Assembly: GCA_964438405.1 (NCBI GenBank)
Contig: CAYTKF010000001.1
Coordinates: 18,860 to 82,859 of the forward strand
From: an uncultured Candidatus Saccharibacteria bacterium
GTDB lineage: Bacteria; Patescibacteriota; Minisyncoccia; UBA9983
Direction: 5' to 3'
Length of the DNA stretch: 64,000 bases
Numbering within the stretch: position 1 is the stretch's first letter; every line of letters starts with the position of its first letter. This document shows, in pieces, positions 1 through 64,000 of this stretch. Under the pieces are notes generated by a model. That model searched no databases. It had not been told where the DNA came from and saw only the letters and a program-made list of their open reading frames with translations. The position numbers were made by a program, and so were the translations under genes.

Positions 1-154
1 TCAGACGGTAATCCTGCTGGGTGATGTAAGAATATCCAGCCGGAATATGAGCCACCTCGTCAAAGGTGGCTGAATCATTGCGTACAGAAAAGAACATCAG
101 CAAAAACATGAAGGCAAGAATTAACAGGGCAAAAATTTTCGTAATTTTATTCAC
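1..154 (-). CDS. N-terminal fragment of a membrane glycosyltransferase, ArnT/PMT-like; the gene continues beyond the window start
   Basis: Reverse-strand translation from GTG at 154: VNKITKIFALLILAFMFLLMFFSVRNDSATFDEVAHIPAGYSYITQQDYRL. It has a hydrophobic N-terminus and a DE-x-x-H motif like the neighbouring GT39-family gene. Confidence 0.35.
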   Translation of the reverse strand, partial: MNKITKIFALLILAFMFLLMFFSVRNDSATFDEVAHIPAGYSYITQQDYRL

Positions 155-1754
155 GGTATCTTTGTTGGATTAATACGTTTTGGTCGGTATAGGTGAAAAG
201 GCCGGGGATTGCTTCTGATAATTTTTTTCTCAGCTGTGGATCGTTTTTCATCATAAAAATTTGTATGGAACGTTCGCTGTTCGCCTCTTTTATAAAATTA
301 TCAATATCTTTCGGCAGGATATAATAAATATCTTTTTCGTCCTGTTTTTGTTTGAGATAGGTATCTGACAAAAACATTATGGGCAATGTTTGCATGGGTA
401 GAATTTGTGAGTCGCCGTCGCTGTTGGCAATGACATATTTTTTAATGCCGATTGGCGCGCGGTTTAAATAATTTCCCAGATCAGCCATGTCTTTATTAAA
501 CGACGATGCCACTTCCGGCCTAGCGGCCCAGTCCCAAAAATATTGCTTGTAGGTGTTTATGCAAAACACGATTAAAAAAGCAAAAAGCAGAACATTGAGC
601 TCAAATTTTATTCTAGAAAGCTGACGAATTTTTTCAGGATATTTTTCTTTCTGTGTTTTGAGCCATGCACTAATTTTTTCAATCAGCCAGACAGAACCTA
701 GTGCTGCAAAAATCATTGCTACGGGCGCGACAACAATACTGCGCAAAGCATGAGGCAGGCCTTCGTCGGAAATAACAACTGGCAGAAGCATTATTACTAA
801 CCAAGTAACTAGTAACCAATAACTGGCAACAGGTTCTTCTTTTTTTCTTATTTTTTTGACGCTGATTATTATGCCTATCAGAAATAAAATTGCCATTGGC
901 CACCAGAGTTCCGGATTGCCAGCGATATTATGGCGCCAGTTAAAATCTCCGACAACTAAAAACATGCCAATAGTTATGATAATATTTTTTGCCAGTTCAA
1001 GAATGGGTGATGCTGCGGAAAAAATAGAAATTTGCGATGTTCTGCCCAAGAAATCCTGCGGATGTGCAAAATAATAATTTGCAAGGGGATAGACTGCCAA
1101 ACAAACCCCTATTACAAAAAATACAAGAGCAAGAATTTTTTTATTTTTAAGTAATGGCCAGAGAGGAAAAATCAGCAGCAACGGAGCCATTCTATAAGAG
1201 ATATATGAATTAAAACCCAGGCTAAAAACAAAACCGGAAAAAAGTCCTAAAAGCCAGTTTGGCTTTCGCCGCAAAACAAAAACCAGCCACAAACCCCAGC
1301 ATAAAAAGAAAGGCGCCATTATCGCCCTGAATCCAATGCGGGAAAAATTTATATGCCAAAAACTGGTGGCAAGAAAAAGAGAGGCCAAAAGCGCTACAGA
1401 TTCTTTATTAAATAACTCTTTGGTTAATAGATAAAGGCCCCATACTGTTAAACTGCCAAAGATTGCACTTACTAATCTCAAAACCCAGGCTTCGTTGCCA
1501 AGATATTTTACTGCTATTGCCTGAATATCTATAAATAATCCTTCCCGGCCGTTATTGTCCGGGAAAAATGCCTTGATGTTTTTCCACAATCCGCCGGGCG
1601 CCTCAATCACCTCAAGGGTATTGGCGCCGTTCATGGCCTCGTCTGAATAAAGGCCCGGAGGAGCGGTTTTTAAGTCATAAAAACGCAAAAAGATGGCAAC
1701 TGCCATTATCAAAACAATAAAAATAAGATTGTACTTCTTTATTGCCTCTTCCAT
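147..1754 (-). CDS. Polytopic membrane glycosyltransferase, ArnT/PMT (GT39/GT83-like) family
   Basis: 535 aa with many TM segments. N-terminal YSDEAMNGANTLE motif is typical of the ArnT/dolichyl-phosphate-mannose mannosyltransferase family. Confidence 0.6.
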   Translation of the reverse strand: MEEAIKKYNLIFIVLIMAVAIFLRFYDLKTAPPGLYSDEAMNGANTLEVIEAPGGLWKNIKAFFPDNNGREGLFIDIQAIAVKYLGNEAWVLRLVSAIFGSLTVWGLYLLTKELFNKESVALLASLFLATSFWHINFSRIGFRAIMAPFFLCWGLWLVFVLRRKPNWLLGLFSGFVFSLGFNSYISYRMAPLLLIFPLWPLLKNKKILALVFFVIGVCLAVYPLANYYFAHPQDFLGRTSQISIFSAASPILELAKNIIITIGMFLVVGDFNWRHNIAGNPELWWPMAILFLIGIIISVKKIRKKEEPVASYWLLVTWLVIMLLPVVISDEGLPHALRSIVVAPVAMIFAALGSVWLIEKISAWLKTQKEKYPEKIRQLSRIKFELNVLLFAFLIVFCINTYKQYFWDWAARPEVASSFNKDMADLGNYLNRAPIGIKKYVIANSDGDSQILPMQTLPIMFLSDTYLKQKQDEKDIYYILPKDIDNFIKEANSERSIQIFMMKNDPQLRKKLSEAIPGLFTYTDQNVLIQQRYRE

Positions 1755-1786
1755 TGATTTTTATTTTAACATATAATTAATATGTT

Positions 1787-2395
1787 ATGAACAACTTCAA
1801 AAAAGATATCTTGTTAACAGTCATAATAGGAGAAATTGCTTCATGGCTGATTGTTTTTATTTCTCAAAATCTTTTTTTTGCGCCCTATTTAAAATATCTG
1901 CCCATAATATTTCCTCTGGCGTGTGTGTTGGGGCTTATTGTCGCTTACTTCTTGGGTAAGATTGCGCCGGTTGTTTATCAGCTGGCGAAATTTGTTTTGG
2001 TCGGCGGTTTGAATTTTTTAATAGACATATCTGTTTTGAGTTTTTTTGTTTTTACCACGGGCGTGGTATCGGGCTTGATGCAGTCAGGTTTTAAGGGGAT
2101 TTCTTTTTTGGTCGCTGTCATAAACAGTTATTTTTGGAATAAACACTGGACGTTTAAAAAAACGAACAATAAAAAATCATCCAAGGAATTTCTGCAATTT
2201 TTTGTGGTGAGTATAATTGGATTGACAATAAATATTATTGTTGATTACTTTTTTGTAAATAACATTCCGCCATTTAAGGGGGTCGACCCAACAACATGGA
2301 CTCAGCTGGGCGCGGTTATCTCTGCCGCGACCGCACTTACCTGGAATTTTATAGGATATAAATTCATAGTTTTTGATTCAAAAGATGGTTCATAA
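1787..2395 (+). CDS. GtrA-family membrane protein (polysaccharide/glycan translocation-associated)
   Basis: 202 aa with 4 TM helices. Motif LVGGLNFLIDISVLSFFVF resembles GtrA-like proteins. It sits adjacent and divergent to the glycosyltransferases. Confidence 0.5.
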   Translation: MNNFKKDILLTVIIGEIASWLIVFISQNLFFAPYLKYLPIIFPLACVLGLIVAYFLGKIAPVVYQLAKFVLVGGLNFLIDISVLSFFVFTTGVVSGLMQSGFKGISFLVAVINSYFWNKHWTFKKTNNKKSSKEFLQFFVVSIIGLTINIIVDYFFVNNIPPFKGVDPTTWTQLGAVISAATALTWNFIGYKFIVFDSKDGS

Positions 2396-3548
2396 AAAAG
2401 GGAAAATTATAGCGGTTATGGAAATATCCAGTTCCTCAATTGGCGGTATTTTGTTTGAACAAAACAAGAAAGACAAACCAAAAATTATTTCCACAATCAG
2501 AGTACCGGTGAATTTTCTTTTTGATGTCAGCTTTGAGGCCTTTTGGCGCTGCACCTGTGCCAGTTTTAAAAGTGCAATATTAATGCTTTTAAAAGATTAT
2601 CCAAGCGGACCGGACGAGTGCCTTTGCATTTTTCTTTTCCCTTGGTTTACACCGCAGAGCCGTATCATAAATTTTGAGAGGGAGGAGCCCATCAGGGTTG
2701 ATAGAAAACTTTTTGACGGTATTATAAAAAGCGAAGAGGAAATTTTTAAAACGCACTGGAGATCTTCTCCAGAATCAAACGGACAGCCGGAATTTATAGA
2801 GCATGAAATTTTGAAAGTGGAGCTTAACGGATATTATACTAAGGACCCCATTGGCAAAAAGACAAAAACAATAAAGATTTATTTTTATATGAGTCTGGGA
2901 AGTCAGAAGATAATTAAAGAAATTAAATCTTATATTCTTGATGGATTCGGCGGGATACCCCTGATTTTTAGAACATTTCCATACGTCTCCTTCTCTTTTT
3001 TAAGAGAAAATATGAATACCCAAGAAGGTTTTGTTGTTGTTGATATGAGGGGAGAAATGACAGATATTTCTCTTTTTAGAAAAGACAATATAGAAGAAAT
3101 AGTATCCTTTCCCAAGGGTAGAAATTTTTTCCTTAGAAAAATTGCCTCCAAATTCAACACCTTCCCACAGGAGGCATCATCTCTATTTGAGACCTATTTA
3201 AAAAAACACGCGGAAGATAGCAACGCCCAAAAAATTTCTTTTATAATAGAAGAGTCCCAAAGGGAATGGCGCGAATCTTTTAAATCCGCGCTGGAAAAAA
3301 TTTCCGGCTCCAAACCATTACCCCAGAATATCTTTTTTATAGGAGATGAGGCAATAGGAAATATGTTTATTAAATGCGCTGAGGGAGATGATTTCGCAAA
3401 ATTCACTATTTTTGGACAACCGTTTAATGTCAGTAAAATCCTTTTTGAGGGTTTAAATCAAAGCGTCAATTTTAATATGAAAAGGCCGGCTGAAAAAGGA
3501 GATGTATTTCTTTTAATGGAATCTATTTTTGCAAATAAAAATTTATAA
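2373..3548 (+). CDS. Hypothetical protein, possibly an actin-like ATPase fold (FtsA/PilM-like N-terminus)
   Basis: N-terminus IIAVMEISSSSIGGILFE resembles the first phosphate-binding motif of FtsA/PilM-type proteins. No other recognisable motifs. Confidence 0.3.
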   Translation: MIQKMVHKKGKIIAVMEISSSSIGGILFEQNKKDKPKIISTIRVPVNFLFDVSFEAFWRCTCASFKSAILMLLKDYPSGPDECLCIFLFPWFTPQSRIINFEREEPIRVDRKLFDGIIKSEEEIFKTHWRSSPESNGQPEFIEHEILKVELNGYYTKDPIGKKTKTIKIYFYMSLGSQKIIKEIKSYILDGFGGIPLIFRTFPYVSFSFLRENMNTQEGFVVVDMRGEMTDISLFRKDNIEEIVSFPKGRNFFLRKIASKFNTFPQEASSLFETYLKKHAEDSNAQKISFIIEESQREWRESFKSALEKISGSKPLPQNIFFIGDEAIGNMFIKCAEGDDFAKFTIFGQPFNVSKILFEGLNQSVNFNMKRPAEKGDVFLLMESIFANKNL

Positions 3549-4725
3549 TATTATGGCAAAAAGAATTATTGAAGACGTAATAAGAAAAAAGATAAAACGC
3601 GTGCCAGCACCAGAGGCACCGCAAAAACCACCGCAGGAGCCCAAAGCCCCCGGCAAAAAATCATCCAAGAAAATTTATTTTTTTGTTTTTTTGGTGCTGG
3701 CGGTTATTTTGGGAGCGGGGTTTGTTTTGATAAAATTTTCTTCTGCCAATATAAAAATAACGCCGAGGCAGCAGGTGATAAATATCGATGCCGTTTTTGA
3801 TAATTTGAGCTTTGAAATAATCCAGATGGCCAAAAAAAATTCTCTTTCTTTTAACGCCACCGGCATTTCAAAGGGCGGACAAAGTGCTCGGGGCACAATT
3901 GTCCTTTATAATACCTATAGTTCCAAGGGGCAGTATCTTTTGATTGACACACGCCTTTCAACACCTGATGGGAAAATATATAAAACAGAAAAGGCAGTCA
4001 CTATTCCTGGTAATGGCTCAGTGGAAGTTGGAGTTTATGCGGATAAACCAGGGCCGGATTGTAATATTGGGCTGACAGATTTTTCCATAGTCGGCTTTAA
4101 GGGTACGGCAAAATACGACAAAATTTACGGACGTTCCAAAACATTTATGACCGGAGGAGCGCTGGGGGATACTGTTGTTGCCACAGATGCAGATATAAAC
4201 AACGCCAAAAATTCTCTTGAGAGCCAGCTCACTGATTATTTTTTTGAACAAATGAACAAGCAAAAACCAACTGAATATTTGCTTTATAAAAACGCGCTGG
4301 CTACGGATTTTGTGGAAGAAGTGGGTAAAAATTTTTCTTTTATTGCCAGCGCAACCAGCACCGGGTTCTTGATTAAAAAAGACGGGCTTTCCGGCGCATT
4401 GGTTAAAAAATATCTGTCTCAGAACGGAGAAGACAATAGTAGTGTTTATGTATCAAATCTTGAAGACTTAAATTTTAATCTTGTTTCCAAAAATAACGAC
4501 AACACAAAAATGACTTTTGAAATAAAGGGCGATGCTAATTTTGTCTGGAAAACAGACGAAGAAAAACTGACCAATGATTTGATGTTAGTAAATAACGGAG
4601 ACTATGCGTCGGTCTTCCAAAATTATCCCAATATAGAAAAGGCGGAAATAATCTTTTCTCCCTCCTGGTGGCGCTATCTGCCGAGCGACAAATCAAGAAT
4701 CCATTTTGAAACAGTACTACAGTAA
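3529..4725 (+). CDS. Hypothetical membrane-anchored protein with a Pro/Lys-rich linker and a single N-terminal TM
   Basis: 398 aa. PAPEAPQKPPQEPKAPGKK is followed by the TM segment IYFFVFLVLAVILGAGFVLI and a large extracytoplasmic domain. Confidence 0.4.
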   Translation: MQIKIYNIMAKRIIEDVIRKKIKRVPAPEAPQKPPQEPKAPGKKSSKKIYFFVFLVLAVILGAGFVLIKFSSANIKITPRQQVINIDAVFDNLSFEIIQMAKKNSLSFNATGISKGGQSARGTIVLYNTYSSKGQYLLIDTRLSTPDGKIYKTEKAVTIPGNGSVEVGVYADKPGPDCNIGLTDFSIVGFKGTAKYDKIYGRSKTFMTGGALGDTVVATDADINNAKNSLESQLTDYFFEQMNKQKPTEYLLYKNALATDFVEEVGKNFSFIASATSTGFLIKKDGLSGALVKKYLSQNGEDNSSVYVSNLEDLNFNLVSKNNDNTKMTFEIKGDANFVWKTDEEKLTNDLMLVNNGDYASVFQNYPNIEKAEIIFSPSWWRYLPSDKSRIHFETVLQ

Positions 4726-6612
4726 ACTTTCTGGGTCTATATCTATTTTCCAGTTTGGCGTTAAAGATAACAATTTTTCGTAAAGTTTGGGCTGTTTGTC
4801 CGGCCAGGTTTCTGGGTCTAATTTTAAGAGCAAATGCCAGGAATAAATATTTTTTACTTTGGGAATAAATGCCGGATAAATTATTGGTTTCCATTCTTCT
4901 AAATCTCTTTTTAATTTTTCAATTTCTATTTTTAATTTTGAATTGTCCCTGCCTTCTTTGGTAATTTTAATTAAAAGTTTGAACGGCGGGTATTCAAAAT
5001 TTTTGCGGTTTTCAATTTCGTCTTTATAAAAACCGGAAATATTGCCCTTAACCACGTTGTCAAAAATTGAAGTTGATTCAGCCAATCTGCTCTGGATTAA
5101 AAAAGTCTTTTTTGCCAAATATCTGAGTTTTAATAAAATATGGAAAATTTTTTCATTGATTCTAAAGTCAGGCAGGCCGAAGAGAGAGTCAAGGGAAACT
5201 ACACCAACACGTTCTATGGGAGAATCTTTTAGGGCGTTAAAATAAGAAAAAATTATTTCCGTGCCTATTAAAATTGAGCCGGGCGAGTTCAAAAATTTTT
5301 CCGCAGTTTCCTTTCCCTGTTTTATATTTTTGATAATATCGCTGTCCATTCTAAAAATTTTAAATTTGGGAAAAAGTTTTTCTATTTCCTCAAAAACTTT
5401 TTCCGCGCCCATGCCCAGTGTTATCAATCTCCAGCTCTTGCAATAAGGGCATCTCTCCGGAGATTTTGTGATAGAGAGACATTTGTGGCAGACCCAGTCT
5501 CCGGGCGGTTTATGCAGAACAAGGGGCGTGGCGCATTTATCGCACAATATCACAAATTGGCAGTCCTGGCAGATAGTGGTCGGGCTATGCCCTTTGCGGT
5601 TGATAAACAAAAGAACCCTTTCGTTGTTTTTGTAGGCCTCTTCTATAATTTCTTTAAGCTGATGACTGATGACTAAAAGCTCTTTGGGCCTTTGCCAGTT
5701 CAAACTGCTCTGTTCCTTTTTCATGTCAACGATAATCTGTTCTGCCTCGGACAGGGGGCGGGAAAATGAGGGATTTTTTTCTTTGCCGAAAAAGGTTTCC
5801 GTCCGTATCAGAGAATCGCCGATGATAAAACGTTTTTTTGTTTTTCTGCATATTATTTCAATAATTTTTCTGACGTCGAGATGCGGCCTCTGTTCCAGCT
5901 TGTAAAGAGAAGAATTTTCTTCTTCCATAATTATGGTGCCGATATCTTTTCTCGGCAAAGAGAGAAAAGTTTTTGTGGCTGTTATCAAAACAGGATGTTC
6001 CTCCATTAAAATTTTACTCCACGTCTCCCTGATTTTTTTGGCCGGAATTTTACCGTGCAGAATAAAAGTATAATTTTCTATACCCTTTTGTATTTCCTGA
6101 GAAATTTTTTCCAGATCGGAAATCGCCGGCATACACAAAAAAACAGAATGCCCTCTGGCAAATTCTTCTCTGATTATGCTTTTATAATATTGAAAGCGGT
6201 CTTTGGGAGGATATTGCGCCAGAACAATTTCTTGTCTTGGAAGAGCAGTTTTGATATTCTCGTTTTTTAAAGGGGAAGGATTGTCAAAAATAATTGAGGG
6301 GACAAAATCTTTTAGCACTTCTCCCGCTGACGACAGAAAATATTTTGCGCCTTCTTCGCAGGCGCCTATAAAATCTTTATCAAAGAAACATGAAGCCTTT
6401 ACGCTTTTTATGGATTTTAGGACAAAACCAGACTTTTTGAGAGTGGACTTCAAACTTTTAAGCTCATCCACAGAAGAAACAATTGCCGGAATTATTCTTT
6501 TTTTAAGCGGTATGGTTACAAGAGCGCCCGGCTCCACGTCCTTGCTGGTAAAATAAGAAAGTTTTTCTTTCGGCACGCCCTTGGCAATGGGAATAACATT
6601 TGCGATTTTCAT
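4717..6612 (-). CDS. priA: Primosomal protein N' (PriA)-like; zinc-binding cysteine cluster intact but helicase Walker A/B motifs degenerate
   Basis: 631 aa. C-x2-C...C-x2-C...C-x2-C...C-x2-C cluster (CQDCQ..CDKC..CHKC..CPYC) is typical of PriA. The GxTGSGKT position reads QYPPKDRF and the DEEH position reads MEEEN. Confidence 0.6.
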   Translation of the reverse strand: MKIANVIPIAKGVPKEKLSYFTSKDVEPGALVTIPLKKRIIPAIVSSVDELKSLKSTLKKSGFVLKSIKSVKASCFFDKDFIGACEEGAKYFLSSAGEVLKDFVPSIIFDNPSPLKNENIKTALPRQEIVLAQYPPKDRFQYYKSIIREEFARGHSVFLCMPAISDLEKISQEIQKGIENYTFILHGKIPAKKIRETWSKILMEEHPVLITATKTFLSLPRKDIGTIIMEEENSSLYKLEQRPHLDVRKIIEIICRKTKKRFIIGDSLIRTETFFGKEKNPSFSRPLSEAEQIIVDMKKEQSSLNWQRPKELLVISHQLKEIIEEAYKNNERVLLFINRKGHSPTTICQDCQFVILCDKCATPLVLHKPPGDWVCHKCLSITKSPERCPYCKSWRLITLGMGAEKVFEEIEKLFPKFKIFRMDSDIIKNIKQGKETAEKFLNSPGSILIGTEIIFSYFNALKDSPIERVGVVSLDSLFGLPDFRINEKIFHILLKLRYLAKKTFLIQSRLAESTSIFDNVVKGNISGFYKDEIENRKNFEYPPFKLLIKITKEGRDNSKLKIEIEKLKRDLEEWKPIIYPAFIPKVKNIYSWHLLLKLDPETWPDKQPKLYEKLLSLTPNWKIDIDPESLL

Positions 6613-7466
6613 TTTAAATTTATTTGAATCAAGTTTTGATCGTCTAAAATATACAAAAAATTATCTTTGGAATAGACGGTAAAAATGGGGTCTTTGCCTT
6701 TATAAACCGGCTGAATGTTTCTTCCGCCGCGACCGTCAATTTCTATGGCATAGATGCTGTTTTGCATGGCAAAAATTATGAGGTCTTTTCTGTTTGGATA
6801 AAAATCAATATTTTTAATAAGGGTTTTTAATTCGTAAATTAAAAGCTGGGAAGAACAATTTTTATCGTCGCAAAAAAAATAGGGCAGGGAATTGGAATCA
6901 CTAAGCCATTCCGCCCAGATCTTGTTTGTTTGGGGATCCCACCAGATTTTTTCCTTGCTATTACTGGAAAGCCGGCTGTAATAAAGGTCTTTTTGTGCGT
7001 CAGTGGCTTTTTTATCAAGTGGTTTTTTAAGATTATTCAAGATATTTAAAATTTCTTCGTATTGCGAACTTTCAAGCGGCGAGAAATTTTCTCTAAGTAT
7101 TATTTTGCCATTGGGATTGCTTGGCACCATAAACGCCCTTGCCTCTGTTACTAATTTTTCTTTAACCGCAAGTTTTTTTGACCAAGGCCAATAATCATCT
7201 TTTGTTATGAGAACAGAATATTTGCCGGGCATCAGACTTTGCAAAAAGAGGTCGTTTTGCAGAAAGCCGGTTTCTTTTTCTTCTTTGTTGTTTACGAAAA
7301 TTTTTGAGCCGGAAACAGACGAAGCAATATAAAGTCCGCCGGTCCCGTAAAGCTTCAGTCCGCTGTCCCAGCGATAGCCCATGGTATATAAAAGAACAAC
7401 AGGCGAGGCAACCACAAAAAATAAGAAACACAAAATTAAAACTAATCTTCTGCTTTTGGCAGTCAT
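6609..7466 (-). CDS. Hypothetical signal-anchored protein
   Basis: 285 aa. N-terminal TM segment LVLILCFLFFVVASPVVLL. No recognisable catalytic motif. Confidence 0.4.
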   Translation of the reverse strand: MTAKSRRLVLILCFLFFVVASPVVLLYTMGYRWDSGLKLYGTGGLYIASSVSGSKIFVNNKEEKETGFLQNDLFLQSLMPGKYSVLITKDDYWPWSKKLAVKEKLVTEARAFMVPSNPNGKIILRENFSPLESSQYEEILNILNNLKKPLDKKATDAQKDLYYSRLSSNSKEKIWWDPQTNKIWAEWLSDSNSLPYFFCDDKNCSSQLLIYELKTLIKNIDFYPNRKDLIIFAMQNSIYAIEIDGRGGRNIQPVYKGKDPIFTVYSKDNFLYILDDQNLIQINLK

Positions 7467-7524
7467 TATTCTAATTTTTGCAGAAATTGACGTTAAAGTA
7501 AAGAAGATTTAATATTATACTGTT

Positions 7525-8538
7525 ATGGTTTTGTTTGTGAAAAAGCTCGGGATTGATTTGGGGACAGCTTCCACTCTTGTTTTTGTGCCAGGCCAGGGCA
7601 TTGTTTTGAATGAACCGTCTGTTGTGGCTGTTTCTGTGCCGGATAATAAGGTTCTGGCAGTGGGCAACGAAGCAAAGGCAATGATAGGAAAAACGCCTGA
7701 CACCATTATTGCTTATCGTCCCATGAAAGACGGAGTGATTGCGGATTATCGTGTGACAGAAGCAATGCTTAAATATTTTATTTCCAAGGCATTGGGCAAA
7801 TGGAATTTTTTCAAACCCGAAGTAATGGTTTCTGTGCCAGCCGGCGTTACGTCTACTCAAAGGCGGGCTGTTGTTGAAGCAGGAGTAAGGGCCGGCGCAA
7901 AAGCAGCTTATGTTGTTAAGGAGCCGGTTTTGGCAGCCATTGGCGCTGGCATTCCTATTAATGAGCCGTCAGGCCACATGATTGTTGATATTGGCGGAGG
8001 AACTATTGACGTGGCAGTAATTTCTCTGGGCGGAATTGTGGCTTCAAATTCTGTTAAATGTGCTGGAGATAAAATTGACCAGGCAATTGCTGATTACATC
8101 AAGAAAAATTTTAATTTGGCAATCGGCGACAGAACAGCCGAAGACATAAAAATTAATATCGGTTCGGCAGTGCCTGTTGATGAAGAAATGACATATAAAA
8201 TTAAGGGCAGAGATTTTCTGACCGGTCTGCCCAGAAGCGCGGAAATCACAACCAACGAAATAGTTAAGGCCATTGACGCGGAATTGCGGGAAATGATGCG
8301 CGCCATTAAAAATGTTCTACAGGATACGCCGCCCGAACTTTCTTCTGATATCATAGACAATGGTATCACCATGACCGGCGGAACTTCGCTTTTGAGAAAT
8401 ATAGATGAGCTTGTTTTCAGAAGCACCGGAGTAAAAGCAAAAGTTGCCGAAGACGCGCTTTTCTGCGTTGCCAAAGGCACAGGAGTTGCCCTAGACCACT
8501 TAAACGCCTACAAAAAAAGCATAATGGCGAAAAGATAA
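7525..8538 (+). CDS. mreB: Rod shape-determining protein MreB (copy 1)
   Basis: GIDLGTASTLVFV, DIGGGTIDVAV and GGTSLL actin-fold motifs; 337 aa. Confidence 0.9.
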   Translation: MVLFVKKLGIDLGTASTLVFVPGQGIVLNEPSVVAVSVPDNKVLAVGNEAKAMIGKTPDTIIAYRPMKDGVIADYRVTEAMLKYFISKALGKWNFFKPEVMVSVPAGVTSTQRRAVVEAGVRAGAKAAYVVKEPVLAAIGAGIPINEPSGHMIVDIGGGTIDVAVISLGGIVASNSVKCAGDKIDQAIADYIKKNFNLAIGDRTAEDIKINIGSAVPVDEEMTYKIKGRDFLTGLPRSAEITTNEIVKAIDAELREMMRAIKNVLQDTPPELSSDIIDNGITMTGGTSLLRNIDELVFRSTGVKAKVAEDALFCVAKGTGVALDHLNAYKKSIMAKR

Positions 8539-9218
8539 TGAAATCTATTTTGGATTTTCATATTGGAAGCGAGAATTTTCATCACGGATATTTGCTGATG
8601 GGGAATCTTGAAGAATCTAAAAAAATAGCTTTTGAAACAGCCAGAGTTATCTTGGACAAAAAAGATAAGCTTGAAACCCATCCGGATTTTTTTTACGAAA
8701 AATACGATTTATTCGGCATTGACGACAGCCATGAAATTATAGGCAAAGCGTCCAAACGTCCGTTGGTAGGCGATAAAAAAGTTTTTATTTTGGAAACCAA
8801 TGGCTTCAGCATCGAGTCGGCCAATGCTCTGCTCAAAACTTTTGAAGAGCCGTATGAAGGCACGCATTTTTTTATTTTATTGCCGTCGCTGGACGATGTT
8901 CTGCCAACTCTGCGTTCGCGCTTAGTTGTCATAAATACTGGCAGGGGAAATATAGAACCGGATGAAGAAAAAGAAGAAACTTTTGAGAAATTTTTAAAAA
9001 GCAATGCTGAAAAACGGCTTGAAATAATAAAAGAATTTTCTGACGACAGATTTACGGCAATGGAATTTTTAAATGGTTTAGAAATAATAATAAACAAAAA
9101 TAAAGAAAAATTATCTGCGCTTAATGAGATCGGCAGGTGCAGGAGTTTTCTTCTTAGCCGCGGCGCGTCAGCCAAAATGGTTTTGGAGCATATTGCGTTG
9201 GCTCTACCAAAAATATAA
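8538..9218 (+). CDS. holB: DNA polymerase III delta-prime (clamp loader) subunit-like, short form
   Basis: HGYLLMG...KKVFILETNGFSIESANALLKTFEEPYEGTHFFIL...LPTLRSR matches the HolB/DnaX AAA+ lid/sensor region. Start overlaps the mreB stop. Confidence 0.55.
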   Translation: MKSILDFHIGSENFHHGYLLMGNLEESKKIAFETARVILDKKDKLETHPDFFYEKYDLFGIDDSHEIIGKASKRPLVGDKKVFILETNGFSIESANALLKTFEEPYEGTHFFILLPSLDDVLPTLRSRLVVINTGRGNIEPDEEKEETFEKFLKSNAEKRLEIIKEFSDDRFTAMEFLNGLEIIINKNKEKLSALNEIGRCRSFLLSRGASAKMVLEHIALALPKI

Positions 9219-9227
9219 AATATATTT

Positions 9228-9779
9228 ATGAAGTACGATTTTTCCAAAACAAAAAATAAAGTGGAGGAGACAAAAGCGTTTTTTAAGCGCGAAATAGCCA
9301 GTTTGCGAACCGGCCGGGCAAGTCCTGTTCTTGTTGAAGATATTCTGGTTGATTCCTATGGCTCAAAATTGCCCATTAAGCATGTGGCCTCAATCAGCGT
9401 TGAAGACGCAAAAACCTTACGCATCACTCCCTGGGACATGTCAGTTATAAAAAATATAGAGAGTGCAATCAGTGGGTCAAATCTGGGCATTCAACCCATT
9501 GCAGACAAGCAGTCCATACGAGTTTCCGTTCCGCAATTGTCAGAAGAGAGGCGCAAGGCATTGCTTAAAATTCTTTCGGAAAAACACGAAGAGGCGAAAA
9601 TTTCTCTGCGCCAGGAGCGGGACGAAACATGGAAAGATATTCAGGACAGGGAAAAAAGAAAAGAAATGTCAGAAGACGAAAAATTCCGCTACAAAGATGA
9701 ACTGCAGAACCTGATAGACAGGGCAAACGAAGAACTGGAAAATCTGTCTGACAGCAAAAAATCAGAAATTAGTAATTAG
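9228..9779 (+). CDS. frr: Ribosome recycling factor
   Basis: LRTGRASPVLVEDILVDSYG...LRITPWD matches the RRF family; 183 aa. Confidence 0.9.
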   Translation: MKYDFSKTKNKVEETKAFFKREIASLRTGRASPVLVEDILVDSYGSKLPIKHVASISVEDAKTLRITPWDMSVIKNIESAISGSNLGIQPIADKQSIRVSVPQLSEERRKALLKILSEKHEEAKISLRQERDETWKDIQDREKRKEMSEDEKFRYKDELQNLIDRANEELENLSDSKKSEISN

Positions 9780-9790
9780 AAATTAAAAAT

Positions 9791-10846
9791 TTGTCTGTAA
9801 TTATTTTTATAATCGTTCTTGCGATTTTGATTTTGTCCCATGAGTTTGGGCATTTTATTACTGCAAAAAAGGCTGGGATAAGAGTGGACGAATTTGCCAT
9901 TGGCTTTCCTCCGCGATTATTCAGCTGGAAAAAAGGGGAAACAACTTACGCCGTAAATCTCTTGCCTCTTGGCGGTTATGTAAAAATTCACGGCGAAGAT
10001 GATGCCACAAACCCAAACGACCCGCGAAGTTTCGCGTCAAAATCAGCGCTGACAAGGACAATGGTTTTGGCTTCAGGTGTTTTGTTTAATCTTGTTCTGG
10101 CATGGGTTTTGATTTCTTTGGGCTATATTATCGGTTTGCCCACCAGCACCTCTGCTGTTCCAGCGGGCGCAAATATCAGTAATGTAAGAATAATTGTCAT
10201 AGAAGTGGCAAAAGATTCTCCTGCAGAAATGGTTGGGATTAAGGCAGGGGATGAGATAATCGGTTTTTCCCGCATTCAAGATTTCCAAAATTTTATCAGC
10301 GTCAACAAAAATAAGGAAGTTTCCATAAATCTAAACCACAACGGAGAAGGTATTTCTGTTAAACTTGTGCCAAGAAAAAATCCGCCCCAGGGCCAGGGCG
10401 CAATCGGCATTGCCATGGACGAGGCAGGCACATTAAAACTTCCGTGGTATAAGGCTTTGCCTTACGCCGCAAAATTTACTTATCAATTAACAATTGCCAT
10501 TGCCGTCGCAACTTATTCTTTTATTGTTGATGCCTTTCGAGGTTTGGCTGGTTTTGACCAGGTGATGGGGCCGGTTGGCATTGCAGGCGCAACAGGAGCT
10601 GCGGCAAAAATGGGATTTTCGTATCTTCTCGGTTTTATTTCTATGCTTTCCATAAATCTGGCTATTATCAATATTCTTCCGTTCCCGGCATTGGACGGCG
10701 GAAGAATTTTATTTCTGCTCATAGAAAAAATTAAGGGCTCGCCAGTGAGCGAAAGATTCAGCAGTATTGCCCACGCCGTAGGCCTGGCATTACTTCTGGT
10801 TCTAATGCTGGCAATAACCTACCGTGACATTTTACGGTTGATCTAA
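9791..10846 (+). CDS. rseP: RIP metalloprotease RseP (site-2 protease, PDZ-containing), TTG start
   Basis: HEFGHFITAKKAGIRVDEFAIGFPP (HExxH), PDZ-like middle region, and C-terminal LDGG motif. Confidence 0.85.
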   Translation: MSVIIFIIVLAILILSHEFGHFITAKKAGIRVDEFAIGFPPRLFSWKKGETTYAVNLLPLGGYVKIHGEDDATNPNDPRSFASKSALTRTMVLASGVLFNLVLAWVLISLGYIIGLPTSTSAVPAGANISNVRIIVIEVAKDSPAEMVGIKAGDEIIGFSRIQDFQNFISVNKNKEVSINLNHNGEGISVKLVPRKNPPQGQGAIGIAMDEAGTLKLPWYKALPYAAKFTYQLTIAIAVATYSFIVDAFRGLAGFDQVMGPVGIAGATGAAAKMGFSYLLGFISMLSINLAIINILPFPALDGGRILFLLIEKIKGSPVSERFSSIAHAVGLALLLVLMLAITYRDILRLI

Positions 10847-10873
10847 AAACTAAAAATAATTAATTTTTTATAT

Positions 10874-10917
10874 CTATTGTGAACAAATGGAACGATCGTG
10901 AAAAATGGTAACAATAG
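10874..10917. promoter_or_regulatory. 44-bp quasi-palindrome centred exactly on CGATCG (downstream-flank copy for PaaX-like gene 1)
   Basis: ctattgtgaacaaatggaaCGATCGtgaaaaatggtaacaatag. Terminal ctattgt/acaatag are exact inverted repeats, with 19-nt arms on each side of CGATCG. Confidence 0.5.
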
Positions 10918-10930
10918 ATTAGTAATAGAT

Positions 10931-11593
10931 TTATTGTTTTATTATTGCGCTCTTGAGTAAATTCTTAAAATAATATAAAACTTTCTCATCAGTCATTTCT
11001 TTTACAAGAAATATTTTCACAAGGGGCTTTATATTAAAAAAATCTTTTAAGAATTCTATTTCTTCTATACAAGGGAAAGGATGAACCCAAACGCTTTTCT
11101 GACACTGATAAAAATTAAGATCTTCCAATTTATTTCTAAGCGAGTCTCTAATTTTTCTTTGGTTTTCCGGTATGTCAAAAATAACAAGCCGCCAATTTCC
11201 ATCCCAATTTTTTGGGACACTAATTTTTAATTCATCAAGGATAAACTTTTTAATTTTTTTCTTTCCATTTTCAGTAACAGTATAAATAAGACAATCTTCT
11301 TCTTCTTTTAAAAATTCCAAATTGTGTTTTTGTTTTAATTTATTAAAGGTATACCATATTTTTCTATATTCTTCGTAACTTTCTCTTTTTTGCCTTTGTC
11401 TTATTTTTTCTATTATTCCTAAAACGTTAGGGAAGGCGACGCCAAAGGTTAAAATTCCTCCGGTAGCTATTAATGCAAGGGTGGCATTAAGAGTAGTTTT
11501 GGCTTTAGAGTTTTCTTTTATTATCCTTAAAAGATACTTTTTAAGGTTTGGTTCTAGGGTTGTTTCAAATTTTATCGGTTTGTGTTTAGGCAT
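10931..11593 (-). CDS. PaaX-family transcriptional regulator-like protein (paralog 1)
   Basis: NWDGNWRLVIFDIPENQRKIRDSLRNKLEDLNFYQCQKSVWVHP parallels the WDGKW...LW.GFG...P core of PaaX. Paralogous to 48177..48734. Confidence 0.5.
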   Translation of the reverse strand: MPKHKPIKFETTLEPNLKKYLLRIIKENSKAKTTLNATLALIATGGILTFGVAFPNVLGIIEKIRQRQKRESYEEYRKIWYTFNKLKQKHNLEFLKEEEDCLIYTVTENGKKKIKKFILDELKISVPKNWDGNWRLVIFDIPENQRKIRDSLRNKLEDLNFYQCQKSVWVHPFPCIEEIEFLKDFFNIKPLVKIFLVKEMTDEKVLYYFKNLLKSAIIKQ

Positions 11594-11626
11594 ATATTAT
11601 ATATTAATTATATATTACCACAGACT

Positions 11627-11670
11627 GCATTGTGACCAAATGGAGCGGTCGTGAAAAATGGTAACAATAG
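11627..11670. promoter_or_regulatory. Second copy of the 44-bp element (41/44 identical), upstream flank of PaaX-like gene 1
   Basis: gcattgtgaccaaatggagcggtcgtgaaaaatggtaacaatag, in the same orientation as 10874..10917. Confidence 0.5.
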
Positions 11671-11726
11671 AAAGTGGATGAGAATAGAGTAGTTACGGAA
11701 AATAAGTTGTGATATAATTTATTTAC

Positions 11727-11951
11727 ATGATGAAAACAGGCAAAATAATTATCTTTACTTTTATTTTATTCATTTTTTTCTTTTTTACGCCTCATTCTTT
11801 TGCCGCCACTTCTCCGGATTGGACCATTAATTTCAGTTGGAACGATGTGTCTGTTAATAATAACGGTCAATATGATTTTCCGTTAAATGTTCAAGGAAAC
11901 GGTACTTATACTTGGCTAGGTGGAAGTGCTTATGGTGAGATATATAAATGA
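11727..11951 (+). CDS. Small secreted protein, or the signal-peptide-bearing N-terminal part of the downstream peptidase (ATGA stop/start overlap)
   Basis: Signal peptide IIIFTFILFIFFFFTPHSFAATSP. Its TGA stop overlaps the ATG of the next ORF. Confidence 0.4.
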   Translation: MMKTGKIIIFTFILFIFFFFTPHSFAATSPDWTINFSWNDVSVNNNGQYDFPLNVQGNGTYTWLGGSAYGEIYK

Positions 11952-13282
11952 TTGAGTTTGATGTGGGAACGGGAGTGCCGTTGTATACACAAATATTATC
12001 ACCTTATCCATCAATATCTGATACTGATGAATGGGATGGACTAAAGTATGCTGATGGTAATTCTGATTGTGGTTTTAGCATCTCTAACTGTGGATGCGCC
12101 ATTACTTCTATCGTAATGGTTGCCAGAAGTTATAGAATAACAAATACCCAAGAACTTGATGTCAATCCAAAAGAAATAAACAACTGGCTTAATAGTGAAT
12201 CAGGAGGATATGTAAATGGAGGTGTTAATTGGATTGCAGCCGCAAAATACACGGGCTGGAGAATCAAGTACGAAAAAAGCGACAAAACTACAAACAACTA
12301 CGTGCTTTTAGATGAAAAACTTAATAACAACCAGCCAGTTATTGCCAAAGCCAATCGTGGAAGAGGTGGCATTAGCCGCGAACATTTCTTTGTAATAGAT
12401 AAAAAATTAGCTTCCACTTATTCTGTTAAAGACCCTGCCTGGTATAATACCAAAATATTAAACGAAGGTTTTAATAGTGACATTCAGCACGTCAGAAATT
12501 ACGATAACGGCTTTGACGGCTTGAGAATTTACAAGAAAGGAGACGGAATTGCCCAAAAAGCCATGACCCTTGTTCTTGGTTCTCCGGCAGAACTTTTAAT
12601 AACCGATTCTTTTGGTAATAAACTTGGCAAAGACCAAAACGGCGTAGAATATAACCAGATATCCAACGGCTGGTATTTTGAGGAAGGGTTTGATGATCCC
12701 ACGGGAGAAAATCCGCCCTCTCAACATAAAAATAAAATCATTCAAATACTGGAGCCTACCGATGGTCAATATGATATCCAGATTATAGGCACCGGTGCAG
12801 GAAATTATTCTCTTAACTCAGATATTTACGATTCAGACGGCAATTCTCATTTCCAGACAATAACCGGCAACACCCAGCCGAATCTTATAACCGATTATTC
12901 TCTTAATTTAACCAATGGCAAGCCCGGAGAAATTGTTATTCCTGTCTCAATTGATATCAAGCCCGGCACTTACCCTAACAGCATTAATCTGGGCTCTAAT
13001 GGCGTTATTCCTGTGGCAATTTTTGGTTCTGCGGCGCTTGATGTTAAAAATATTAATATTCCTACAATTAGACTTGGCAGTGCTTCTGTTAAACTTAAGG
13101 GTAATGGGCAATCCGTTTTTAACTACTCTGACTTAAACACAGACGGTTTTATTGATGTTGTTGTAAAAATATCCACCGAAACATTTAGTTTGTCATCAAC
13201 TGACATTACTACAAACCTTGAAGGTAAATTACAAAATGGAATAACCATCAGGGGTTCTGATTCCGTACGAATTGTACCATGA
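11948..13282 (+). CDS. Papain-like (C39-like) cysteine peptidase domain protein with a C-terminal beta-rich domain
   Basis: NCGCAITSIVM catalytic-Cys context and downstream REHFFVID (His) resemble the C39/papain-like fold. It has no signal peptide of its own. Confidence 0.4.
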   Translation: MIEFDVGTGVPLYTQILSPYPSISDTDEWDGLKYADGNSDCGFSISNCGCAITSIVMVARSYRITNTQELDVNPKEINNWLNSESGGYVNGGVNWIAAAKYTGWRIKYEKSDKTTNNYVLLDEKLNNNQPVIAKANRGRGGISREHFFVIDKKLASTYSVKDPAWYNTKILNEGFNSDIQHVRNYDNGFDGLRIYKKGDGIAQKAMTLVLGSPAELLITDSFGNKLGKDQNGVEYNQISNGWYFEEGFDDPTGENPPSQHKNKIIQILEPTDGQYDIQIIGTGAGNYSLNSDIYDSDGNSHFQTITGNTQPNLITDYSLNLTNGKPGEIVIPVSIDIKPGTYPNSINLGSNGVIPVAIFGSAALDVKNINIPTIRLGSASVKLKGNGQSVFNYSDLNTDGFIDVVVKISTETFSLSSTDITTNLEGKLQNGITIRGSDSVRIVP

Positions 13283-14268
13283 GCAAAAAAATTAAAATTC
13301 TAATAATTTCAATTTTCTTAGTTTTTGCGGTCGCTATAGCTATTTTTTATTTCATAAAACCAACAAAATCAGGATGCTTAAGTGATAACAGTGTGACAAC
13401 TTACGAAAACGATAAAGATAATACTTATATTGTAGTGTCTGACAAAAAAACAGGACAAGAGATAAATCGTTTTCAAATCAAAAATATAATTACTGATCAT
13501 TATCATGGTCAAGAATTACATAAATGTAACTTTTATGTGATAAGACAATTTAATTACGATAGTAAAACAAGACGCAAAACACCAAATTACAGCGCCGAAT
13601 TATGGTCATATAATTATACCCAGAATGGCCTCTCAATTTTAACCTTTAGCAAAACAGACAATAATGGCAATTATCTATTATTTTTTAATGATGACTTCCG
13701 CATTTCTCCTGATGAGAAATATCTTGCTCTTGAAAAAGGTTATGCCGGCCAAGATGATTATTCTATTGTCATTAAAACTCTTTCAGATAAAAAAGATGCT
13801 TTCATAATATCTGCCAAAGAGCTTTCTCAAAAATATCCCGATATTGTCGGGAATTTCGGTCTTAAAGAATGGACAAAAGACGGCAGATATTTTTGGGGAA
13901 ATATTTTTGATGGAGCAGACGTGTTAGCTTTCTTTAGAATAGAAATCGGAACTTGGAAATGGGAAGTATTTGAGGCGCCAGTTGGAACAATGGGCGGAGA
14001 TGTCCTAAATCCCGAATTGGGATATGTTACATATGATGATGGTTCGCCGTGGACAGGATTTGCCGATTTAGACCAAGCGTATCGCGAACAATGGAAAAAA
14101 GAAGGTAAAATTGTTCATTTTTATCTTTATAACTTATTTACAAAAGAGAAAACTCTTTTGGCCACTTATGACGATCCCACCTATTTCACTAAACCCAAAT
14201 GGCTTTCTGACACTCAGCTTCAATACGAAATGCCGAACGGGGAAAAGAGGATTTATGAAATTAAATGA
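13279..14268 (+). CDS. Hypothetical membrane-anchored protein
   Basis: N-terminal TM segment ILIISIFLVFAVAIAIFYFI; 329 aa; no known motif. Confidence 0.4.
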   Translation: MSKKIKILIISIFLVFAVAIAIFYFIKPTKSGCLSDNSVTTYENDKDNTYIVVSDKKTGQEINRFQIKNIITDHYHGQELHKCNFYVIRQFNYDSKTRRKTPNYSAELWSYNYTQNGLSILTFSKTDNNGNYLLFFNDDFRISPDEKYLALEKGYAGQDDYSIVIKTLSDKKDAFIISAKELSQKYPDIVGNFGLKEWTKDGRYFWGNIFDGADVLAFFRIEIGTWKWEVFEAPVGTMGGDVLNPELGYVTYDDGSPWTGFADLDQAYREQWKKEGKIVHFYLYNLFTKEKTLLATYDDPTYFTKPKWLSDTQLQYEMPNGEKRIYEIK

Positions 14269-14290
14269 GTCTTTCATGGGGTTTAATCTT

Positions 14291-14311
14291 CCCCGAGGTT
14301 TAACCTCGGGG
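14291..14311 (+). terminator. Hairpin ccccgaggtt-t-aacctcgggg after the preceding CDS (no clean T-tract)
   Basis: Perfect 10-bp inverted repeat 23 nt after the stop codon. Confidence 0.35.
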
Positions 14312-14320
14312 AGTCTTAAG

Positions 14321-14384
14321 AAATCCTTGCTTCGTTTAAATTTTTGAAGTAGAGTTAATAATTATAAGTTAAACCATTAAACTT
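14321..14384 (+). promoter_or_regulatory. Conserved 64-nt leader/promoter region, copy A (upstream of S8 protease 1)
   Basis: aaatccttgcttcgtttaaatttttgaagtagagttaataattataagttaaaccattaaactt. About 85% identical to 16262..16324. Possible -35 ttgctt and -10 tagagt/tagtat. Confidence 0.5.
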
Positions 14385-16259
14385 ATGAAAAAAATACACA
14401 ACCATCTACTTGAACACAGCAAATGGTATAGTGATTGGCACAACTATTCACGCTGCTCAGTGGTGCACTGGGCTGTATTTGTTGTTGTTACTATGCTGCT
14501 TATGACCGGTACTTTATTGAGTATTCAGAAATTTGTTGTTTTAACAGAAAGTGAATCCAATATTGCCAGCGTTATAGTTCCCAGCTATAAGGGCGGTAAA
14601 GTCGGAGAAGCAGAAGACCATATTTTGGTAAAATTTAAAAAAACTTTGACTACCAAAGAACAAGAAAAAATACTTTCCAGAAACAATTTGAAAGAGAAAT
14701 CAGAAATTAAAGCCATCGGTGTAAAATTAATCTCTATCTCCGCCGATGATACTCCCCAAGAAGCAGTAGACAAATTGAAAGCCAAGGAAAAAGGCAATCT
14801 GGAATTTGTTGAAGTTGATGCTATTTTAGCTCCTGATTTAATACCAAATGATTCCTATTGGCCAAGCCAGTGGGACAAATCAAAGATCAACACTCCCTTA
14901 GCTTGGGATTCTAATACTGGCTCAAATACTGTAATTGTGGGTGTCGCGGATACAGGTGTTGATTGCACCCACGAAGATTTAACGGCCAATTGTGTTTCCG
15001 GTTGGAATTTTTATGATAACAATTCAAATGCTGCTGATGTTTATGGCCATGGGACTGCTGTTGCCGGAATTATTGGAGCTGCCGGCAATAATGCAAGGGG
15101 GGTAGCCGGAACAGTTTGGAATTCTAAAATTATGCCATTGCGGGTTAGCGGAACCAGTGGTTCCGCTACCTATTCGGCCATTGCCCAAGCTATAATTTAT
15201 GCAGCTGACCATGGAGTAAAAGTGGTGAACAACAGCTATCAATCGGGAGGCAGCGCCACAGTTAGGAGCGCTGCTCATTATTTGAAAAGTAAAGGAGGGC
15301 TTCTTATAGTAAGTGAGGGTAATTACGGCACTCTTACTAGCTACGACAATAGCCCGGACCTGATATCTGTCTCTGCAACTGACCCCAATGATGCTCTCTA
15401 TTCTTGGTCGTCTTATGGCAATGATGTGGACGTTTCTGCCCCGGGCTGCGGATATGCCACAGCAAACGGCGGAAGTTATAGAAGTTTTTGCGGCACTTCC
15501 AATTCTGCCCCGGAAGTGGCAGGTGCTCTGGCTCTTATCTTTTCGGTTAATTCTAGCTTAACTGCCGATCAAGCCCAAACTATCTTATTCAATTCCGCAA
15601 AAGATCTTGGCATTGCAGGTTGGGATATATATTTCGGATGGGGCAGAATAGATGTCGGGGCGGCCGTGGCATTGGCTAAGGGCGGAACTTCAAATGACAC
15701 TACTTCTCCTTCGGCACCAACCAATCTTTCCGCCTCTGCTCCGGATGAGACAAAAGTAAATTTGGCATGGACAGCTTCTATCGACAATACAGGAGTTGTC
15801 GGTTACCAAGTGTTTAGAGACAGCAATCAAATTGCCATTGTAAGCTCAACTAATTATACAGATACAAATGTTACTTCTGGTGCCAGTTATTCATACACAG
15901 TCAAGGCTTACGATGCTGTTGGTAATGTCTCTCCAAGTAGCAATACAGCTACAGTTACTGTGCCCACTGTTTCTGCCAAAGTCAGTATTTTGAATTATTC
16001 CGTAACAAAAAAGACTGCCACTACAGCCACTATCACTTGGACCACCAACATTCCCTCTACTGGTTTTGTCTCCTATAGTTCATCTTCTATAAACTTAAAT
16101 CTTTCTGCCACTGACGGAATTATCGGAACTACACATTCTGTAACAATTACTAATTTGACCAAATTCAGGATATATTATTACAAAATTACTGTTACCAGCG
16201 GAGATGGTTCCAGCACAGCTTCATCACCGGTTTCAAATTTCAGAACTAATAAAAAATAA
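14385..16259 (+). CDS. Secreted subtilisin-like serine protease (S8) with C-terminal fibronectin-III-like domains
   Basis: Catalytic triad contexts VGVADTGVD (Asp), HGTAVAGIIGA (His), GTSNSAPEVAG (Ser). Two FN3-like repeats at the C-terminus. Confidence 0.85.
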   Translation: MKKIHNHLLEHSKWYSDWHNYSRCSVVHWAVFVVVTMLLMTGTLLSIQKFVVLTESESNIASVIVPSYKGGKVGEAEDHILVKFKKTLTTKEQEKILSRNNLKEKSEIKAIGVKLISISADDTPQEAVDKLKAKEKGNLEFVEVDAILAPDLIPNDSYWPSQWDKSKINTPLAWDSNTGSNTVIVGVADTGVDCTHEDLTANCVSGWNFYDNNSNAADVYGHGTAVAGIIGAAGNNARGVAGTVWNSKIMPLRVSGTSGSATYSAIAQAIIYAADHGVKVVNNSYQSGGSATVRSAAHYLKSKGGLLIVSEGNYGTLTSYDNSPDLISVSATDPNDALYSWSSYGNDVDVSAPGCGYATANGGSYRSFCGTSNSAPEVAGALALIFSVNSSLTADQAQTILFNSAKDLGIAGWDIYFGWGRIDVGAAVALAKGGTSNDTTSPSAPTNLSASAPDETKVNLAWTASIDNTGVVGYQVFRDSNQIAIVSSTNYTDTNVTSGASYSYTVKAYDAVGNVSPSSNTATVTVPTVSAKVSILNYSVTKKTATTATITWTTNIPSTGFVSYSSSSINLNLSATDGIIGTTHSVTITNLTKFRIYYYKITVTSGDGSSTASSPVSNFRTNKK

Positions 16260-16261
16260 CC

Positions 16262-16324
16262 AAATCCTTGCTTCGTTTAAGTTTTTGAAGTAGTATTAAG
16301 AATTATAAGTTAAACTATTAAATT
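16262..16324 (+). promoter_or_regulatory. Conserved leader/promoter region, copy B (upstream of S8 protease 2)
   Basis: aaatccttgcttcgtttaagtttttgaagtagtattaagaattataagttaaactattaaatt. Confidence 0.5.
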
Positions 16325-17521
16325 ATGATGAAAAAATACATTGTTTTAGCCTCATTATTGGCCGTATTGGTCGCGGTTTTCTTTCTTGTGGGAACAGTAA
16401 GCGCTCGGGTGGCCATTGATAAAGGTGACTCGCATAAAAGAGTAATTGCTCACAGCGAAGAAGAAATAAGCAAGGCAGTTTCCTTGGGTTGCAGGATTGT
16501 AAGAGAGGCAAGGACGTTAAAAGCGCTTCGCTGTCCACGGGGAGTGGCTGAATCTTTATCGCTTAGTGAAGATGTAAAAGTTTTTGCTTTAGACGATGAG
16601 AAAGTCGGCGTCTTGAAAAGTCCTCAGCCCAGTGCAACGAGTGCCAGCGCCAACCAACAAATCGGCGCTGATATTGTTCATGCTTCCGGAAATACTGGCA
16701 TCGGCAGAAAAATAGTGGTTCTTGATACTGGTTATAACTATAATCATCCTGAATTAAGTTCCAGCTATCTTGACGGTAAAGACTTTGTTAACGACGATAA
16801 CGACCCAATGGATGACGATGGTCATGGCAGCCATGTATCAGGGATTATTACTGCTGATGGAATTAATCCCAAGGCTAAGGGCGTGGCTCCTGATGCAGGA
16901 GTTATCGCAGGCAAAGTACTCGACCAAAACGGCTCGGGCTATTTCAGCGATGTAGTGGCTGGTATTTACTGGGCAATAGACGGACCTGACGGTGTCTATG
17001 GCAATGCTGACGATTTTGGCGCCGATGCAATCAATCTTAGTTTGGGAACCTCTAGACCCTACACTTATAAAGGATTCTGTGACGGAGTTTTGCCTGATCT
17101 TACAAATGCCGTCAAATACGCAGTTGAAAGGAATGTAACTGTGGTGGTGGCTGCTGGGAACAATAGTAGTTCTGGGGTTTCTATTCCTGGTTGCATCAGC
17201 TACTCCACGACAGCTGGTGCTGTTGACAGTAGAGATAGAGTTGCCAGTTTTTCCAGCAAAGGTAATGCTTTAGATATCACTGCTCCTGGGGTAAGTATTT
17301 ATTCTACTGTTTTGGGAAGCGGTTACGCGAGTTGGAGCGGCACCAGTATGGCCACTCCAATGATAAGCGGCGTGGTGGGCCTTGTGAAAAATGCTCATCC
17401 AGCGTACACGCAGGCACAGATTGAAAGCAAACTCTTTAGCACTGCTAAAGATTTGGGCTCAAGAGGGAAAGATACAAGTTACGGCTGGGGCAGAGTAAGA
17501 GCAAATCTAGCTGTTAAGTAA
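16325..17521 (+). CDS. Secreted subtilisin-like serine protease (S8), second copy
   Basis: VVLDTGYNYNHPEL (Asp), HGSHVSGII (His), GTSMATPMISGV (Ser). N-terminal signal anchor. Confidence 0.85.
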   Translation: MMKKYIVLASLLAVLVAVFFLVGTVSARVAIDKGDSHKRVIAHSEEEISKAVSLGCRIVREARTLKALRCPRGVAESLSLSEDVKVFALDDEKVGVLKSPQPSATSASANQQIGADIVHASGNTGIGRKIVVLDTGYNYNHPELSSSYLDGKDFVNDDNDPMDDDGHGSHVSGIITADGINPKAKGVAPDAGVIAGKVLDQNGSGYFSDVVAGIYWAIDGPDGVYGNADDFGADAINLSLGTSRPYTYKGFCDGVLPDLTNAVKYAVERNVTVVVAAGNNSSSGVSIPGCISYSTTAGAVDSRDRVASFSSKGNALDITAPGVSIYSTVLGSGYASWSGTSMATPMISGVVGLVKNAHPAYTQAQIESKLFSTAKDLGSRGKDTSYGWGRVRANLAVK

Positions 17522-17539
17522 AATTATTGAGTGTCCGAT

Positions 17540-17570
17540 AGGGCGTCCGTTAAAAGGGGACGCTCTTTTC
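17540..17570 (+). terminator. Rho-independent terminator after S8 protease 2
   Basis: agggcgtcc-gttaaaagg-ggacgctct followed by tttc. Confidence 0.55.
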
Positions 17571-17834
17571 GTATTTAAGAAAAATATTAAGGACATATAA
17601 AAGACATCATTTTTGACAGAAAATTAAATCTGTTTTTTAACAGTTTTCAACATTTGACAAAAAATTTCCTGTGAGTAGTTTGAGATATATGATGTCCAAT
17701 ACATTTTGGGCAGTAAAATATGGTCAATTAAACGGCCGGGTTCGCGGTTTTTGTGTGGATTCGGTTTTTTTATTTGGAAAAAATAAGGGTCGAACCATTA
17801 AAAGTAAAAAGTAAAAAATTCAATTAAAAAAATT

Positions 17835-18968
17835 ATGAAAAAAATAATAATAATTTTAGGCGGACTGGCATTAGCGTTTGCTTTTGCTACTTCAGTTTCA
17901 GCCGCAACTCCGAATTGGGACATAACAGGAACATGGACATTCAATGATATTTGGTTAGGAACACCCTATGTTCACACAATGACAATTGATTCGTTTAACC
18001 CAGTTACAGGTGAATTTTCAGGGACTGGCTATTATAACTCTAATACAGCTCTTACGTGGAATGTGAATGGAATAGAAAGCGGAAACGATATCACATTATT
18101 CCATTTGCTGGTTATGGCAGTGGCCCCAGGTGTCACTATTGACGGCACAGGCACTATTAATTCATCGGGCACATTTATGAGTGGAACAGGATATCAGTCA
18201 AACCTTCCTGGAGGCGACCCAAATATTGAATGGACAGCGGTGGGAACAGCGACTCTAACAGATAATGATGGTGACGGAGTATTAAACGAAGACGACATTT
18301 GTCCTAATACGACCGCTGACGGGCCTTGGGAAAGTGAAAAAGGTTGGGGGACAAATAGGTGGCAAGTACAAGATAACTGGATGTGGTATCAGAACAAACC
18401 AGCTGGAAAGGGAGTCTATAACCCAACCGCTCTTCACCCAATAGATTACACTTATGGCTGCAACGGCCACCAAATTATCGAAATGCTCAATGGCGTAATG
18501 AACGGCCACTTGAAGTTCGGATTAAGTTCTAGTGTGCTTGATGAATTCCATCTTGATTTGAATGATGGTGTATTGGATGGCAGATATTTTATCGAAACCG
18601 TTACCGTACCAGCCAGCAAATCAACAGATACGCTATCTGCTAATTTTTTAGCGTCGGGAATTAACTATATTCTTAAAGCACGAGGAACAGCTAACGCTGG
18701 TGATAATATTGAATTTGACGCAAAATACAGTTTCCGTACTGGTTCAAGCGTGACATGGACAGATTCTGTATCTAATTATGAGGGTTACGGACCTACGCTT
18801 TTGGATTTGTTTTACAATGGCTCAACACCGTGGGGAGTTTTTAATTTTTCTCATGAGTATGAAGCGGCCGTAACAGGAACCGGAGCAATTGCATCTTTCA
18901 GAATCTACGATGTTTATTATCCGAACAATACAGGTAATTTATATGTAGATATTTATGCCGAGCTGTAG
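17835..18968 (+). CDS. Secreted hypothetical protein with a Ca-binding-like DNDGDGVLNEDD motif
   Basis: Signal peptide LGGLALAFAFATSVSAATP. DxDxDG motif resembles thrombospondin type 3 / calcium-binding repeats. Confidence 0.45.
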   Translation: MKKIIIILGGLALAFAFATSVSAATPNWDITGTWTFNDIWLGTPYVHTMTIDSFNPVTGEFSGTGYYNSNTALTWNVNGIESGNDITLFHLLVMAVAPGVTIDGTGTINSSGTFMSGTGYQSNLPGGDPNIEWTAVGTATLTDNDGDGVLNEDDICPNTTADGPWESEKGWGTNRWQVQDNWMWYQNKPAGKGVYNPTALHPIDYTYGCNGHQIIEMLNGVMNGHLKFGLSSSVLDEFHLDLNDGVLDGRYFIETVTVPASKSTDTLSANFLASGINYILKARGTANAGDNIEFDAKYSFRTGSSVTWTDSVSNYEGYGPTLLDLFYNGSTPWGVFNFSHEYEAAVTGTGAIASFRIYDVYYPNNTGNLYVDIYAEL

Positions 18969-19092
18969 AATTAAATAGAACTCACACGCGTCCTCCATTT
19001 TTTAGAAAAGTGGGGGAGCGCGTGGGCTCTGTAGAGATGTCCACACATAGGAGCAAAGGTCGAATGATTACTAAAGTTAATAAGAAAATTCT

Positions 19093-19719
19093 ATGAAAAA
19101 AATATTAATCTTATCTGCGGTAGTTTTGGCAGTCGGAGTAGTCGCATCAATCGCAGTTGCCGGAACTGGCAACGGCGCTCCTTCAGGCGCGCACTACAAC
19201 CTCAACATCATCGGTGTCCCAAAGAATAAAACCGCTGATATGACCGGCGACAACGGCCACAGAATTTTTGTTTCGCTTTCCGGCAATACCAGGATTAATT
19301 TGACCGAAGGCGATTATCAGGTTTTAGATGCAAACGGAACTGATGGAGTTGCCGCTTTTCAATTGCCAAATCCTGATCCGGATAATGACGAAATAACAGT
19401 TTATTCTGTTTGGGCAAGAGCTGTTGGAAAACCAGGTGGTAGCGCAAAAATGACAACCTGTGCAACAGATCCGAGCGATGGATCAGAAGTCTGTTCTACA
19501 CTTTCTTATGTGGCAGTACGTTCGAAGGGTAAGCCAACATTTGAAAATGTGTCTAAGGAACTTCTTTATATCTACGTTGACCTCGACGGAGATGGGACTG
19601 CGGAACGATATAACTTGTTCAATAGTGCACTAGAAGATTACTTCTGGAGCTACGACAACAACGGCCTAAAGGTTCTCCAGCTTCGCTTCTACGAGATTCC
19701 GACGGACGTAAATCCTTAA
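19093..19719 (+). CDS. Secreted hypothetical protein
   Basis: Signal peptide ILILSAVVLAVGVVASIAVAGTGNG; 208 aa. Confidence 0.45.
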   Translation: MKKILILSAVVLAVGVVASIAVAGTGNGAPSGAHYNLNIIGVPKNKTADMTGDNGHRIFVSLSGNTRINLTEGDYQVLDANGTDGVAAFQLPNPDPDNDEITVYSVWARAVGKPGGSAKMTTCATDPSDGSEVCSTLSYVAVRSKGKPTFENVSKELLYIYVDLDGDGTAERYNLFNSALEDYFWSYDNNGLKVLQLRFYEIPTDVNP

Positions 19720-19730
19720 TTAAATCTACA

Positions 19731-19770
19731 AAAACCCCGCCCCTCGAGATTTTGGTCGGGGCGGGGTTTT
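19731..19770. terminator. Strong intrinsic terminator (potentially bidirectional)
   Basis: aaaaccccgcccc-loop-ggggcggggtttt. Confidence 0.8.
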
Positions 19771-19834
19771 GACTAACATGATTTTTGACATTTGACAAAA
19801 GACTGAAAATGCTTAGTTTATAATAATAAGGCTT

Positions 19835-21352
19835 ATGTCTAAGTACCCACCTTTTTTAGAGAAAAATATAAAGTTAGGGCTTAATAAAGAGCTATTAAAA
19901 ATCATGCCCCGGGAGCTTATCCTAGAGTTTGATGCTTTTGTTTTTGAAAAAGATTCTGATTCTGGCCTTGTAAAAATTGCTGCGGTAAACCCGGAAAATA
20001 TTGCCTTGAGGCATTATGCAAAAGAAAAGTTCGGCGACAAAGTTGAATGGTTCAGCGCCCAAAAGGAGGACGTAGATTTTATATTAAAAAATCTTAAACG
20101 GGATTTTAAAAACGATATTTTATTTTTAGCCAACAACGTCACCGAGAACAATGAAAATATTACAAAAATTGTTGACGGCATTATAGAATACGCTCTTGCC
20201 CAAAAGGCAAGCGACATTCACATTGAACCATCGAGAAATGAATTTCTTGTGCGATTTAGAATCGACGGCGCCATGCATCAGATGTTAAATTTGCCACGCA
20301 GTATATATCAGGCGCTGGTTGCCCGCATAAAAATAATCGCCAACTTAAGAATTGATGAGTACCGACGCCCCCAGGACGGCCGTATTGAACCCGAAAATTT
20401 TCCCGATATTTCACTCCGCACTTCCATTATACCAACTCTTTTTGGGGAAAAGATCGCCATGCGTATTCTTGACGACTCGCAAAAAGATATTTTGATTGAG
20501 GAACTGGGATTTTCTAAAGAACAAAAAAATATAATTTTACAAAACATAGAAAAACCGTTCGGCATGATTGTTGCCTCGGGCCCCACTGGTTCAGGAAAAA
20601 CTACAACGCTCTATGCTCTTTTACAAATTTTTAAAAAAGACGGATTTAATATTTCTACGCTTGAAGATCCGATTGAATATGTATTACATGGAGTAAACCA
20701 GATTCAGATTAATCTTCAGGTAGGGCTTACTTTTCCAATAGGCCTCCGCTCCCTTTTGAGACAGGACCCGGACATTATGATGGTGGGGGAGATCAGAGAT
20801 ACAGAAACCGCCTCCATGGCTGCCGATGCCGCAATGACAGGCCACATAGTTTTTACCACCCTCCACACCAATGACGCAGCTTCCGCCTTCACCCGTTTTT
20901 TGGAAATGGGGGTTGATGATTTTGTTGTTTCAAGCACGATTAATCTTGTCATTGCCCAACGCCTTGTCCGCAAAATCTGTAATAATTGCGCAGAAAAAAA
21001 AATGCTGGATAAAATAACCATAAAAAAGATTAAAGAACGCAAAGATATCATGGAGGCTCTTCAGGAAAAACAAATTGGATCCCTTAATAAATTTGAGGAG
21101 ATGACTTTTCGCCAAGGCAGGGGATGCGACCTTTGTTTTCAAACAGGATATCTGGGCCGTATCGGGATTTTTGAGCTGTTGACTCCTAATAAAGAAATAC
21201 ATGATTTAATACTGAGCCATAAATCATCGGAAGCCATAAGAGCGGCGGCGGAAAAAAATGGTTTCCGCGACATGATTACCGATGGAATTGACAAAGTATT
21301 TTTGGGAATCACCACTTTTGAAGAGGTTTTGCGGGTCACAAAAAATATTTAG
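19835..21352 (+). CDS. pilB: Type IV pilus / type II secretion assembly ATPase (PilB/GspE family)
   Basis: Walker A ASGPTGSGKTTTLYALL, Asp box and His box (TTLHTND), and C-terminal tetracysteine CNNC...CDLC. Confidence 0.85.
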   Translation: MSKYPPFLEKNIKLGLNKELLKIMPRELILEFDAFVFEKDSDSGLVKIAAVNPENIALRHYAKEKFGDKVEWFSAQKEDVDFILKNLKRDFKNDILFLANNVTENNENITKIVDGIIEYALAQKASDIHIEPSRNEFLVRFRIDGAMHQMLNLPRSIYQALVARIKIIANLRIDEYRRPQDGRIEPENFPDISLRTSIIPTLFGEKIAMRILDDSQKDILIEELGFSKEQKNIILQNIEKPFGMIVASGPTGSGKTTTLYALLQIFKKDGFNISTLEDPIEYVLHGVNQIQINLQVGLTFPIGLRSLLRQDPDIMMVGEIRDTETASMAADAAMTGHIVFTTLHTNDAASAFTRFLEMGVDDFVVSSTINLVIAQRLVRKICNNCAEKKMLDKITIKKIKERKDIMEALQEKQIGSLNKFEEMTFRQGRGCDLCFQTGYLGRIGIFELLTPNKEIHDLILSHKSSEAIRAAAEKNGFRDMITDGIDKVFLGITTFEEVLRVTKNI

Positions 21353-21359
21353 AAAAATT

Positions 21360-22568
21360 ATGGCCGTATTTTCATATAAATTAATAACCCAAAATGGCCA
21401 GATTCAAACAGGCTCTATTTCTGCGCTTACAAAAAGGGGGGCCGAAAAAACACTCACTAAAGACGATTCTATAATTATTTTTATTTCAACCAAAGATCAC
21501 TTCTGGCAGAAACAAATAAATCTTCCCTGGAAGAATTTTTCTTCAACGGAAAAAATAAACTTTTTTCGCGACCTCTCGATGATGATTTCTTCCGGGCTTT
21601 CAATTGTTGAGGCCTTAACTCTTTCGTTTGAAGAGATAAAAAATAATAAAGTAAAAGAAACAATAAAAACAATAGCCAATAACACAAAAAACGGTCAGAG
21701 ATTATCTAAATCAATGGCACAATTTCCGAAATATTTTCCGCAGGATATCGTGGAAACGGTTAATATGGGAGAATTATCAGGCGAGCTCAGCAAGGCGCTC
21801 GGACGCATTGCAAACGACCTAGAAAAAAATGTTGAAATAAAAAGAAAGATTACGGGCGCATTAATGTATCCGGGAATCATTATTTCAATAATGATTATTG
21901 TTGTCACAATTTTATTGTTATATGTTATACCGCAAATCGGAAAAATATACGAAGAGTCAAATATAGAGCTTCCTTTTCTGACAAAAATACTGCTGGTTGT
22001 CGGCAACCTTCTAGCGTCCCATTTATATATCTTTTTGCTGGCATTGGCCGTTGTAATAATCATACCCATTCTTTTATTGAGGATAAAAAAAATACATTAT
22101 GCTTTTAATTATTTAATATTAAAACTGCCTGTTTTCGGAAATATCATTAAGGATTATAATCTGATCCTCTTTTTCCGCTCGATTGAATCTTTAATAAAAA
22201 GCGGAATTTCGCTGGTTGATTCCGTTAATATTGCAAAAAAAACCACTAAAAATGACGTTTATAAAAAGGCTTTTGACACAGTCCACCCCATACTGCTTCG
22301 TGGCATACCTCTTTCCGATATTATGAAACGCTTTCCTTTTTTATTTGCACCCCAAACGCAAAAAATAATAGAAGTTGGCGAAAAGACGGGCAAATTAGAT
22401 AATTCATTCAGCCGGATAACAAACTATTACGAGAACGTATTGGAGCATAAAACAAAAACTATGCTAGTTTTAATTGAGCCGGTATTAATGCTGGTTTTGG
22501 GAATTGTAGTCGGGGGATTGGCACTCTCTATTTTTATGCCGATTTATCAAATCGTCAACGTATTTTAA
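21360..22568 (+). CDS. pilC: Type IV pilus inner-membrane platform protein (PilC/GspF family)
   Basis: Two GspF-type repeats with TM helices. Internal ATG at 21360 chosen because the tracked ORF start at 21282 overlaps pilB. Confidence 0.8.
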   Translation: MAVFSYKLITQNGQIQTGSISALTKRGAEKTLTKDDSIIIFISTKDHFWQKQINLPWKNFSSTEKINFFRDLSMMISSGLSIVEALTLSFEEIKNNKVKETIKTIANNTKNGQRLSKSMAQFPKYFPQDIVETVNMGELSGELSKALGRIANDLEKNVEIKRKITGALMYPGIIISIMIIVVTILLLYVIPQIGKIYEESNIELPFLTKILLVVGNLLASHLYIFLLALAVVIIIPILLLRIKKIHYAFNYLILKLPVFGNIIKDYNLILFFRSIESLIKSGISLVDSVNIAKKTTKNDVYKKAFDTVHPILLRGIPLSDIMKRFPFLFAPQTQKIIEVGEKTGKLDNSFSRITNYYENVLEHKTKTMLVLIEPVLMLVLGIVVGGLALSIFMPIYQIVNVF

Positions 22569-22570
22569 AT

Positions 22571-23005
22571 ATGAAAAAGACAAATGGTTTTTCTCTTATT
22601 GAAATAATTACCGTTATCGGTATTATGGGCGTAGTTGCAGCCACTGGATTTATGACCTTTAGGGGAATTAAAGATGATATTATTTTGGAGCAAACAAAGA
22701 CAACCTTGGTTTGGGCTTTAGAGGAGGCCCGGAACCGGGCCGCAACCGGATTTGGACAAAATAAACAAGGAGTTCATATAGAAGAAAATAAAATTGTGAT
22801 TTTTGAAGGAGATGAATATGTTGATGGCGAGGGAGAAGAAATAATTTTTCCTCCAACCATATCAACCGACCAAACTAACGGCAATATTATATTTAACCGG
22901 ATTAGCGCATCAGTTAACACGGCTGCCACAATTATTATTAATAATATAAAAGGCAGTACAAAAATTATTAATATTACTTCAGATGGAAAAATCATCGCTC
23001 AATAA
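22571..23005 (+). CDS. Type IV pilin / pseudopilin (prepilin N-terminal cleavage-methylation domain)
   Basis: MKKTNG|FSLIEIITVIGIMGVVAA matches the class III signal G|F(S/T)LIE. Confidence 0.7.
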   Translation: MKKTNGFSLIEIITVIGIMGVVAATGFMTFRGIKDDIILEQTKTTLVWALEEARNRAATGFGQNKQGVHIEENKIVIFEGDEYVDGEGEEIIFPPTISTDQTNGNIIFNRISASVNTAATIIINNIKGSTKIINITSDGKIIAQ

Positions 23006-23495
23006 AAAAGGGGGTTTTGGAATAATAGAGGTCGTTGTTGGAATTACTCTTGCCTCCGTATTTATGACAGCCTTCGCGGCATTAACCGTGCAAACTATCA
23101 AACTTAATCGCGCCAACACAAACGAACTCAAGGCAAATATATATTTAAGAGAACTTATTGAGATTGCGAAAGATCTTGAACAGTCAGAAGACTGGAATAT
23201 ATTAACCGATTATCCTTGCCAAGAATCTTTAGGTCGGGTCTGTTATCCCAAAATTTCAAGTGGAAAATGGATTTTGACTACAGGCGCAGAATCACTTGAT
23301 AATGACATATATAATCGTTCGCTTACCATTGCCGATGTTTATCGGAACCAGCTTTCATTCCCCAATGAGATAGTGGCAAGCGGAGGCGTTTCTGACCCAA
23401 ACACAAAAAAAATAATTGCAAAAATTTTATGGAGTGATGGCAGCCATCCCCCAATGATACTTGAGACATATGTTTATAATTATATCGCGCCGTAA
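22983..23495 (+). CDS. Pilin-like protein (minor pilin candidate)
   Basis: KGGFGIIEVVVGITLASVFM prepilin-like N-terminus. Confidence 0.55.
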   Translation: MEKSSLNKKGGFGIIEVVVGITLASVFMTAFAALTVQTIKLNRANTNELKANIYLRELIEIAKDLEQSEDWNILTDYPCQESLGRVCYPKISSGKWILTTGAESLDNDIYNRSLTIADVYRNQLSFPNEIVASGGVSDPNTKKIIAKILWSDGSHPPMILETYVYNYIAP

Positions 23496-23500
23496 TCTTT

Positions 23501-23962
23501 ATGTTTATAAAAAAATTATTTAAAAACAATAATTTCGGATTCACCATAATAGAAACAATTGTTGCGCTCGGCCTGGGCGTTCTTGTCGTGACCGCTGTTA
23601 CGACCATTGTTCTTCCCGGACTCAAGAACATACGCGCCGCCACTCAAACCGAAAGACTGCATGCAAACGCGGTATTTTTGCTGAACAATTTAACTTATTG
23701 GATAAAACAAGCCGAAGATCTCAATACGCCTAGCCCGTCTGTACTTGAAATTAAACTTTCCGATTCTTCGGTAAAAATTATTAAAAAAGACGGCGACAAT
23801 ATAACAGCTGACAATATTCCCCTTAATAATAATGATGTTAAGATAATAGAGCTTAATTTCACAAAGATGGCAAAATCGGTGAAAATTGATTTGGTTATTA
23901 AAACTGAAAAAGGAGAAACATTTTCCATTAAAACAACCATTGCACAAAGAAACAAACTTTAA
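23501..23962 (+). CDS. Pilin-like protein (minor pilin candidate)
   Basis: NNFGFTIIETIVALGLGVLVV prepilin-like N-terminus. Confidence 0.55.
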   Translation: MFIKKLFKNNNFGFTIIETIVALGLGVLVVTAVTTIVLPGLKNIRAATQTERLHANAVFLLNNLTYWIKQAEDLNTPSPSVLEIKLSDSSVKIIKKDGDNITADNIPLNNNDVKIIELNFTKMAKSVKIDLVIKTEKGETFSIKTTIAQRNKL

Positions 23963-23966
23963 AATT

Positions 23967-25049
23967 ATGCCATCTTATAAAAAAGACAAAGGAATAATAA
24001 GTTTAATTACTATATTGACTGTAGGTCTTTTCTCGTTAAGCGCCGTAATAATAAGCGAAATGGGCGCACTTAAGGAACTGGCAAAAAATCGCAATAATAT
24101 GATGGGAGAGAAATCTTTTTATGCCGCCGAGACCGCTACCAGAGAGGGGGCTTATCAATATCTAAACAACACTTCCTATTCGGGAGGTGCCCTGCTCTCT
24201 ATTAATAATGTCTTAGACAGCTCTAATATTGTTGATGATGACTCTTTGCCCTGGCCGTATGTGGAGATAATCGGGGCCGCGGAAAACGAGACCAATCATC
24301 GCGAAGTCATACATAAAATTACTGTGTTCCCCGAGGGCCAGGCTTTTAGTTATGCCGTCTACTCGCAAAACAGCATTAGTTTTGGCGGAAACGCCACTGT
24401 AAATGGAGATATTTTTGCCAACAACAACATAAATTTTAACGGCCAAAGCGCAACAATTAACGGAAACGCCTTTTCTATTAACGAAATAGATGACACAGAT
24501 AATATAAATGGAGAGGCCGTTTTGGTGAAATCAGTAATTTCAGCGCCCCAAATTGACACTCAGTCCTATAAAGACGTTGCCGTATTTGCAGAAACATTTT
24601 TCACTTCTTCAAGCGACGCAGAAAACTATATTAACAACAATACAAGAACAGCGGTTGTATTTGTTGAAGACAGTAATGAGACAAAAATACATGGCACTAA
24701 TACCAAACTATCAGGAAGTTTGGTTGTAAGTGGCGATTTGGAAATCAGCGGAGGCACTTATACGGCAACTGATAATTACGCCGCAATTATAGTTGGCGGC
24801 AATCTTAAAATATCAGGAGGGGCGATAATCAACGGAATAGTTTATGTGTCAGGTTCTACAGCATTTGGTGGAGGAAATAATGTAATTAATGGTTCGCTTC
24901 TTTCTACAAATGGGGCAAGTATTGCAGATATCACAGGCAGTACTGTTATTAATTTTGATCCAGACAATATAGGAGCTTGGCAGGATCTTGAGGGGTTGAT
25001 AACCACCTCTACTCAAGACCCAGAAATTGTTGATTGGCTAGAACGATAA
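23967..25049 (+). CDS. Pilus-associated protein with an N-terminal pilin-like hydrophobic segment and beta-helix-like repeats
   Basis: Internal start MPSYKKDKGIISLITILTVGLF. Repetitive GGNATVNGDIFANNNINFNGQSATINGNAFSIN. Confidence 0.4.
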   Translation: MPSYKKDKGIISLITILTVGLFSLSAVIISEMGALKELAKNRNNMMGEKSFYAAETATREGAYQYLNNTSYSGGALLSINNVLDSSNIVDDDSLPWPYVEIIGAAENETNHREVIHKITVFPEGQAFSYAVYSQNSISFGGNATVNGDIFANNNINFNGQSATINGNAFSINEIDDTDNINGEAVLVKSVISAPQIDTQSYKDVAVFAETFFTSSSDAENYINNNTRTAVVFVEDSNETKIHGTNTKLSGSLVVSGDLEISGGTYTATDNYAAIIVGGNLKISGGAIINGIVYVSGSTAFGGGNNVINGSLLSTNGASIADITGSTVINFDPDNIGAWQDLEGLITTSTQDPEIVDWLER

Positions 25050-25075
25050 AGACTTGACAAATAATTATAAGGGTT

Positions 25076-25106
25076 TAATTTGATAAATAGAGATTTAATC
25101 AAATTA
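25076..25106. promoter_or_regulatory. Near-perfect 13/14-bp-arm inverted repeat upstream of the giant adhesin gene (candidate operator)
   Basis: taatttgataaat-agag-atttaatcaaatta; the arms are reverse complements with a 1-nt indel. Confidence 0.35.
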
Positions 25107-25131
25107 TTAACAATAAAAACCGATAATTTAT

Positions 25132-28100
25132 ATGAAAAATTTTAATTCCCGGGCAGCTAACGCAATTTTACTGGCCGTATCAATGGTCGTTTACATAATA
25201 GCGCCGGTTTTGTCATTTGCTCCGCAAGTATCTTATGCGACCCAACCTGTCAGTAGTTATATTGTTTCTATAGATACTATTAATGACGATCCTCCGACAG
25301 AGGCCTGTCTTGTTAGTCCTGTGACAATTATCGGAAGCGGACAAGTTATAAACGGACAAGGAAGCGGTTCTGATCAATACCACATTGAGATTAATTGGGG
25401 AGACGGCACCCTAGAAAATGGAATTGTAATTAATCCAACACCGGATCCGGGAGGCGACAAGAAAACTTTTTCCTTTAGCTATACCGCAACTCACAGTACT
25501 TCAGTTACCAGCACACAAATTAAAGTACGTCTCTATCACGGTGCTCCCCCGGGCAACGACGCCCAAGCTGATGCCGTGATAAGTGTCTCTGTCTGCGTTG
25601 CTCCACCCACCACCGCGGTTCTCAATGTTAAAAAGATTGTCGTTAATAATAACGGTGGTACAGCTACGTCCTCAGACTTCACCCTGCGGTTAAAATCAGC
25701 CACCACAACTAACGATATCAGCGGAAGCCCTTTTTCCGGTTCAACCGCGGGTAAAGATTTTATTTTGAGCCCAGGCCCTTATGTTGCCGGCGAAGATGCT
25801 TTTTCGGGCTATAGTTCAGCAATTACCGGTAATTGCGCCGCAGACGGAACCATTACTCTGTCAGCCGGACAAAATTATTCCTGCACCATTACCAATACTG
25901 AATTACCACCAACTCCCACTACTGGTTCTATTTCCGGTAAAAAGTTTGAAGATTTGAACGGCGACCACGTGCGAACCAATGAGACTACTGATCCTGACTT
26001 GCCCGACTGGACAATCCGGCTTGATTTGATTGGCAGTTCTGACGCTCCGAATTGCGAATCGGGTCAAACTCCAGTAGCCTCGGTCAATGGAGAGTTCTGC
26101 GAAGTTTTGACTGATTCTAATGGTAATTACAAATTTATTAATCTGCTTCCGGGCGACTACATAGTTTCCGAAGTTTTACAGGATGGCTGGACACAGACAA
26201 GACCAAATGCAGATTACGGAGGCCAAGGTAGACAAGCTGATGGTACTTACCATTTAACTCTTTCTGCCGGACAGAATATTAATGACAGACAGTTTGGCAA
26301 CAAACAATCGCCCACTACCGGCAGTCTACAGGTTGATAAAGTTGCAATTGGCGGAGACAGCATGTTTAGTTTTACCGGAGATAACGGAATAACTGGTTTT
26401 GACATTACAACCAGCGGAGGTACTGGCAGTCTTACAATCAGCGATCTTCTTCCGGGAGTTTATAATATTTTTGAAACAATTAAGGCTGGTTGGGACGAAT
26501 TAAATGATTGCACTAACGTCAATGTGACTGTTGGTAATACAACGAATTGCACTTTTACCAACACAGCGCGCGGCTCTATTACGGTTCACAAAAATGTGGT
26601 TGCACCGGACGGACAAACTGATGTTTCAGACAACCATAATTTTACCGTGACGCTTAATGGCGATAATTCCCAAACACTTAACGAAACAACATCGGTATCT
26701 TACACAGACCTTATTCCTAATCAGCAATATACTGTTACAGAAGATATGGATTCTGATTACAGCCAAGTTTCTATCACTGGCGATTGCGTTTCTGACGGCA
26801 CCATCACATTGAATCCCGGACAGGACGCTGTCTGCACCATCACCAATGCGCAAAAACAGGGGACACTTACAGTCATTAAACATGTAATCAATCACGGCAT
26901 TGGCACTGCTGACGCAAATGATTTTTCGTTCATAATAAATGATGGACAGCCAACAGCGTTTACAGCAGACGAAGGAAGTCTTGAAGGACAAAATACAATT
27001 GCAGTTGACCCGGGAACTTACACAGTGAGCGAACCTTCAGTGCAGGGCTATGCCGCAAGTTATAACAATTGCACCGACGTGGCGATTCCAAGCAACGGTT
27101 CTGCCACCTGCACCATTACCAACAGCGATATTCCTCCGGGCGACGGCGCAATTACTGTTTTTAAGACTTTGCCGAATGACAATGGAGGCACAGCAACGGT
27201 TGCTGATTTCCCGCTCTGGATTACAGATTCTGATGACCCGCAAAATCCCATCTCTGCTGCAAACGGCCAGGCAAATTTCTTAGCGGCTGGCCATAATTAT
27301 ACTGTAAGCGAAACAAATCCTAATGAAATTCTTGGTTATAACCAAAGCATCAGCTGTTATGACGGGCAAACTCCGCTTGACGGCAGTACAATCACTGTTG
27401 TTGAAAACCATGTTTACACTTGCACCATTACCAATGACGACATGCCTGTTTCTTTGACGCTTAATAAAACAGTGATCACTGACAACGGGGGCACAGCCCA
27501 GGCATCAGACTGGACTCTTACTGCAAAAGGACCGATAACCTTAAGCGGTGTTGGCCCGACAGTTTCCAGCACAACTCTTTCAGCAGGCACTTATACGCTT
27601 TCTGAATCAAGCGGACCGACTGGCTATACAGCAAGTAATTGGTCATGTCAGGGAGGAACCTTAAATGGCGATGTTCTTACGCTTGTCCTTGGCGACAATG
27701 CAACCTGCGGTATTACTAATGACGACCAGCCCAGTTATATTTCCGGCGCGAAGTTTGAAGATGTTAATTACAATAAAATTTGGGACGATGGAGAAACTGG
27801 AATTGTTGGTTGGGTAATAAATCTGTTTAAAGAACAGCAGCTTGTTGCCTCTACAACCACTGGCGAAGTTGGAACTTATCAGTTTACTAATGTTTCTCCC
27901 GGAACATACACACTCACGGAAACAGCACAGGACGGATGGATTCAGACAACTGACGCACCTGCTCCAATAGATATGACTCAAGGCACAACTTCTGCAAATA
28001 ATAATTTTGGCAATTACAAAAAGATTGTCATATCAAATGAAAATTCTCAAGATCCAACAGAAACTTCTGTTGTCATAACTTGGGATACTGACAGACCGGC

Positions 28101-28755
28101 AACTTCACGCGTAATTTATGACACAGTTTCGCACGCAATTCTTGGCGATGCGCCGAATTACGGATACGCGTTTTCAACGATTGAGGACACTGCAACAACA
28201 ACCAGCCATTCTGTTACAATAACCGGTTTGGCGGCCGGCACTACTTATTATTACCGCGTAATTTCTCACGCTTCGCCCGAATCAGTGAGTTCTGAACACA
28301 ACTTTTCTACTGTCCAACAGCAAACTCCGCCTTCTAGTGGACCAGTTGGCGGCGGTGGTGGAGGTGGTGGAGGTGGTGGAGGTAATGGACCTGTTGGAGA
28401 TCTTTTATCTTTAACAACCCCTCCAACTCCCACAAATCCTCCAGTTAGCGGACCGGTTATAACCACAACTGGCGCAGGAGAAGAAAATCCAACTCCTCCA
28501 ACACCTCCAGTTCCAACAGGAGAAGGAGCAGGAATTACAGGAGAAATCGGCGCTAACACAGGTGGCGCAACAACTAGCGAAGAAACTGGCAATAATCTTG
28601 CCGCAGCAGCTGCAAGCCAGGAAAACGGTAGAAGCTTTGGCAGTATGCTCGCCTCTGTCTTTGGCGCAATCGGAAGCTGGTGGTGGCTGCTCCTGCTCAT
28701 CATTATCTTAATCATCATCTGGCTCATAAAACGTTCTCTGGACAAAAAGAATTAA
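25132..28755 (+). CDS. Giant cell-surface adhesin-like protein: signal peptide, repeated SdrD/Cna-B-like and Ig-like domains, FN3-like domain, poly-Gly/Pro-Thr stalk, C-terminal TM anchor
   Basis: 1207 aa. Recurring GKKFEDLNGDH...NGNYKF.NLLPGDY.VSE..GW modules (Cna B/SdrD-B-like), G14 run, PTPPTP stalk, C-terminal WWWLLLLIIILIIIWLIKR. Confidence 0.6.
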   Translation: MKNFNSRAANAILLAVSMVVYIIAPVLSFAPQVSYATQPVSSYIVSIDTINDDPPTEACLVSPVTIIGSGQVINGQGSGSDQYHIEINWGDGTLENGIVINPTPDPGGDKKTFSFSYTATHSTSVTSTQIKVRLYHGAPPGNDAQADAVISVSVCVAPPTTAVLNVKKIVVNNNGGTATSSDFTLRLKSATTTNDISGSPFSGSTAGKDFILSPGPYVAGEDAFSGYSSAITGNCAADGTITLSAGQNYSCTITNTELPPTPTTGSISGKKFEDLNGDHVRTNETTDPDLPDWTIRLDLIGSSDAPNCESGQTPVASVNGEFCEVLTDSNGNYKFINLLPGDYIVSEVLQDGWTQTRPNADYGGQGRQADGTYHLTLSAGQNINDRQFGNKQSPTTGSLQVDKVAIGGDSMFSFTGDNGITGFDITTSGGTGSLTISDLLPGVYNIFETIKAGWDELNDCTNVNVTVGNTTNCTFTNTARGSITVHKNVVAPDGQTDVSDNHNFTVTLNGDNSQTLNETTSVSYTDLIPNQQYTVTEDMDSDYSQVSITGDCVSDGTITLNPGQDAVCTITNAQKQGTLTVIKHVINHGIGTADANDFSFIINDGQPTAFTADEGSLEGQNTIAVDPGTYTVSEPSVQGYAASYNNCTDVAIPSNGSATCTITNSDIPPGDGAITVFKTLPNDNGGTATVADFPLWITDSDDPQNPISAANGQANFLAAGHNYTVSETNPNEILGYNQSISCYDGQTPLDGSTITVVENHVYTCTITNDDMPVSLTLNKTVITDNGGTAQASDWTLTAKGPITLSGVGPTVSSTTLSAGTYTLSESSGPTGYTASNWSCQGGTLNGDVLTLVLGDNATCGITNDDQPSYISGAKFEDVNYNKIWDDGETGIVGWVINLFKEQQLVASTTTGEVGTYQFTNVSPGTYTLTETAQDGWIQTTDAPAPIDMTQGTTSANNNFGNYKKIVISNENSQDPTETSVVITWDTDRPATSRVIYDTVSHAILGDAPNYGYAFSTIEDTATTTSHSVTITGLAAGTTYYYRVISHASPESVSSEHNFSTVQQQTPPSSGPVGGGGGGGGGGGGNGPVGDLLSLTTPPTPTNPPVSGPVITTTGAGEENPTPPTPPVPTGEGAGITGEIGANTGGATTSEETGNNLAAAAASQENGRSFGSMLASVFGAIGSWWWLLLLIIILIIIWLIKRSLDKKN

Positions 28756-28787
28756 TAATGCTAATTTTCTCTTCGGAGGTGTAAGAA

Positions 28788-29192
28788 ATGTCTTACCAAG
28801 AGGCAGTTAGTTTTTTAAGAAGATTGGATAAGGAAATAAGAATATGCCATCCAGGCACCGGCAAAGAGATGCCCTGCGATGAAGTGCTTCGGGACCTTTC
28901 TTGGGAAGAATGGAAGACTGTAGAAGAAATTATCAAAAAACACAAACTTCCGTGTTCTCTTGTGAGCGGTCCGTATGGATTTTCTTTGATAATATATTCT
29001 TTTAAAAAAGATATATTGCTTCTTATTAAAAATGTCCAGTTTCCATTTTTGTCCGCAAAACGCGGTTTTAACGGTCAGCTGGATACACTTCATAGGATTT
29101 CTCCGCTGACCCACAACCAGCAAAATATTGACCTTCTTGCGGCTCTGCATTTTGAACCGCAAAATCTCAACCCTTTATCTTACGCCTATTAG
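28788..29192 (+). CDS. Hypothetical protein
   Basis: 134 aa. Good RBS (ggaggtg) 7 nt upstream. No recognisable motif. Confidence 0.35.
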   Translation: MSYQEAVSFLRRLDKEIRICHPGTGKEMPCDEVLRDLSWEEWKTVEEIIKKHKLPCSLVSGPYGFSLIIYSFKKDILLLIKNVQFPFLSAKRGFNGQLDTLHRISPLTHNQQNIDLLAALHFEPQNLNPLSYAY

Positions 29193-29213
29193 TTATTATT
29201 TTTCCAATTTTTC

Positions 29214-29248
29214 GGGCGCTGTGCGAAGCAATGCACAGGCCCTTTTTT
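29214..29248 (+). terminator. Intrinsic terminator
   Basis: gggcgctgtgc-gaagcaat-gcacaggccc followed by tttttt. Confidence 0.65.
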
Positions 29249-29304
29249 GTTATCCACAGGACAGCTTGTTTAAGTTTTGAAAATGTTTAAGTTCAAAAAT
29301 AGAA

Positions 29305-29428
29305 GTGACCCGGTTCAGCTTGAGCACGTGAAGTACAGCGTGAGCTGGACAATGGGTCCGGCTGGGAGTGCCCTCGTAATCCCCCAGCCGCAATCATCCG
29401 AGCCCCGATGAAACTGTCGGGGCTTTCA
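29305..29428 (+). ncRNA. Unidentified GC-rich structured RNA element (three hairpins plus terminator). Either a regulatory 5' leader/attenuator of proS or an independent small RNA
   Basis: Local GC is about 58% against AT-rich flanks. Helices gacccg/tgggtc, cagct/agctg, cggctggg/cccagccg. Terminal hairpin agccccga-tgaaactg-tcggggct followed by a U-rich tract. Candidate promoter ttgaaa-17-tagaag at 29277..29305. Confidence 0.4.
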
Positions 29429-29483
29429 TATTTCAATATTTTTTCGTTTGACTCTGCGTTAATTTCTTATTATTATAAGGTTA

Positions 29484-30725
29484 ATGTTGCAATCAAAATT
29501 ATTTGCCAAAACCAGAAAAGAAGCTCCCAAAGACGAGACCGCTGTTAACGCGCAGCTTCTTATCCAAGCAGGTTTTGTAAACAAGGATTCTGCAGGAGTT
29601 TATACTTTTTTGCCGCTTGGCTTAAGAGTTCTCTCAAAAATAGAAAATATTGTCCGCGAAGAAATGAATGCCATCGGTGGCCAGGAAATGCTGATGTCAG
29701 CGCTTCAGCCAAAAGAAAATTGGCAGGCAACTACTAGATGGGAAGGCCTTGATATTTTATTTAAGGTAATCTCGCGCCACGGCTCCGAATATGCGCTGGG
29801 TCCGACCCATGAAGAAATTGTCACTCCCGCTGCATTAAATATAATCAGCTCTTATAAAGACCTGCCTCTGGCTGTTTATCAGATCCAGACAAAATTCCGC
29901 GACGAACCGCGCGCAAAATCCGGTCTGCTTCGAACGCGGGAATTCCGGATGAAAGATTTATACAGTTTTCATAAAGACGAAAAAGATTTAGATAAATATT
30001 ACAATAAAATCGCAATCCCAGCCTATCAAAAAATTTATAAACGCATGGGATTGGAGGCTTTTTTGACAGAAGCAGATGGAGGCACTTTCAGCAAATTTTC
30101 CCATGAATTTCAGGTGGAAATTGAGAACGGAGAGGATATTATTTATATTTGCAATCCGCCAGCTGGCGGATGCGGTCTGGCTAAGAACAAGGAGATTTTT
30201 AAAGACAACGATGAATGCACTAATTGCGGAAAAACAGAATGGCGCGAGGCAAACGCATCCGAGGTGGGCAATATTTTCCCGCTTAAAAATAAATATTCAA
30301 AAAGTTTTAATTTAATTTATACAGCAGAAGACGGAACTAAAAAAGATGTTATTATGGGTTGCTACGGCATGGGCACTTCGCGCTTAATGGGAGTTTTAGC
30401 AGAAAGATTTCATGACCAGGATGGCATTATCTGGCCGGAAAGTGTTGCACCGTTTAAGGTTCATCTTATAGAACTTAATAATGCGTCTGCGAAAAATATT
30501 TACGAAGATTTAATTAAGCATGGCGTGGAAGTTTTATATGACGACAGAGAATTGAGCCCCGGAGAAAAATTCGCTGACGCTGACTTAATCGGCATTCCGT
30601 ATCGTGTGGTTGTGAGCGAAAAAACAGCAGAACAAAATAAGTTTGAGGTTAAAAAAAGAGATGAGGACAAAATAAAATTAGTAGATAAAGAAGAACTTTT
30701 TCGTATCATTCGCATGAATTCGTAG
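29484..30725 (+). CDS. proS: Prolyl-tRNA synthetase, minimal form without the editing (INS) domain; contains a Cys4 insertion
   Basis: N-terminal region (AKTRKEAPKDETAVNAQLLIQAGFV...PLGLRVLSKIENIVREEM) resembles ProRS. 413 aa. Insertion CNPPAGGCGL...ECTNCGK. Confidence 0.8.
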   Translation: MLQSKLFAKTRKEAPKDETAVNAQLLIQAGFVNKDSAGVYTFLPLGLRVLSKIENIVREEMNAIGGQEMLMSALQPKENWQATTRWEGLDILFKVISRHGSEYALGPTHEEIVTPAALNIISSYKDLPLAVYQIQTKFRDEPRAKSGLLRTREFRMKDLYSFHKDEKDLDKYYNKIAIPAYQKIYKRMGLEAFLTEADGGTFSKFSHEFQVEIENGEDIIYICNPPAGGCGLAKNKEIFKDNDECTNCGKTEWREANASEVGNIFPLKNKYSKSFNLIYTAEDGTKKDVIMGCYGMGTSRLMGVLAERFHDQDGIIWPESVAPFKVHLIELNNASAKNIYEDLIKHGVEVLYDDRELSPGEKFADADLIGIPYRVVVSEKTAEQNKFEVKKRDEDKIKLVDKEELFRIIRMNS

Positions 30726-30741
30726 ATTCGCATTATGTTTT

Positions 30742-31797
30742 ATGTTCGATAGATTTTACAAACTTTTTTCCAATGACATCGGCATTGATTTGGGCACTGC
30801 CACCACTCTTGTTTACGTTGCCGGCAAGGGAATTGTTATAAACGAACCCTCTGTGGTTGCCGTCAATCAAAAAACAGGGCAGATTGTGGCCATTGGCAAT
30901 GAGGCAAAAAAAATGCTGGGCAGAACGCCGGGCCACATAAAAGCTGTATGCCCCCTGGTAGACGGAGTTATTTCCGATTTTGAAATTACTCAAGAAATGC
31001 TTTTTTATTTTATTAAAAAAGTTCAGGAGGGCAAAAGATTCAGTTTTTTCGGCAGGCCGAGAGTTGTTGTGGGCGTGCCCTCTGGCATCACCAATGTTGA
31101 GGCGCGGGCAGTGCGCGACGCGGCAAAAAACGCCGGAGCCAGAGAAGTTTATCTTATAGAAGAGCCCATGGCCGCTGCCATTGGCATACGCCTGCCCATT
31201 CACGAGCCAATCGGCAACATGATTATTGATATAGGAGGAGGTACAACGGACATTGCTGTTATTTCTTTGAGCGGAATTGTTACTTCAAAAAATGTGCGTC
31301 TAGCAGGAGACAGATTAAATCAAGATATCATTGAATACGCGCGGGATGAATTTAAAATTCTTCTGGGAGAAAGAACAGCCGAAGACATAAAAATCGCCAT
31401 TGGCTCTGTTAACAAAAACAGCGAGGGCCTGGAGGCGACAATCAGGGGAAGAGACCTCATTACCGGTTTGCCGCGCGAGGTGGTTGTCACTGATTCTGAT
31501 ATCAAGGAGGCCATATGGAAATCAATCCAGACTCTTGTGACGGCAACCAGAGAAGTGATAGAACAGACTCCGCCGGAGCTCGTGGCTGATATTATGCACA
31601 GAGGAATTGCGATGGTTGGAGGCGGAGCATTCTTAAGGGGCTTTGCCAAAATTCTGGAACAGGAGACAAAAATCCCTGTTTATGTGGCAGAGGACCCGTT
31701 GACTGCGGTGGTGCGGGGCACGGGAATTGTTCTGGAAGATTTGGAAAATTTAAAAGATGTTTTAGTTCAACATGAAGACAATATCCCTCCAAAATAA
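30742..31797 (+). CDS. mreB: Rod shape-determining protein MreB (copy 2), first gene of an mreBCD-pbp2 cluster
   Basis: GIDLGTATTLVYV, DIGGGTTDIAV, MVGGGAFL motifs; 351 aa. Confidence 0.85.
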   Translation: MFDRFYKLFSNDIGIDLGTATTLVYVAGKGIVINEPSVVAVNQKTGQIVAIGNEAKKMLGRTPGHIKAVCPLVDGVISDFEITQEMLFYFIKKVQEGKRFSFFGRPRVVVGVPSGITNVEARAVRDAAKNAGAREVYLIEEPMAAAIGIRLPIHEPIGNMIIDIGGGTTDIAVISLSGIVTSKNVRLAGDRLNQDIIEYARDEFKILLGERTAEDIKIAIGSVNKNSEGLEATIRGRDLITGLPREVVVTDSDIKEAIWKSIQTLVTATREVIEQTPPELVADIMHRGIAMVGGGAFLRGFAKILEQETKIPVYVAEDPLTAVVRGTGIVLEDLENLKDVLVQHEDNIPPK

Positions 31798-32506
31798 AAG
31801 CAGAAAGGGAACGATTATTTTAATTATCATCGCTGTTCTTGTTTTTGCCTTTTTTGTTTTTAATAACTCCGCCAGACAGTTTGTCAGCCGGCCTTTTATT
31901 TCTCTCGGCAAGTCACTGTTTAATATCAGGAATTCCATTGGCCAGAACGAACTCGAAAATCAGAACGTGGAACTTCAGGCAAAAATTTTATCTTTGTCTC
32001 CGCTGGAAAAAGAAAACGAAGACCTTAAATCATTGTTGTCAAGAATCAAAAACCCGGCCAGTTATATTCTTGGTTCAATAATTTCCCGGCCTCCGCAGTC
32101 GCCCTATGATATTTTAATTATTGATGCCGGCTCGGAACAAGGAGTTAAATCCGGCGCCAAGGTTACTGCTTACTCCGAAATATTACTGGGTTATGTGGCA
32201 GAAGTTTATCCGGCTTCCAGCAAAGTAAAACTTATTTCTTTCCCCGGCGAACAGACAAACATAAATATTTTAAATGCCGGAATTTCAGCTACAGCCACGG
32301 GCAGAGGGGGGGAAAATCTGGAAATTCAGATTCCTGATTCTCTGGACGCCAATACCGGAGATTTTGTTTTGACACAGGGAACATATCCATTATCGCTCGG
32401 CACAATAGAAAGAATTGAGGTCAACACAAACGAAGCATTCAAAAAACTTTTTTTCCGTCTGCCCATAAACCTGAACGAACTAAAATACGTAGTGATAGAA
32501 AAATAA
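31772..32506 (+). CDS. mreC: Rod shape-determining protein MreC
   Basis: N-terminal TM, coiled-coil (NELENQNVELQAKILSL..ENEDLKSLL), then a beta-barrel-type region (SRPPQSPYDILIIDAGSEQGVKSGAKV). Confidence 0.7.
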   Translation: MKTISLQNKSRKGTIILIIIAVLVFAFFVFNNSARQFVSRPFISLGKSLFNIRNSIGQNELENQNVELQAKILSLSPLEKENEDLKSLLSRIKNPASYILGSIISRPPQSPYDILIIDAGSEQGVKSGAKVTAYSEILLGYVAEVYPASSKVKLISFPGEQTNINILNAGISATATGRGGENLEIQIPDSLDANTGDFVLTQGTYPLSLGTIERIEVNTNEAFKKLFFRLPINLNELKYVVIEK

Positions 32507-32507
32507 A

Positions 32508-33320
32508 ATGAACGGAAATTTTGAAAATACAAAAAAACCTGAAGAAACAATACCTTATGACTCTCCGAAAGAGTTAGCCAATTTTATTTCAAGAGAAAGA
32601 TTACCCATTGATTATAGTTTGGTTATTAATGATAATACTAAAGTTATCGCATTAGGAGAATCACACATGGATAGCACCGCAAAAAAAGAAGTTAAAAATT
32701 CTCTGACGCAATTTAAACAATTAAAATTTACTCATCTAGGATTAGAATTTTTGGGGACTGATTTACAGCCTGTTTTAGATAATTACGTAAGAGGAAAAAA
32801 CAAAAAAGATGAAGAAATATTATTAGAACATTTTAAAACTTATTCTGAAAGAGATGGTGAATTATATCTTGAAATTGTTAAGGAGGCAATATCACTAGGA
32901 ATTAAGATTGTGGCGTTGGATTTACCACAAAAAGAAAAAGATTATTATGAAGAAAGCAATACTATAGAACTTCAGCAAAAAAGAAATCCCTTTATGGCAC
33001 AAAGAGTAGAAAACATTTTATCTGGGAATAAAGAATATAGAGTAATAACTTTCAGTGGCAACGGACATATACAAAATATAGACGAAGGAACAGGGTCAAT
33101 AGTTGTTAATTTAAGAGATAAAAACATCTCTGTTGTGACCATAAATTTTTCCGGACGTCTGATAGAAAAAGGATATCCTTATTCTTATCAGGGCCCCAGC
33201 ATTAGCGAATGCGTTCAAAGTGCTGGGTTAGCCTCAGAAAAGTTTATATTGCCTGCCCAGACAAAATTCCCAGAGATTAACATTCCTTTTGATTGGATTA
33301 TCTATTTGTCCGAAAAATAA
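32508..33320 (+). CDS. ChaN-like (Tiki/TraB-superfamily, PF04187-like) protein inserted between mreC and the mreD-like gene
   Basis: VIALGESHMD...THLGLEFLGTDLQPVLDNYVRG...YLEIVKEAISLGIKIVALDLP parallels the GE.H / gmE.f / ldrY / AlnlP signature blocks of the ChaN family. Confidence 0.4.
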   Translation: MNGNFENTKKPEETIPYDSPKELANFISRERLPIDYSLVINDNTKVIALGESHMDSTAKKEVKNSLTQFKQLKFTHLGLEFLGTDLQPVLDNYVRGKNKKDEEILLEHFKTYSERDGELYLEIVKEAISLGIKIVALDLPQKEKDYYEESNTIELQQKRNPFMAQRVENILSGNKEYRVITFSGNGHIQNIDEGTGSIVVNLRDKNISVVTINFSGRLIEKGYPYSYQGPSISECVQSAGLASEKFILPAQTKFPEINIPFDWIIYLSEK

Positions 33321-33582
33321 AATGTTTAAGCGTTTAATTTGCGATATAATTTTGTTGGGAAGTTTGTTTTTTCTGCCGTGGTATTGGACGGCGTCATTGG
33401 CCATTATTTTTATGATATTTTTCCGGCGTTATTGGGAGGCTGCCGCAGCGGCATTTTTGATTGATATTTTTTATTCCGTGCCGACAAAAAATATTTACGG
33501 ACACTTCGGGCTCTTCACAGCAATAGGCATTATTCTTTTAATAGTTTTAGAAAAATTTAAGTCTAATATCAGAATTAATTAA
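33289..33582 (+). CDS. Small polytopic membrane protein, MreD-like by position (short)
   Basis: 97 aa with 3 TM segments, located between mreC and the PBP2 gene. Confidence 0.3.
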   Translation: MIGLSICPKNKMFKRLICDIILLGSLFFLPWYWTASLAIIFMIFFRRYWEAAAAAFLIDIFYSVPTKNIYGHFGLFTAIGIILLIVLEKFKSNIRIN

Positions 33583-33584
33583 TC

Positions 33585-35231
33585 ATGTTTTTTAGAAAAC
33601 GGCCGAAAATTAAAGACCTTCAGATTTACCCGGACGAGATTTTTCTGGATTCCAAAAACATTCCCAAATTTGACACCCAACAATTCGAGGGCAGGCTGGA
33701 AAAACCAATCAGCAAAAAAACTTTTTTTATTTTTTCCAGCTTTCTGGTCTTAATCTCTTTTTTTTATTTTGGCCAGGTTTTCAATCTGCAGGTTTTGCGC
33801 GGTCAGGCCATGGCCGACCGTTCCCAAAAAAACAATCTTAAAAAAGAAATAATTCTTCCCCCGCGAACAACTATAGCCGACAGAGACGGAGTGCGCCTTG
33901 CCTGGACAGACGGAGACCAAAGAAATTATATTGATATAGCCGGCTTTTCTCATATCATCGGTTATCTGGGCCTGCCGTCAAAAGAAGATTTACAGAATAA
34001 TCCGGGGCTGGCAATGAATGTCATAATCGGCAAAGAGGGAGTGGAAAAAAAATACGAGGAATTTTTAAGAGGCAACGCCGGAGTTAAACTAGTGGAATTT
34101 GATTCCCAAAACAACATTATTTCAGAAAGCGTGCAGACTTTGCCCGTTGCCAACGAAGATTTTAAACTGACAATTGACAGCGGAGTTCAGGCAAAACTTT
34201 TTGAGGCATTAAGTTCAGCCGGCAAAAATCTGGGATACAAGGGCGGAGCAGGAACTATTTTAGATGTAAACAACGGCGAAGTTTTGGCCTTGGCCAGCTA
34301 TCCGGAATATAAACAGGAAAACATCAGCGATTATTTAAACGCAAAAAATAATCCCTTTTTAAACCGCGCCATTTCCGGCCTTTACGCGCCCGGCTCCATT
34401 GTAAAACCATTTATTGCTCTGGCTGCGCTGAACGAAAATATAATTTCTCCGGACAAACAAATTTTTAGTTCCGGCAGCATTTCCATTCCCAATCCGTTTT
34501 TCCCGGACAAGAAAAATATTTTTCTTGACTGGAAAGCGCACGGCTGGACAGATATGAAAAAGGCTTTGGCTGTTTCCTCTGACGTTTATTTTTATGAGAT
34601 TGGCGGAGGATATCAGAATCAGAAGGGTTTAGGAATAAGTAAACTGGAAGACTATGCAAAACAATTCGGCATGGATTCCAAAACCGGCATTGATCTTTTG
34701 GGAGAAGAAAACGGCGTTGTGCCGGATCCGGAATTAAAGGCAAGGGCTGATCCGCGTGACCCGATTTGGCGCGTGGGGGATACTTACAACGCCAGCATTG
34801 GTCAGGGATATTTCCAGGTCACGCCAATAGAAATGGCTGTTTTTGCAGCTGCCTTGGCAAATAATGGTATTTTTGTCCAGCCCCATTTGGCCCCAGTTTT
34901 AAATAATAGTTCTGTAAAAACTATTGATATACCAAAAGAATATTTTGATATCGTCCGGGAGGGAATGCTCATGGCAGTAAAAGAAGGAACAGCCACAACT
35001 TTAAATGTGCCGGGAATAAGCATTGCCGCAAAAACAGGAACAGCGCAGGTTGGAGCGAATAATCAATTTACAAATTCGTGGGTCATTGGATTTTTCCCGT
35101 ACGAAAATCCCAAATATGCGTTTGCCGTTGTGACAGAAAGAGGGCCAAAAGACAGCGCAGCCGGCGCACAATACGTAATGCGCCAAATCCTGGACTGGCT
35201 GGCTATTTACAGACCGGAGTATTTAAAGTAA
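33585..35231 (+). CDS. mrdA: Penicillin-binding protein 2 (class B transpeptidase, elongation)
   Basis: SIVKPF (SxxK), SSDVYF (SxD/N), KTGTAQ (KTG). N-terminal TM anchor. Confidence 0.8.
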   Translation: MFFRKRPKIKDLQIYPDEIFLDSKNIPKFDTQQFEGRLEKPISKKTFFIFSSFLVLISFFYFGQVFNLQVLRGQAMADRSQKNNLKKEIILPPRTTIADRDGVRLAWTDGDQRNYIDIAGFSHIIGYLGLPSKEDLQNNPGLAMNVIIGKEGVEKKYEEFLRGNAGVKLVEFDSQNNIISESVQTLPVANEDFKLTIDSGVQAKLFEALSSAGKNLGYKGGAGTILDVNNGEVLALASYPEYKQENISDYLNAKNNPFLNRAISGLYAPGSIVKPFIALAALNENIISPDKQIFSSGSISIPNPFFPDKKNIFLDWKAHGWTDMKKALAVSSDVYFYEIGGGYQNQKGLGISKLEDYAKQFGMDSKTGIDLLGEENGVVPDPELKARADPRDPIWRVGDTYNASIGQGYFQVTPIEMAVFAAALANNGIFVQPHLAPVLNNSSVKTIDIPKEYFDIVREGMLMAVKEGTATTLNVPGISIAAKTGTAQVGANNQFTNSWVIGFFPYENPKYAFAVVTERGPKDSAAGAQYVMRQILDWLAIYRPEYLK

Positions 35232-35240
35232 AATAATTTT

Positions 35241-36698
35241 ATGAGTTCTATTGATGATATCAGGGCTGAGCGAGTGAGAAAACTCGAGGAAATTAAAAAG
35301 GCGGGGATTGAACCCTTTCCGGTTTCCCCAGAAAAATCTTTTTTAATTTCCGATATTCTGGCCAATTTTAATAAAATTAAAAAGCCGATTTTTATTTGCG
35401 GCAGAATTATGGCCATTCGTTCGCACGGCGGTTCTGTGTTTTTTGATGTTAATGATGGAAGCGGTATTTTACAAGCCTATCTTAAAAAAGACGATGTTTC
35501 CAAAGAACAATTTTTTCTTTTTGAAAAAGCTGACATCGGCGATTTTGTGGAATTAAAGGGTAAACTTTTTAAAACCAAGAAAAAAGAAAAAACGCTAAAA
35601 ATCGGCAAGTGGAGATTTCTGGCAAAAAGTTTATTGCCCTTACCGGAAAAATGGCACGGTCTGCAGGATATTGAAGAACGCTTTAGAAAAAGATATCTGG
35701 ATTTATTAATGAATCAGGAAGTAAAAGAAAGATTTCTGATGCGTTCCAGAATAATTTCCGAATTGCGCGATATTTTGATAAAAAACGGTTTTATTGAAGT
35801 GGAAACTCCAATACTCCAGCCTTTGGCTGGCGGAGCCTTGGCAGAACCATTTACAACGCACCACAACAGCCTTGATATTGATTTGAATCTGCGCATTGCG
35901 CCGGAGCTTTATTTGAAAAAATTATTAATCGGCGGATTTAATAAGGTTTTTGAAATCGGCAGAAATTTCAGAAACGAAGGTATAGACGTAACGCACAATC
36001 CAGAATTCACAATGCTTGAGCTTTACGAAGCGTATCAGGACGCAAAAGGTTTGCGTCAGCAAACGGAAAAATTTTTGAAAGAATTAATTAAAAAAATATT
36101 CAAAAAGCCGGAAATTGTTTTTGAAGAAAATAAAATCAATTTCAACAAAAAATTCAGTGAGATTTCTTATTACGAAGTATTAAAACGCTACGCGCTTATA
36201 ATTGACGCTGGAAAAGAGGATAGAAACGGAATTTCGCTCAAGGCAAAACAATTCGGCATTAAAGTTGAAGATTTTGAAACAAAAGAAAAAATAATGGACA
36301 ATATCTATAAAAAAATGTGTAGGCCGAAAATAATACAGCCTACGTTTATAATAGATTATCCGGTGGGAACGTCTCCATTGGCAAAAAGAATGGAAAATAA
36401 CAAAGAAATGATAGACCGCTTTCAATTGGTTATTGCCGGAATGGAAATCATAAACGGCTTTTCAGAGCTCAATGACCCAGTTGACCAGAAAGAAAGATTC
36501 GCTGTCCAAGATAAGGCAAAAGAGGCGGGAGACAAAGAAGTTTCTCCAAGCGACAAAGATTATTTAGAGGCAATGGAATACGGTATGCCTCCGGCAGCAG
36601 GTTTGGGCATCGGCATAGATCGTCTGGTAATGCTTCTAACTAACACCAAAAACATCCGCGAAGTGATACTCTTTCCGACATTGAGACCGAAAAAGTAA
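35241..36698 (+). CDS. lysS: Lysyl-tRNA synthetase, class II
   Basis: OB-fold N-domain; class II motifs FRNEGIDVTHNPEFTMLELYEAY and GLGIGIDRLVML. Confidence 0.9.
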   Translation: MSSIDDIRAERVRKLEEIKKAGIEPFPVSPEKSFLISDILANFNKIKKPIFICGRIMAIRSHGGSVFFDVNDGSGILQAYLKKDDVSKEQFFLFEKADIGDFVELKGKLFKTKKKEKTLKIGKWRFLAKSLLPLPEKWHGLQDIEERFRKRYLDLLMNQEVKERFLMRSRIISELRDILIKNGFIEVETPILQPLAGGALAEPFTTHHNSLDIDLNLRIAPELYLKKLLIGGFNKVFEIGRNFRNEGIDVTHNPEFTMLELYEAYQDAKGLRQQTEKFLKELIKKIFKKPEIVFEENKINFNKKFSEISYYEVLKRYALIIDAGKEDRNGISLKAKQFGIKVEDFETKEKIMDNIYKKMCRPKIIQPTFIIDYPVGTSPLAKRMENNKEMIDRFQLVIAGMEIINGFSELNDPVDQKERFAVQDKAKEAGDKEVSPSDKDYLEAMEYGMPPAAGLGIGIDRLVMLLTNTKNIREVILFPTLRPKK

Positions 36699-36720
36699 AA
36701 CTATAAATTATAAGAAAAAT

Positions 36721-36764
36721 GACCTGTGGGAGTTTTCCACAGGTTTTTGTTTTGTTTTGTTTTG
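36721..36764 (+). terminator. Intrinsic terminator after lysS
   Basis: acctgtgg-gagtttt-ccacaggt followed by tttttgttttgttttgtttt. Confidence 0.8.
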
Positions 36765-36777
36765 ATATGTAATGGAA

Positions 36778-36834
36778 GTGGGGTATAGTGTAAGGGAAGT
36801 GGGGATAAGTGGATAAAACTGTGGAAACTGTGGA
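36778..36834 (+). promoter_or_regulatory. Array of five GTGG[G/A] direct repeats with about 10-nt periodicity upstream of mraZ (candidate MraZ operator)
   Basis: GTGGGG at 36778 and 36799; GTGGA at 36809, 36821 and 36830. MraZ in E. coli and other bacteria binds GTGGG-type direct repeats in its own promoter. Confidence 0.55.
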
Positions 36835-36859
36835 TAACTCCATTAAACCACTGAATAAT

Positions 36860-37294
36860 ATGCTTATTGGCGAATACAAACATAATTTAGACCCCAAAAA
36901 GCGAGTGGCTATCCCGGCCAAATTTCGCAAAGAAATAGGAGACAAAGCAGTAATTGCCAAAGGCCAGGATAAATGCCTTTTTGTTTACACAATGGCTGAA
37001 TGGGAAAAGGTGGCCGAAAAACTCAGCCAGTTGCCGACCGGCTCGGCTGACACAAGAAATTTCGTCCGCCTTTTCCTGTCAGGAGCAAACGAAGTTGAGA
37101 TTGACGCCATGGGCAGAATTTTAATATCAGACCAGCTTAAGACATTTGCCGAATTAAAAGAAAAAGCTGTCATTGTCGGAGTTCACAAAAGACTGGAAAT
37201 CTGGAATGAAGAGAATTGGGAGGAGTACAAAACCAGATTAGAAAAAGATACTGATATGCTGGCAGAAAAAATGGGAGAGATCGGAGCGTATTAA
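36860..37294 (+). CDS. mraZ: Transcriptional regulator MraZ
   Basis: MLIGEYKHNLDPKKRVAIPAKFR plus a second repeated half. Internal ATG chosen; an upstream in-frame ATG exists at 36809. Confidence 0.8.
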   Translation: MLIGEYKHNLDPKKRVAIPAKFRKEIGDKAVIAKGQDKCLFVYTMAEWEKVAEKLSQLPTGSADTRNFVRLFLSGANEVEIDAMGRILISDQLKTFAELKEKAVIVGVHKRLEIWNEENWEEYKTRLEKDTDMLAEKMGEIGAY

Positions 37295-37295
37295 A

Positions 37296-38186
37296 ATGCA
37301 CAAACCTGTTCTTTTAAAAGAAGCAATAGAATATCTAAATCTTAAAGAGGGTGATATTGCAATAGATGCCACTGTTGACGGAGGCGGACACGCAGAAAAA
37401 ATTTTAGAGAAAATCGGCGCGAGTGGCAAGTTGATAGGCATAGACCAAGACTCAAGCATGATAGAAAAACTTGATTTAGGAGAAAATGCAATTTTGATTA
37501 ACGGAAATTTCAGAGATTTAGATAAATTAGTTTCCGCCTCATCGGCGGACAAGGTGGATGCGATTCTGTTTGACTTAGGAATAAGTTCGTTGCAGCTGGA
37601 AGATTCTGGCAGGGGATTCAGTTTTCAAAAAGACGAACCCCTGCTCATGACGCTAAAGCAAAATCTCCAGCCAGGCGATCTTACTGCGCAGGAGATTATC
37701 AATAACTGGAGCGAGAAAGAAATTGCGGATTTGATTTTTAAATACGGAGAGGAGAGATACAGCCGGCGCATAGCCAGAGGGATTGCAGAAAAAAGGGGCG
37801 CAAGCCCGATTCTCACAACAGGAGAACTGATAGAAATAATAAGATTGAACGTTCCAAGAAATTACCGCAACTCGCGAACCATCAACTGCGCCACGCGTAC
37901 ATTTCAGGCGATAAGAATAGCAGTCAACGACGAACTTGGAGCGCTGGAGAGAGGACTTGAAACAGGGTGGAAAATTTTAAAAAATAACGGCCGAATGGTT
38001 GTTATATCATTCCATTCTTTAGAGGACAGAATAGTTAAGAACTTTTATAAAAACAAAAATTCAACGGGCGAAGGAAAAATTTTGACAAAAAAGCCGATTA
38101 CCCCGAGCTGGGAAGAGAAAAAAATAAATCCCCGCTCGCGAAGCGCAAAATTAAGGGCCATAGAAAAAAATGATAAAACTGTTTAA
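37296..38186 (+). CDS. rsmH: 16S rRNA (cytosine1402-N4)-methyltransferase RsmH (MraW)
   Basis: HKPVLLKEAIEYL...IDATVDGGGHAEKIL; SAM motif FDLGISS. Confidence 0.85.
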   Translation: MHKPVLLKEAIEYLNLKEGDIAIDATVDGGGHAEKILEKIGASGKLIGIDQDSSMIEKLDLGENAILINGNFRDLDKLVSASSADKVDAILFDLGISSLQLEDSGRGFSFQKDEPLLMTLKQNLQPGDLTAQEIINNWSEKEIADLIFKYGEERYSRRIARGIAEKRGASPILTTGELIEIIRLNVPRNYRNSRTINCATRTFQAIRIAVNDELGALERGLETGWKILKNNGRMVVISFHSLEDRIVKNFYKNKNSTGEGKILTKKPITPSWEEKKINPRSRSAKLRAIEKNDKTV

Positions 38187-38460
38187 CCATAAATTAATAT
38201 TCAGAATATTATTAACCTGCATAATTTCAACTGCCGGACTTTATCTTTATTTTGTAAATTCGGCTGTTTTCAGCGTCGTAGAAACAAATAAAAACCAGAA
38301 AACCCTGCAAACGATAAACAACGAATCCCAAAAACTGGAAAACCAATACCTGAATATTATAGGCCGATTTGACGCTGACTACGCAAAAACCCTGGGCTTT
38401 TACGAACAAAAAGGAAACATTGATTATGTTATAAGACAAGATGTCGTGGCCAAGAAGTAA
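38170..38460 (+). CDS. FtsL-like small bitopic cell-division protein
   Basis: 96 aa, single TM plus coiled-coil, positioned between rsmH and ftsI. Confidence 0.4.
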   Translation: MIKLFNHKLIFRILLTCIISTAGLYLYFVNSAVFSVVETNKNQKTLQTINNESQKLENQYLNIIGRFDADYAKTLGFYEQKGNIDYVIRQDVVAKK

Positions 38461-38471
38461 GATTCAGGCCC

Positions 38472-40181
38472 ATGAAAGACAGTTTTAAAACCCGCGTCCG
38501 CATCATTTATTTTTTAATTTTTATTTTTTTTCTTGTCTTAACGACAAGGCTTTTTTTTGTTCAGGTTGTCCGGGGATATTATTACAAAGACCTTGCCAGC
38601 CAGCAATATGTGGCTCCGGCTGAAAATTATTTTGACCGCGGTGAAATATTTTTTAAAAATAAGGGCAATCAACTCATCTCTGCGGCATCAATAAAAAATG
38701 GTTTCCAATTGGTAATAAATCCAGAAAAAATAAAGGACATTGAAAACATCTATCAAAAACTATCTCAAATTATAACGTTGGATAAAAACGATTTTATAAG
38801 CCGGGCCAGCAAAAAAAATGATTCTTACGAAACTGTGGCCCATAAAATAGAAGACGATGACGCTAATAAAATAAAAAATCTCACATTGCCAGGCGTCAGT
38901 CTTTATTCAGAAACCTGGCGGTATTATCCCGGAAATAATCTTGCCTCGCGCGTTTTGGGTTTTGTGGGATACGACAACAACACATTAAACGGCAGATACG
39001 GTGTGGAAAAATTTTATGATTCCATTTTAAAAAGAGGGAGTGAAAATGGTTTTGTTAATTCTTTTGCCGCACTTTTTACCGACATAAAGGGGGCGATTAT
39101 TGGCGAAAATAAAATAGGAGATGTTGTTTTGAGTATTGAGCCGTCTGTCCAGGCAGTTCTGGAAAAAAATCTGGAAAAAATAATGGTGCAATATAAGGGA
39201 GAGTTGGCCGGGGGAATTATTATGGACCCAAAGACCGGAGAAATTATAGCCATGTCCGCAAAACCTGATTTTAATCCCAACAGCTATGGAGAAAATAAAA
39301 ATCTTTCGCTATTTATCAATCCTCTTGTGGAAAATGTTTTTGAGTTTGGCTCTATAATGAAGCCGATAACTCTTGGAGCAGCGCTTGATGAAGGGAAAAT
39401 AACAGCATCAACCACTTATTATGACAGCGGCGCAGTTGAATTCAACGGGCAAAAAATTCAAAATTTTGATAATAAGGCGAGGGGATTATCAACAATGCAG
39501 GATGTCTTAAGTTATTCCATCAACACCGGCGCAGTTTTTGCCATGCAGCAATTGGGCAAGCAGGAATTTGCCAAATATCTTGCCAGTGCGGGGTTTGGAG
39601 AAAAAACAGGTATTGATTTGCCTGGAGAAGTCTCCGGAAAAATTTCCAATGTCCTGACCAGTCCGCGCGATATTGAATATGCCACAGCATCTTTTGGCCA
39701 GGGAATTGCAGTCACTCCTATAGAAATGGCTAGAGCGCTCTCCAGTTTGGCCAATGGCGGATATCTTGTCCGGCCTTATGTGACAGAAGAAATAAAATTA
39801 AACGGCAGTAAAAACCAAATAACAAAACCGCAAATCAAAGCCCAAATTTTCAAAAAAGAAACAACAGAAGAAATGAGCCGGATGCTGGTTAATGTTTTTG
39901 ACAAAGGACTTTTGGGTGGAACGTATAAAATGGACCATTATTCAATCGCGGCAAAAACAGGCACGGCGCAGATGACAGCCGAAGGTCAGAAAGGTTATCA
40001 GGAAGGCCAGTACCTGCATTCGTTTTTCGGATATTTTCCGGCCTTTGACCCGAAATTTTTTGTTTTTCTCTTTACCGTCCGACCTCAGGGTGTAAGCCTG
40101 GCCTCGCATTCTCTAACCAAACCATTTGTAAACATCACCAAGTTTCTGATAAACTATTATAATATAGCGCCGGATAGATAA
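38472..40181 (+). CDS. ftsI: Penicillin-binding protein (class B, FtsI/PBP3-like)
   Basis: SIMKPI (SxxK), YSINTG (SxN), KTGTAQ (KTG). N-terminal TM anchor. Confidence 0.8.
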   Translation: MKDSFKTRVRIIYFLIFIFFLVLTTRLFFVQVVRGYYYKDLASQQYVAPAENYFDRGEIFFKNKGNQLISAASIKNGFQLVINPEKIKDIENIYQKLSQIITLDKNDFISRASKKNDSYETVAHKIEDDDANKIKNLTLPGVSLYSETWRYYPGNNLASRVLGFVGYDNNTLNGRYGVEKFYDSILKRGSENGFVNSFAALFTDIKGAIIGENKIGDVVLSIEPSVQAVLEKNLEKIMVQYKGELAGGIIMDPKTGEIIAMSAKPDFNPNSYGENKNLSLFINPLVENVFEFGSIMKPITLGAALDEGKITASTTYYDSGAVEFNGQKIQNFDNKARGLSTMQDVLSYSINTGAVFAMQQLGKQEFAKYLASAGFGEKTGIDLPGEVSGKISNVLTSPRDIEYATASFGQGIAVTPIEMARALSSLANGGYLVRPYVTEEIKLNGSKNQITKPQIKAQIFKKETTEEMSRMLVNVFDKGLLGGTYKMDHYSIAAKTGTAQMTAEGQKGYQEGQYLHSFFGYFPAFDPKFFVFLFTVRPQGVSLASHSLTKPFVNITKFLINYYNIAPDR

Positions 40182-40183
40182 AA

Positions 40184-41464
40184 ATGATTAAAACTATTTT
40201 AAAAAATATTGTTGTGTTTTTTTTGAGAATTGAGGCCAAACTCATACTTAAAAAATATAAGCCGAAGATAGTGGCTGTTACCGGAAGCGTTGGCAAAACT
40301 TCTTTAAAAGACGCCATTGCTCTTGTTCTGGGTTCTAAATTCAATGTGCGCAAAAGCGAAAAAAGCTATAACAGCCAGCTGGGCGTGCCTCTTACCATTA
40401 TCGGCGCCAAAAGCGCCTGGAATAATGTTTTTGGCTGGCTGGAAATTTTAATAAAGGGGCTTGCGCTTATTTTTAAAACACAACACTATCCCCAGTGGCT
40501 TGTTCTGGAAATGGGCGTTTCAAGGCCCGGCGACATGGATTTTCTTGTTTCTCTTGCAAAACCAGACGTTGCGGTTATCACAACATTTGGCGAAATGCCG
40601 GTTCATGTGGAATTTTTTAACGACCCCGACGGTTTGAAAAAAGAAAAATCAAAAATTATAGACGGCCTTGATGAAAACGGCTGCGCCATTTTAAATGGGG
40701 ACGACAAACTTGTATATAATTTAAAAAGCAAAACAAAAGCCAAAACTATTATCTATGGATTTGACGATAATCAATTTGACCTTTCCGCTTCCAATTACAA
40801 TATTTCTCCGGACGGCATCAATTTTAAGCTTGATTACAAAAGCAATATAATTCCTGTGAGAATGAACAATGCTCTTGGCAGACAATTTGTTTACACTGCG
40901 CTTGGCGCCATTGCGGTTGGGCTTTCGCAGAATATAAATTTGGTTGAGGCGGTGGAATCGCTCTCAAAATTCAAACCACCGTTAGGAAGAATGAATTTAA
41001 TAGACGGAGTGAAAAATTCTTTCATAATTGATGATACTTATAATTCTTCGCCCATTGCCGTTAGCGCGGCATTAAATGTTCTTAAGGAATTGCCTGCCGA
41101 AAGAAAAATTGCGGTTTTAGGCGATATGCTGGAGCTGGGAAAATTTACCATTGACGAGCATAAAAAAATCGGCGGATTAATAAAAGAAAAGGGCGCTGAC
41201 TTACTTTTTACAGTAGGACCGCGGGCGAAATTTATTGCTGACGAGGCAATAACAACAGGATTTCGTGGAAGCAATGTTTTTTCTTTTTCAACTCCTGACG
41301 AGGCAAAAATTCTGCTTCAGGAAAAAATAAAAGAAGGGGATTTGATTTTAGTAAAAGGGTCTCAATCAATGAGAATGGAAAAAATAATCGAGGAAATAAT
41401 GGCGCACCCGGAGCAAAAAAACGAACTTCTTGTGCGCCAGGATAAAGAATGGTTAAATAGATAG
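40184..41464 (+). CDS. murF: Mur ligase, most like UDP-MurNAc-tripeptide D-alanyl-D-alanine ligase MurF
   Basis: VAVTGSVGKTSLKDAI P-loop and Mur ligase central/C-terminal domains; 426 aa. Confidence 0.65.
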   Translation: MIKTILKNIVVFFLRIEAKLILKKYKPKIVAVTGSVGKTSLKDAIALVLGSKFNVRKSEKSYNSQLGVPLTIIGAKSAWNNVFGWLEILIKGLALIFKTQHYPQWLVLEMGVSRPGDMDFLVSLAKPDVAVITTFGEMPVHVEFFNDPDGLKKEKSKIIDGLDENGCAILNGDDKLVYNLKSKTKAKTIIYGFDDNQFDLSASNYNISPDGINFKLDYKSNIIPVRMNNALGRQFVYTALGAIAVGLSQNINLVEAVESLSKFKPPLGRMNLIDGVKNSFIIDDTYNSSPIAVSAALNVLKELPAERKIAVLGDMLELGKFTIDEHKKIGGLIKEKGADLLFTVGPRAKFIADEAITTGFRGSNVFSFSTPDEAKILLQEKIKEGDLILVKGSQSMRMEKIIEEIMAHPEQKNELLVRQDKEWLNR

Positions 41465-41469
41465 TGTAA

Positions 41470-41541
41470 GGCCCTTTCGTCTAGCGGCTAGGACATCGCC
41501 CTCTCACGGCGGAAACACGGGTTCAATTCCCGTAGGGGTCA
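41470..41541 (+). tRNA. tRNA-Glu (anticodon CUC)
   Basis: GGCCCUUUCGUCUAGCGGCUAGGACAUCGCCCUCUCACGGCGGAAACACGGGUUCAAUUCCCGUAGGGGUCA. Cloverleaf with anticodon loop CUCUCAC, T-loop GGUUCAAUUCC. Close to E. coli tRNA-Glu. CCA not encoded. Confidence 0.8.
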
Positions 41542-41543
41542 TA

Positions 41544-42329
41544 ATGAAAAATTTTAAAACAATTTTAACAGTTGCAATAACAGCAATTTTGTTTTTGGGA
41601 ATTTTTTATCCCAAGATTTTAAATCCTTCGTATGAACAAGGATTGCCAGTAACGGGAAGTCCGTTTAGCAATCTTAATCTTGAAGCGAAATCTGCCATTG
41701 TTTTTGACTATATTAATAACAGGCCGATTTTTGAATTGAATCCGGAAGCCCAGCTTCCGCTCGCAAGCCTCACCAAAATTATGACTGTTATTACCGCCAA
41801 AGAATTAATGCCTGATGGAAACTTTAAAAATCTTTCAGATAAAATAAACAAAGCATTAATTATCTCGTCAAACGAGGCTGCAACAGCTATTGCAATTGAA
41901 ACGCAAAATTTTTTGGGCCCGAATGATTTTGTGGGAGAGATGAATAAAAAGGCGGAAGAACTCGGTCTGAACCAGACTTATTTCTTGAACGAAACCGGAC
42001 TTGATATAAATGATAATATTGCCGGCGCTTATGGTTCTGCTTCTGATGTAATAAAAATTTTGACTTATGCAATAAAAAACGACTCTGATATTTTTGAGCA
42101 GACAACAGCGGACAGCGATTACAACACCAATCCCTATGCCACCAGCACCACTTTGCTTGTGGCGTCAAAAACCGGGCTGACAGATTTGGCAGGCGGAAAT
42201 TTAGCAATTGTTTTTGAGGCGGGCATGGGACGGCCGATCGCTATAGTTGTCCTTGGCTCGTCGCAGGAGGGCAGATTCACAGACGTTAAAAAATTAATGG
42301 AGGCAACGTTTAATTATTTAAAATTATGA
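41544..42329 (+). CDS. D-alanyl-D-alanine carboxypeptidase-like serine hydrolase (S11/PBP5-like)
   Basis: LPLASLTKIMT (SxxK) and SNE (SxN-like); signal anchor. Confidence 0.6.
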   Translation: MKNFKTILTVAITAILFLGIFYPKILNPSYEQGLPVTGSPFSNLNLEAKSAIVFDYINNRPIFELNPEAQLPLASLTKIMTVITAKELMPDGNFKNLSDKINKALIISSNEAATAIAIETQNFLGPNDFVGEMNKKAEELGLNQTYFLNETGLDINDNIAGAYGSASDVIKILTYAIKNDSDIFEQTTADSDYNTNPYATSTTLLVASKTGLTDLAGGNLAIVFEAGMGRPIAIVVLGSSQEGRFTDVKKLMEATFNYLKL

Positions 42330-43381
42330 TTTTAAATGTTTTAAAGGTTTTTGGTTTGTCGAGTTTTGCTTTCTTTTTGGCAATTTTTTTAACACCGCTT
42401 TTCACTCATTATTTTTATAAATACAAAATGTGGAAAAAGGGTTCGCGTAGCCTAGAAGACACAAGCGAGGAGTTTAAAAAAATTCATAATGAGCACGGAG
42501 AGCTCAATACCCCCCGTATCGGTGGAATGATTATCTGGGTTTCCACGCTTCTTGTTTGTTTGTTAATGTTTGCAATTTATAAAATTTTTCCAGATGACCT
42601 GACTCAAAAATTAAATTTTTTAAGCAAAAACCAGACATGGCTTCCTCTTTTTGTACTTGTCGGCTCGGCCATTGTGGGACTTGCAGACGATTTGCTTCAG
42701 ATTTTTCAGAATAAAAAAGGGGGTAAACTTTTTGCCAATGGTCTGTCAAAAAGCTTAAGAATTCTTGTTGTTTTGGCAATCGGCGCCATTGTGGCAATGT
42801 GGTTTTATTACAAACTGGAAATGAATTTTGTTGATATTCCGTTTTTTGGAGAATTATATTTGGGCTGGCTTTTTGTGCCGTTCTTTATGATGGTGATGCT
42901 GGGAATTTTTTCCGGCGGAATTATTGACGGCATAGACGGTTTGTCCGGCGGAATTATGAGCTCAATTTTTGCAGCCTACGCCGGCATTGCCTTTTTCCAA
43001 AACCAAATTGACATTGCAACCTTCTGCGGAGTTATCACAGGAAGTTTGCTGGCTTTTTTATGGTTTAATATTCCGCCGGCTCGATTTTATATGGGAGAGA
43101 CAGGTATGATTGGCTTGACTACAGCGCTTACGGTTGTGGCCTTTCTGACAAACGCAGTGGCGGTTCTGCCCATTATTGCATTTCTGCTCGTAGCTGCTTC
43201 TGCTTCCGCTATAATACAAATAGTCTCCAAAAAATATTTTCACAAAAAAGTTTTTAGGGTGGCGCCAATACACCATCATTTTGAGGCAATCGGCTGGCCG
43301 TCTTACAAAGTGACAATGCGTTTCTGGATAATCAGCGTGGTTTTGGCGGTCATCGGCATGGTCATAACATTGATAGGGTAG
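42326..43381 (+). CDS. mraY: Phospho-N-acetylmuramoyl-pentapeptide transferase MraY
   Basis: TPRIGGM, GLADDLLQI, and 10 TM helices. Confidence 0.85.
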   Translation: MILNVLKVFGLSSFAFFLAIFLTPLFTHYFYKYKMWKKGSRSLEDTSEEFKKIHNEHGELNTPRIGGMIIWVSTLLVCLLMFAIYKIFPDDLTQKLNFLSKNQTWLPLFVLVGSAIVGLADDLLQIFQNKKGGKLFANGLSKSLRILVVLAIGAIVAMWFYYKLEMNFVDIPFFGELYLGWLFVPFFMMVMLGIFSGGIIDGIDGLSGGIMSSIFAAYAGIAFFQNQIDIATFCGVITGSLLAFLWFNIPPARFYMGETGMIGLTTALTVVAFLTNAVAVLPIIAFLLVAASASAIIQIVSKKYFHKKVFRVAPIHHHFEAIGWPSYKVTMRFWIISVVLAVIGMVITLIG

Positions 43382-43387
43382 AAAATT

Positions 43388-43447
43388 ACCTCACCCCTAA
43401 CCCCTCTCCTTAATAGGAGAGGGGTGCTGTAGGCGGGGTGAGGTTTT
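43388..43447. terminator. Long bipartite hairpin terminator between convergent genes
   Basis: acctcacccc..cccctctcc-ttaata-ggagagggg..cggggtgagg followed by tttt. A second hairpin gcccaccgccgaagcgggggc (43459..43482) is followed on the minus strand by a T-tract. Confidence 0.75.
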
Positions 43448-43501
43448 AGAAAACAAAAGGCCCACCGCCGAAGCGGGGGCTTAAAAACGTTACGAATTTG
43501 A

Positions 43502-43786
43502 TTAAAGCACCCTAATGAACAAAGAAATAACTTGCAAGATAATCTGAAGATATGCTGCCTGAATATAATTTATTTTGGCCACGCCAAAGACTTGCGGGCC
43601 TAACATATTCCAGAACCAAAGAGTGAACAGGGCCAAAAGTGGCAAAAGAATAATCCACGCCAACAATCGTCCTGCCATCTCGGCCAAATTATCTGGATTA
43701 AAGTGTTTTTTAAGAGACTCCCCGCACGATTCTAACAAATAATCTACAAAGCGCATTTTCGTCAGTCCTCCACTCATATTATACAC
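43502..43786 (-). CDS. Small hydrophobic hypothetical protein
   Basis: 94 aa with 2 TM segments. Confidence 0.35.
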   Translation of the reverse strand: MYNMSGGLTKMRFVDYLLESCGESLKKHFNPDNLAEMAGRLLAWIILLPLLALFTLWFWNMLGPQVFGVAKINYIQAAYLQIILQVISLFIRVL

Positions 43787-43845
43787 CCATTGTTTTTCCT
43801 GTCAAGTATAAAATTTTCCCATTTTTTGGTAAAATAAAAGATTGA

Positions 43846-45180
43846 ATGAGAAACGAAATTAAAAAAATTTTAATATTTGCAGCAATATTACTCGTTACGT
43901 ATTACGCGTTACGCGTTACTCCGACTTTTTCCGCCACCATTGACGAACTTCAGGCGCAGATAGGCGAGAAAAACAAGCAGATTGATTCTATTCAGGCGGA
44001 AATAAATAAATTGCAGGAACAGATAAACCAAAATTCATCTCTGGCCAACACACTTAAAAATCAAATCAGCCAATTAAATCTCCAGAAACAAAAACTCCAG
44101 AAAGATATTTCTCTGACACAAAAAAAAATTGACACAGCCAAGCTTAATATTCAGGAGCTGGGTTTACAGATATTGCAAAAAGAACAGGATATACAAAAAA
44201 AGCTTCTGGTAATAAGCGAGGCTATTAAAAATATTAATGATACTGATAAAACCTCTGTTGTGGAAATTGTTCTTGCCCAGCAGAATTTTTCTGATTTTTT
44301 TAATGATATAGACAAAATGGATAATTTTCAAAAAGAGATTAATGCCAACCTTGCGGAATTGAAAGACCTTAAAATATCTCTTGAAGATGAAAAACAATCT
44401 CAAGAAAAAGAAAAAAAGAACCTGGAACAGTACAAATCAAAACTTTCCGACCAGAACAAGCTTGTTGATATAAATAAAAAATCCAAGAACCAGCTTTTAA
44501 CAGAAACTAAAAATCAGCAAACAAATTATCAAAAGCAGATGGCGCAAATGATAAAACTGCGCGACGAACTGGAAAAAGAAATCGGCGACATTGAGGCAAA
44601 AATCCAGATTCAGATCAACCCCAACAGCATTCCCAGGGCTGGAAGCGGAGTTTTGGCCTGGCCCTTCACAGACGAAAAAATGCTGGCCTGCAAAAAATTC
44701 ACTGACCTTAAAAATATTTTTTGCATCACCCAATATTTCGGCAACACGCCGTTCGCAACAGCCAATCCACAGCTTTATAAAACAGGGGAGCACAAGGGCC
44801 TGGATTTTCGTGCGCCAGTTGGCACGGAAATTTTAGCAGCAGGCTCAGGAAAAATTGTTGGGCTAGGCGACACTGATATTACTTGCCCTAGCGCCTCTTA
44901 CGGCAAATGGATAATGATTGACCACGGCAACGGACTTTCAACGGTTTACGGACATCTTTCTTATATAAAAGTTGCAAAGGGCCAGATTGTAGCTAGGGGA
45001 GATTTAATCGGATACAGCGGAAACACAGGCGCCTCTACTGGCCCGCATCTGCATTTTGAAGTTCGCGCCACAGCAGGCACCCAAGTCAGCCAGCGTGAAA
45101 GCACTGTCTGCAAGGGCAGAATATACACAATTCCTTTAGGCTCCATAAGCAGTTACCTAAACCCGTTATCGTATTTGTAA
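43846..45180 (+). CDS. M23-family metallopeptidase with long N-terminal coiled-coil (EnvC/NlpD-like)
   Basis: HKGLDFRAPVGTEILAAGSGKIV...HGNGLSTVYGHLS...GPHLHFEV. Coiled-coil heptads in the first 230 aa. Confidence 0.8.
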   Translation: MRNEIKKILIFAAILLVTYYALRVTPTFSATIDELQAQIGEKNKQIDSIQAEINKLQEQINQNSSLANTLKNQISQLNLQKQKLQKDISLTQKKIDTAKLNIQELGLQILQKEQDIQKKLLVISEAIKNINDTDKTSVVEIVLAQQNFSDFFNDIDKMDNFQKEINANLAELKDLKISLEDEKQSQEKEKKNLEQYKSKLSDQNKLVDINKKSKNQLLTETKNQQTNYQKQMAQMIKLRDELEKEIGDIEAKIQIQINPNSIPRAGSGVLAWPFTDEKMLACKKFTDLKNIFCITQYFGNTPFATANPQLYKTGEHKGLDFRAPVGTEILAAGSGKIVGLGDTDITCPSASYGKWIMIDHGNGLSTVYGHLSYIKVAKGQIVARGDLIGYSGNTGASTGPHLHFEVRATAGTQVSQRESTVCKGRIYTIPLGSISSYLNPLSYL

Positions 45181-45213
45181 AAAAATTTAAATCTCTGTGT
45201 TATAATTATCTCA

Positions 45214-46803
45214 ATGGCAAAGTATGATGTTTTAATTAAGAATGGAACTGTGCTGGACGGATTGGGCGGGAAGATTGAAAATGCTGATGTTGGCATTTCC
45301 GGAGACGAAATTAAAGATATTGGAAATCTTGGAACTGACGCTGATGAAATTATTGACGCCACGGGAAAATATATTGCCCCGGGTTTTATTGATTTAACAA
45401 ACCATTCCGACACTCACTGGACACTTTTCAAATATCCACCGCAGGAAAGCTTGCTCTATCAAGGCATCACCACTATTTTGGGCGGAAATTGCGGTTCCTC
45501 TCTCGCTCCGGTTTTTAGGGAAGATTCTCTTAGAGAAATCGGCCGCTGGACTGATATTTCCCAGATAAATATCAACTGGCAGACAATGAAAGAATTTCTG
45601 GAACAATTATCAAAGCAAAAAATCGGCGTAAATTTCGCCACTCTTGTCGGTTTTAACACCGTTGAGCAGTCTGTTTTGGGCAGAGAGATGAAAATTCCCG
45701 AAGAAAAAGAAATCCAGCAGATAAAACTGCTTTTGGAAAACGCCCTTGAGGAAGGCGCCTTCGGTGTCTCAACAAATTTCGGTCTGGCCAACGTCCGACT
45801 TTTTAAAGATGAAGACCTGACAGAAATTTTCAGCGTCTTAAAAAAACACAAGGCAATTTTAAAACACCACCTTGAAGACGAGGGAGAAAATATTCTGCCT
45901 GCCATTTCCCGCGCCATTACCATTTCCAAAAAAACAAAAACAAAAATGCACATAACCCATTTTAAAACATTAGGAAAAAATTCCTGGAAATTTATGACTG
46001 GGGCTATAGAAATGATAAAGAGGGCGCAGGCGCTGGATAATGAAAAAATCACCTGCGATTTCTTTCCCTACACAAAAACCGGCTCCAGCCTCTTTATGTT
46101 TCTACCGTCATGGTTCAGAAAACTGCCTGTCTCAGAGGCGCAGAATATTATTAAATTAAAAGATGATTCAAGAAGACAAAATCTTAAAGACTATATTAAG
46201 GAACTTACTTTGCATTATGACAAAATTATAATCGCCTCTGCTTCAAAAGAATTAAACGTAGCAGGCAAGACCATAGAAAAAATCTCGCAGGAAACCGGAT
46301 TGGACAACGAGGAAATAATTTTGAATCTTCTGGAAACAAATAATTTCCGCGTTTCTGTTTTTAATGAAGCAATCTCTCCGGAAAATGTTGAACTGATAGC
46401 CCAGGAAGATTTCAGCGCTGTTGCCTCTGACGGAGTGGGATATCAGACATCTAATTTTAAATATCAAAAATCTGACCTGCCCCACCCGCGTTCTTTCGGC
46501 GCCTTTCCCCGCGCCATCCAGTGGCTGGTCAAAGAAAAAGGTATTTTGACCTGGGAAAAAATAATTTACAAAATGACAGGCCTAGCGGCACAGATTTTGG
46601 GGCTAAAAGACAGGGGAGTATTAAAGTCCGGGAATCGGGCTGATGTCGTTGTTATTAATCCGGAAAAAATAAACGACTCGGCCTCTTACGAAAATCCCTT
46701 TAAATACGCTGAGGGCATTGATGCTGTTTTGGTCAATGGCAAAATCAGTATAAAAGACGGGAACTTCACAGGCCAACTGAACGGAAGAGTTCTCAAAAAA
46801 TAA
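45214..46803 (+). CDS. Amidohydrolase-superfamily protein, D-aminoacylase-like
   Basis: YDVLIKNGTVLDGLGG...IAPGFIDLTNHSDTHW N-terminus and C-terminal ADVVVINPEK resemble N-acyl-D-amino-acid deacylases. The first metal-binding HxH appears altered (NHSDTH). Confidence 0.55.
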   Translation: MAKYDVLIKNGTVLDGLGGKIENADVGISGDEIKDIGNLGTDADEIIDATGKYIAPGFIDLTNHSDTHWTLFKYPPQESLLYQGITTILGGNCGSSLAPVFREDSLREIGRWTDISQININWQTMKEFLEQLSKQKIGVNFATLVGFNTVEQSVLGREMKIPEEKEIQQIKLLLENALEEGAFGVSTNFGLANVRLFKDEDLTEIFSVLKKHKAILKHHLEDEGENILPAISRAITISKKTKTKMHITHFKTLGKNSWKFMTGAIEMIKRAQALDNEKITCDFFPYTKTGSSLFMFLPSWFRKLPVSEAQNIIKLKDDSRRQNLKDYIKELTLHYDKIIIASASKELNVAGKTIEKISQETGLDNEEIILNLLETNNFRVSVFNEAISPENVELIAQEDFSAVASDGVGYQTSNFKYQKSDLPHPRSFGAFPRAIQWLVKEKGILTWEKIIYKMTGLAAQILGLKDRGVLKSGNRADVVVINPEKINDSASYENPFKYAEGIDAVLVNGKISIKDGNFTGQLNGRVLKK

Positions 46804-46812
46804 TTTTATTTT

Positions 46813-47913
46813 ATGAAGAGAGAAAGGGCTGATAATATTTTTTTGGGAACGGTGATTATTCTGGCTTTGGCCGGATTTATAATTTTAAGTTCCGCTTCAA
46901 TGGGGCTTTTAAGCAGCAGTAATGGCAGTTATTATAAAACGCTCATCCAGCAGTTTTTATTCGGCATTGTCGGAGGAGGCATTCTTCTTTTGATAACATC
47001 ACACATAAATTATAAGATGTGGCAGAAATTCAGCCTGCCATTTTTTATTTTTACTTTTCTTCTCACTCTTCTTGTTTTTGTACCTGGTATAGGATTCAGC
47101 CACGGCGGGGCCACAAGATGGATAAACATCGGTTCATTCTCTTTCCATCCGTCAGAACTTTTAAAATTCGGTTTTGTTGTTTATCTTTGCTCATGGCTGG
47201 CCTCAAAAAAAACCCAGATAAAATCTTTTAAGTCCGGGCTTGTGCCGTTTTTGATAATGACTGCCTTGGTTGCTGCCGTTCTCATCAAAGAGCCGGACGT
47301 GGGCACATTGGGCGTGATTGCCATAACAAGCATGATTATTTTTTTTATTGCCGGAGGCAAGCTGTCGCACATTGCCCTTATTATTCTTTTTGGCGCCTTG
47401 CTTCTTTATATTCTTGTTTTGATAGAACCGTACCGCATGAACAGAGTGATAACTTTTTTTAACCCCTCTTTTGACCCCAAGGGCATAAGTTATCAATTGA
47501 GGCAGTCGCTTATTGCCATCGGCTCAGGGGGAATATTCGGCAGGGGATTCGGCATGAGCGTGCAGAAATTTAATTATTTGCCGGAACCGATAGGCGACTC
47601 CATCTTTTCGGTCTTCTCCGAGGAATTCGGTTTTGTCGGCGCAGTGGCGCTTCTGGGCATTTTATTGTTTTTTCTTTACAGAGGATTTTCCATTGCCCTG
47701 AAAGCTCCTGATGATTTTAGTAGACTGCTTGGCGCTGGAATTGTTATACTGATAATTACGGAATCGCTGGTAAATATTGCGGCAATGCTCGGCATTTTGC
47801 CCTTAACCGGCATTCCCTTAATTTTTGTGAGCAAGGGCGGTTCAGCAATGGCCGTGGCTTTGGCAGAGGTTGGAGTATTATTAAATATTTCAAAACATCG
47901 GAGTAATCAGTAA
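46813..47913 (+). CDS. SEDS-family peptidoglycan glycosyltransferase (FtsW/RodA)
   Basis: GGATRWINIGSFSFHPSELLKFGFVVYL, 10 TM, C-terminal PLTGIPLIFVSKGGS. Confidence 0.85.
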   Translation: MKRERADNIFLGTVIILALAGFIILSSASMGLLSSSNGSYYKTLIQQFLFGIVGGGILLLITSHINYKMWQKFSLPFFIFTFLLTLLVFVPGIGFSHGGATRWINIGSFSFHPSELLKFGFVVYLCSWLASKKTQIKSFKSGLVPFLIMTALVAAVLIKEPDVGTLGVIAITSMIIFFIAGGKLSHIALIILFGALLLYILVLIEPYRMNRVITFFNPSFDPKGISYQLRQSLIAIGSGGIFGRGFGMSVQKFNYLPEPIGDSIFSVFSEEFGFVGAVALLGILLFFLYRGFSIALKAPDDFSRLLGAGIVILIITESLVNIAAMLGILPLTGIPLIFVSKGGSAMAVALAEVGVLLNISKHRSNQ

Positions 47914-48030
47914 TGCGTAACGAGTAATGCGTAATTTTACGGCTTTATTTAGCCGTATTTTTATTACATAAATTTTGACATTGACACTCATCGATTGAAC
48001 CTCAACGCTCCGAGCCTGACGTGATACAGG

Positions 48031-48066
48031 CCCCCGACCGTGAAAGCGCGTCGGGGTTTTTTCTTT
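48031..48066 (+). terminator. Intrinsic terminator after ftsW/rodA
   Basis: cccccgac-cgtgaaagcgc-gtcgggg followed by ttttttcttttt. Confidence 0.8.
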
Positions 48067-48101
48067 TTATAATCAAAAACAGAAATTAAAAAAATAAAAA
48101 A

Positions 48102-48139
48102 TTAACGTATTCACAACCGATCGGTCGCCAATGCGTTAA
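48102..48139. promoter_or_regulatory. 38-bp quasi-palindrome centred exactly on CGATCG (upstream flank of PaaX-like gene 2)
   Basis: ttaacgtattcacaacCGATCGgtcgccaatgcgttaa. ttaacg/cgttaa termini are exact inverted repeats, with 16-nt arms. Confidence 0.5.
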
Positions 48140-48176
48140 TTTAATGTTAAGATATAATTAAGAATAAAATATCATT

Positions 48177-48734
48177 ATGGCTATAAAAATAAAAAGCGAA
48201 ACGAAACAAAAAATTCTACTTTTGCTTTTGGCGGGTTTGGCGTTAGGAATGTCAAAAACACCCAAAAGATATTTTAAGGTACTGAAAACTATTCCCAAAG
48301 AATGGAAAGATATAAAAAGAAGACAATTATTGGATGCTGTCCGCGAATTTTATAACAATAGAATCGTTGATTATAAAGAACTAAATGATGGCACAGTAGA
48401 AGTTGTCTTAACAAAAGAGGGAAGAAAGAGAGCGTTAATTTTTAAAATTGACGAAATGGAAATTAAAAAACCAGATAAGTGGGATGGCAAATGGAGAATA
48501 GTTATTTTTGATATTCCGGAAAAGAAGAGGGCAGCCAGATTTGCATTAAGAAACAAACTTAAAGATCTTGGTTTTAAAGAATTACAGAAAAGCGTTTTTG
48601 TTCATCCTTACGAATGCGAGGATGAAATTGATTTTATTGTAGAAGTATTTGAAATTAGACCCTATGTAAAATTCTTAAGAACAGATTCTTTTACAAATGA
48701 TGAACAATTTAAATTAAAATTTAAGATTTATTAA
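48177..48734 (+). CDS. PaaX-family transcriptional regulator-like protein (paralog 2)
   Basis: KWDGKWRIVIFDIPEKKRAARFALRNKLKDLGFKELQKSVFVHPYE. N-terminal wHTH-like segment KQKILLLLLAGLALG. Confidence 0.5.
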   Translation: MAIKIKSETKQKILLLLLAGLALGMSKTPKRYFKVLKTIPKEWKDIKRRQLLDAVREFYNNRIVDYKELNDGTVEVVLTKEGRKRALIFKIDEMEIKKPDKWDGKWRIVIFDIPEKKRAARFALRNKLKDLGFKELQKSVFVHPYECEDEIDFIVEVFEIRPYVKFLRTDSFTNDEQFKLKFKIY

Positions 48735-48762
48735 AAAAATATTAAAAACATATTTAATAAAA

Positions 48763-48800
48763 TTTACGTGTTTGTGGCCGATCGGTCACAGGTGCGTTAA
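48763..48800. promoter_or_regulatory. Second copy of the 38-bp CGATCG-centred palindrome (downstream flank of PaaX-like gene 2)
   Basis: tttacgtgtttgtggcCGATCGgtcacaggtgcgttaa. Inner tgtggccgatcggtcaca is a 16/18 palindrome. Confidence 0.5.
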
Positions 48801-48874
48801 TTTTAAAAATTAAATTAGAACTTAAAAAGTTGATAAGTTTTGTTTAAAGTCTTTAAATAATATATAATATCAAT

Positions 48875-50002
48875 ATGAAAATTTTGTTAGCAGGTGGGGG
48901 AACGGGCGGACATTTTTTTCCGTTGATGGCTGTGGCTGATGCGCTTAATGCTATTGCCGAACAGGAAAAAATCGCCAAAGTGGAAATTGTTTTTGCCTCT
49001 GACTCGCCCTATGACGAAAACCTGCTTTTGCAAAAGGGCATAAGATTTAAAAAAATTCCCGCGGGAAAAATCAGAAGGTATTTTTCTCTTTTAAATATTA
49101 TTGATGTTTTTAAAACAGGTATCGGATTATTAAAGGCCCTCTGGAGCATTTATCTTGATTTTCCTGATGTCATTTTCAGCAAGGGTGGTTATGCCAGCTT
49201 TCCTGTTGTTTTTGTAGCTAGAATTTTGGGCATACCATTGATTATCCATGAATCAGACACTGTGCCCGGCAGAGTAAACCGCTGGTCAGCCAAATTCGCC
49301 AAGAGAATCGCCATATCTTTTCCTCAGACAATAAAATATTTTCCAAAAGAAAAAACAGCCCTCACAGGCAATCCGGTAAGGAAAGAACTGCTTGTGCCGG
49401 CAAAAATCGGTGCAAAAGAATTTTTTAAACTTGAGGAAGCCACGCCTGTCATTATGATTTTCGGCGGTTCCCAGGGCTCGCAGAGAATAAACGATAATTT
49501 TTTGGATATAATCAGCGAGCTGGTAAAAAAATACCAAATCATTCATCAGGCGGGCAAAAAAAATTTTGACTATGTCAAAGGCAGGGCTGATGTTATTCTG
49601 GAAAATTCAGAATTCAAATCGCGGTATCAAGTTTTTGGGTTTTTAGATTTATCCATGATGAGAATGGCCTACGGCGCAAGCGACATTGTAGTGGCAAGAG
49701 CTGGTTCTGCCTCTATTTTTGAAATTGCCGCATCAGGCCTACCGTCTATTTTGATTCCCTTGGCAAATTCAGCCCAGAATCATCAGAAAGAAAACGCATT
49801 TAGCTATGCCTCGCTTGGCGCTGCTGATGTTATAGAAGAATCAAATCTTTCGCCCAGCGTATTGCGGGTTGAAATAGAAAGAATTTTGGGAGATAAAGAA
49901 AAAATGAAAAAAATGTCCGGGGTCGCTAAAAAATTTGTAAAACCAGACGCAGCAGAAAAACTGGCGCGGGAAATCATCGGCCTTGCCCTAGAGCACGCGT
50001 AA
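48875..50002 (+). CDS. murG: Undecaprenyldiphospho-muramoylpentapeptide beta-N-acetylglucosaminyltransferase MurG
   Basis: MKILLAGGGTGGHFFPLMAVADAL; C-terminal GT-B domain. Confidence 0.85.
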   Translation: MKILLAGGGTGGHFFPLMAVADALNAIAEQEKIAKVEIVFASDSPYDENLLLQKGIRFKKIPAGKIRRYFSLLNIIDVFKTGIGLLKALWSIYLDFPDVIFSKGGYASFPVVFVARILGIPLIIHESDTVPGRVNRWSAKFAKRIAISFPQTIKYFPKEKTALTGNPVRKELLVPAKIGAKEFFKLEEATPVIMIFGGSQGSQRINDNFLDIISELVKKYQIIHQAGKKNFDYVKGRADVILENSEFKSRYQVFGFLDLSMMRMAYGASDIVVARAGSASIFEIAASGLPSILIPLANSAQNHQKENAFSYASLGAADVIEESNLSPSVLRVEIERILGDKEKMKKMSGVAKKFVKPDAAEKLAREIIGLALEHA

Positions 50003-51368
50003 TATCAAATCCTTTTTCTGTATCTTCTATTTCAAAACCAAGATTTTTGATTTTTTGGCGCAATTTGTCGGCTTCCTGCCAATTGCCTGATTTACGCAAT
50101 GCCATACGTTTTTCCGCGAGCTCTATAACTTCTTGCGGAATTTTTTCTGGCTGCTCCGCAATATTTTCAGCAATTTTTAAACCTAAAACTTTGTCAAAAT
50201 CTAATAGAGTCGCCATCTTTAAGTCATCAGATAAGTCTGATTTTAATAATTCCTGAACTACTGCCAAGGCCTGTGGGGTGTTAAAATCGTCGGAAATAAC
50301 ATCAATGAATTTATTTTTGTATTCTTCGCTTACCTCTCCGACACTATTTTTTAATTCTCGTATTTCACTATATAAATTTTTTAATCCGTTTTCTGCCGCC
50401 TTCAATGCCTGCCATGTAAAATTTTGTTTTGAGCGGTAATGCGCCTGCAGGAAAAAATAGCGCAGGGCGAGCGGGTCAAATCCTTTTTCTTTAACTTCTG
50501 CCAGACTGAAACCAGTGCCTTCGGATTTGGCCATCTTTTTACCATCAACCAAAAGATGTTCGTTGTGCACCCAGTAATTTGCAAGGGGTACCCCGTCATT
50601 TACTGCCTCGCTTTGGGCAATCTCGTTTGTGTGGTGAATGGGAATATGCTCAATTCCGCCCATGTGAATATCAATTGTTTTTCCTAAAAATCTTTTTATC
50701 ATTGCCGAACATTCAATGTGCCAGCCAGGAAATCCTTCACCCCATTCTGAAGGCCATATTTGCAAAGCATTGGCGTGTTTGCCTTTTTTAAAAAACCAGA
50801 GAGCGAAATCAGCGGGATACTTTTTATTTTTGTCGTTTGGTTCTGTTTTTTGTTCTTCCAAAATTTGGCCGGACAAACGATTATAATTTTTGGCTTTTAA
50901 TACATCAAAATAAATTGCCAAATCTGTCTGATATGCAAAACCTTTATCAAACAAAATTTTTATCATCTCTAAAATTTCGTTAATATTTTCCGTTGCTCGG
51001 GACTTGATATTTGGTTCAAGATTATTGAGTTCAGCAGTATCTTGTTCAAAAATTTTTATATACTTATCGGCAATTTCTTTGGGAGAAATTTTTTCTTTCG
51101 TAGCGCTCACATCCATTTTATCCTCGCCTTCGTCAGAATCACTGGTCAAATGCCCGACATCAGTATAATTGCGAAGAAAATTTACATCATAACCAATATA
51201 TCTTAAAAAACGGTTAATTATATCAGCCATTGTCATTGCACGCAGATTACCAATATGCTGTGTCCAGTAAACCGTGGGCCCGCACTGGTAAAATTTCACC
51301 TTATTATTTTCAAGTGTCTTAAAAATTTCTTTTTTGCCAGAAAGCGTATTGTAAATTTTTATATCCAT
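49974..51368 (-). CDS. cysS: Cysteinyl-tRNA synthetase
   Basis: CGPTVYWTQHIGN (HIGH-type), KMAKSEGT (KMSKS), zinc-binding Cys. Internal start MDIKIYN chosen. Confidence 0.85.
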   Translation of the reverse strand: MDIKIYNTLSGKKEIFKTLENNKVKFYQCGPTVYWTQHIGNLRAMTMADIINRFLRYIGYDVNFLRNYTDVGHLTSDSDEGEDKMDVSATKEKISPKEIADKYIKIFEQDTAELNNLEPNIKSRATENINEILEMIKILFDKGFAYQTDLAIYFDVLKAKNYNRLSGQILEEQKTEPNDKNKKYPADFALWFFKKGKHANALQIWPSEWGEGFPGWHIECSAMIKRFLGKTIDIHMGGIEHIPIHHTNEIAQSEAVNDGVPLANYWVHNEHLLVDGKKMAKSEGTGFSLAEVKEKGFDPLALRYFFLQAHYRSKQNFTWQALKAAENGLKNLYSEIRELKNSVGEVSEEYKNKFIDVISDDFNTPQALAVVQELLKSDLSDDLKMATLLDFDKVLGLKIAENIAEQPEKIPQEVIELAEKRMALRKSGNWQEADKLRQKIKNLGFEIEDTEKGFDITRALGQGR

Positions 51369-52276
51369 TTTCTGCGTTTGAAGAAAAATAAGAGAGATGA
51401 TGCTGAGACAAACATTATGCCGGTAATTATCCAAAAATCGCCTTTCATGCCGACAATGGGCGTTGATATAAGATTGCTCATTCCAAAAAGCGCGGCAAAA
51501 AGCATGAGCGGAAAGGTGATGAAAGAAACAATGGTCAGAGTTCTCATGATGTCATTAACCTTATCTGTCAAAAGAGAATCGTTTGTATTGTGCAAAGATT
51601 CAATAGTGGCAACACAATTTTCCATCAGCGTCTTGACCCGGTCAAGATTGCCAAGAATAACGTTGGCATAATGAACAAAATCTTTGTTGAAAAATTTTTC
51701 TCCGATAATTTTAAAAGAATTCAAAATAGATTCATGGCTGTGGATGGCGCGCTGGAAATCAAGCGTATCCCTGCGCAGATAAGAAATATATGCGACCATC
51801 TCTTTTTCGTGGCCTTTAAAAATATTTTCCTCTATGTCGTTTATTTTGAGCTGAATATGGTCCAGCTGCCTTAGGGCAAATTCATAAAGCTGTTTAATTA
51901 TAAAAGTGCTCAAAACTCCGCTGTTTTTTACAAGTTGTTCTTCGCCCAAAATAGACCCAACCTCAAAAAGTTTTGTTATTTCATGAAAAAGAGAAATCTC
52001 TTTGTAATGGGCGGCGATAAGAAAATTTTTGCCCATTACAAAATCAACCTCATAACTTATTGATGTTTTTTTGTTGTTGTCAAAAATGGGGAAGTGAAGA
52101 ATAAGATATATAAAATTTTTATAAGCATCCACCCTCGGCCTTATTGTGGGTTTAAGAAGTTCTTCTGCCACAGCTGGATGAATATAATATTTTTGCATCA
52201 AAGACTTGACCTCATCTGCTGTCGGGTCTTCCAGATCTACCCAGGTTAAATTTTTATGCTTGTAAGTGGAAAGCAT
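51359..52276 (-). CDS. corA: CorA-family divalent cation transporter
   Basis: Cytoplasmic N-domain plus 2 C-terminal TM helices with FGMSNL (GMN-like) signature. Confidence 0.6.
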   Translation of the reverse strand: MLSTYKHKNLTWVDLEDPTADEVKSLMQKYYIHPAVAEELLKPTIRPRVDAYKNFIYLILHFPIFDNNKKTSISYEVDFVMGKNFLIAAHYKEISLFHEITKLFEVGSILGEEQLVKNSGVLSTFIIKQLYEFALRQLDHIQLKINDIEENIFKGHEKEMVAYISYLRRDTLDFQRAIHSHESILNSFKIIGEKFFNKDFVHYANVILGNLDRVKTLMENCVATIESLHNTNDSLLTDKVNDIMRTLTIVSFITFPLMLFAALFGMSNLISTPIVGMKGDFWIITGIMFVSASSLLFFFKRRKWI

Positions 52277-52302
52277 GTCTTTATTTTGATTATATCTTTT
52301 TC

Positions 52303-53538
52303 TTGTGTATAATGGAAGCTATGGAAAAAAGAAAAAGAATAATTTCCCTGCTTGCCGCAATTATTCTGCTTGCGGCTGTTTTTTCTGGTGGCGCTCTTTT
52401 TGGTTATGCCAACCGGCCGGCCATGGAAAGGGTTGTTGGCATTTTAAATAAACAAAGCCCGGCCTCTGGCCCAGAAAATATTGATTTTTCTCCGTTTTGG
52501 GGCGCATGGAACACAGTAGAATCAAAATATGTTTCCGCTTCCAGCACTGACAGGCAAAAAATGGTCTGGGGTGCCATACAAGGGATGGTGGGTTCTTTGG
52601 GAGACCCATATTCAACTTTCTTCCCTCCGCAGGAAAATAAGGCATTTAACGATGAACTTAAGGGAAACTTTGCTGGAGTGGGAATGGAGATAAGCGTCAA
52701 AAACGGCATTTTGATTGTTGTATCGCCCTTGAAAAACACACCAGCGGAAAGAGCGGGAATAAAATCCGGCGACTCCATTTTAAAAATCAATGATAAAACA
52801 ACAGAAGGCATGATGGCAGACCAGGCAGCCTCGCTTATAAGAGGCGATGTCGGCACAACTGTCAAGCTCAATATACTTCATAAAAACAGCAGTAAACCGG
52901 TTGATTTAACAATAACAAGAGACATTATCAAAATTCCAATAATTGACACTGAAACAAAATCAGACGGCATTTTTGTCATCAAACTTTACAGCTTTTCCGA
53001 AAATTCAGCCAATGAATTTAGAAGTGCCCTGCGCCAGTTTATAGAATCCGGCAACACCAAATTAGTTCTCGATCTACGTAATAATCCGGGCGGATATCTG
53101 GAAGCAGCTGTTGATATGGCCAGCTGGTTTTTACCAATCGGCGATGTAGTTGCCAGAGAAAAATTTTCTACTGGAGACGAAACAATTTTCAGAAGCAAGG
53201 GCTATGACATGTTTAAAAATTTGCCGTTTGTGATTTTAGTAAATGAAGGAAGCGCCTCTGCCTCAGAAATTTTGTCAGGCGCCTTAAGAGAACACGGCAA
53301 GGCAAAACTTGTTGGCGCAAAAACTTTCGGCAAGGGCTCGGTACAAGAACTTTTTCCAATTACCTCGGACACGTCGTTAAAACTTACCATTGCCAAATGG
53401 CTGACACCCAATGGCATATCAATTTCAGACCAAGGCCTTGAGCCGGATTACAAAGTGGAAATTACCGATAAAGACGCCACCGCAAACAAAGACCCCCAAA
53501 TGGACAAAGCAATAGAAATTCTCAATAATTGGAAATAA
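52303..53538 (+). CDS. ctpA: Carboxyl-terminal processing protease (S41, CtpA-like) with PDZ domain
   Basis: PDZ segment GVGMEISVKNGILIVVSPLKNTPAERAGIKSGDSIL; catalytic NEGSASASEIL (Ser) and TFGKGSVQ (Lys). Confidence 0.8.
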   Translation: MCIMEAMEKRKRIISLLAAIILLAAVFSGGALFGYANRPAMERVVGILNKQSPASGPENIDFSPFWGAWNTVESKYVSASSTDRQKMVWGAIQGMVGSLGDPYSTFFPPQENKAFNDELKGNFAGVGMEISVKNGILIVVSPLKNTPAERAGIKSGDSILKINDKTTEGMMADQAASLIRGDVGTTVKLNILHKNSSKPVDLTITRDIIKIPIIDTETKSDGIFVIKLYSFSENSANEFRSALRQFIESGNTKLVLDLRNNPGGYLEAAVDMASWFLPIGDVVAREKFSTGDETIFRSKGYDMFKNLPFVILVNEGSASASEILSGALREHGKAKLVGAKTFGKGSVQELFPITSDTSLKLTIAKWLTPNGISISDQGLEPDYKVEITDKDATANKDPQMDKAIEILNNWK

Positions 53539-53593
53539 AAACCAAGTAAAAATTCTTTATTTTAAGCCGTATTTTGGCAAACACAAATTGTGC

Positions 53594-53622
53594 TTGACTT
53601 TTTAATTTGGTTGATATATGAT
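53594..53622 (+). promoter_or_regulatory. Near-consensus sigma70-type promoter
   Basis: TTGACT-17 nt-TATGAT, about 70 nt upstream of the 53691 start. RBS aggagaaaagg. Confidence 0.55.
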
Positions 53623-53690
53623 ATAAGTGGAATTAAGATCTTTAAATCGGCCCCTCGCGAGCCATAAATCGCAGGAGAAAAGGTAAGGTT

Positions 53691-54062
53691 ATGAATCAAC
53701 CAAGGAACCAAAACCCGGTGGTCCTTGTTGTTTTAGGGATCACTTTCATGATTCTTTTCGTGGCTGTCGGCTTGTATGGCAACTCCGGAGACAACGAATT
53801 TGTGGCCGGGACTCTTGCCCTGGCCTGTATCGCGGAGTTTTACACCGGCCTGTTGTACGCGATCGGTGCCACATTTCGCAGTGCTGCTCTGACTGGAATC
53901 GCTTTTGCTGGAGTATTACTGGTGGGTGGGGTAATGTTCGCCACCACCACTTTCTTCCTGACCAAAATCGTGGCAGTTTTATTTCCAATTGCCACCCACT
54001 TTTTCTTCATCCGCCGGCAACTCGGCCACGACAACGATTCGCCGGGAGCTGAAACAAAGTAA
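53691..54062 (+). CDS. Small polytopic membrane protein encoded in a GC-rich (about 50%) island
   Basis: 123 aa, 3-4 TM helices (VVLVVLGITFMILFVAVGLYG, LALACIAEFYTGLLYAIG, AFAGVLLVGGVMFATTTFFL). Composition differs sharply from the flanks. Confidence 0.5.
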   Translation: MNQPRNQNPVVLVVLGITFMILFVAVGLYGNSGDNEFVAGTLALACIAEFYTGLLYAIGATFRSAALTGIAFAGVLLVGGVMFATTTFFLTKIVAVLFPIATHFFFIRRQLGHDNDSPGAETK

Positions 54063-54097
54063 GCAGTTCTTTTTCTATCTGGTTCAACCAGATGGAG

Positions 54098-54127
54098 CCA
54101 CTCGAGAAATCGGGTGGTGTTTTTTTG
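54098..54127 (+). terminator. Intrinsic terminator after the GC-rich gene
   Basis: ccactc-gagaaatc-gggtgg followed by tgttttttt. Confidence 0.55.
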
Positions 54128-54192
54128 TTTGTTTTTAAGGCAAACCCTTACGGAGCCTTTTTGTTTTTTAAAAAACATGCTATAAATTTAAT

Positions 54193-54525
54193 ATGATTAT
54201 CAAAGAGAAAATTTCGAAGGAAGAATTTGATAAGCTTTTTAATGCTTTTTACGGCACGGTTTTAAAGATGACGGTTGATATAGAAAAAAATATTTTGTCA
54301 GCCGGATGCGAATTTCATATTGAATGTTCCGAAGAACTTGTGGAAAAAGAAAGTTCTGAACAAAAAAATCTCTGGGGCGCAAATCTCTATAGAAAAGATA
54401 TGTCAATTGATTATAATTCTCTTATTAACATCAAGCCGATGGAAAATAACAGGTCAATGGAAATTCAGGATTCAGCAATAAAACAAAGGGTTGAAAAAAT
54501 AATTAAAGATTTATTATGCAATTAG
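54193..54525 (+). CDS. Hypothetical protein
   Basis: 110 aa; overlaps the next ORF by 10 nt; no known motif. Confidence 0.3.
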   Translation: MIIKEKISKEEFDKLFNAFYGTVLKMTVDIEKNILSAGCEFHIECSEELVEKESSEQKNLWGANLYRKDMSIDYNSLINIKPMENNRSMEIQDSAIKQRVEKIIKDLLCN

Positions 54526-54785
54526 AACGCTGGAAAAAATTTTCAAAAGGACAGCAGATGGGAGCAATTGCCGCTGAGATTGCCCGCGCCAAAACTTGGC
54601 AGAATCAAGACCAAGAAAAATTTTTATCTGCCATCGAAAGGGGACTGGAACTTATTGATTCCTCTATAGATGATGATAAATGGCGCGGCTGGCGTTCAAT
54701 GCTTTTTGGTTTAAGAAATGAACTGGCTAATTTTTATTTAAATAATTCTTATAAAGATATTAATATTTTGTACACAGCCATTTGA
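54516..54785 (+). CDS. Hypothetical protein
   Basis: 89 aa, helical, Trp-rich (WRGWRSMLFGLRNELANFYL). Confidence 0.3.
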   Translation: MQLERWKKFSKGQQMGAIAAEIARAKTWQNQDQEKFLSAIERGLELIDSSIDDDKWRGWRSMLFGLRNELANFYLNNSYKDINILYTAI

Positions 54786-54828
54786 CAACTTTTATCTCTT
54801 TTGCTATCATCTAAATACAACAAAATAA

Positions 54829-55044
54829 ATGGCAGATAGGTCTGAAAAAACAGCTATAGGGACTGTGATCGAGGCGCTGCCGAACGCCTCTTTCCGCGTG
54901 CGTCTGGATGACGGTGCGGAAATTTTTTCTTACCTGGCCGGCAAAATGCGCATGTATAAAATTAGAGTTCTTGTCGGCGATAAAGTGAAAATAGAAATGG
55001 ATCCATACGGCGGAACAAAAGGAAGAATAATTCAACGTTTATAA
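54829..55044 (+). CDS. infA: Translation initiation factor IF-1
   Basis: [59 protein letters not shown]. Confidence 0.9.
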
Positions 55045-55048
55045 TAAA

Positions 55049-55165
55049 ATGAAGGTTAAGGCGTCAATTAAAAAAATTTGCAGGGATTGCAAGATGGTCA
55101 AACGCAGGGGCTGTATTTATGTCATCTGCAAAAAAAATCCCAAGCATAAACAAAGACAGGGATAA
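55049..55165 (+). CDS. rpmJ: 50S ribosomal protein L36
   Basis: [38 protein letters not shown]; C-x2-C...C-x4-H zinc ribbon. Not in the ORF track because under 60 aa. Confidence 0.8.
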
Positions 55166-55373
55166 TAATGGCTTGGCCCACGATTTGGAGCCAAAGGCGA
55201 ACAAATTGTGGTTGCCAAACATTACCCCGCCCTCTCTTCTGTTATTTTTATCAAAGAGGACGGAATAAAAATTATGAAATATTTTGAAAAATTAAAAGTA
55301 AAAAATAAAAATGAGAGGGGCGGGGTGCTCAATTTTATAATTGCTCACTTCGCTCGCAAATAAAATTGGCATG
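55165..55373 (+). repeat. 209-bp intergenic element, copy 1 (rpmJ stop to rpsM start), containing a 101-nt stem-loop and a 29-codon sORF
   Basis: Identical to 55748..55956 by visual alignment over all 209 nt. Arms ccccgccctctc (55225) and gagaggggcgggg (55313). sORF 55274..55363 MKYFEKLKVKNKNERGGVLNFIIAHFARK with RBS aaagagga. Confidence 0.8.
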
Positions 55374-55751
55374 CGTATCGCTGGAACAAACATACCGGAT
55401 AATAAAAGACTGGAGATTGCATTAACCTATGTTTTTGGCATTGGCAGAACGCGGGCAAAAGAAATTTTAAAAGGCGCGCAAATTTCCATAGACAAAAAAG
55501 CAAAAGATTTATCTGAAAAAGAATCTAATTCTATCAGGGAATTTGTGGAAAAATATAAAATAGAAGAAGAATTGCGCAGAGAAATTTCCTCTAATATCAA
55601 AAGGTTAAAAGAAATTAAGGCCTACCGCGGTATGCGCCATTCAAGAAAACTGCCTGTGCGCGGACAAAGAACCAAAACTAATTCCCGCACAAACAGAGGC
55701 AATGTCAGAGTAACCATGGGCAGTGGAAGAAGGAAATTGGAAAAGACATAA
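55371..55751 (+). CDS. rpsM: 30S ribosomal protein S13
   Basis: MRIAGTNIPDNKRLEIALTYVFGIGRTRAKEIL...C-terminal RGQRTKTNSRTNRG. Start is the ATG at the end of the repeat; the tracked N-extension MLTSLANKIG is repeat-encoded. Confidence 0.85.
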   Translation: MRIAGTNIPDNKRLEIALTYVFGIGRTRAKEILKGAQISIDKKAKDLSEKESNSIREFVEKYKIEEELRREISSNIKRLKEIKAYRGMRHSRKLPVRGQRTKTNSRTNRGNVRVTMGSGRRKLEKT

Positions 55752-55956
55752 TGGCTTGGCCCACGATTTGGAGCCAAAGGCGAACAAATTGTGGTTGCCA
55801 AACATTACCCCGCCCTCTCTTCTGTTATTTTTATCAAAGAGGACGGAATAAAAATTATGAAATATTTTGAAAAATTAAAAGTAAAAAATAAAAATGAGAG
55901 GGGCGGGGTGCTCAATTTTATAATTGCTCACTTCGCTCGCAAATAAAATTGGCATG
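55748..55956 (+). repeat. 209-bp intergenic element, copy 2 (rpsM stop to rpsK start)
   Basis: Perfect copy of 55165..55373; sORF copy at 55857..55946. Confidence 0.8.
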
Positions 55957-56388
55957 GGTAAAAAACGAATTATAACAAAAGAGGGAGCGGTCGTTGACCA
56001 GGAGCTTAAGGCCCGGTCGCTCAGCAAGATGCCGAAGAAAAAAATCACCAGCGCTGTTTTAAATGTGCAGTCAACTTTTAATAATACTCTCATCAGCCTC
56101 TCAGACAAAAAAGGCAATACCATAATGTGGTCATCAAGCGGAGCACTGGGATTCAAGGGCGCGAAAAAAGGCACCCCTTTTGCCGCATCAAAAGTTGCTG
56201 AACTTCTGGCTGACAAAGCAAAGACAATGGGAATTAAAGATATTGATGTTGTTATTAAGGGCGTTGGGGCTGGCAGAGAGTCGGCTGTCAGAACCTTCAG
56301 TAGCCGGGGTTTTGAAATAAATCTTATCCGCGACGAAACCCCGATTCCGCATAACGGCCCCAAACCGCCCAAACCACGCAGGGTATAA
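55954..56388 (+). CDS. rpsK: 30S ribosomal protein S11
   Basis: VLNVQSTFNNTLISLSDKKGNTIMWSSSGALGFKGAKKGTPFAA...C-terminal PHNGPKPPKPRRV. Confidence 0.85.
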   Translation: MGKKRIITKEGAVVDQELKARSLSKMPKKKITSAVLNVQSTFNNTLISLSDKKGNTIMWSSSGALGFKGAKKGTPFAASKVAELLADKAKTMGIKDIDVVIKGVGAGRESAVRTFSSRGFEINLIRDETPIPHNGPKPPKPRRV

Positions 56389-56394
56389 GATTTT

Positions 56395-56946
56395 ATGTTA
56401 GATAACAAATGTAAAAAATGCAGAAGAGCCGGGAAAAAACTCTTTCTCAAGGGAGAAAAGTGTTTTAGTCCCAAATGCCCTTTTACCAGAAAACCCTATC
56501 CTCCGGGCATTCTTGGAAAAAAGAAAAGTAAGCACGGTGCAAGAGGACTTTCCGAATACGGAACACAGCTTAGAGAAAAACAAAGTTTAAAATTTTCATA
56601 CGGCGTTAGAGGCAGACAGTTTGAAAATTATCTAAAAGAGGGTAATGCCGTCAATCTTTTAGAATCACGATTAGACAATGTTGTTTTTAGGATGGGATTA
56701 AGCGATTCAAGGTCAGGAGCAAGACAAATCGTCTCTCATGGCCATATTTTAATTGATGGGAAAAGAGTCGACATACCGTCGTATCGTTTAAAAATAAATC
56801 AAAAAATTTTAATAAGGTCCCAGTCTTTAGGAAAAAAAATTTTTAGGGATTTGGACCTTAAATTAAAAAATTACAATCCGCCCGCATGGCTAAAATTGGA
56901 TAAAGAAAAAAAGGAGGCGGAAATTATAGGCAAACCAACAGTATAA
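56395..56946 (+). CDS. rpsD: 30S ribosomal protein S4
   Basis: N-terminal zinc-ribbon-like CKKCRRAGKKLFLKGEKCFSPKC; S4 RNA-binding domain. Confidence 0.9.
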   Translation: MLDNKCKKCRRAGKKLFLKGEKCFSPKCPFTRKPYPPGILGKKKSKHGARGLSEYGTQLREKQSLKFSYGVRGRQFENYLKEGNAVNLLESRLDNVVFRMGLSDSRSGARQIVSHGHILIDGKRVDIPSYRLKINQKILIRSQSLGKKIFRDLDLKLKNYNPPAWLKLDKEKKEAEIIGKPTV

Positions 56947-56950
56947 TTTT

Positions 56951-57916
56951 ATGGATTACAAAATAATGATGCCGTCAAAGCCAAAAATTGTTTCAGAGGA
57001 GGGTAATAAGGGAACATATGAGATAGAGGGTTGTTATGCCGGCTACGGCTACACTCTCGGCAACTCTTTAAGAAGAGTGATTCTTTCTTCTATTCCCGGC
57101 GCAGCAGTTACCTCCATAAAGATAGAGGGCATGCCACACGAATTTTCTAAAATAGAAGGTATAAAAGAAGATGTCATTACCATTCTTTTAAATTTGAAAA
57201 AAATAAGATTTAAATTGCACAGCGACGATCCCCAAAAGATCAAACTTTCGGTCCGGGGGATAAAAGATGTTTTTGCCAAAGACATTGAAGCGCCGTCGCA
57301 GGTTGAAGTATTAAATAAAAACGAACATATTGCCACTCTCACTGCCAAGAACGCAAAATTGGAAGTTGAAATGGTTGTGGAAAAAGGACTTGGCTATGTA
57401 GCCAAAGAAAATATCAATAAAGAAAAAGTGGAGATAGGCACCATTGTCATGGACGCTGTTTTTACTCCCATAAGAAGAGTTAATTACGAAGTGGAAAATA
57501 TGCGTGTCGGCGATAAAATAGATTATAATCGCCTGAAATTTTTTATAGAAACTGACGGTTCCATCTCGCCAAGAGAGGCACTGGAAAAGGCCATTGAGAT
57601 AATGATAGGCCACCTAAAAGCAGTCATCGGCTTTCAGGAAAAAGAAATTCCTTTTGAAGAAATGGCCGAGGCCCAGGCGGAAAAGATAAAAGAAATGAAA
57701 GAAGAAGTTGAGGACACGGAAATTTTAAAGATAAGAGTGGAAGATCTGCAATTTTCATCAAGAACGCTCAATGCGCTTTCCGAAGCAGGCATAAGAACGC
57801 TTGGCGGCCTTAGCAGAAAAAAAGAGGATGATTTGCGCGAATTAAAAGGTGTGGGTGAAAGGGCCATACAGGAAATAAGGCGCGCTCTGGGCAACTACGG
57901 ACTTACGCTAAAATAA
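56951..57916 (+). CDS. rpoA: DNA-directed RNA polymerase alpha subunit
   Basis: N-terminal dimerisation domain plus C-terminal domain with LSVRTLNAL-type HhH (FSSRTLNALSEAGIRTLGGL). Confidence 0.9.
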   Translation: MDYKIMMPSKPKIVSEEGNKGTYEIEGCYAGYGYTLGNSLRRVILSSIPGAAVTSIKIEGMPHEFSKIEGIKEDVITILLNLKKIRFKLHSDDPQKIKLSVRGIKDVFAKDIEAPSQVEVLNKNEHIATLTAKNAKLEVEMVVEKGLGYVAKENINKEKVEIGTIVMDAVFTPIRRVNYEVENMRVGDKIDYNRLKFFIETDGSISPREALEKAIEIMIGHLKAVIGFQEKEIPFEEMAEAQAEKIKEMKEEVEDTEILKIRVEDLQFSSRTLNALSEAGIRTLGGLSRKKEDDLRELKGVGERAIQEIRRALGNYGLTLK

Positions 57917-57918
57917 TC

Positions 57919-58266
57919 ATGAGACATTTAAAGAAAGGCAGAAAATTTGGAAGAGAGAAAAATCAGAGAAAGGCATTTTTGAAATCGCTTATTTTTAATC
58001 TGGCAAAACGCGGAAAAATAAAAACAACAGAGGCCAGGGCAAAAGAAATAAAACCGCTTATGGAAAAACTGATAACACGCGCCAAAAAAGAAGGGCTTTC
58101 CAATTACAGAATTCTTGTTTCAAGAATCGGGCAATTAACAGCAAAAAAACTTATCAAAGAAATAGCGCCGAAATACAAAGAAAGAAACGGCGGGTACACA
58201 CGGATTATCAAGGCGCCCAGACGCAAAGGGGATGCCAGTAAAATGGCGATAATAGAATTAATATGA
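57919..58266 (+). CDS. rplQ: 50S ribosomal protein L17
   Basis: MRHLKKGRKFGREKNQRKAFLKSL...GGYTRIIKAPRRKGD. Confidence 0.9.
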   Translation: MRHLKKGRKFGREKNQRKAFLKSLIFNLAKRGKIKTTEARAKEIKPLMEKLITRAKKEGLSNYRILVSRIGQLTAKKLIKEIAPKYKERNGGYTRIIKAPRRKGDASKMAIIELI

Positions 58267-58613
58267 AGAAAGAATATGTTTTAGACGCAAAGGATAAGGC
58301 AGTTGGCCGGCTGGCATCAGAGACAGCTCTTCTTTTGCGCGGGAAAAAAGAACCAAATTTCACTCCCAATAAAATGCCCCAAATAAAAGTAAAAATAATA
58401 AATTCCTCGCAAATAAAAATCAGCGAGAAAAAGGCAATGGGTAAAACCTACAGGCGCCATTCGCATTATCCGGGAGGAGAAAAAAAAGAAACCTTAAAAA
58501 AGGTGCTGGAGAGAAAGGGAATTAATTTTATAATCAGAAAGGCTGTCATGGGCATGCTCCCCAAAAACAGACTCCAGAGAAAGATTATTAAAAATTTGGT
58601 AATAAATGAATAA
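58263..58613 (+). CDS. rplM: 50S ribosomal protein L13
   Basis: VLDAKDKAVGRLASETALLLRGKKEPNFTPN...KTYRRHSHYPGG. Confidence 0.85.
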   Translation: MKKEYVLDAKDKAVGRLASETALLLRGKKEPNFTPNKMPQIKVKIINSSQIKISEKKAMGKTYRRHSHYPGGEKKETLKKVLERKGINFIIRKAVMGMLPKNRLQRKIIKNLVINE

Positions 58614-59064
58614 TATGGAGAAAGGCAAGCAGAAATCCGCCTCAACGGCGGACTCGCCGAAGAGGCGAGAATATTTTGAGGCAGCGGGAAGAAGAAAAAC
58701 ATCAGTGGCGCGGGTGAGAATTTTTCCAGATGCCGGCGGGAAAACTCTTTCCATCTCAATAAACGGAAAGGATTTTAAAACTTATCTGGCCACAAAAGAA
58801 CTCCAGCATATTGCTGAGGCGCCGTTTAAAAAAATAAAATTGACGCAGAAGCCGAGCGTAACTATAAAAGTTTCCGGCGGAGGCATTCATTCGCAGGCAG
58901 AGGCAATACGCCACGGCATCAGTCGGGCGCTCACAAAAATAGATAAAGAGTTGCGAAAAACTCTCAAACCCGAAGGATTCTTAAAGCGCGACCCACGCAT
59001 GAAAGAACGCAGAAAATTCGGCCTCAAAAAAGCAAGAAAAGCTCCACAATGGAGCAAGAGATAA
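58606..59064 (+). CDS. rpsI: 30S ribosomal protein S9
   Basis: GRRKTSVARVRIF...GGGIHSQAEAIRHGISRAL...C-terminal KKARKAPQWSKR. Confidence 0.9.
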   Translation: MNNMEKGKQKSASTADSPKRREYFEAAGRRKTSVARVRIFPDAGGKTLSISINGKDFKTYLATKELQHIAEAPFKKIKLTQKPSVTIKVSGGGIHSQAEAIRHGISRALTKIDKELRKTLKPEGFLKRDPRMKERRKFGLKKARKAPQWSKR

Positions 59065-59137
59065 AACAGTGTTATACTAAAATAGGTCGTTTAGGGTTAA
59101 GAATTAATTATTAATAATCTAATTAAATTATAATTTT

Positions 59138-59416
59138 ATGACAAATTTGCCGGGTTTTTTACAAACCCCGTTTATGGCGGGACTTTCAACGGGATTTTTT
59201 CTTGTCATTCTTGCCTGGTCTCTTTTTTGGAAGGGATGGGCTTTGTGGAGGTCTGCCAGAACAGGACATAAATGGTGGTTTGTGGCTTTGTTGGTAATTA
59301 ATACTGTCGGTATCTTAGAAATTCTTTATCTTTTTGTTTTCAGCAAAAAGGGAGGTGTTTCAATAATGAAGACAGAAGAAAGCAAAACCCCAGAGCCTCC
59401 AATGAGTACGATGTAA
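59138..59416 (+). CDS. Small membrane protein, hypothetical
   Basis: 92 aa; 2 TM, W-rich (LFWKGWALWRSARTGHKWWFVALLVI). Confidence 0.35.
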   Translation: MTNLPGFLQTPFMAGLSTGFFLVILAWSLFWKGWALWRSARTGHKWWFVALLVINTVGILEILYLFVFSKKGGVSIMKTEESKTPEPPMSTM

Positions 59417-59489
59417 AAAAACGTCCCGCCGCTCGCGAGCGACGGGATTTTCGTTTATTTAAAATAAATATTGTGTAAATTACAGCAAT

Positions 59490-59774
59490 ATGCTTAAATT
59501 AAAAAATGCTATTAATGCAATTAAAGAAGAAAATTATGATACGGCGATTAAAATTTGCCAAGATCTTAAAAATTTAGAAATAACAGAATTACTTAATAGA
59601 TATAACATTGATAAACATAGCCATGGTCATTATTTAAGACGCGGAGAAAGATTAAGCAAAGACGGATTTCCGCGTGAAAAAATTTTACAAATGATTGAGG
59701 CGGAAATAGAAAATCCTCCAAGGGTCATTTCAAGGGCTGATTGGACCGGTCATCATAAAGAAAGAAATCAATAG
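59490..59774 (+). CDS. Hypothetical protein
   Basis: 94 aa; no motif. Confidence 0.3.
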   Translation: MLKLKNAINAIKEENYDTAIKICQDLKNLEITELLNRYNIDKHSHGHYLRRGERLSKDGFPREKILQMIEAEIENPPRVISRADWTGHHKERNQ

Positions 59775-59796
59775 TTTTAAAATTAAAATAATTTGA

Positions 59797-59831
59797 GGCC
59801 GTTGGCGTGATATCCAACGGCCCCTGTTTCT
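59797..59831. terminator. Hairpin terminator shared with the end of a minus-strand frame
   Basis: ggccgttgg-cgtgatat-ccaacggcc followed by cctgtttct. Confidence 0.5.
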
Positions 59832-60105
59832 ACTGGACCAGACCGATCATCTCTCGGTCCAGCAATTCTTCTTTTTGTCCTGTTTTTGCCTGCGAGACGA
59901 GTCGGTCGATTTCGCTCCTTACCTCCGGGTTGAGACCCTCGAGATGTTCCCTTTGGACTCGCTGAGCATCGTTATATGCATCAGCAGCCCTATCATACGT
60001 TCTTCGTGTCGACTCAACTGCGCAGGCGAGAAGCAGGGCGATTTTTACATTTCTATTCGTAACACCACCTCGCTTTCCAATTTTATAATAACATAAATAT
60101 AAAAT
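59830..60105 (-). pseudogene. GC-rich, protein-like open frame on the minus strand without a canonical start codon (candidate gene remnant or non-canonical start)
   Basis: Minus-strand frame, stop-to-stop about 91 codons: ...RGGVTNRNVKIALLLACAVESTRRTYDRAADAYNDAQRVQREHLEGLNPEVRSEIDRLVSQAKTGQKEELLDREMIGLVQ*. No in-frame ATG/GTG/TTG. GC clearly above the flanks. Confidence 0.3.
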
Positions 60106-60140
60106 TTATCAATCTTATTTTTAATGTTATAATATTTATT

Positions 60141-61289
60141 ATGATAGAACGAGGTATCGCAACATTCGGCCTTGATTACGGTAAATGCCCGGCGTGGCTG
60201 TTTGAGCGCATGAAAAAACTTGGCAAACAAGTGGTAGAAATAATGACTGGAGAATACGGTCCGGACGAATTTATAAAAAGAATGGCTGACCCGGTTTGGT
60301 TCCAGTCTCTGGGAACTGTTTTGGCTTTTGACTGGAATGCATCGGGTCTTACCACAATTCTTACTGCTGCATTAAAAGAAGCAATAAGAGGTGATGAAAA
60401 AAATCTAGGAGTTTTTATGTGCGGAGGCAAAGGAAAAACTTCTCTTAAGACTCCTGATGAAATTAAAAATTGGGGAGAGAGATTAAGTTTAAGTGCAAAC
60501 GCCACAGAAAACCTTTCTTATAATTCCAAAATGGCTGCCAAGGTTGACAGCGCTCTTGTACAGGACGGATTCCAGATTTATCATCACGCGTTTTTATTTT
60601 CTAAAAACGGAGCCTGGACAGTTGTCCAGCAGGGAATGAATGCTGGCAATCAGACAGCCAGACGATATCACTGGCATTCAAAAAATGTAAAAGATTTGGT
60701 TAATGAACCGCACACAGGCATAACCGCTCCGCAAAAATTATCAACACTAAATCTCTCTGCGCAAAAAAGTGATGAGACAAGAAAATTAAGCACAGAGCTT
60801 GTTAAGGGTGGTTACTACGGCTTAATGAAAGATATAAAAATCTTGAGAGCTCATTCTTCTGATTTGTCGCAGATGATTAAATTTAAGGCGAAACATGGCA
60901 GACAACTTACCTTGCTTAATTTGGAAACAAAAGAATTTAAATGGCATCCGGTTGTAAACGAAGACTTCAGTAAAAGCAAATATCTGGAAAAAATCTTAGC
61001 TAAGGCATGCGACACCAAGCCGGAAAATTACGAAAAACTTCTGGCAATGCAGGGAGTGGGGCCAAAAACAATGCGCGCCCTAAGTTTAGTTTCTGAAGTT
61101 ATTTATGGCGCCAAACCGTCTTACGAAGACCCGGCCCGCTACTCATTTGCCCACGGCGGAAAAGACTCCACGCCATATCCCATAGACCGCAAAACATTTG
61201 ACTCCAGCATCAGCTTTTTCCGCATGATTGTTTCCAAAATGAAACTGCCCGCGTCAGAAAAGAAAAAGATGCTGGAAAAGTTGATATAA
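60141..61289 (+). CDS. DUF763-family protein with C-terminal helix-hairpin-helix motif
   Basis: N-terminal GIATFGLDYGKCPAWLFERMKKLGK typifies DUF763. LAMQGVGPKTMRALSLV is an HhH GhG-type motif. Confidence 0.45.
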   Translation: MIERGIATFGLDYGKCPAWLFERMKKLGKQVVEIMTGEYGPDEFIKRMADPVWFQSLGTVLAFDWNASGLTTILTAALKEAIRGDEKNLGVFMCGGKGKTSLKTPDEIKNWGERLSLSANATENLSYNSKMAAKVDSALVQDGFQIYHHAFLFSKNGAWTVVQQGMNAGNQTARRYHWHSKNVKDLVNEPHTGITAPQKLSTLNLSAQKSDETRKLSTELVKGGYYGLMKDIKILRAHSSDLSQMIKFKAKHGRQLTLLNLETKEFKWHPVVNEDFSKSKYLEKILAKACDTKPENYEKLLAMQGVGPKTMRALSLVSEVIYGAKPSYEDPARYSFAHGGKDSTPYPIDRKTFDSSISFFRMIVSKMKLPASEKKKMLEKLI

Positions 61290-61307
61290 AAATGTTATAA
61301 TTTTATC

Positions 61308-62750
61308 ATGACAAAGTTTTTTAAATTTTTAAGAAGGCGGTGGATTGTTGCTTTTGTTATTGTTTTAATTCTGCTTGGTGCGGTTTATTTTTTGTTTTTT
61401 CGGAAATCCGGGAATACCACTTATGAAGCCGGCGTTGTCAAAAGGGGCGTGGTTGTGCAGGAGGTAAGCGTCACCGGCACGGTCAAGCCAGCCACCAGCG
61501 TTGATTTGGGCTTTCAGGTGGGCGGAAAAGTTTCGTTTATAAATACTGATGTTGGAAAAAGGGTTGGCGCGGGACAGGTGCTTGTCACTCTTTCTAATTT
61601 GGATTTAAAAGCCCAGCTTGCTCAGGCGCAGGCAAAATTAGACGAGCTTAAAAAGGGCACCCGGCCCGAAGAAATAATTATTCAGGAGGGAAAAATTCAG
61701 GATGCCAAAGACAATTTGCTTGATGTCATCAGCGACAGCTACACAAAATCAGACGATGCCATCAGAAATAAAACAGACAAACTTTTCAGTAATCCATCCA
61801 CCTTTCCTCAGCTCAATATTTATGTTAATGATTTGAATTTGAAATCGCAGATAGAGTCAGACAGATTTTCTATTGAAAGCATACTTAACAGATGGAAAAA
61901 TAATCTTTCCAGCGCCGCTGAGGCAAAAATCGGTATAAACAGCGTTAAAAATTTTCTGGATAAACTTGCCTCGGCAGTAAACATACTAAGCCCGACATCA
62001 TCTCTTTCACAAACAATTATTGACGGTTATAAAGCAGACATCTCCACTGCCCGCACAAACATAAATACGGCAATAACAAATCTCTCTGCTGCTGAATCCA
62101 CTCTTTCGCAGGAAGAAAACCAATTGGCACTGGATAAGGCAGGCACTGTTTCAGAACAAATAAGGGCGCAGGAAGCAGCGGTTGAAGAAGTGCAGGCCTA
62201 TCTGGCAAAAACCATTATCTATTCGCCCATAAACGGAATTGTCACAAAACAAGAAGCAAAAGTTGGAGAAATAATATCAGCAAACACAACAGTTGTTTCT
62301 GTAATTTCTGATGTCAAATATCAGATAGAGGCGTATGTGCCAGAGGCAGATATTGCCAAAATAAAAATAAACGATCCTGCCAAAGTGACGCTTGATGCCT
62401 ATGGAAGCGACATAAATTTTGAAGCAAAGGTTGTGGCAATTGACCCGGCGGAAACCGTCATAGAAGGAGTTTCAACTTACAAAACCACTCTGCAATTTAC
62501 AAAAGAGGATGAACGGGTGAAATCCGGAATGACAGCCAACACGGATATTCTGACAGCCAAAAAAGAAAATACTTTATATGTCCCGCAAAGGGCGGTGCTC
62601 ACAAAAGACGGAGAAAAAATAGTGCGCGTCATAAACGGAACGCAGATTAATGAAGTGCCGGTGCAAATCGGTCTCAAGGGCTCTGACGGAAACATAGAAA
62701 TCCTGAACGGACTCAATGAAAACGACAAGATAGTGGTGTACATGAAGTAA
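61308..62750 (+). CDS. HlyD/MacA-family periplasmic adaptor (membrane fusion protein) with long coiled-coil hairpin
   Basis: N-terminal TM, biotinyl/lipoyl-like half-barrels (VKPATSVDLGFQVGGKV...) separated by about 200 aa of coiled coil, C-terminal beta-barrel. Confidence 0.65.
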   Translation: MTKFFKFLRRRWIVAFVIVLILLGAVYFLFFRKSGNTTYEAGVVKRGVVVQEVSVTGTVKPATSVDLGFQVGGKVSFINTDVGKRVGAGQVLVTLSNLDLKAQLAQAQAKLDELKKGTRPEEIIIQEGKIQDAKDNLLDVISDSYTKSDDAIRNKTDKLFSNPSTFPQLNIYVNDLNLKSQIESDRFSIESILNRWKNNLSSAAEAKIGINSVKNFLDKLASAVNILSPTSSLSQTIIDGYKADISTARTNINTAITNLSAAESTLSQEENQLALDKAGTVSEQIRAQEAAVEEVQAYLAKTIIYSPINGIVTKQEAKVGEIISANTTVVSVISDVKYQIEAYVPEADIAKIKINDPAKVTLDAYGSDINFEAKVVAIDPAETVIEGVSTYKTTLQFTKEDERVKSGMTANTDILTAKKENTLYVPQRAVLTKDGEKIVRVINGTQINEVPVQIGLKGSDGNIEILNGLNENDKIVVYMK

Positions 62751-62755
62751 TTTTT

Positions 62756-63472
62756 ATGTCCCTTATTGAAGTTAAAAATTTGTGCAAGACCTATGTGAAT
62801 GATGGGGTAGAAACGCCTGCTGTTAAAAACGTCAGTTTTAATATTGAAAAGGGAGAATTTGTGGCCATCATAGGACCGTCTGGCTCCGGCAAGTCCACGC
62901 TTTTGCATGTGCTTGGATTCTTGGACCGCCACAGCGCAGGCGAATATAAATTTGACAACAAAACCATAGACGATTATACGGACGAAGAGATTGCCCGCGT
63001 GCGCAATGAAAAAATGGGTTTTATTTTTCAATCATTCAATCTTCTCGGCAGAACAAGTGTGCTTGAGAACGTTAAATTACCCCTGCTTTATTCCAGCGTA
63101 AAAGAATCTGAATGGAACTCTTTGGCGGAAAAAGCAATTGAATCAGTCGGCCTGAAGCATCGTATTAATTACGATTCTTCGCGGCTTTCCGGCGGAGAAA
63201 AACAGAGAGTGGCCATCGCGCGTGCTCTTGTAAATAATCCAGAGGTTATTTTTGCTGACGAACCAACCGGAAATCTTGATTCCAAATCCGGCCAGCAGGT
63301 CATGGAAATTATACAGAAGCTGAATGAGAAAGAGAACCACACTGTCATTCTTATTACCCACGAAACTTATACAGCAGAGCACGCCCAGAGAATTATTAAA
63401 ATTCATGACGGCGAAATAGAAAGCGACCAAAAAATCGAGCATCGTCACGGCGCAACCGAGTTTAGAAAGTAA
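62756..63472 (+). CDS. ABC transporter ATP-binding protein (MacB/LolD/FtsE-like)
   Basis: Walker [11 protein letters not shown]-loop, [15 protein letters not shown] signature, Walker [12 protein letters not shown]. Confidence 0.85.
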
Positions 63473-63473
63473 T

Positions 63474-64000
63474 ATGATACTTAAGTATACTTTAAAAACA
63501 GCTGTCACCGGTTTAAGAACCCACAAGTCGCGCTCAGCGCTTACTATTTTGGGTATTGTCATTGGCATCACTGCCATCATGCTTGTCATTTCTCTGGGCA
63601 AGGGCGCGGAAGATTTAATTTTGAACCAAATCAAAAGCATTGGCGCCAAAACAATTGCCATTGCACCGGGCAGACAGCCAACCGGCCCCACAGACATGGC
63701 ATCCCTTTTTACTGATTCTTTAAAAAACAAAGATCTTGACGCGCTCAAAAATAAAAATAATGTTCCGCATCTGGCGCAGATAATGCCTGTTGTTTTCGGC
63801 AGTGAAGTAATTGCTTATGGAAACGACACATACCGGCCCACCATCTTCGGTGTCACCAGTTTTTTTACGGATATATATAATGTTTATCCGAGCCAAGGAA
63901 GAAATTTTGAAGATGATGATATTATCAGCAACGCCAATGTCGTCATAATCGGCTCCAAAGTCAAAGACCAGCTTTTTGGCGACAGCGATGCCGTGGCACA
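63474..64000 (+). CDS. ABC transporter permease, MacB/FtsX family (5' part; continues beyond the window)
   Basis: MILKYTLKTAVTGLRTHKSRSALTILGIVIGITAIMLVISLG is a typical MacB_PCD/FtsX N-terminus. No stop within the window. Confidence 0.7.
   Translation, partial: MILKYTLKTAVTGLRTHKSRSALTILGIVIGITAIMLVISLGKGAEDLILNQIKSIGAKTIAIAPGRQPTGPTDMASLFTDSLKNKDLDALKNKNNVPHLAQIMPVVFGSEVIAYGNDTYRPTIFGVTSFFTDIYNVYPSQGRNFEDDDIISNANVVIIGSKVKDQLFGDSDAVA

Follow-up and report, generated by a model that had tools for sequence, protein, structure and literature searches.

The closest described cases of a PriA protein without a working motor are engineered variants of Escherichia coli PriA and the PriA of Deinococcus radiodurans. 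In E. coli, the K230R substitution (priA300) abolishes the ATPase and helicase activities but not restart (PMC5778457), and K230R, K230A and K230D, all without ATPase and helicase activity, still support PriA-PriB restart (PMC5778457; PMC10175261). In D. radiodurans, PriA carries a lysine-to-arginine change, shows no ATPase or helicase activity and binds forks and DnaB (PMC4504706). No paper describing a dead-motor PriA was found in the literature on PriA in Patescibacteria, CPR, Parcubacteria or Saccharibacteria. The stretch of DNA analyzed here (64,000 nucleotides, hereafter the window) encodes a protein of this kind, since one of its open reading frames is a full-length, strongly conserved PriA without the ATP-using helicase motifs:

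4717..6612, minus strand: PriA-like coding sequence, read here as a PriA pseudohelicase; ATG start, 631 aa plus stop (ORF list).

In a whole-protein profile search, the product of this frame reached 256.5 bits against TIGR00595, exceeding the equivalog cutoff of 230.35, with a match that extends over aa 143-627 and model positions 14-508 of 509. Its identity to canonical PriA is 21-27%. The relationship was recovered by phmmer against K. pneumoniae PriA 4nl4 (E 2e-31) and, with E. coli PriA as the target of the family profile, by hhalign (probability 100, E 2.5e-39). The AF2 model (pLDDT 89.4, pTM 0.87) matched E. coli and K. pneumoniae PriA in Foldseek with TM of 0.74-0.76, while the next folds were at about 0.3, and the sources annotate the members of this family as the primosomal protein N' of their genomes. 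A first-pass annotation, made from the letters of the window, had called the frame a PriA homolog that has lost its helicase motifs, and the profile searches (TIGR00595, PF17764 and PF18074, all above cutoff) upheld this identity.

The motor motifs were placed by three independent alignments, namely phmmer to 4nl4, MAFFT with a panel of E. coli, Bacillus and S. aureus PriA, and hhalign, and the following remnants were located:

6193..6216, minus strand: Walker A remnant QYPPKDRF, aa 133-140 (phmmer, MAFFT, hhalign).
5914..5928, minus strand: Walker B remnant MEEEN, aa 229-233, aligned with IDEEH (phmmer, MAFFT).
5794..5820, minus strand: motif III remnant GDSLIRTET, aa 265-273, SAT triplet gone (phmmer, MAFFT).
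5239..5265, minus strand: motif V remnant GTEIIFSYF, aa 450-458, canonical GTQMLAKGHHF (phmmer, MAFFT).
5107..5130, minus strand: motif VI remnant KLRYLAKK, aa 495-502, QxxGRAGR arginine finger lost through a 5-residue deletion.

All three methods bore out the proposal that the P-loop position reads QYPPKDRF. The column of GVTGSGKT becomes Q-YPPKDRF, one residue shorter and with zero glycines, and Arg139 occupies the position of E. coli K230; arginine fills this Walker lysine column in 149 of 151 representatives and in 109 of 109 further relatives. The claimed loss of the DEEH box stood only in part, as the box does read MEEEN but the acidic residues are conservatively kept (D to E, E, E) and the replacement of histidine by asparagine is the sole change. 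Across the family, the Walker B pattern is [ED]-x-E-[SNG]; the E322 column holds Glu in 144/151 representatives and 109/109 further relatives, and the His323 column is S, N or G in most of them. Motifs I and II, to which the first-pass annotation had confined the loss, are indeed affected, but so are motifs III, V and VI, the Q-motif region (absent in the alignment to E. coli PriA) and the winged-helix domain. The 5-residue deletion in motif VI was present in every one of the 151 representatives, and the window PriA and all relatives examined lack motifs I, III, V and VI and have a degenerate motif II. The pattern G..G.GK[ST], which the earlier reading had named as contrary evidence if intact elsewhere, was found by regex nowhere in the window PriA or in any of 391 relatives. 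Besides, no Walker A or DExH motif was located elsewhere in the window PriA by regex and the three alignment methods, and Pfam returned no DEAD, ResIII or Helicase_C domain in it even at E<=1. On these grounds the window PriA is predicted to be unable to bind or hydrolyse ATP and, because ATP would be neither bound nor hydrolysed, to translocate or unwind. Arg139 and Glu232, an invariant pair, probably act as a staple across the vacated nucleotide site.

The rest of the protein can be assigned to the parts of a PriA, one of them replaced by a short linker:

6283..6612, minus strand: 3'-end-binding domain, aa 1-110 (PF17764, 23.8 bits, cutoff 22.7).
6238..6282, minus strand: variable linker, aa 111-125, in place of the E. 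coli winged-helix domain and Q-motif region (approximately residues 110-215).
5758..6237, minus strand: ex-helicase lobe 1, aa 126-285, RecA-like fold retained (secondary structure, pLDDT >90).
5866..5904, minus strand: aromatic-rich-loop region YKLEQRPHLDVRK, aa 237-249, partly matching canonical PriA (YK..., R).
5578..5757, minus strand: inter-lobe segment and start of lobe 2, aa 286-345, including motif IV LFINRKGHSP.
5428..5577, minus strand: zinc region, aa 346-395, CQDC...CDKC...CHKC...CPYC followed by a conserved KSWRL.
4993..5427, minus strand: ex-helicase lobe 2, aa 396-540 (AF2 secondary structure).
4720..4992, minus strand: PriA C-terminal domain, aa 541-631 (PF18074 over aa 543-627, 31 bits, cutoff 26.9).

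The 3'-end-binding domain, spanned by both the hhalign and the Foldseek matches, had been described as intact, which is true of its fold and not of a key residue. The segment LSYF (aa 18-21) aligns with F16-D17-Y18 of E. coli in hhalign and in the MAFFT panel, so that Asp17, reported to be crucial for 3'-end recognition (PMC4129139), is replaced by Ser19; residues L18, S19, Y20 and F21 are each at least 90% conserved in an alignment of 87 family sequences. The arginine implicated in binding the SSB tail is likewise unconserved in the alignment with the window PriA. Fork recognition by the window PriA may differ from that of E. coli because of these two departures. The winged-helix domain, which in E. 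coli PriA touches the parental duplex, is absent, leaving a gap of about 90 residues relative to E. coli PriA that is taken by a linker of about 15 residues, the segment of lowest conservation in the family.

The two RecA-like lobes and the 8-Cys zinc domain inserted in lobe 2 are present, and the DNA-contact motifs Ib and IV are kept, the latter (LFINRKGHSP) being close to the canonical LFLNRRGFAP in the MAFFT panel, with R339 and G341 at least 90% conserved. In the aromatic-rich loop, which contacts fork DNA in E. coli PriA (PMC5778457), residues Y237, K238, P243, D246 and R248 each reach at least 90% conservation in the family alignment. The Cys4-Cys4 zinc insert proved to be intact as proposed: the pairs CQDC (348-351), CDKC (357-360), CHKC (375-378) and CPYC (388-391) contribute eight cysteines that are invariant among the 87 sequences, where D350 and W394 are conserved at 90% or more, and the Pfam Zn_ribbon_PriA score of the window PriA is below cutoff (16.5 vs 26 bits). 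In the C-terminal domain, YPPFK is invariant or almost so across the family alignment.

The relatives examined comprised 120 close homologues, 150 representatives of clusters at 50% identity and 109 more sequences. Lengths range from 606 to 688 aa with zero truncations. In GTDB, at least 502 species genomes, every one named as Parcubacteria/Paceibacteria, carry dead-motor PriA, and its sequences form at least 150 clusters at 50% identity. The five least degenerate of the 150 representatives keep only 10 of 36 canonical motif residues, and a second database search, seeded with P0154, one of these five, gave only the same degenerate family and no less degenerate intermediates. Mean conservation is similar among the domains (0.67 in lobe 1, 0.66 in lobe 2 and 0.66-0.70 in the other domains). 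The dN/dS values were 0.014, 0.056 and 0.11 for pairs with dS of 0.42, 0.85 and 0.16, respectively, and for the three pairs with unsaturated dS they ranged from 0.027 to 0.087 in lobe 1 and from 0.012 to 0.085 in lobe 2. Dead-motor PriA is under strong purifying selection, and the trait belongs to the whole class Parcubacteria and not to one reduced genome. Since the same dead-motor form is conserved across hundreds of Parcubacteria genomes, it represents a working gene and not a decaying one. The absence of the nucleotide motifs, the arginine at the Walker lysine and a dN/dS of 0.014-0.11 support, at the level of sequence, the ATPase-dead PriA envisaged in the first-pass annotation.

The genomic context points to the same gene as canonical priA. 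In related loci, def lies directly downstream of priA in 51 of 77 cases and fmt within 3 kb of it in 52 of 68, which is the order priA-def-fmt of Bacillus velezensis and, with two intervening genes, of S. aureus; orthology with canonical priA is indicated because most relatives hold this position. Within the 64-kb window itself, def and fmt are absent, and Pfam annotation of the remaining frames detected neither a second PriA-like gene nor the replisome partners dnaB, dciA and ssb. Directly upstream is the following gene:

6609..7466, minus strand: co-directional upstream gene, 285 aa, with an N-terminal membrane helix and a weak PEGA-like domain.

The TGA that ends this gene overlaps the ATG of priA (ATGA), for which reason the membrane-protein gene and priA are probably co-translated, and among 80 related loci at least 23 have a gene of this type directly before priA. 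The window priA lies next to mreB, and holB (DNA polymerase III delta') is a conserved neighbour of priA in relatives. Taking sequence, selection and context into account, we consider it probable that the window gene is the functional priA orthologue of its Parcubacteria genome, turned into a pseudohelicase that would act as an ATP-independent scaffold.

Two other readings in which the gene is functional have to be weighed. The better of them holds that the protein is a neofunctionalised paralogue, derived from PriA and serving a role other than restart, for example in the cell envelope, while a canonical PriA is encoded elsewhere in the genome. The translational coupling to a membrane-protein gene and the vicinity of mreB, in a neighbourhood that recurs in relatives, would suit such a role, but holB is a conserved neighbour as well, most relatives keep the gene in the priA-def-fmt position of canonical priA, the TIGR00595 equivalog cutoff is passed, the sources call the family proteins primosomal protein N', and zero second PriA-like ORFs occur in the 64 kb, so that we regard this explanation as unlikely. 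Even less probable is a cryptic enzyme that binds and hydrolyses a nucleotide through non-canonical residues (for example Arg139 together with Glu230-232, or another site) and continues to unwind DNA. In its favor, the acidic residues of Walker B persist, the position of the Walker lysine is occupied by an invariant basic residue, and E. coli PriA has been suggested to possess another, weaker nucleotide site (PMC5778457). Against this, the loop at the P-loop position has lost its glycine-rich sequence and is one residue shorter, the Q-motif region and SAT are missing and the 5-residue deletion takes out the arginine finger; moreover, K230R alone kills the ATPase of E. coli PriA (PMC5778457), and D. 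radiodurans PriA, with the same lysine-to-arginine change, has no measurable ATPase (PMC4504706). Decay of the gene, offered in the first-pass annotation and implying that motifs were lost under relaxed selection on priA in a reduced genome, would agree with a small CPR-type genome and with the large scale on which catalytic motifs have disappeared but is almost certainly wrong, given that every relative has an intact, full-length ORF, the sequences that replaced the motifs are in turn conserved in 391 relatives, dN/dS is 0.014-0.11, the former helicase lobes are constrained as strongly as the remaining domains and at least 502 species retain the protein. A pseudogene is thus ruled out for the window priA by conservation and dN/dS.

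Regarding the functional priA orthologue that we favor, the analysis is best read as describing an ATP-independent scaffold for fork recognition and helicase reloading, and we infer that the window PriA binds forks and recruits partners. Abandoned forks or D-loops would be recognised via the 3'-end-binding domain and the C-terminal domain, and motifs Ib and IV together with the aromatic-rich loop, as the nucleic-acid contacts kept in the dead lobes, would aid this recognition. The single-stranded lagging-strand template would be held in a channel bounded by lobe 2 together with the zinc and C-terminal domains, and the invariant CPYCKSWRL face of the zinc domain would provide a docking platform from which DnaB or its loader could be returned to the fork without ATP. 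A bolder version, to which we attach a minor and tentative share of belief, is that Parcubacteria as a whole independently made PriA an ATP-free fork sensor lacking the winged helix, in which the invariant Arg139-Glu232 pair replaces the nucleotide and CPYCKSWRL, the invariant zinc-domain face situated where PriB docks in E. coli, recruits DnaB or its loader directly. If true, this would amount to a one-protein restart primosome and to a second, more radical natural origin of a PriA pseudohelicase after Deinococcus-Thermus.

The finding is relevant because, in a far larger lineage of greater diversity, PriA has stayed under strong selection after its whole motor was given up, which would be natural evidence that the indispensable functions of PriA are fork recognition and helicase reloading and not unwinding. 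Besides, these proteins offer a minimal form of PriA with which ATP-independent restart could be studied structurally and biochemically in bacteria without recognisable PriB and DnaT. Annotation is also affected, as it would be incorrect to assign GO terms such as 'DNA duplex unwinding' to dead-motor PriA proteins. TIGR00595, whose cutoff they exceed, bears the name 'replication restart helicase PriA', and the JGI entry of one relative is labelled 'superfamily II helicase'.

Among known systems, the PriA pseudohelicase of Deinococcus-Thermus (Lopper et al., 2015, PMC4504706) shares with the window PriA the lysine-to-arginine change in Walker A, a degenerate Walker B, the preserved PriA architecture, the presumed role as an ATP-independent restart scaffold and, in D. 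radiodurans, a host organism without recognisable PriB and DnaT. It belongs to a different, unrelated phylum and is compared here by its published description, in which the cloning primers cover about 6 residues of each terminus; no Deinococcus-Thermus PriA was among the PLSDB tblastn matches listed for the queries E. coli PriA and the window protein. In contrast to D. radiodurans PriA, the whole P-loop, SAT, motif V and arginine finger are erased in the window PriA and the winged-helix domain is absent. The E. coli priA300 allele shows the identical lysine-to-arginine change at the same residue position, and the K230R, K230A and K230D variants assemble primosomes despite having no ATPase, helicase or translocase activity. 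Unlike the window PriA, each of these variants has one engineered substitution and a motor that is intact in all other respects; they need PriB, DnaT and DnaC, none of them known from CPR bacteria, and do not work in the PriA-PriC pathway.

Canonical PriA (4nl4, 6dgd, 8fak; TIGR00595) has in common with the window protein the 3'-end-binding domain, two RecA-like lobes, the 8-Cys zinc domain, the S10-like C-terminal domain, motifs Ib and IV and part of the aromatic-rich loop, and the canonical PriA of Firmicutes also the gene order priA-def-fmt found in most relatives, whereas the ATPase motifs and the winged-helix domain are absent here and Asp17 is replaced by Ser. The structure with the same domain set is the winged-helix deletion of E. 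coli PriA, 6dcr, which also ranked first by query-normalised TM-score among the Foldseek matches in the PDB (TMq 0.76, TMt 0.75, rmsd 5.2 A). The 6dcr protein is engineered and enzymatically competent, while the window protein is natural and has, in addition, no motor motifs.

The open reading frame at 4717..6612 (-) of the window starts with ATG, encodes 631 aa and coincides exactly with the coordinates reported in the first-pass annotation; its start codon overlaps the stop of the co-directional upstream gene (ATGA) and its 3' end shares 9 nt with a convergent ORF. The encoded protein is a PriA. It scored 256.5 bits against TIGR00595 (cutoff 230.35), and Pfam placed PriA_C and PriA_3primeBD above their cutoffs, with the PriA zinc ribbon sub-threshold. 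The K. pneumoniae and E. coli PriA structures were matched by phmmer (E 2e-31), while an hhalign comparison of the family profile with E. coli PriA gave a probability of 100 (E 2.5e-39). Moreover, a confident AlphaFold2 model generated from 87 relatives (pLDDT 89.4, pTM 0.87) matched E. coli PriA with TM 0.74-0.76, the winged-helix-deletion protein 6dcr being among the matches, and the next-best folds, Mfd and other SF2 helicases, reached a TM near 0.3.

The proposal that this PriA has lost its Walker motifs and kept its zinc-binding cysteines was confirmed by phmmer, hhalign and a MAFFT alignment with the PriA proteins of E. coli, Bacillus and S. aureus, which agree that GVTGSGKT is replaced by Q-YPPKDRF (aa 133-140) and IDEEH by MEEEN (aa 229-233); the four Cys pairs are found at 348/351, 357/360, 375/378 and 388/391. 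No intact GxxGxGK[ST] or DExH occurs elsewhere in the protein, a P-loop is absent from the window PriA and from all 391 relatives retrieved, and no DEAD, ResIII or Helicase_C domain was detected by Pfam in the window PriA, even at E<=1. Arg stands in the Walker lysine column of 149/151 representatives and of 109/109 additional relatives, and the second Walker B glutamate is retained in 144/151 and 109/109, respectively. To judge from the alignments, the motor loss goes further than initially reported, and includes the following replacements in the window PriA:

Motif III: canonical GSATP replaced by GDSLI
Motif V: canonical GTQMLAKGHHF replaced by GTEIIFSYF
Motif VI (arginine finger): canonical QVAGRAGRAGK replaced by KLRYLAKK, with a 5-residue deletion
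Q-motif region segment and entire winged-helix domain (~90 residues in E. coli PriA): replaced by a variable linker of ~15 residues

Gene decay, which the first-pass annotation had offered as an alternative to an ATPase-dead protein, is refuted by the conservation of these replacements and by the low dN/dS. The same degenerate motifs are shared by the 120 nearest homologues in the database, which are full length at 43-62% identity, and by 150 sequences that are the best representatives of clusters at 50% identity, with identities of 35-48% and scores of >=398 bits throughout; the sequences replacing the motor motifs are conserved in their own right. On average, the two ex-helicase lobes (0.66-0.67) are conserved to the same degree as the 3'-end-binding, zinc and C-terminal domains (0.66-0.70), and only the linkers are variable. 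In three orthologue pairs from different genomes, dN/dS (Nei-Gojobori) was 0.014 (dS 0.42), 0.056 (dS 0.85) and 0.11 (dS 0.16), with values of 0.012-0.087 for the ex-helicase lobes.

The motif loss is selective in the aligned sequences, since motifs Ib (T-[KR]-S) and IV (LF.NR[RK]G), which touch nucleic acid in SF2 helicases, are both kept in the family, and the aromatic-rich loop (YK...R) is kept in part. The 3'-end-binding domain had been described as intact; its fold is indeed present, but the position of Asp17, reported to be crucial in recognising the 3' end (PMC4129139), is a conserved Ser according to hhalign and MAFFT. Besides, when aligned to E. coli PriA by MAFFT, the family showed no conserved Arg at the position of the Arg that has been implicated in SSB-tail binding. 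D350 and CPYCKSWRL are family-invariant and align with the residues at which PriB docks in E. coli. In a distant family member (P0187), Cys3, Cys4 and Cys6 of the CRR region are missing and Cys1, 2, 5, 7 and 8 remain, so some lineages can seemingly do without one of the two zinc sites.

It has been demonstrated that ATPase, helicase and translocase activity are abolished in the K230R, K230A and K230D variants of E. coli PriA, yet these variants remain able to build primosomes and to sustain the PriA-PriB pathway (PMC5778457), and K230A was used in DnaB-loading assays (PMC10175261). At the E. coli fork, the leading arm is contacted by the 3'-end-binding and C-terminal domains, the parental duplex by the WH and lobe 1, and the lagging-strand ssDNA is held in a pore formed jointly by lobe 2 and the zinc and C-terminal domains; PriB docks at D438/S481/T482/H483, a site that the zinc domain exposes in its rotated position (PMC10175261). 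Likewise, the PriA of D. radiodurans, with a Lys->Arg substitution, has no ATPase or helicase activity and still binds ssDNA, forks and DnaB (PMC4504706). An ATPase-dead but functional PriA is thus well supported by the motif loss across 391 relatives, purifying selection, and the K230R and D. radiodurans precedents. By analogy, the retained surfaces of the window PriA would bind forks and lagging-strand ssDNA, and the replicative helicase or its loader would be recruited without ATP. Given their correspondence to the PriB-docking residues, D350 and CPYCKSWRL are a candidate partner site, and general P-loop NTPase geometry suggests that the invariant Arg139 and Glu232 probably form a salt bridge steadying the empty nucleotide site. 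We regard this full mechanistic statement as likely.

The genomic context of priA comprises the following features in the window and in two related loci from other genomes (L082 and L083):

3529-4725: convergent ORF, 398 aa, function not assigned, 9-nt overlap with the priA 3' end
6609-7466 (-): upstream gene, 285 aa, N-terminal membrane helix, sub-threshold PEGA domain
7525-10846 (+): mreB-holB(delta')-frr-rseP cluster, upstream of and divergent from priA
L082, 11904-13299: priA-def-fmt
L083, 11970-14570: priA-def-fmt

Among related loci with enough flank, def lies downstream of priA on the same strand within 300 nt in 51/77, and fmt follows within 3 kb in 52 of 68 related loci. In Bacillus velezensis, canonical priA is likewise arranged as priA-def-fmt, and S. 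aureus shares this order with two genes intervening. Neither def nor fmt is present in the 64-kb window, which together with the convergent ORF suggests that the locus has been rearranged in this lineage. The mreB-holB-frr-rseP cluster is kept by priA in 39-65 of 80 Parcubacteria loci, and a homologue of the 285-aa protein lies directly upstream in at least 23/80. That this gene is the genome's own priA is favoured by the position conserved among relatives, by the equivalog score and by the lack of a second PriA-like gene in the 64-kb window, which was the scope of that search.

The window also carries two MreB paralogues (7525-8538 and 30742-32506), the second followed by mreC and a PBP2-type transpeptidase (33585-35231), and two S8 subtilases (14385-17521). 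At 19835-28755 (+), genes for a PilB/PilC-like type IV pilus ATPase and platform precede several small unannotated ORFs and a 1207-aa SpaA/prealbumin-fold surface protein. Two small proteins have a PaaX central / Cas2-like domain (10931-11593 (-) and 48177-48734 (+)), with no CRISPR context noticed near them in the window, and a DUF763 protein (60141-61289 (+), 420 bits) adjoins an HlyD-like / ABC transporter pair (61308-63472).

Scanning one genome per GTDB species with family-specific peptide patterns, among them two derived from the Walker-A helix and motif V in their mutated forms, revealed PriA relatives in at least 502 genomes. Informative record titles and protein names all belong to one group (Parcubacteria, Paceibacterota/Paceibacteria, Minisyncoccia, and Terry-, Taylor-, Vogel-, Zambryski- and Lloydbacteria). 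Many TPA MAGs titled 'uncultured Candidatus Saccharibacteria bacterium' (L008, L009, L013 and others) carry the Parcubacteria-type PriA and synteny, and the title is probably a generic label or wrong. No intermediate PriA forms were found: the most canonical-looking of the 150 representatives hold 10/36 key motif residues, and a further search starting from one of these led back to the degenerate family already described. Separately, CP144833.1 of Candidatus Stammera capleta (PLSDB), a reduced insect-symbiont replicon, matches only residues 232-364 of E. coli PriA (110572-110970), and its priA may be truncated or degraded.

Full-text searches for PriA with Patescibacteria, CPR, Parcubacteria, Paceibacteria or Saccharibacteria returned no paper describing a motor-less PriA, the sole co-occurrence being unrelated. 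As a kind, the natural PriA pseudohelicase is already known from Deinococcus-Thermus. In contrast to that protein, the family described here belongs to a different phylum, shows a far more complete erasure of the motor, is without the winged helix and is spread across a very large clade. It represents a clean, clade-wide natural experiment on whether the motor of PriA is dispensable, known from sequence, whereas the precedent has been characterised experimentally.

Follow-up and report, generated by a model that had tools for sequence, protein, structure and literature searches.

Introduction

In the lac (O1/O2), gal (OE/OI) and deo systems, one operator lies on the promoter and a second copy is found hundreds of base pairs downstream. 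To our knowledge, gene regulation is almost uncharted in the Patescibacteria (CPR), whose tiny genomes carry few recognisable regulators. In E. coli, PaaX uses an operator of the form TGATTC-N27-GAATCA and represses its own Px promoter by steric hindrance (PMC9493321).

The locus analysed here lies in a 64-kb stretch of DNA, referred to below as the window, in which the gene of a 220-aa protein is bracketed by two near-identical elements, the U (upstream) and D (downstream) sites. It resembles E. coli PaaX in two respects: in the protein, a winged helix at the N-terminus precedes a Cas2-like central domain, and a long-span inverted-repeat operator (~39 bp in PaaX) lies over the regulator's own promoter, although here both operator and promoter are predicted. 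Several features are not shared with PaaX. The proteins of this family are shorter (180–220 aa versus ~305), give no match to the N-terminal PaaX model of Pfam and lack PaaX_C, the phenylacetyl-CoA-binding domain of PaaX; the putative operators have, in addition, a strongly conserved palindrome at their centre, whose bases vary with residues of the Cas2-like domain; sites are present on both sides of the gene; and several paralogues occur per Patescibacteria genome, with no paa genes nearby.

Three other arrangements invite comparison. As in lac, gal and deo, one predicted operator lies on the promoter and a second copy hundreds of base pairs downstream, but the second operator here is located past the stop codon of the regulator itself and is conserved as well as the first, no helical phasing was found, and tetramerisation or looping is hypothetical. 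A gene flanked by copies of a paralogue-specific palindrome also recalls the RAYT/REP arrangement; unlike RAYT, however, the protein is not an HUH/Y1 enzyme (in Pfam it matches PaaX_M and Cas2 only, and its structure matches PaaX and Cas2), and the palindromes are direct rather than inverted copies and are not high-copy, each type having two copies locally and unassigned sites occurring elsewhere about once per 65 kb. In contrast to Cas2 and VapD, the match covers only ~36 residues of a domain fused to a winged helix, there is no neighbouring cas1 and no tandem array in the window, and the domain appears, from sequence comparisons, to read duplex DNA, a role not known for Cas2.

The PaaX-like Protein and Its Family

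The 220-aa open reading frame was borne out by the ORF call (Table 1). The initial annotation of this DNA had placed its product among the PaaX-family wHTH regulators, proposing a profile search against PaaX models, and this assignment holds for the central domain and the overall fold but not for the protein as a whole. The Pfam model of the Cas2-like central domain of PaaX (PaaX_M, PF20803) matched residues 128–198 at 7.9e-23 (80.8 bits against a cut-off of 24), whereas the PaaX equivalog model TIGR02277 stayed below its cut-off (29.7 bits against 264.55). Pfam gave no match to the N-terminal winged-helix model of PaaX (PF07848), the N-terminus being without any Pfam match, and none to PaaX_C (PF08223), the protein ending about 20 residues past the Cas2-like domain. 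Cas2 models covered residues 134–170 only (TIGR01573, 30.0 bits with a cut-off of 24.5; PF09827, 25.9 bits with a cut-off of 23.8), and PADLOC returned partial Cas2 matches only. The WDG-W...GF...P core that had been read in the protein carries NF in place of GF, although GF is found in most orthologues.

The AlphaFold2 model, calculated with 30 orthologues in the alignment (mean pLDDT 83), comprises N-terminal helices, a long helix (residues 62–88), a β-hairpin wing (92–106) and then a ferredoxin-like domain. Structure searches with this model gave PaaX as the best structural match and also matched Cas2; a sequence search of the PDB with the family profile gave no match. The protein is PaaX-like in plan, with a winged-helix N-terminus and a Cas2-like PaaX_M domain, but it is not a PaaX equivalog, because TIGR02277 remains far below its cut-off and PaaX_C is missing. 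The Asp of the FDIPE motif in the Cas2-like domain is invariant among the homologues. Residues 37–61 form a 25-aa hydrophobic stretch, specific to the orthogroup and modelled with low confidence, and the protein has no recognisable ligand-binding domain.

The family is large. Among representatives of 50%-identity clusters, 4,932 match at E ≤0.001 and 2,518 at ≤1e-10. In a collection of species-representative genomes nearly all matches are titled Patescibacteria or CPR, three records carrying other or generic labels, and several family members often occur in one genome. The window itself contains a second, paralogous member, located between ftsW/rodA and murG (Table 1).

The Elements Flanking the 220-aa Gene

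Two near-identical 44-bp copies, 41/44 identical, had been reported around the gene. Both copies are real and in the same orientation. In the 44-nt register originally proposed, however, they are identical at 39/44 positions, the opening two bases being unlike (ct versus gc), and the best register is a pair of 43-nt elements (40/43 identical) at a spacing of 753. With up to three mismatches allowed, the 43-nt element occurs exactly twice in the 64-kb window and 0 times in 100 shuffles of it; the repeat greatly exceeds chance expectation, and the search of the window yielded no third copy. The D site begins 12 nt past the regulator's stop codon, within a convergent intergenic region shared with rseP (9791..10846, +), and 35 nt separate the end of the U site from the ATG.

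The symmetry of the elements is less complete than first described. The centres CGATCG and CGGTCG are as claimed. The 7-bp inverted termini ctattgt/acaatag are present in the D copy only, the U copy having 5 bp (attgt/acaat), and the exact symmetry claimed for the D copy (19 nt on each side of CGATCG) applies to length only, since 15 of 22 mirrored pairs are complementary; the corresponding figure for the U copy is 12/22. Rfam gave no relevant match, either in the whole window at gathering thresholds or in positions 10750–11800 at permissive ones. A tRNA scan of the window detected a single, unrelated tRNA-Glu, and the repeats are therefore not tRNA-derived att sites.

Table 1. Positions of the two bracketed genes of the window and of their associated features (numbered from the first letter of the window).
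Feature	Position	Strand	Description
D site, downstream operator copy (predicted)	10872..10919		Quasi-palindrome ATCTATTGT...CGATCG...ACAATAGAT; repeat core 10876-10918; centre CGATCG 10893-10898
Gene of the short PaaX-like protein, 220 aa	10931..11593	-	Open reading frame; Pfam PaaX_M; predicted structure; no PaaX_C
Predicted sigma-70-type promoter of the regulator gene	11607..11636	-	-35 GTCACA 11636-11631; 18-nt spacer; -10 TATAAT 11612-11607; consensus match
U site, upstream operator copy (predicted)	11629..11671		40/43 identical to the D site; centre CGGTCG 11646-11651
U site of the second, paralogous module	48099..48142		AAATTAACGTATTCACAACCGATCGGTCGCCAATGCGTTAATTT
Second family member, 185 aa	48177..48734	+	PaaX_M 1.9e-25; between ftsW/rodA (46813..47913) and murG (48875..50002)
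D site of the second, paralogous module	48760..48803		AAATTTACGTGTTTGTGGCCGATCGGTCACAGGTGCGTTAATTT

Bracketing across the Family

The collected material comprised 84 loci, in which 91 family genes were identified with the family HMM and 86 could be tested for bracketing. For each gene, the ~300 nt of upstream flank were locally aligned with the ~300 nt of downstream flank, and a score of at least 32 was taken as the threshold. This score was reached by 71 of the 86 family genes from Patescibacteria genomes versus 12 of 576 control ORFs (≥200 aa). The second family gene of the window is one of the 71, and its palindromes have a centre of their own, CCGATCGG. All seven loci fetched later were bracketed as well. 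An orthologue with 80% identity (L001) and orthologues with 65% identity in other contexts carry the element on both sides, with a different sequence but the same plan. The site-gene-site layout is a property of the whole family, each gene having its own palindrome.

The anatomy of the element was derived from 64 gene pairs aligned on the element centres. It consists of an 8-bp centre, G-C-N-A|T-N-G-C, two 4-nt spacers and two 10-bp inverted arms, and spans 36–44 bp across the family. Positions ±1–4 of the centre are complementary in 84–98% of cases, position −3 being C and +3 being G in 97% each; the spacers (±5–8) are ~50% complementary, and the arms (±9–18) 70–88%. The identity between the U and D copies amounts to 61–100% from −20 to +20 and ~30% beyond, and thus the repeated unit is exactly the palindrome. 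The most frequent central hexamers are CGATCG (45), CTATAG (17), CCATGG (14) and CATATG (9), in addition to one-off variants. The U centre lies at a median distance of 48 nt ahead of the start codon and the D centre 38 nt past the stop. A scan of 1.1 Mb for this architecture gave 77 sites, 54 of them within 150 nt of the end of a family gene, and 0 in shuffles. Of the 68 cases informative on orientation, 56 have U and D as direct copies and 12 do not; the two copies also have non-palindromic spacer bases in common.

Duplex DNA or Hairpin

Palindromes next to genes might also act as RNA or single-stranded DNA hairpins, that is, as terminators, stabilisers or processing sites, with the Cas2-like protein serving as a structure-specific nuclease or binder at the ends of its own transcript. 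The relatives Cas2 and VapD act as nucleases, and the invariant Asp of FDIPE would fit such a function, as would the prevalence of direct copies (56 versus 12). Many elements are stable, with a median predicted folding energy of −12.1 kcal/mol for U and D each versus −4.6 in shuffles, and the D site of the second module was positive in a terminator-like scan, with a 14-bp stem.

Several results nevertheless appear to favour double-stranded DNA over an RNA hairpin as the functional form. Positions ±1 and ±2 covary while staying complementary (CGATCG, CTATAG, CCATGG, CATATG), although pairing is impossible at the tip of a hairpin, and the 4-nt spacers would be left unpaired. Wobble-type mismatches number 132 versus 115 and show no strand bias, so that the G-U bias expected of a transcribed hairpin is absent. 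The two elements of the 220-aa gene fold weakly (−7.7 kcal/mol, z-scores of −2.3 and −1.7), neither copy was called in a terminator scan, and no Rfam family was matched. Across the family, U and D sites do not differ in predicted stability, and T-rich tails are absent from both. We consider a hairpin function very unlikely, also in view of the promoter and protein data described below.

A role of D as a specialised terminator was ruled out, as U and D sites do not differ in hairpin strength or in T-rich tails.

Overlap of the U Site with the Predicted Promoter

The predicted promoter of the regulator gene (Table 1) agrees with the sigma-70 consensus at 10 of 12 positions and is the best match on the strand of the gene; it is a sequence match and not a functional proof. 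Its −35 hexamer is contained in the arm of the U site that faces the gene. In the family as a whole, hexamers resembling a −10 are threefold more numerous on the gene side of U than beside D (112 versus 36). The position of the predicted −35 within U and this enrichment of −10 hexamers indicate that U lies on the core promoter and should be mostly untranscribed, which speaks against a hairpin acting at the transcript level, the predicted −10 being located inside U or just after it. The best −10 often ends only 6–9 nt ahead of the start codon, and this suggests that the transcripts of family genes may be leaderless or near-leaderless.

The D site was also considered as the promoter of the next gene. 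This possibility was ruled out: there is no −10 enrichment beside D, and 22 of 60 D sites are located between convergent genes.

Residues of the Cas2-like Domain and the Bases of the Centre

The base at ±2 of the centre tracks residue 143. In the Cas2-like domain this residue stands at the beginning of helix α1 and provides the E of the FDIPE motif. Of 47 cases with E or D at this position, 46 have G or T at ±2, and all 7 with Q have C (CCATGG) (Fisher p = 4.6e-11), while I, V, N or A are accompanied by A (CATATG). The E-type centres are CGATCG and CTATAG, and the Q-type centre is CCATGG. The residue-to-base rule is partly confounded by phylogeny; in the neighbour-joining tree of one clade (FDIxxL[KQ][RK]), the E- and Q-types are interleaved, each of them always matching its centre type.

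For the coupling between protein and operator, a pairwise-difference test and contingency tables proved more informative than mutual information. With mutual information between protein columns and operator positions (average-product correction), the enrichment at the level of the domain was not significant. Among 399 pairs of close proteins, the strongest adequately sampled couplings linked residue 143 to base 2 and residue 150 to base 4, followed by those of residues 146 and 166; three couplings with base 3 rank above these, but on 18 informative pairs only. In these 399 pairs, residue 143 differs in 76% of cases when base 2 differs and in 22% when it does not. Residues 143, 146 and 150 share one helix face. 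For the arms, two residues of the putative recognition helix show associations: R85 with G/C at position 13 (p = 6e-5), and R or K at residue 81 with C at position 14 (p = 2e-5).

The rule was also applied prospectively. Homologues of a Q-type protein were searched, proteins were chosen on residue 143 alone, and seven loci were then fetched. The three E proteins all had GCGATCGC (CGATCG) and the two Q proteins both had GCCATGGC, so that all five predictions were correct; among the other residues at this position, an H protein was accompanied by GCCATGGC and an N protein by a new centre, GCCTAGGC.

We infer that the centre is read as a duplex through the major groove, E being paired with the amino-bearing C or A of the partner strand and Q or the hydrophobic residues with the G or T of that strand. 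This division of amino- from keto-bearing bases, as would be expected of major-groove reading, is a further point against hairpins. The rule points to a DNA-reading role of the Cas2-like domain.

Concerted Evolution, Further Sites and Mobility

The initial annotation had raised the possibility that the whole unit is a transposable cassette. In such a scenario, the site-gene-site unit would be a present or recent mobile or selfish element, comparable to RAYT/REP, the ends of IS200/IS605 or a repeat-spacer-repeat unit, and the direct repeats would be target-site duplications or recombination ends. The direct orientation of the copies and the sharp end of the repeat at the element borders would fit this, and so would the Cas2-like fold of the protein and the association of each paralogue with a palindrome specific to it, which parallels RAYT genes and their REPs. 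Moreover, orthologues are located in different gene neighbourhoods.

The evolution of the sites is difficult to reconcile with this idea. In 152 protein pairs of 50–95% identity, the identity of U and D within a genome is 0.80, versus 0.51 for U-U and 0.50 for D-D between genomes, and the within-genome value is the higher one in 147 of the 152. Both copies and both halves of each site change together; this cannot be explained by descent from a single ancient duplication but can be explained by a shared reader. In addition, four assemblies with an identical protein (six contigs read) have the same gene context, with the sites unchanged in every recovered copy, and synteny with the 80% orthologue L001 extends over the rseP-frr-holB-mreB side. 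The adjacent genes (rseP, frr and genes of secreted proteins) include no transposase, integrase or Cas1 gene, a tandem-repeat scan of the window revealed no array, and no relative of the family was found on 2.9 million viral contigs (IMG/VR). The comparison with relatives, few of which are close, brought to light no variable insertion context in which site, gene and site would move as a unit. Transposition thus found no support, and present or recent mobility of the module seems extremely improbable.

Own-type copies are also few. An additional copy of the gene's own element within ±10 kb was present for only 3 of 64 genes, which argues against a mobile repeat. For the orthogroup of the 220-aa protein, a scan of JGI metagenomes with a degenerate pattern fitting all four copies (those of the window and of L001) revealed no operator beyond the two flanking copies, both on the 191-kb contig that carries the 80% orthologue. 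Away from family genes, palindromes with this architecture are sometimes paired around housekeeping operons. At locus L063, palindromes at 872 and 6388 enclose Mur-ligase-like, DegT, nadA and nadB genes; at L049, a pair at 571 and 5473 encloses nusB, rnc and smc; and at L048 the order is site-gene-site-ftsW-site. The element type of L066 recurs on another contig of the same genome (L084, position 17963). For the 220-aa gene itself, we found no evidence of mobility, an RNA role or a wider regulon.

A Model of Self-Repression and the Role of the D Site

The pair of 43-nt elements probably serves as double-stranded DNA operators of the protein encoded between them, which would act as an autoregulating dimeric repressor. 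The proposal of a dyad-symmetric operator of a dimeric regulator with paired autoregulatory sites, made in the initial annotation, is consistent with the frequency of bracketing, the overlap with the predicted promoter, the residue-to-base rule and the PaaX-like span of the element. The short PaaX-like repressor would most likely bind as a dimer, with the Cas2-like domain providing the dimer contact. The outer inverted arms would be read by the two winged-helix domains and the central C-N-A-T-N-G palindrome by the start of helix α1 (residues 143, 146 and 150) on the dyad axis. Since the U site overlaps the predicted −35, the protein bound there would block RNA polymerase, and the gene would repress itself. 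The D site may be a second, equally constrained operator devoid of promoter features, and our best guess is that it serves as an auxiliary operator raising the occupancy of the promoter, either by binding cooperatively or by forming a loop of ~750 bp. Dimerisation, repression and any looping are what we infer from these comparisons.

Some observations count against the operator model. The only detectable near-identical sites flank the gene itself, and no other target is obvious. A symmetric dimer does not account for the non-palindromic spacer bases that U and D share, nor for their mostly direct orientation (56/68). The lack of helical phasing in the U-D distance, the promoterless D site, the non-significant covariation at the domain level and the absence of a ligand-binding domain were also weighed.

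Alternatively, the duplex sites could be bound for architectural reasons, the pair marking or insulating a transcription unit as a read-through roadblock, a topological loop or a boundary element, with self-bracketing simply holding the protein near its own sites. The D site is as constrained as U, both in palindrome quality and in conservation between orthologues; 22 of the 60 D sites lie between convergent genes, where a promoter is not needed; pairs of same-type palindromes surround housekeeping operons, as at L063 and L049, and L048 has a third site past ftsW; and the orthogroup has no wider regulon that we could find. On the other hand, the position of U on the core promoter across the family is the classic geometry of a repressor, some of the bracketing pairs can be read as two regulated promoters (site 6388 of L063 lies 37 nt ahead of the next gene), no phasing or other signature of a loop was found, and the PaaX family offers no precedent. 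We regard a purely architectural function of the pair as unlikely; for the D site taken separately, a roadblock or boundary role would fit nearly as well as the auxiliary operator that we favour.

A more far-reaching version would have the Cas2-like domain read the duplex at the repeat centre and the protein close the module (repeat, ~0.65 kb gene, repeat), which could make the family a free-living relative of the association of Cas2 with palindromic repeats, or else a new means of gene-by-gene insulation of the chromosome, and more than one further repressor family. We think this decidedly unlikely.

Conclusions

The autoregulatory arrangement that we favour would represent a shortened PaaX-type repressor with its operator, a self-bracketed system that has expanded in the Patescibacteria. 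The layout is apparently undescribed: literature searches retrieved no description of self-bracketing in this family, and none of a Cas2-like domain that reads DNA, the role to which the residue-to-base rule points here. The equal conservation of the putative downstream operator is a regularity within reach of simple experiments. As each gene carries its own site on both sides, every genome sequence supplies matched pairs of protein and site, experiment-free. These pairs constitute a ready data set for a DNA-recognition code, from which the rule linking residue 143 to the bases at ±2 has already emerged.

Family Genes and Palindromes in Cell-Wall and Housekeeping Clusters

The window carries a second gene of the PaaX_M-bearing family, located between ftsW/rodA and murG and accompanied on both sides by its own 44-nt palindromes with the centre CCGATCGG. 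The hexanucleotide CGATCG is found only five times in the 64 kb window, and three of these occurrences lie within palindromic elements, while the stretches surrounding the other two do not resemble such elements. At the collected locus L048, a paralogue adjoins ftsW in the order site-gene-site-ftsW-site, which suggests that one subfamily is linked to the cell-division/cell-wall gene cluster.

Palindrome pairs of this architecture, the two members of each pair being of one type, also enclose housekeeping operons devoid of a family gene at two further collected loci, namely Mur-ligase-like, DegT, nadA and nadB genes at L063, and nusB-NUDIX, rnc and smc at L049. The genes for the cognate regulators must lie at other places in the respective genomes.

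A 61-nt direct repeat (92% identity) flanks a subtilisin-like protease gene in the window. It is not a palindrome like those of the family; it is probably a 5′ region common to tandem paralogous genes.

Coordinates of the features discussed
Feature	Position	Strand
Second family gene, 185 aa	48177..48734	+
Second family gene with palindromes	48099-48803	
CGATCG within elements	10893, 48118, 48779	
CGATCG, other	42235, 53860	
61-nt direct repeat	14321-14381, 16262-16322	
Protease gene	14385..16259	
L063 palindromes	872, 6388	
L049 palindromes	571, 5473	
L096 elements	420-481, 1060-1121	

Gene Starts, Protein Features and Centre Types

Judging from the sequence at 64 loci of the family, with 11594-11612 as the corresponding stretch in the window, many family genes look leaderless or almost leaderless. 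The -10-like hexamer with the best match often has its end 6-9 nt 5′ of the start codon, and no Shine-Dalgarno motif was evident among the family genes inspected by reading.

The invariant N-terminus MPKHKPIKFE and a hydrophobic stretch at aa 37-61 (ATLALIATGGILTFGVAFPNVLGII) of the short PaaX-like protein encoded by 10931..11593 are confined to its orthogroup. This stretch could anchor the protein in the membrane or provide a surface for oligomerisation; confidence of the structure model is low at aa 51-65.

At the collected locus L096, a family member carrying N at the position equivalent to residue 143 is flanked by elements of a previously unseen centre type (GCCTAGGC upstream, GCGTAGGC downstream), in which T-A replaces A-T at ±1. 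This centre type hints at more entries in the recognition code.

Follow-up and report, generated by a model that had tools for sequence, protein, structure and literature searches.

Two adjacent genes for S8-type subtilisin proteases in the genome of an uncultured CPR bacterium are preceded by almost the same short stretch of non-coding DNA, which raises the question of whether this block is a regulatory signal preserved by selection in front of two diverged genes or a piece of DNA that was copied in the more recent past. In the window, by which we mean the whole 64,000-nt stretch of DNA analysed here, the repeat indeed lies before both subtilisin start codons (Table 1), as an earlier note on this DNA had reported. 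Its identity, put there at about 85%, proved to be an underestimate, since 56 of the 61 positions that align without a gap (14321-14381 versus 16262-16322) are the same in both copies (92%). If gaps are admitted (a deletion of 1 nt and an insertion of 2 nt), the match can be followed over 80 columns, 72 of them identical (90%), up to 14398 in copy 1 and 16340 in copy 2, and it spans the ATG and both lysine codons in the two copies; the coding tail of the match in copy 1 reads ATG AAA AAA ATA CA, and S8_2 has an additional in-frame ATG at 16328. Identity is evenly high over the entire block rather than concentrated in short islands, and the edges are abrupt, with the flanks matching at the random level of 25% over 60 nt on the left and 25% over 60 nt on the right. 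Copy 1 sets in 8 nt past a GC-rich hairpin within the 116 nt of intergenic DNA that precede S8_1 (14269-14384), and copy 2 sets in 2 nt past the stop codon of S8_1 within the 65 nt that precede S8_2 (16260-16324). In shuffled controls the core patterns of the repeat had 0.00-0.07 expected occurrences, and when the 46 upstream regions of the window were compared with one another the runner-up pair agreed at just 39 of 61 positions, the median being 28 of 61; chance similarity is thereby excluded. An assembly artefact was ruled out as well, since the repeat structure is identical in three assemblies, namely the window, an ENA contig (L001) and NCBI GCA_007376735.1 (L002), and the copies differ from each other by 5 substitutions and 2 indels. 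The latter two assemblies come from the same strain as the window (99.98% identical) and carry no independent comparative information.

Table 1. Positions of the two protease genes, the repeat copies and the neighbouring predicted signals in the window
Feature	Position	Strand	Description
S8_1	14385..16259	+	624 aa; Peptidase_S8
S8_2	16325..17521	+	398 aa; signal peptide (judged by eye) and Peptidase_S8
Repeat copy 1	14321..14398	+	non-coding part 14321-14384 (64 nt), up to the ATG of S8_1
Repeat copy 2	16262..16340	+	non-coding part 16262-16324 (63 nt), up to the first ATG of S8_2
Predicted promoter, copy 1	14327..14355	+	-35 TTGCTT 14327-14332, 17-nt spacer, -10 TAGAGT 14350-14355
Predicted promoter, copy 2	16268..16296	+	-35 TTGCTT 16268-16273, 17-nt spacer, -10 TAGTAT 16291-16296
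GC-rich hairpin	14290..14312	+	TCCCCGAGG-TTTAA-CCTCGGGGA; -22 kcal/mol, z -3.5; no U-tract
Intrinsic-terminator-like hairpin	17540..17576	+	9-bp stem 17540-17548 / 17558-17566, followed by TTTTCGTATTT

The proteases that follow the two copies are only distantly related to each other, in agreement with the earlier note; both belong to Peptidase_S8, and their catalytic domains are 31% identical over 279 residues. S8_1 is composed, in this order, of an N-terminal hydrophobic anchor, a fervidolysin-like prodomain, Peptidase_S8, fn3 and a Pur_ac_phosph_N-like domain. Comparison of the two coding sequences by blastn and megablast yielded just chance words of 11-12 nt, and the DNA of the upstream neighbours (13279-14320 versus 15220-16261) likewise gave no match past 11-nt words. 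The notion that both enzymes are secreted fits S8_2, which by eye begins with a classical signal peptide (MMKKYIVLASLLAVLVAVFFLVGTVSA), but is less clear for S8_1, where 28 polar residues are followed by a single hydrophobic helix, an N-terminus that, again judged by eye, looks more like a membrane anchor.

Comparison with other genomes indicated that the two genes have separate histories. Dozens of Patescibacteria proteins are 65-88% identical to S8_2, and orthologues of S8_1, with the domain order unchanged, reach up to 61% identity. Since each protease is far closer to its orthologues elsewhere than to the other, S8_1 and S8_2 must have split long before the species arose. In the related genomes examined their orthologues are not adjacent to each other; that of S8_1 (L086/L087) adjoins a deaminase gene, and those of S8_2 have as neighbours a CLIPPER-domain gene (L083), DivIC/RF-1 genes (L084, L126-L130) or ABC-transporter genes (L085). 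Relatives keep the pair of a C39-like and a 329-aa gene that lies upstream of S8_1, but there the pair is followed by other genes and not by an S8 gene; a search for homologues of the gene upstream of S8_1 revealed no relative with conserved synteny, and a protein-based scan of genome contigs returned mostly distant S8 genes among the matches listed. We found nothing alignable to the leader upstream of the S8_2 orthologues L083, L084, L085 and L126-L131 or of the S8_1 orthologue L086/L087. The upstream DNA is unrelated to the repeat in S8_2 orthologues that are 79-86% identical; the sequence of the nearest S8_2 relative (88%, L120) breaks off before its 5' end. Orthologue upstream regions bear predicted promoters of their own, with TTGAC-N17-TAAACT or TATAAT. 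Raised local-alignment scores at the orthologues were traced to AT-rich runs and to the ATG-AAAAAA start, and we did not accept them as homology.

Further copies of the 64-mer, from which the earlier note had proposed to define a regulon, were not encountered. Neither blastn-short nor pattern searches detected a third copy in the 64-kb window, none was present in the roughly 6 kb by which the other assemblies extend the flanks, a 22-base core pattern had 0 matches in the GTDB representative genomes, and the seed-length matches of a 19-mer in JGI metagenomes and of a 16-mer in IMG/VR were chance matches without extension. Within the genome itself this copy count covers about 70 kb of an estimated 0.6-1 Mb, a size typical of the group. 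The repeat is also absent upstream of the other secreted-protein genes in the window. Thus, as far as can be seen from all sequence searched, the block is private to this lineage.

As to what the block may encode, a simple sigma-70 weight matrix gave the same top model in both copies (Table 1), with PWM scores of 7.7 for copy 1 and 7.5 for copy 2. With these values the hexamer pair ranks at about the 90th percentile when set against windows in coding sequence and falls a little short of the average for the remaining intergenic regions (8.4); it agrees with the consensus at 7 of 12 positions, and a separate consensus scan did not list it. The -10 hexamers of the two copies differ at positions 4 and 5 only, the least critical ones, and T1, A2 and T6 are kept. 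From the model, transcription would start near 14362 and 16303, giving a predicted leader about 22 nt in length, A/U-rich and devoid of a Shine-Dalgarno motif. In many of the promoters predicted in the window TATAAT precedes the ATG by 6-9 nt, a pattern from which the S8 leader deviates. Two further candidates in the block were discarded, TATAAG (14363-14368) as a -10 element for want of a usable -35 at 16-18 nt, and TTTAAA-16-AATAAT as a promoter because it is lost in copy 2. The earlier description of the block as promoter plus 5' leader is therefore borne out in its position, in its ending at the start codon and in the hexamer pair kept in both copies, while promoter activity itself has the standing of a model prediction.

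The proposal of an RNA element in the leader gained no support from folding. Rfam contained nothing at gathering score for the leader, with irrelevant eukaryotic and viral families as the only entries at E values up to 5; each copy forms two weak hairpins, one of them over the AUG, with z values of -2.2 and -1.9; and the consensus fold of the two copies has an energy of -6.6 kcal/mol and 0 covarying pairs, two near-identical sequences having no statistical power in such an analysis. Stronger structures were found outside the gene pair. The GC-rich hairpin bordering copy 1 on the left follows the upstream gene (13279-14268) and is probably a transcript end or a stabiliser, and the terminator-like hairpin just 3' of S8_2, which has a U-run, folds at -20.5 kcal/mol with a z value of -3.6. 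No comparable structure was detected between S8_1 and S8_2, where the region 16180-16265 folds no better than its shuffles.

From these observations we lean towards an explanation that we hold to be probable, though with reservations, namely that the block is a lineage-specific copy of a predicted promoter together with a short AU-rich leader, and that the copies are so similar owing to a recent common origin. In this Parcubacteria lineage, which by the source name of a neighbouring protein belongs to the species of the MAG 'Parcubacteria group bacterium Athens0714_24', about 64-78 nt of upstream DNA would have been copied so as to stand before two adjacent, long-diverged S8 genes, and it most likely comprises a modest sigma-70-type promoter, TTGCTT-17-TAGAGT/TAGTAT, and the leader of about 22 nt. 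The resulting unit would read hairpin, P1-leader-S8_1, P2-leader-S8_2, terminator; transcripts of S8_2 would arise from the internal P2 as well as through read-through from P1, and the two genes would have their start signals in common, for transcription as for translation. The right-hand junction probably falls within a microhomology of 12-13 nt, ATG AAA AAA (A)TAC, that is native to both genes. Orthologues of S8_1 begin with MNKIH.. and those of S8_2 with MNFKKYL.., and since both N-termini are thus native to their own families, the Lys-Lys codons can be regarded as microhomology that existed before the event; the 2-nt difference at this junction restores the frame of S8_2. The identity of the copies would then stem from their recent shared origin and not from long-term selection, but their divergence of about 8-10% is not that of a very recent event and may leave room for some constraint. 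The copying may have run in either direction, and the layout repeat, S8_1, repeat, S8_2 would be compatible with a single-crossover insertion of one gene too.

Other accounts of how the block came to be duplicated have to be weighed against recent copying of a promoter and leader. The two genes are adjacent, co-directional and members of the same Pfam family, as would be expected if an entire S8 gene together with its promoter had long ago been duplicated in tandem and the block were what remains of this, the coding parts having diverged since and the upstream part having been kept; nevertheless, we give this history almost no credence, since the proteins are 31% identical and differ in architecture, each has closer orthologues elsewhere (61-88%) where the two are unlinked, and non-coding DNA cannot hold 92% identity for that long while its flanks drop to 25%. 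For the same reason the similarity cannot be the decaying tail of a tandem gene duplication, which the earlier note had named as the finding that would overturn its interpretation: at both edges identity falls from 92% to 25% in one step and not gradually. Unlikely as well, though far less so, is the possibility that the direct repeats flanking S8_1 are a duplicated junction, the neutral by-product of an insertion in which S8_1 or S8_2 arrived by recombination, for example through single crossover of a circular intermediate, so that one copy or neither need be active. The order repeat, S8_1, repeat, S8_2, with copy 2 beginning immediately behind the S8_1 stop, suits such an event, as does the fact that the tandem S8 arrangement is unique to this lineage, and a repeat-gene-repeat-gene layout is also seen around rpsM, where the repeated block is 100% identical over about 210 nt. 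The vicinity is free of integrase and transposase genes and of terminal inverted repeats, however, and S8_1 would still require a promoter past the upstream hairpin; moreover, an insertion accounts for the origin of the block and not for its function, and in this respect it is compatible with the copying of a promoter.

Concerning function, the earlier note had taken the similarity to be maintained by selection and the block to co-regulate the set of secreted proteases. We regard as unlikely, and as slightly less probable than the insertion just described, that the block is a selectively maintained signal of this kind, that is, an operator for a transcription factor or an RNA element in the 5'-UTR through which exported hydrolases are co-regulated and of which more copies exist elsewhere. 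It would fit such a signal that the block stands directly before two exported proteases, that in both copies the hexamers enclose a weak inverted repeat, CTTC-N12-GAAG, and the AUG is covered by a weak hairpin, that other neighbouring genes in the window share shorter upstream motifs (D15, D16, D18), and that the roughly 70 kb of DNA searched are a minor part of the genome. Against it stand the lack of a third copy in the 64 kb and flanks, including the DNA upstream of other exported proteins, the orthologues without the block, the uniform identity with no islands, and RNA folds with z of about -2, without covariation or an Rfam match. When the CTTCG..TGAAG inverted repeat was considered as an operator, it was seen by eye to match at 5 of 11 positions only, and this candidate was dropped. 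Given the uniform match and the unrelated leaders of the orthologues, the identity is accounted for by a recent lineage-specific copy, and the regulon reading is unsupported so far. Far less probable is that the block serves the opposite strand, where ATTATA (14361-14366 and 16302-16307) provides a perfect minus-strand TATAAT in both copies and would act as part of an antisense or divergent promoter for a short leftward non-coding transcript, which in copy 2 would oppose the 3' end of S8_1. The model TTCATA-17-TATAAT scores 10.2 in copy 1, above the plus-strand model, and agrees with the consensus at 10 of 12 positions in the scan, but neither the -35 element nor the spacing is kept in copy 2 (score 6.2), no minus-strand ORF follows downstream, and hexamers resembling TATAAT occur frequently in DNA with an A+T content of 78%.

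Promoter duplication of the kind that we favour has been described before. Putative mobile promoters were defined as upstream blocks longer than 50 nt with at least 80% identity in front of non-aligning coding sequences, and they were present in 1043 of 1362 genomes (Matus-Garcia, Nijveen, van Passel, NAR 2012; PMC3488235). Families of two members average about 92% identity, and small families were ascribed to duplication by homologous or non-homologous recombination and not to transposition; the survey dealt with complete genomes, and its pipeline retained upstream regions of at least 150 nt (PMC3488235). The S8 block resembles these elements in exceeding 50 nt at 80% identity or more by both alignments (56/61 and 72/80), in preceding genes whose coding sequences and upstream neighbours do not align as nucleotides, and in forming a doublet at about 92% identity that abuts start codons, its promoter function being predicted. 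It differs from them in that the S8 genes adjoin each other and are distantly related paralogues within one Pfam family, so that related functions may plausibly come to be co-expressed. Furthermore, with intergenic regions of 116 and 65 nt the pair lies under the 150-nt filter and thus outside that dataset, and its host is an uncultured CPR bacterium, from a group that the survey did not include.

Two other classes of element were compared with the S8 block. Internal promoters within operons are part of general bacterial gene organisation, and copy 2 resembles them in its place between co-directional genes with no terminator in between, where it would offer an extra start for the distal gene; unlike an ordinary internal promoter, however, it nearly duplicates the first promoter of the operon, leader and start-codon context included. 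With REP/REPIN or MITE-like elements the block has in common that it is repeated intergenic non-coding DNA, but it occurs in two copies in the sequence searched, is AT-rich and weakly structured, and abuts a start codon. Its identification as a MITE- or REP-like repeat was rejected, as no complementarity exists between its ends, AAATCCTTGC and TTAAACTT, and there are neither terminal inverted repeats nor a strong palindrome. Thus, we conclude that the S8 block is a real, lineage-specific case of the already known duplication of promoters, with a promoter function that is plausible from the model, and that at present it defines neither a regulon nor a new kind of element. In CPR/Patescibacteria, to our knowledge, promoters and translation starts have hardly been characterised by experiment. 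The S8 duplicate suggests that promoter copying, with promoter activity as predicted here, operates in reduced CPR genomes, and it supplies a compact natural test case in which two variants of a promoter and leader differ at 5-7 positions.

The window, which has a G+C content of 36-45% and also carries genes for type IV pilus, cell-division and ribosomal proteins, contains other repeats in its intergenic regions. Two 100% identical blocks of about 210 nt (55165-55377 and 55748-55960) occupy the whole distance between stop codon and ATG at the rpmJ|rpsM and rpsM|rpsK junctions; the block folds strongly (z -5.5), and in a relative the rpmJ, rpsM and rpsK genes lie 1 nt apart. It is conceivable, though in our estimate improbable, that the S8 leader and the rpsM blocks result from one and the same process by which non-coding cassettes are copied precisely into stop-to-start gaps. 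If this were true, ready-made modules of promoter and translation start would spread to neighbouring genes, the genome would hold a family of cassettes abutting start codons, and small genomes would have a route to rewiring expression. Finally, both genes for PaaX_M-type regulators in the window are each located between a pair of direct repeats of 43-45 nt.

The junctions on either side of rpsM (S13) in the ribosomal protein cluster, rpmJ (L36)|rpsM and rpsM|rpsK (S11), are occupied by two copies of a block of ~210 nt, each extending from the stop codon of the preceding gene to the ATG of the following one, and this repeat-gene-repeat-gene arrangement is the same as that of the S8 leader, the duplicated element upstream of the two subtilisin genes S8_1 and S8_2. 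Since the rpmJ, rpsM and rpsK genes are separated by 1 nt in the relative's locus L118, the block is an insertion. We found that it contains a perfect 13-bp inverted repeat (CCCCGCCCTCTC.. / ..GAGAGGGGCGGGG), a 51-codon ORF and, ~35 nt upstream of the ATG, TTTTATAAT, and that its secondary structure is strong, at -69 kcal/mol (z -5.5); an Rfam search with the block returned no matching families.

Repeat pairs also bracket both PaaX_M/Cas2-like genes of the window, each gene having a pair of its own. The 43-nt direct repeats flank the minus-strand regulator gene at 10931-11593 and may constitute an operator pair; one copy lies inside the divergent promoter region common to this gene and the operon heading towards the S8 genes. 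The second gene, at 48177-48734, is flanked by 45-nt palindromic repeats, which also stand upstream of the following murG-like gene (48875), and by eye several of the differences between the two copies retain pairing of the hairpin arms.

Coordinates of repeats, promoter-like motifs and example gene starts in the window
Feature	Positions	Strand	Remarks
~210-nt block, two copies	55165-55377 and 55748-55960		100% identical
43-nt direct repeat, pair	10876-10918 and 11629-11671		93% identical; ATTGTGAMCAAATGGARCGRTCGTGAAAAATGGTAACAATAGA
45-nt palindromic repeat, pair	48098-48142 and 48759-48803		CGATCG centre; 76% identical
Perfect TATAAT in the S8 leader	14361-14366 and 16302-16307	minus	in both copies
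Promoter-like motif TTGACA-16-TAGTTT, two sites	17644-17681 and 19782-19819		common sequence
Segment downstream of the spacer motif	17693-17766		~40-codon ORF and terminator region
Example starts with a close TATAAT-type -10	7525, 11593-, 11727, 29484, 45214, 48875, 60141, 61308		

As to promoter-like signals, the promoter match closest to consensus in the region (10/12) is on the minus strand of leader copy 1, where TTCATA precedes the TATAAT by 17 nt; it is oriented away from the S8 genes. The TTGACA-16-TAGTTT motif occurs upstream of pilB (19835) and within the 313-nt spacer 3' of S8_2. Since an ORF of ~40 codons and a strong terminator (17734-17766 together with a T-run) come next in the spacer, the motif there may serve to express a small protein or small RNA. 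In many window genes a TATAAT-type -10, often TGnTATAAT, ends just 6-9 nt 5' of the ATG and the Shine-Dalgarno motif is absent, GGAGG-like sites being found in only a few genes of the window (e.g. 28788, 53691); this pattern suggests that leaderless or near-leaderless mRNAs are widespread in this Parcubacteria genome.

The S8_2 protein (398 aa; family members P0001-P0120, loci L003-L008, L083-L085, L120 and L126-L131) is unusually conserved, at 65-88% identity, both across many Patescibacteria lineages and in MAGs whose labels place them in DPANN or among other archaea. Such conservation despite a gene neighbourhood that varies nearly everywhere hints that transfer is frequent or that constraint is strong. 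At L120, the locus of the closest relative, a PaaX_M gene comes after the S8_2 homologue.

Comparison with L002, the assembly of this strain at NCBI, revealed that 61 nt at 18286-18346 are missing there (junction 7981/7982), so that the 377-aa ORF at 17835-18968 is broken into ORFs of 182 and 156 aa; S8_1 is 3 nt longer in L002 (625 versus 624 aa in the window). These differences trace either to heterogeneity of the strain or to the assembly.

Follow-up and report, generated by a model that had tools for sequence, protein, structure and literature searches.

The window, by which we mean the whole 64-kb stretch of DNA analysed, contains a type IV filament gene cluster of an uncultured, ultra-small CPR bacterium, and the interval 19835-28755 probably comprises two separate things, namely a conserved operon for the priming and tip subunits of a pilus and a separately promoted gene for a membrane-anchored fibril. 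The first of these, 19835-25049, is a conserved six-gene operon of Paceibacteria-class CPR bacteria. The second is a variable neighbour with a putative promoter of its own and not a conserved member of the locus. Beyond one cultivated Saccharibacterium, little is known about the ways in which uncultured CPR bacteria locate their hosts and stay attached to them, and our analysis moves the focus from the giant repeat protein to an unnamed, conserved family of beta-solenoid tip pilins encoded in the fixed six-gene cassette. Overall, the system is of an ordinary kind among the pilus and surface-protein loci of the CPR, with the addition of one previously undescribed tip-pilin family.

Gene content and recurrence of the pilus cassette

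Analysis of ORFs and Pfam matches confirmed, within 19835-28755, the gene order and coordinates given in a preliminary description of this DNA, with pilB, pilC, three prepilin genes, a gene for a beta-helical pilin-like protein and the gene for a 1207-aa repeat protein. That description had also assumed a CPR-type organism, and NCBI proteins identical to those of the window are indeed named Parcubacteria group bacterium Athens0714_24. The features of the cassette are as follows.

19731..19770, plus strand: GC-rich hairpin AAAACCCCGCCCC...GGGGCGGGGTTTT, the strongest inverted repeat (13/14) among 25 intergenic regions
19835..21352, plus strand: PilB/GspE-family assembly ATPase, 505 aa (Pfam T2SSE, E 3.9e-118)
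21360..22568, plus strand: PilC/GspF platform protein, 402 aa (Pfam T2SSF in two stretches, E 6e-51)
22571..23005, plus strand: pilin 1, GspH/FimU-class minor prepilin, 144 aa, G/FSLIE (N_methyl match; FimU/GspH fold)
22983..23495, plus strand: pilin 2, prepilin in PilV/GspI position, 170 aa, G/FGIIE (N_methyl, E 0.0013)
23501..23962, plus strand: pilin 3, prepilin in PilW/GspJ position, 153 aa, G/FTIIE (N_methyl, E 0.00093)
23967..25049, plus strand: ComZ/GspK-like putative tip subunit, 360 aa (weak Pfam match to an ice-binding-like adhesive domain; structure model)

PilB is the sole T2SSE protein of the window, scoring 394.7 bits against a Pfam cutoff of 24.9, and in NCBIfam it matched GspE (468 bits) and PilB (463 bits), both under the equivalog cutoffs. 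PilC reached 172 bits with T2SSF in Pfam and 265 bits with GspF in NCBIfam. Three ORFs display a class III signal peptide (G/F...E5) with a hydrophobic N-terminal helix; the same number matched N_methyl, pilin 1 alone exceeding the Pfam cutoff, and the Glu of the G/F-x-x-x-E motif is invariant across the aligned syntenic orthologues of the three prepilins. The model of pilin 1 has an N-terminal helix of 51 residues. Pilin 2, whose reading frame overlaps that of pilin 1 by 23 nt, gave a weak PilV match in NCBIfam, and its eight syntenic orthologues share an invariant E, two invariant Cys forming a Cys pair, and a conserved C-terminus. Pilin 3 showed weak ComGE and Ppd matches, its eight orthologues having invariant G and E residues and an invariant T..RN at the C-terminus. 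The subclass of pilins 2 and 3 is a putative one, taken from gene position and sub-threshold matches only.

Intergenic distances inside the cassette range from -23 to +7 nt, and these, together with the GC-rich hairpin upstream at 19731-19770, indicate an operon. A terminator-like site overlapping this hairpin was also listed by the scan; the hairpin is probably the terminator of the preceding gene and marks the upstream edge of the pilus operon. The six-gene cassette was found at 13 other distinct CPR loci, the same gene order and sizes being present in L002, L003, L005, L085-L088, L093-L095, L097, L099, L102, L103, and L105, and the nearest relatives of PilB come from Niyogibacteria, Spechtbacterales, Paceibacterota, and Nealsonbacteria.

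As to the remaining pilus components, neither the 64-kb window nor the 10 kb around any of 14 cassette loci contains an extra prepilin motif that would indicate a major pilin, and PilD and PilT are absent within 10 kb of every cassette examined. Each cassette locus has, over that distance, one T2SSE gene, and its prepilins are the three of the cassette only. Pfam scans covering most of the other window ORFs of at least 90 aa gave no match to Peptidase_A24 or PilM/N/O/Q; a few genes for ribosomal proteins, MurG, RNA polymerase alpha, and ABC-ATPases were judged by their N-terminal sequences in place of the Pfam scan, and an FtsA-like match of ORF 2373-3548 was marginal (E 0.097). The absence of PilT and a prepilin peptidase from the window, as reported earlier, agrees with the single T2SSE protein and the lack of an A24 match among the scanned ORFs. 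Of the description of a compact type IV pilus locus, the filament cluster stands, while the complete system does not, as pilin 1 is a minor pilin and genes for a major pilin, PilD, and PilT are all missing within 10 kb; since these three are missing nearby, we regard the cassette as a priming and tip module and not as a whole pilus locus. The PilT/PilU retraction ATPase and the PilM-N-O alignment complex of a retractile type IVa pilus were not found, as the window and each cassette locus have a single T2SSE protein and the scanned window ORFs no member of the PilM/N/O families.

The 1207-aa surface protein and its upstream region

Downstream of the cassette, the following features were recorded.

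25054..25081, plus strand: promoter-like TTGACA, 16 nt, TAATTT, read from the sequence, with a putative function
25076..25106, no strand assigned: AT-rich inverted repeat TAATTTGATAAA-N7-TTAATCAAATTA, overlapping the putative -10 hexamer and the region of the start site
25132..28755, plus strand: 1207-aa surface fibril (Pfam, internal repeats, Cys pairs, hydrophobic ends)
28354..28383, plus strand: perfect, in-frame 9-nt tandem repeat (GGTGGTGGA)x3.3, encoding most of the Gly run (Tandem Repeats Finder)
28788..29192, plus strand: 134-aa ORF beginning 32 nt past the surface-protein gene, with no Pfam or NCBIfam match

The surface protein consists of a signal-like leader, a small, disulfide-bounded ‘WGDG’ domain (residues 37-165), nine SpaA/SdrD-type repeats, an FN3-like domain, a Gly12/Pro-Thr stalk, and a TM segment serving as anchor, which is followed by the basic tail KRSLDKKN. 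Pfam matched SpaA_2 five times (E 2.4e-56, 188.8 bits), SpaA (76.2 bits), SdrD_B (54.6 bits), and Pur_ac_phosph_N/fn3; these repeats, with no enzyme domain among the matches, uphold the earlier proposal of adhesin modules. A signal peptide, a stalk, and a C-terminal TM anchor had likewise been proposed and were recovered as a hydrophobic signal-like segment, a Gly- and Pro-Thr-rich stalk, and a TM segment; the run of 14 Gly reported with them turned out to be 12 consecutive G. There are 16 Cys, and seven repeat domains have one Cys pair each. The WGDG domain, the sole unannotated part of the protein, has no sequence match in Pfam or the PDB and is shared with five homologues.

Homologues of the surface protein are repeat proteins of CPR bacteria. 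The C-terminal anchor is common to P0008, P0041, P0081, and P0098, and an LPxTG-like motif ends 30 of 120 homologues. The prealbumin-like repeats (SpaA_2, SpaA, SdrD_B, and SpaA_4) recall Gram-positive SpaA/Cna-B/SdrD surface proteins, such as MSCRAMM-like proteins and sortase pilins, as does the placement of the repeats behind a distinct N-terminal domain. Unlike the Gram-positive proteins, however, the window protein has no LPXTG in its tail and ends with a Gly-rich hydrophobic segment, a TM helix, and basic residues; the window ORFs that were scanned include no sortase family. A PilY1-type adhesin was also considered and rejected in view of the missing PilY1 or propeller match, the C-terminal TM anchor, and the position outside the conserved cassette. 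The 134-aa ORF has no homologue at 80 PilB loci; it is possibly co-transcribed with the surface-protein gene, and terminator-like hairpins lie downstream of it at 29219-29238 and 29400-29425.

Promoter-like hexamers precede the surface-protein gene, and we infer from them that it may be transcribed from a promoter of its own. In its relatives, TTGACA is found 75-117 nt upstream of the ATG, and L083 reads TTGACAAATAAT, as does the window; a second candidate pair, TTGATA (25080), 16 nt, AATTAT (25107), was listed by the scan. The inverted repeat, previously given as 13/14, was found at the location described, though its arms (25076-25087 and 25095-25106) are 11/12 complementary when ungapped, or pair at 13 positions around a single bulge when folded; it ends 25 nt upstream of the ATG. 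It may be tentatively proposed as an operator through which a putative repressor controls the surface-protein gene, an idea that we rate as less likely than not. When the 82-nt spacer was shuffled by mononucleotides 2000 times, only 19 shuffles matched the strength of the repeat, and over all 25 intergenic regions three such repeats were observed against 0.13 expected, the other two being GC-rich terminator hairpins; among the top inverted repeats of the window, this one alone is AT-rich. Within it lie the second promoter-like pair, the expected start site, and the putative -10 (TAATTT, 16 nt past TTGACA). Since it folds poorly as an RNA hairpin (z -1.45) and has no T-run, it is not a terminator of this genome's usual type, which again would suit an operator. 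Against this, the pattern occurs once in 64 kb, where 0.18 occurrences are expected by chance and 16 of 100 shuffles match, and in a spacer of 18% GC a partial symmetry of AT-rich -35-like and -10-like hexamers easily arises. The repeat is also absent from every relative examined, all of them distant, both after the tip gene and before related surface-protein genes, and the Pfam and NCBIfam scans revealed no adjacent regulator gene.

The pilus and the 1207-aa protein had initially been regarded as the likely host-attachment apparatus; that the large protein is the dedicated adhesin of this pilus, co-expressed with it and working on the filament itself or necessarily together with it, we consider unlikely after comparison of the loci. 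The two are on the same strand and 82 nt apart, and no terminator hairpin separates them in this window, so that co-transcription by read-through is possible; in most relatives of the cassette, a terminator hairpin follows immediately 3' of the beta-helix gene. A SpaA-type gene downstream of the cassette was found in the window and in L094 only (2/13 loci), that of L094 encoding a SpaA_4/SpaA_2 protein, and is absent in the other 11. Among these is L085, whose tip gene is 61% identical and which is thereby the closest relative; it has a peptidase and a TSP_1 protein instead. With both flanks counted, SpaA-type proteins are present at three of 13 loci, the third being L097, where the gene for a SpaA/SdrD/TSP_3 protein is divergent from pilB. 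No homologue of the window protein is encoded within 10 kb of any of 80 PilB loci. Five of six of its relatives lie away from any pilus genes, as do those sharing its N-terminal domain, and one of the six lies near them; P0008, the best architectural match, adjoins a different T2SSE/T2SSF/N_methyl cluster. This neighbourhood, the SpaA-type flanks at 3/13 loci, and the large surface proteins of other families flanking several cassette loci, where secreted proteins are often abundant, make a loose functional link plausible. Because of its own TTGACA box, Sec-type leader, and membrane anchor, the protein is ill-suited as a pilus-borne adhesin, and it has no pilin-like N-terminus. In the reading with two separate things, the product of 25132-28755 would be exported by the Sec route and anchored in the membrane by its C-terminus, as a fibril with about eleven Ig-like domains. 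It would belong to the many variable surface proteins often encoded on the flanks of the cassette and probably acts, without the pilus filament, as a cell-bound adhesin of short range.

The putative beta-solenoid tip subunit and its possible role

The beta-helix protein encoded at the end of the cassette is a likelier pilus-borne binding module than the 1207-aa protein. Its structure model, rated confident, supports the preliminary assignment as a pilin combined with a beta-helix, as does structure comparison: a hydrophobic N-terminal pilin-type helix of 62 residues without Glu5 leads into a small pilin-type beta-sheet, and to this GspK-like pseudopilin domain a large triangular beta-solenoid of the ice-binding type is joined. 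The order of elements is a sheet at 73-119, the solenoid at about 130-330, a helix, and a conserved last strand at 354-359. Glu5 is missing throughout 51 family members, whose soluble part has a pI of 4.05-4.65; that of the window protein has a pI of 4.1, with 13 K+R vs 38 D+E. The family comprises 94 clusters at E<=1e-30 and 487 at E<=1e-10.

A close parallel in gene arrangement is the pilA1-pilA2-pilA3-comZ locus of Thermus thermophilus, all four genes of which are needed for transformation and not for piliation, ComZ being a DNA-binding protein (PMC6561018). ComZ combines a GspK-like domain with an FfIBP-like solenoid (PMC6561018). In a tip pilin of the ComZ type, the solenoid interrupts the pilin sheet ahead of its last strand, an arrangement with which the order of elements in the window protein would be compatible, and the protein binds DNA as well as the minor pilin encoded next to it. 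In both loci, three small minor pilins, the first of the GspH/FimU class, are followed by a larger pilin-like protein without canonical features, and the window tip subunit shares with ComZ (6QVI) the GspK-like pseudopilin domain and the ice-binding-type triangular beta-solenoid. The two proteins nevertheless differ in size (554 aa in ComZ, 360 aa here), there is no detected sequence similarity, and the window family is very acidic; furthermore, the window genes form one operon with pilB and pilC, and no equivalent of the major pilin gene pilA4 follows. The bacterium of the window, moreover, belongs to the CPR and is taken to be single-membraned, in which it differs from Thermus thermophilus. 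Foldseek TM-scores to ComZ were low (0.22-0.34), and a search of the family profile against all PDB sequences did not recover ComZ (6qvi), its sole return being the tapirin 4WA0 (E 2.7e-4, covering parts of the helix). In view of these low scores and the lack of detected sequence similarity, the solenoid on its pilin scaffold may have arisen by convergence and not by kinship with ComZ. The tapirins of Caldicellulosiruptor (4WA0, 6N2B, 6N2C) are attachment proteins with a beta-helical fold whose genes lie close to a T4P locus; the published abstract does not present them as pilins, whereas the window protein starts with its pilin-type helix. Cellulose binding is unlikely to be relevant to the window protein.

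Within the CPR, Nanosynbacter lyticus TM7x has large PilX-type pilins that bear accessory domains and have no PilD signal, one of which, PilX2, is required for efficient binding to the host (PMC11623550). The pilus genes of its T4P-1 and T4P-2 are likewise spread over several loci, and PilX1 and PilX2 resemble the window tip subunit as large PilX-type minor pilins whose C-terminal accessory domain is proposed as a tip adhesin. These domains are, however, a beta-jelly roll (PilX1) and a beta-propeller (PilX2), in place of a beta-solenoid, and TM7x belongs to the Saccharibacteria, in contrast to the Paceibacteria of the window system. Four consecutive pilin-like genes are also found as GspH-GspI-GspJ-GspK of the T2SS and FimU-PilV-PilW-PilX of the T4aP; by comparison, the window is without PilY1, PilE, and GspG, its pilins 2 and 3 are placed by position only, and its tip subunit has a solenoid replacing the alpha-domain of GspK.

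By analogy with GspH-I-J-K, FimU-PilVWX, and Thermus PilA1-3/ComZ, we infer that the four pilin-like proteins, namely a FimU/GspH-class minor pilin, two prepilins, and the solenoid subunit in PilX/GspK position, probably form a priming complex. Powered by the PilB-type ATPase, this complex would start filament growth on the PilC platform and end at the filament tip, where the bulky beta-solenoid would be exposed to bind a ligand. Genes for the major pilin and the prepilin peptidase, and for a retraction ATPase if there is one, must then lie in other parts of the genome. As ligand, a host-surface molecule is favoured over DNA, since the soluble part is acidic family-wide and both tapirins and TM7x PilX2 act in attachment.

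The cassette could instead build a competence pilus for DNA uptake, with the solenoid subunit as a ComZ-like DNA receptor feeding nucleotide-poor CPR cells, a view that we hold to be improbable. It draws on the order of three minor pilins and a solenoid protein, which mirrors that in Thermus, and on hints from the TM7x study that one of its pili takes up DNA (PMC11623550). The acidic pI of 4.05-4.65 is a weak argument against unspecific DNA binding; further, sequence homology points to a tapirin-type adhesin and not to ComZ, PilB scores far higher as GspE/PilB than as ComGA, and ComEC, ComEA, and DprA genes were not seen in the gene tables of the cassette flanks. Much less probable still is the notion of a GspH-I-J-K-type pseudopilus machine of single-membrane CPR cells that would export or display its neighbours, both the giant, hypervariable surface proteins and the secreted enzymes, the slot after the tip gene being a cargo or host-range cassette; this variable slot holds SpaA-type, TSP_1, HYR, and CAP proteins, among others. 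Its more general form, in which a type II secretion-like pseudopilus of a single-membrane cell would push or display neighbouring secreted proteins, such as proteases, CAP proteins, and giant repeat proteins, through the wall or S-layer without building an external pilus, is highly improbable. In its favour, GspE and GspF are by a slight margin the top scores of the ATPase and the platform, the pilin set has an H-, I-, J-, and K-like composition with a major pilin missing from the vicinity, and the flanks are enriched in secreted proteins, which in the window are a C39-like protein and two proteases of the S8 family and in relatives M10-like, CAP, VWA, PKD, DUF11, and TSP proteins. Against it, the GspE and PilB scores are essentially tied, GspC, L, M, G, and D components were not found in the scanned window ORFs, T4P filaments have been directly seen on a CPR bacterium with homologous gene sets (PMC11623550), and a bulky solenoid tip is typical of receptor pilins (PMC6561018).

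In a less radical version, the acidic solenoid tip-pilin family of the conserved priming and tip operon might conceivably be the host-specificity determinant of Paceibacteria that co-diversifies with the flanking surface proteins. The family structurally joins ComZ, a DNA receptor, with the tapirins, which are attachment proteins, and it yields a soluble domain for DNA, glycan, and host-cell binding assays as well as a comparative-genomics marker of host range.

Gene order and conservation of the pilus cassette

The ORF map and Pfam searches agreed with the gene order of the preliminary description, pilB-pilC-three pilins-beta-helix protein-large repeat protein, all on the forward strand:

Features of the pilus locus (window positions)
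19731-19770: GC-rich terminator-type hairpin, preceding the cassette
19835-21352, + strand: PilB-type ATPase (Pfam T2SSE, E 3.9e-118)
21360-22568, + strand: PilC platform (two T2SSF stretches, Pfam)
22571-23005, + strand: pilin 1 (prepilin N-terminus)
22983-23495, + strand: pilin 2 (prepilin N-terminus)
23501-23962, + strand: pilin 3 (prepilin N-terminus)
23967-25049, + strand: tip subunit, 360 aa (weak ice-binding-like adhesive-domain match, Pfam)
25132-28755, + strand: large repeat protein, 1207 aa (five SpaA_2 stretches, SpaA, SdrD_B and an FN3/Pur_ac_phosph_N domain, Pfam)

From pilB to the 360-aa ORF the intergenic gaps are -23 to +7 nt, and the identical six-gene order, with similar gene sizes, was present in 13 other distinct loci (cassette loci L002, L003, L005, L085-L088, L093-L095, L097, L099, L102, L103 and L105; L092 is a duplicate of L085, and L098 and L099 are one sequence). 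The unit conserved among them comprises six genes rather than seven. The closest PilB relatives, at 55-62% identity, belong to Niyogibacteria, Spechtbacterales, Paceibacterota and Nealsonbacteria MAGs; since these are CPR genomes and the identical NCBI proteins are those of Parcubacteria group bacterium Athens0714_24, the assignment to the CPR is correct. In L102 the cassette PilB gene lies in three fragments (5645-7263), representing a pseudogene or a sequencing frameshift.

The cassette provides an ATPase, a platform, prepilins and a subunit with a tip fold, and is locally without a major pilin, PilD or PilT. As had been noted before, PilT and PilD are missing from the window: the scanned ORFs included a single T2SSE protein, no Peptidase_A24 and no member of the PilM, PilN, PilO or PilQ families. 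Neither the window nor the 10-kb flanks of any cassette locus contained a second ATPase or a further prepilin. The overlapping ORFs 2373-3548 and 3529-4725, each of roughly 390 aa, had no family match; the former, with a marginal FtsA-type actin-fold match (E 0.097), might encode a divergent PilM/FtsA-like protein, a possible but unsupported reading of its sequence.

The beta-solenoid tip subunit and its pilins

A word-indexed search placed the tip subunit in a family of 51 CPR proteins with 36-61% identity, and an exhaustive profile search extended it to 94, 487 and 3168 representative clusters at E<=1e-30, 1e-10 and 1e-3, mostly without a Pfam domain and none with an informative name. Scanning metagenomes with the single tip-pilin sequence retrieved zero relatives, while the family alignment as query retrieved 17 loci. 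Glu5 is absent in all 51 family members. The structural model was confident (pLDDT 91.1, pTM 0.81): an N-terminal helix of 62 residues leads into a small sheet and a long beta-solenoid, and the chain closes with a conserved strand. The model's best Foldseek match was ComZ, a pilin associated with competence in Thermus thermophilus (E 3e-6). Its fold likenesses are the very pair published for ComZ, namely a GspK-like domain and an FfIBP-like solenoid (PMC6561018). In T. thermophilus, comZ is placed after three minor-pilin genes, and ComZ has been argued to be a pilus-tip DNA receptor (PMC6561018). The resemblance lies in the tip fold and not in sequence homology: compared with PDB sequences, the family profile did not detect ComZ, and its sole match was the tapirin-type "possible adhesin" 4wa0 (E 2.7e-4). 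Tapirins are attachment proteins whose genes lie close to the T4P locus in Caldicellulosiruptor. Our literature search found no link between ComZ, or any solenoid pilin, and the CPR. A useful by-product of this analysis is a widespread and previously undescribed family of beta-solenoid tip pilins.

NCBIfam searches aligned pilin 1 over its full length with PpdA and ComGD, though below threshold, and on its predicted fold it is a GspH/FimU-class minor pilin and not the filament subunit; this fold rules it out as the major pilin. Pilins 2 and 3 keep the G|F-x-x-x-E motif, its Glu being invariant in the orthologue alignments. By position and weak matches only, they would be PilV/GspI-like and PilW/GspJ-like, respectively; regarding their subclass, profile searches against PDB sequences matched only the shared N-terminal helix.

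The cassette can be likened to the GspH-I-J-K, FimU-PilVWX and PilA1-3/ComZ priming sets. The tip subunit and pilins 1-3 most likely form a priming complex on PilC, powered by PilB, which would then cap a filament built from a major subunit encoded elsewhere, with the beta-solenoid as the exposed binding module; we infer the placement at the tip, the order of assembly and the ligand. The tip subunit also resembles the PilX-type tip pilins of TM7x, the one studied CPR bacterium, which has large minor pilins, PilX1 and PilX2, without a PilD signal and with accessory domains, PilX2 being required for host binding (PMC11623550). The soluble part of the tip-subunit family is very acidic (pI 4.05-4.65; 13 K+R versus 38 D+E in the window protein). 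Because of this charge and of the tapirin and PilX2 parallels, a host-surface ligand of the beta-solenoid appears more likely than DNA. Conversely, the ComZ parallel would speak for a cassette serving competence, with the solenoid subunit as DNA receptor, which we consider improbable given the acidic soluble part across the family and the two parallels pointing to a host surface.

The large repeat protein downstream of the cassette

The locus is a combination of CPR type IV pilus genes and a CPR surface fibril, both of known kinds. The 1207-aa protein starts with a hydrophobic leader, continues with seven repeat domains with one Cys pair each and a Gly/Pro-Thr-rich stalk, and ends with a TM helix and a basic tail, without any LPXTG. 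Its repeat modules, FN3-like domain, stalk and TM anchor had been recognized correctly, while the reported G14 run comprises 12 residues; Pfam assigned adhesin-type modules and not an enzyme. At 28354-28383, a perfect 9-nt tandem repeat, (GGTGGTGGA)x3.3, specifies the Gly12 run in frame; slippage there would alter stalk length in steps of three residues without shifting the frame. The architecture ruled out a PilY1-like or pilin-like pilus component.

Almost all homologues were multi-repeat proteins of CPR metagenomes, none of those found being a close full-length orthologue. The N-terminal "WGDG" domain, common to five of them, had zero Pfam matches even at E<=5 and zero PDB sequence matches. 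An LPxTG-like motif ends 30 of 120 homologues. In its place, P0008, P0041, P0081 and P0098 share the ending encoded by 28600-28755 (a hydrophobic segment rich in Gly and Ala, a TM helix rich in Trp, Leu and Ile, and a Lys/Arg tail), which might serve as a sorting or anchoring signal specific to the CPR. The 1397-aa homologue P0070 (L084, GCA_964564925.1), with an FN3/Pur_ac_phosph_N module, is encoded amid the archaeal-type ribosomal genes L31e and S19e; therefore, this surface-protein architecture also occurs in an archaeon.

This gene lies outside the conserved cassette, as the downstream gene differs between cassette loci. Among 13 with readable downstream sequence, only the window and L094 carry a SpaA-type gene there; L085 has a peptidase followed by a TSP_1 protein, L088 an HYR/Ig-like protein, L102 a CAP protein, and the remainder unrelated or opposite-strand genes. 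A terminator hairpin is usual directly 3' of the tip gene in relatives (L005, L086, L087, L088, L094), and in L085 and L088 the following gene carries a promoter of its own. Only one of six relatives of the large protein, P0008 (L082), has pilus genes nearby, of a different cluster type. In L082 (3265-18007), this cluster (T2SSE of 440 aa, T2SSF of 362 aa, an LVIVD-repeat protein of 513 aa and N_methyl proteins) faces, in convergent orientation, a tandem pair of SpaA-type giants (1280 and 1331 aa), the second directly followed by an extra prepilin gene.

In the window, the tip gene and the large gene are not separated by a terminator. The 82-nt spacer between them has TTGACA 78 nt 5' of the ATG; relatives of the large gene have TTGACA 75-117 nt upstream, L083 reading TTGACAAATAAT as the window does. 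Secreted or surface proteins, drawn from many families, are often abundant in the cassette flanks. The relation may, thus, be a loose functional neighbourhood with some read-through from the tip gene. Directly upstream of the pilus operon, 11948-19719 is a run of secreted-protein genes: a C39-like peptidase, a protein of 329 aa, two S8 subtilases, one with fn3 and, as in the large protein, a Pur_ac_phosph_N-type domain, and two uncharacterized secreted proteins (377 and 208 aa). The 377-aa protein (17835-18968), with a marginal thrombospondin type 3 repeat match, has a homologue (E 5.7e-63) in L095 (2598-3767, - strand), divergent from pilB, and may be a second recurring cassette neighbour.

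The spacer inverted repeat and other features

The inverted repeat previously described as 13/14 bp is real, though it pairs 25076-25087 with 25095-25106 at 11 of 12 positions, or forms 13 pairs with one bulge. It ranks third-strongest among 25 intergenic regions, was matched in 19 of 2000 spacer shuffles, and starts at a putative -10 TAATTT, 16 nt after TTGACA, with a second promoter-like pair inside. Across the cassette loci, half-sites turned up at just three dispersed positions, none of them in the spacer 3' of the tip gene, and equivalent positions lacked the repeat in all relatives, which are too distant for a fair comparison. An operator is plausible but doubtful, and the comparison lends it no support. 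An intrinsic terminator was rejected, as the repeat is AT-only, the sole AT-rich one among the top three, has no T-run and forms a weak RNA hairpin (fold z -1.45), unlike the two GC-rich hairpins ranking with it and those elsewhere in the window; a regulon motif failed, a second window copy being absent even with 3 mismatches. Rfam yielded only one tRNA in the whole window, and so no known RNA element in the spacer.

Two small paralogues, 10931-11593 (-) and 48177-48734 (+), match the PaaX central Cas2-like domain (E 7.9e-23 and 1.9e-25) and, weakly, CRISPR_Cas2; neither a CRISPR array nor further cas genes came to notice. A perfect 213-nt direct repeat (55165-55377 and 55748-55960, 100% identity, spacing 583 nt), which may reflect either a genuine duplication or an artefact of MAG assembly, flanks the gene for ribosomal protein S13 (55341-55751), and both copies contain the first 37 nt of the gene.
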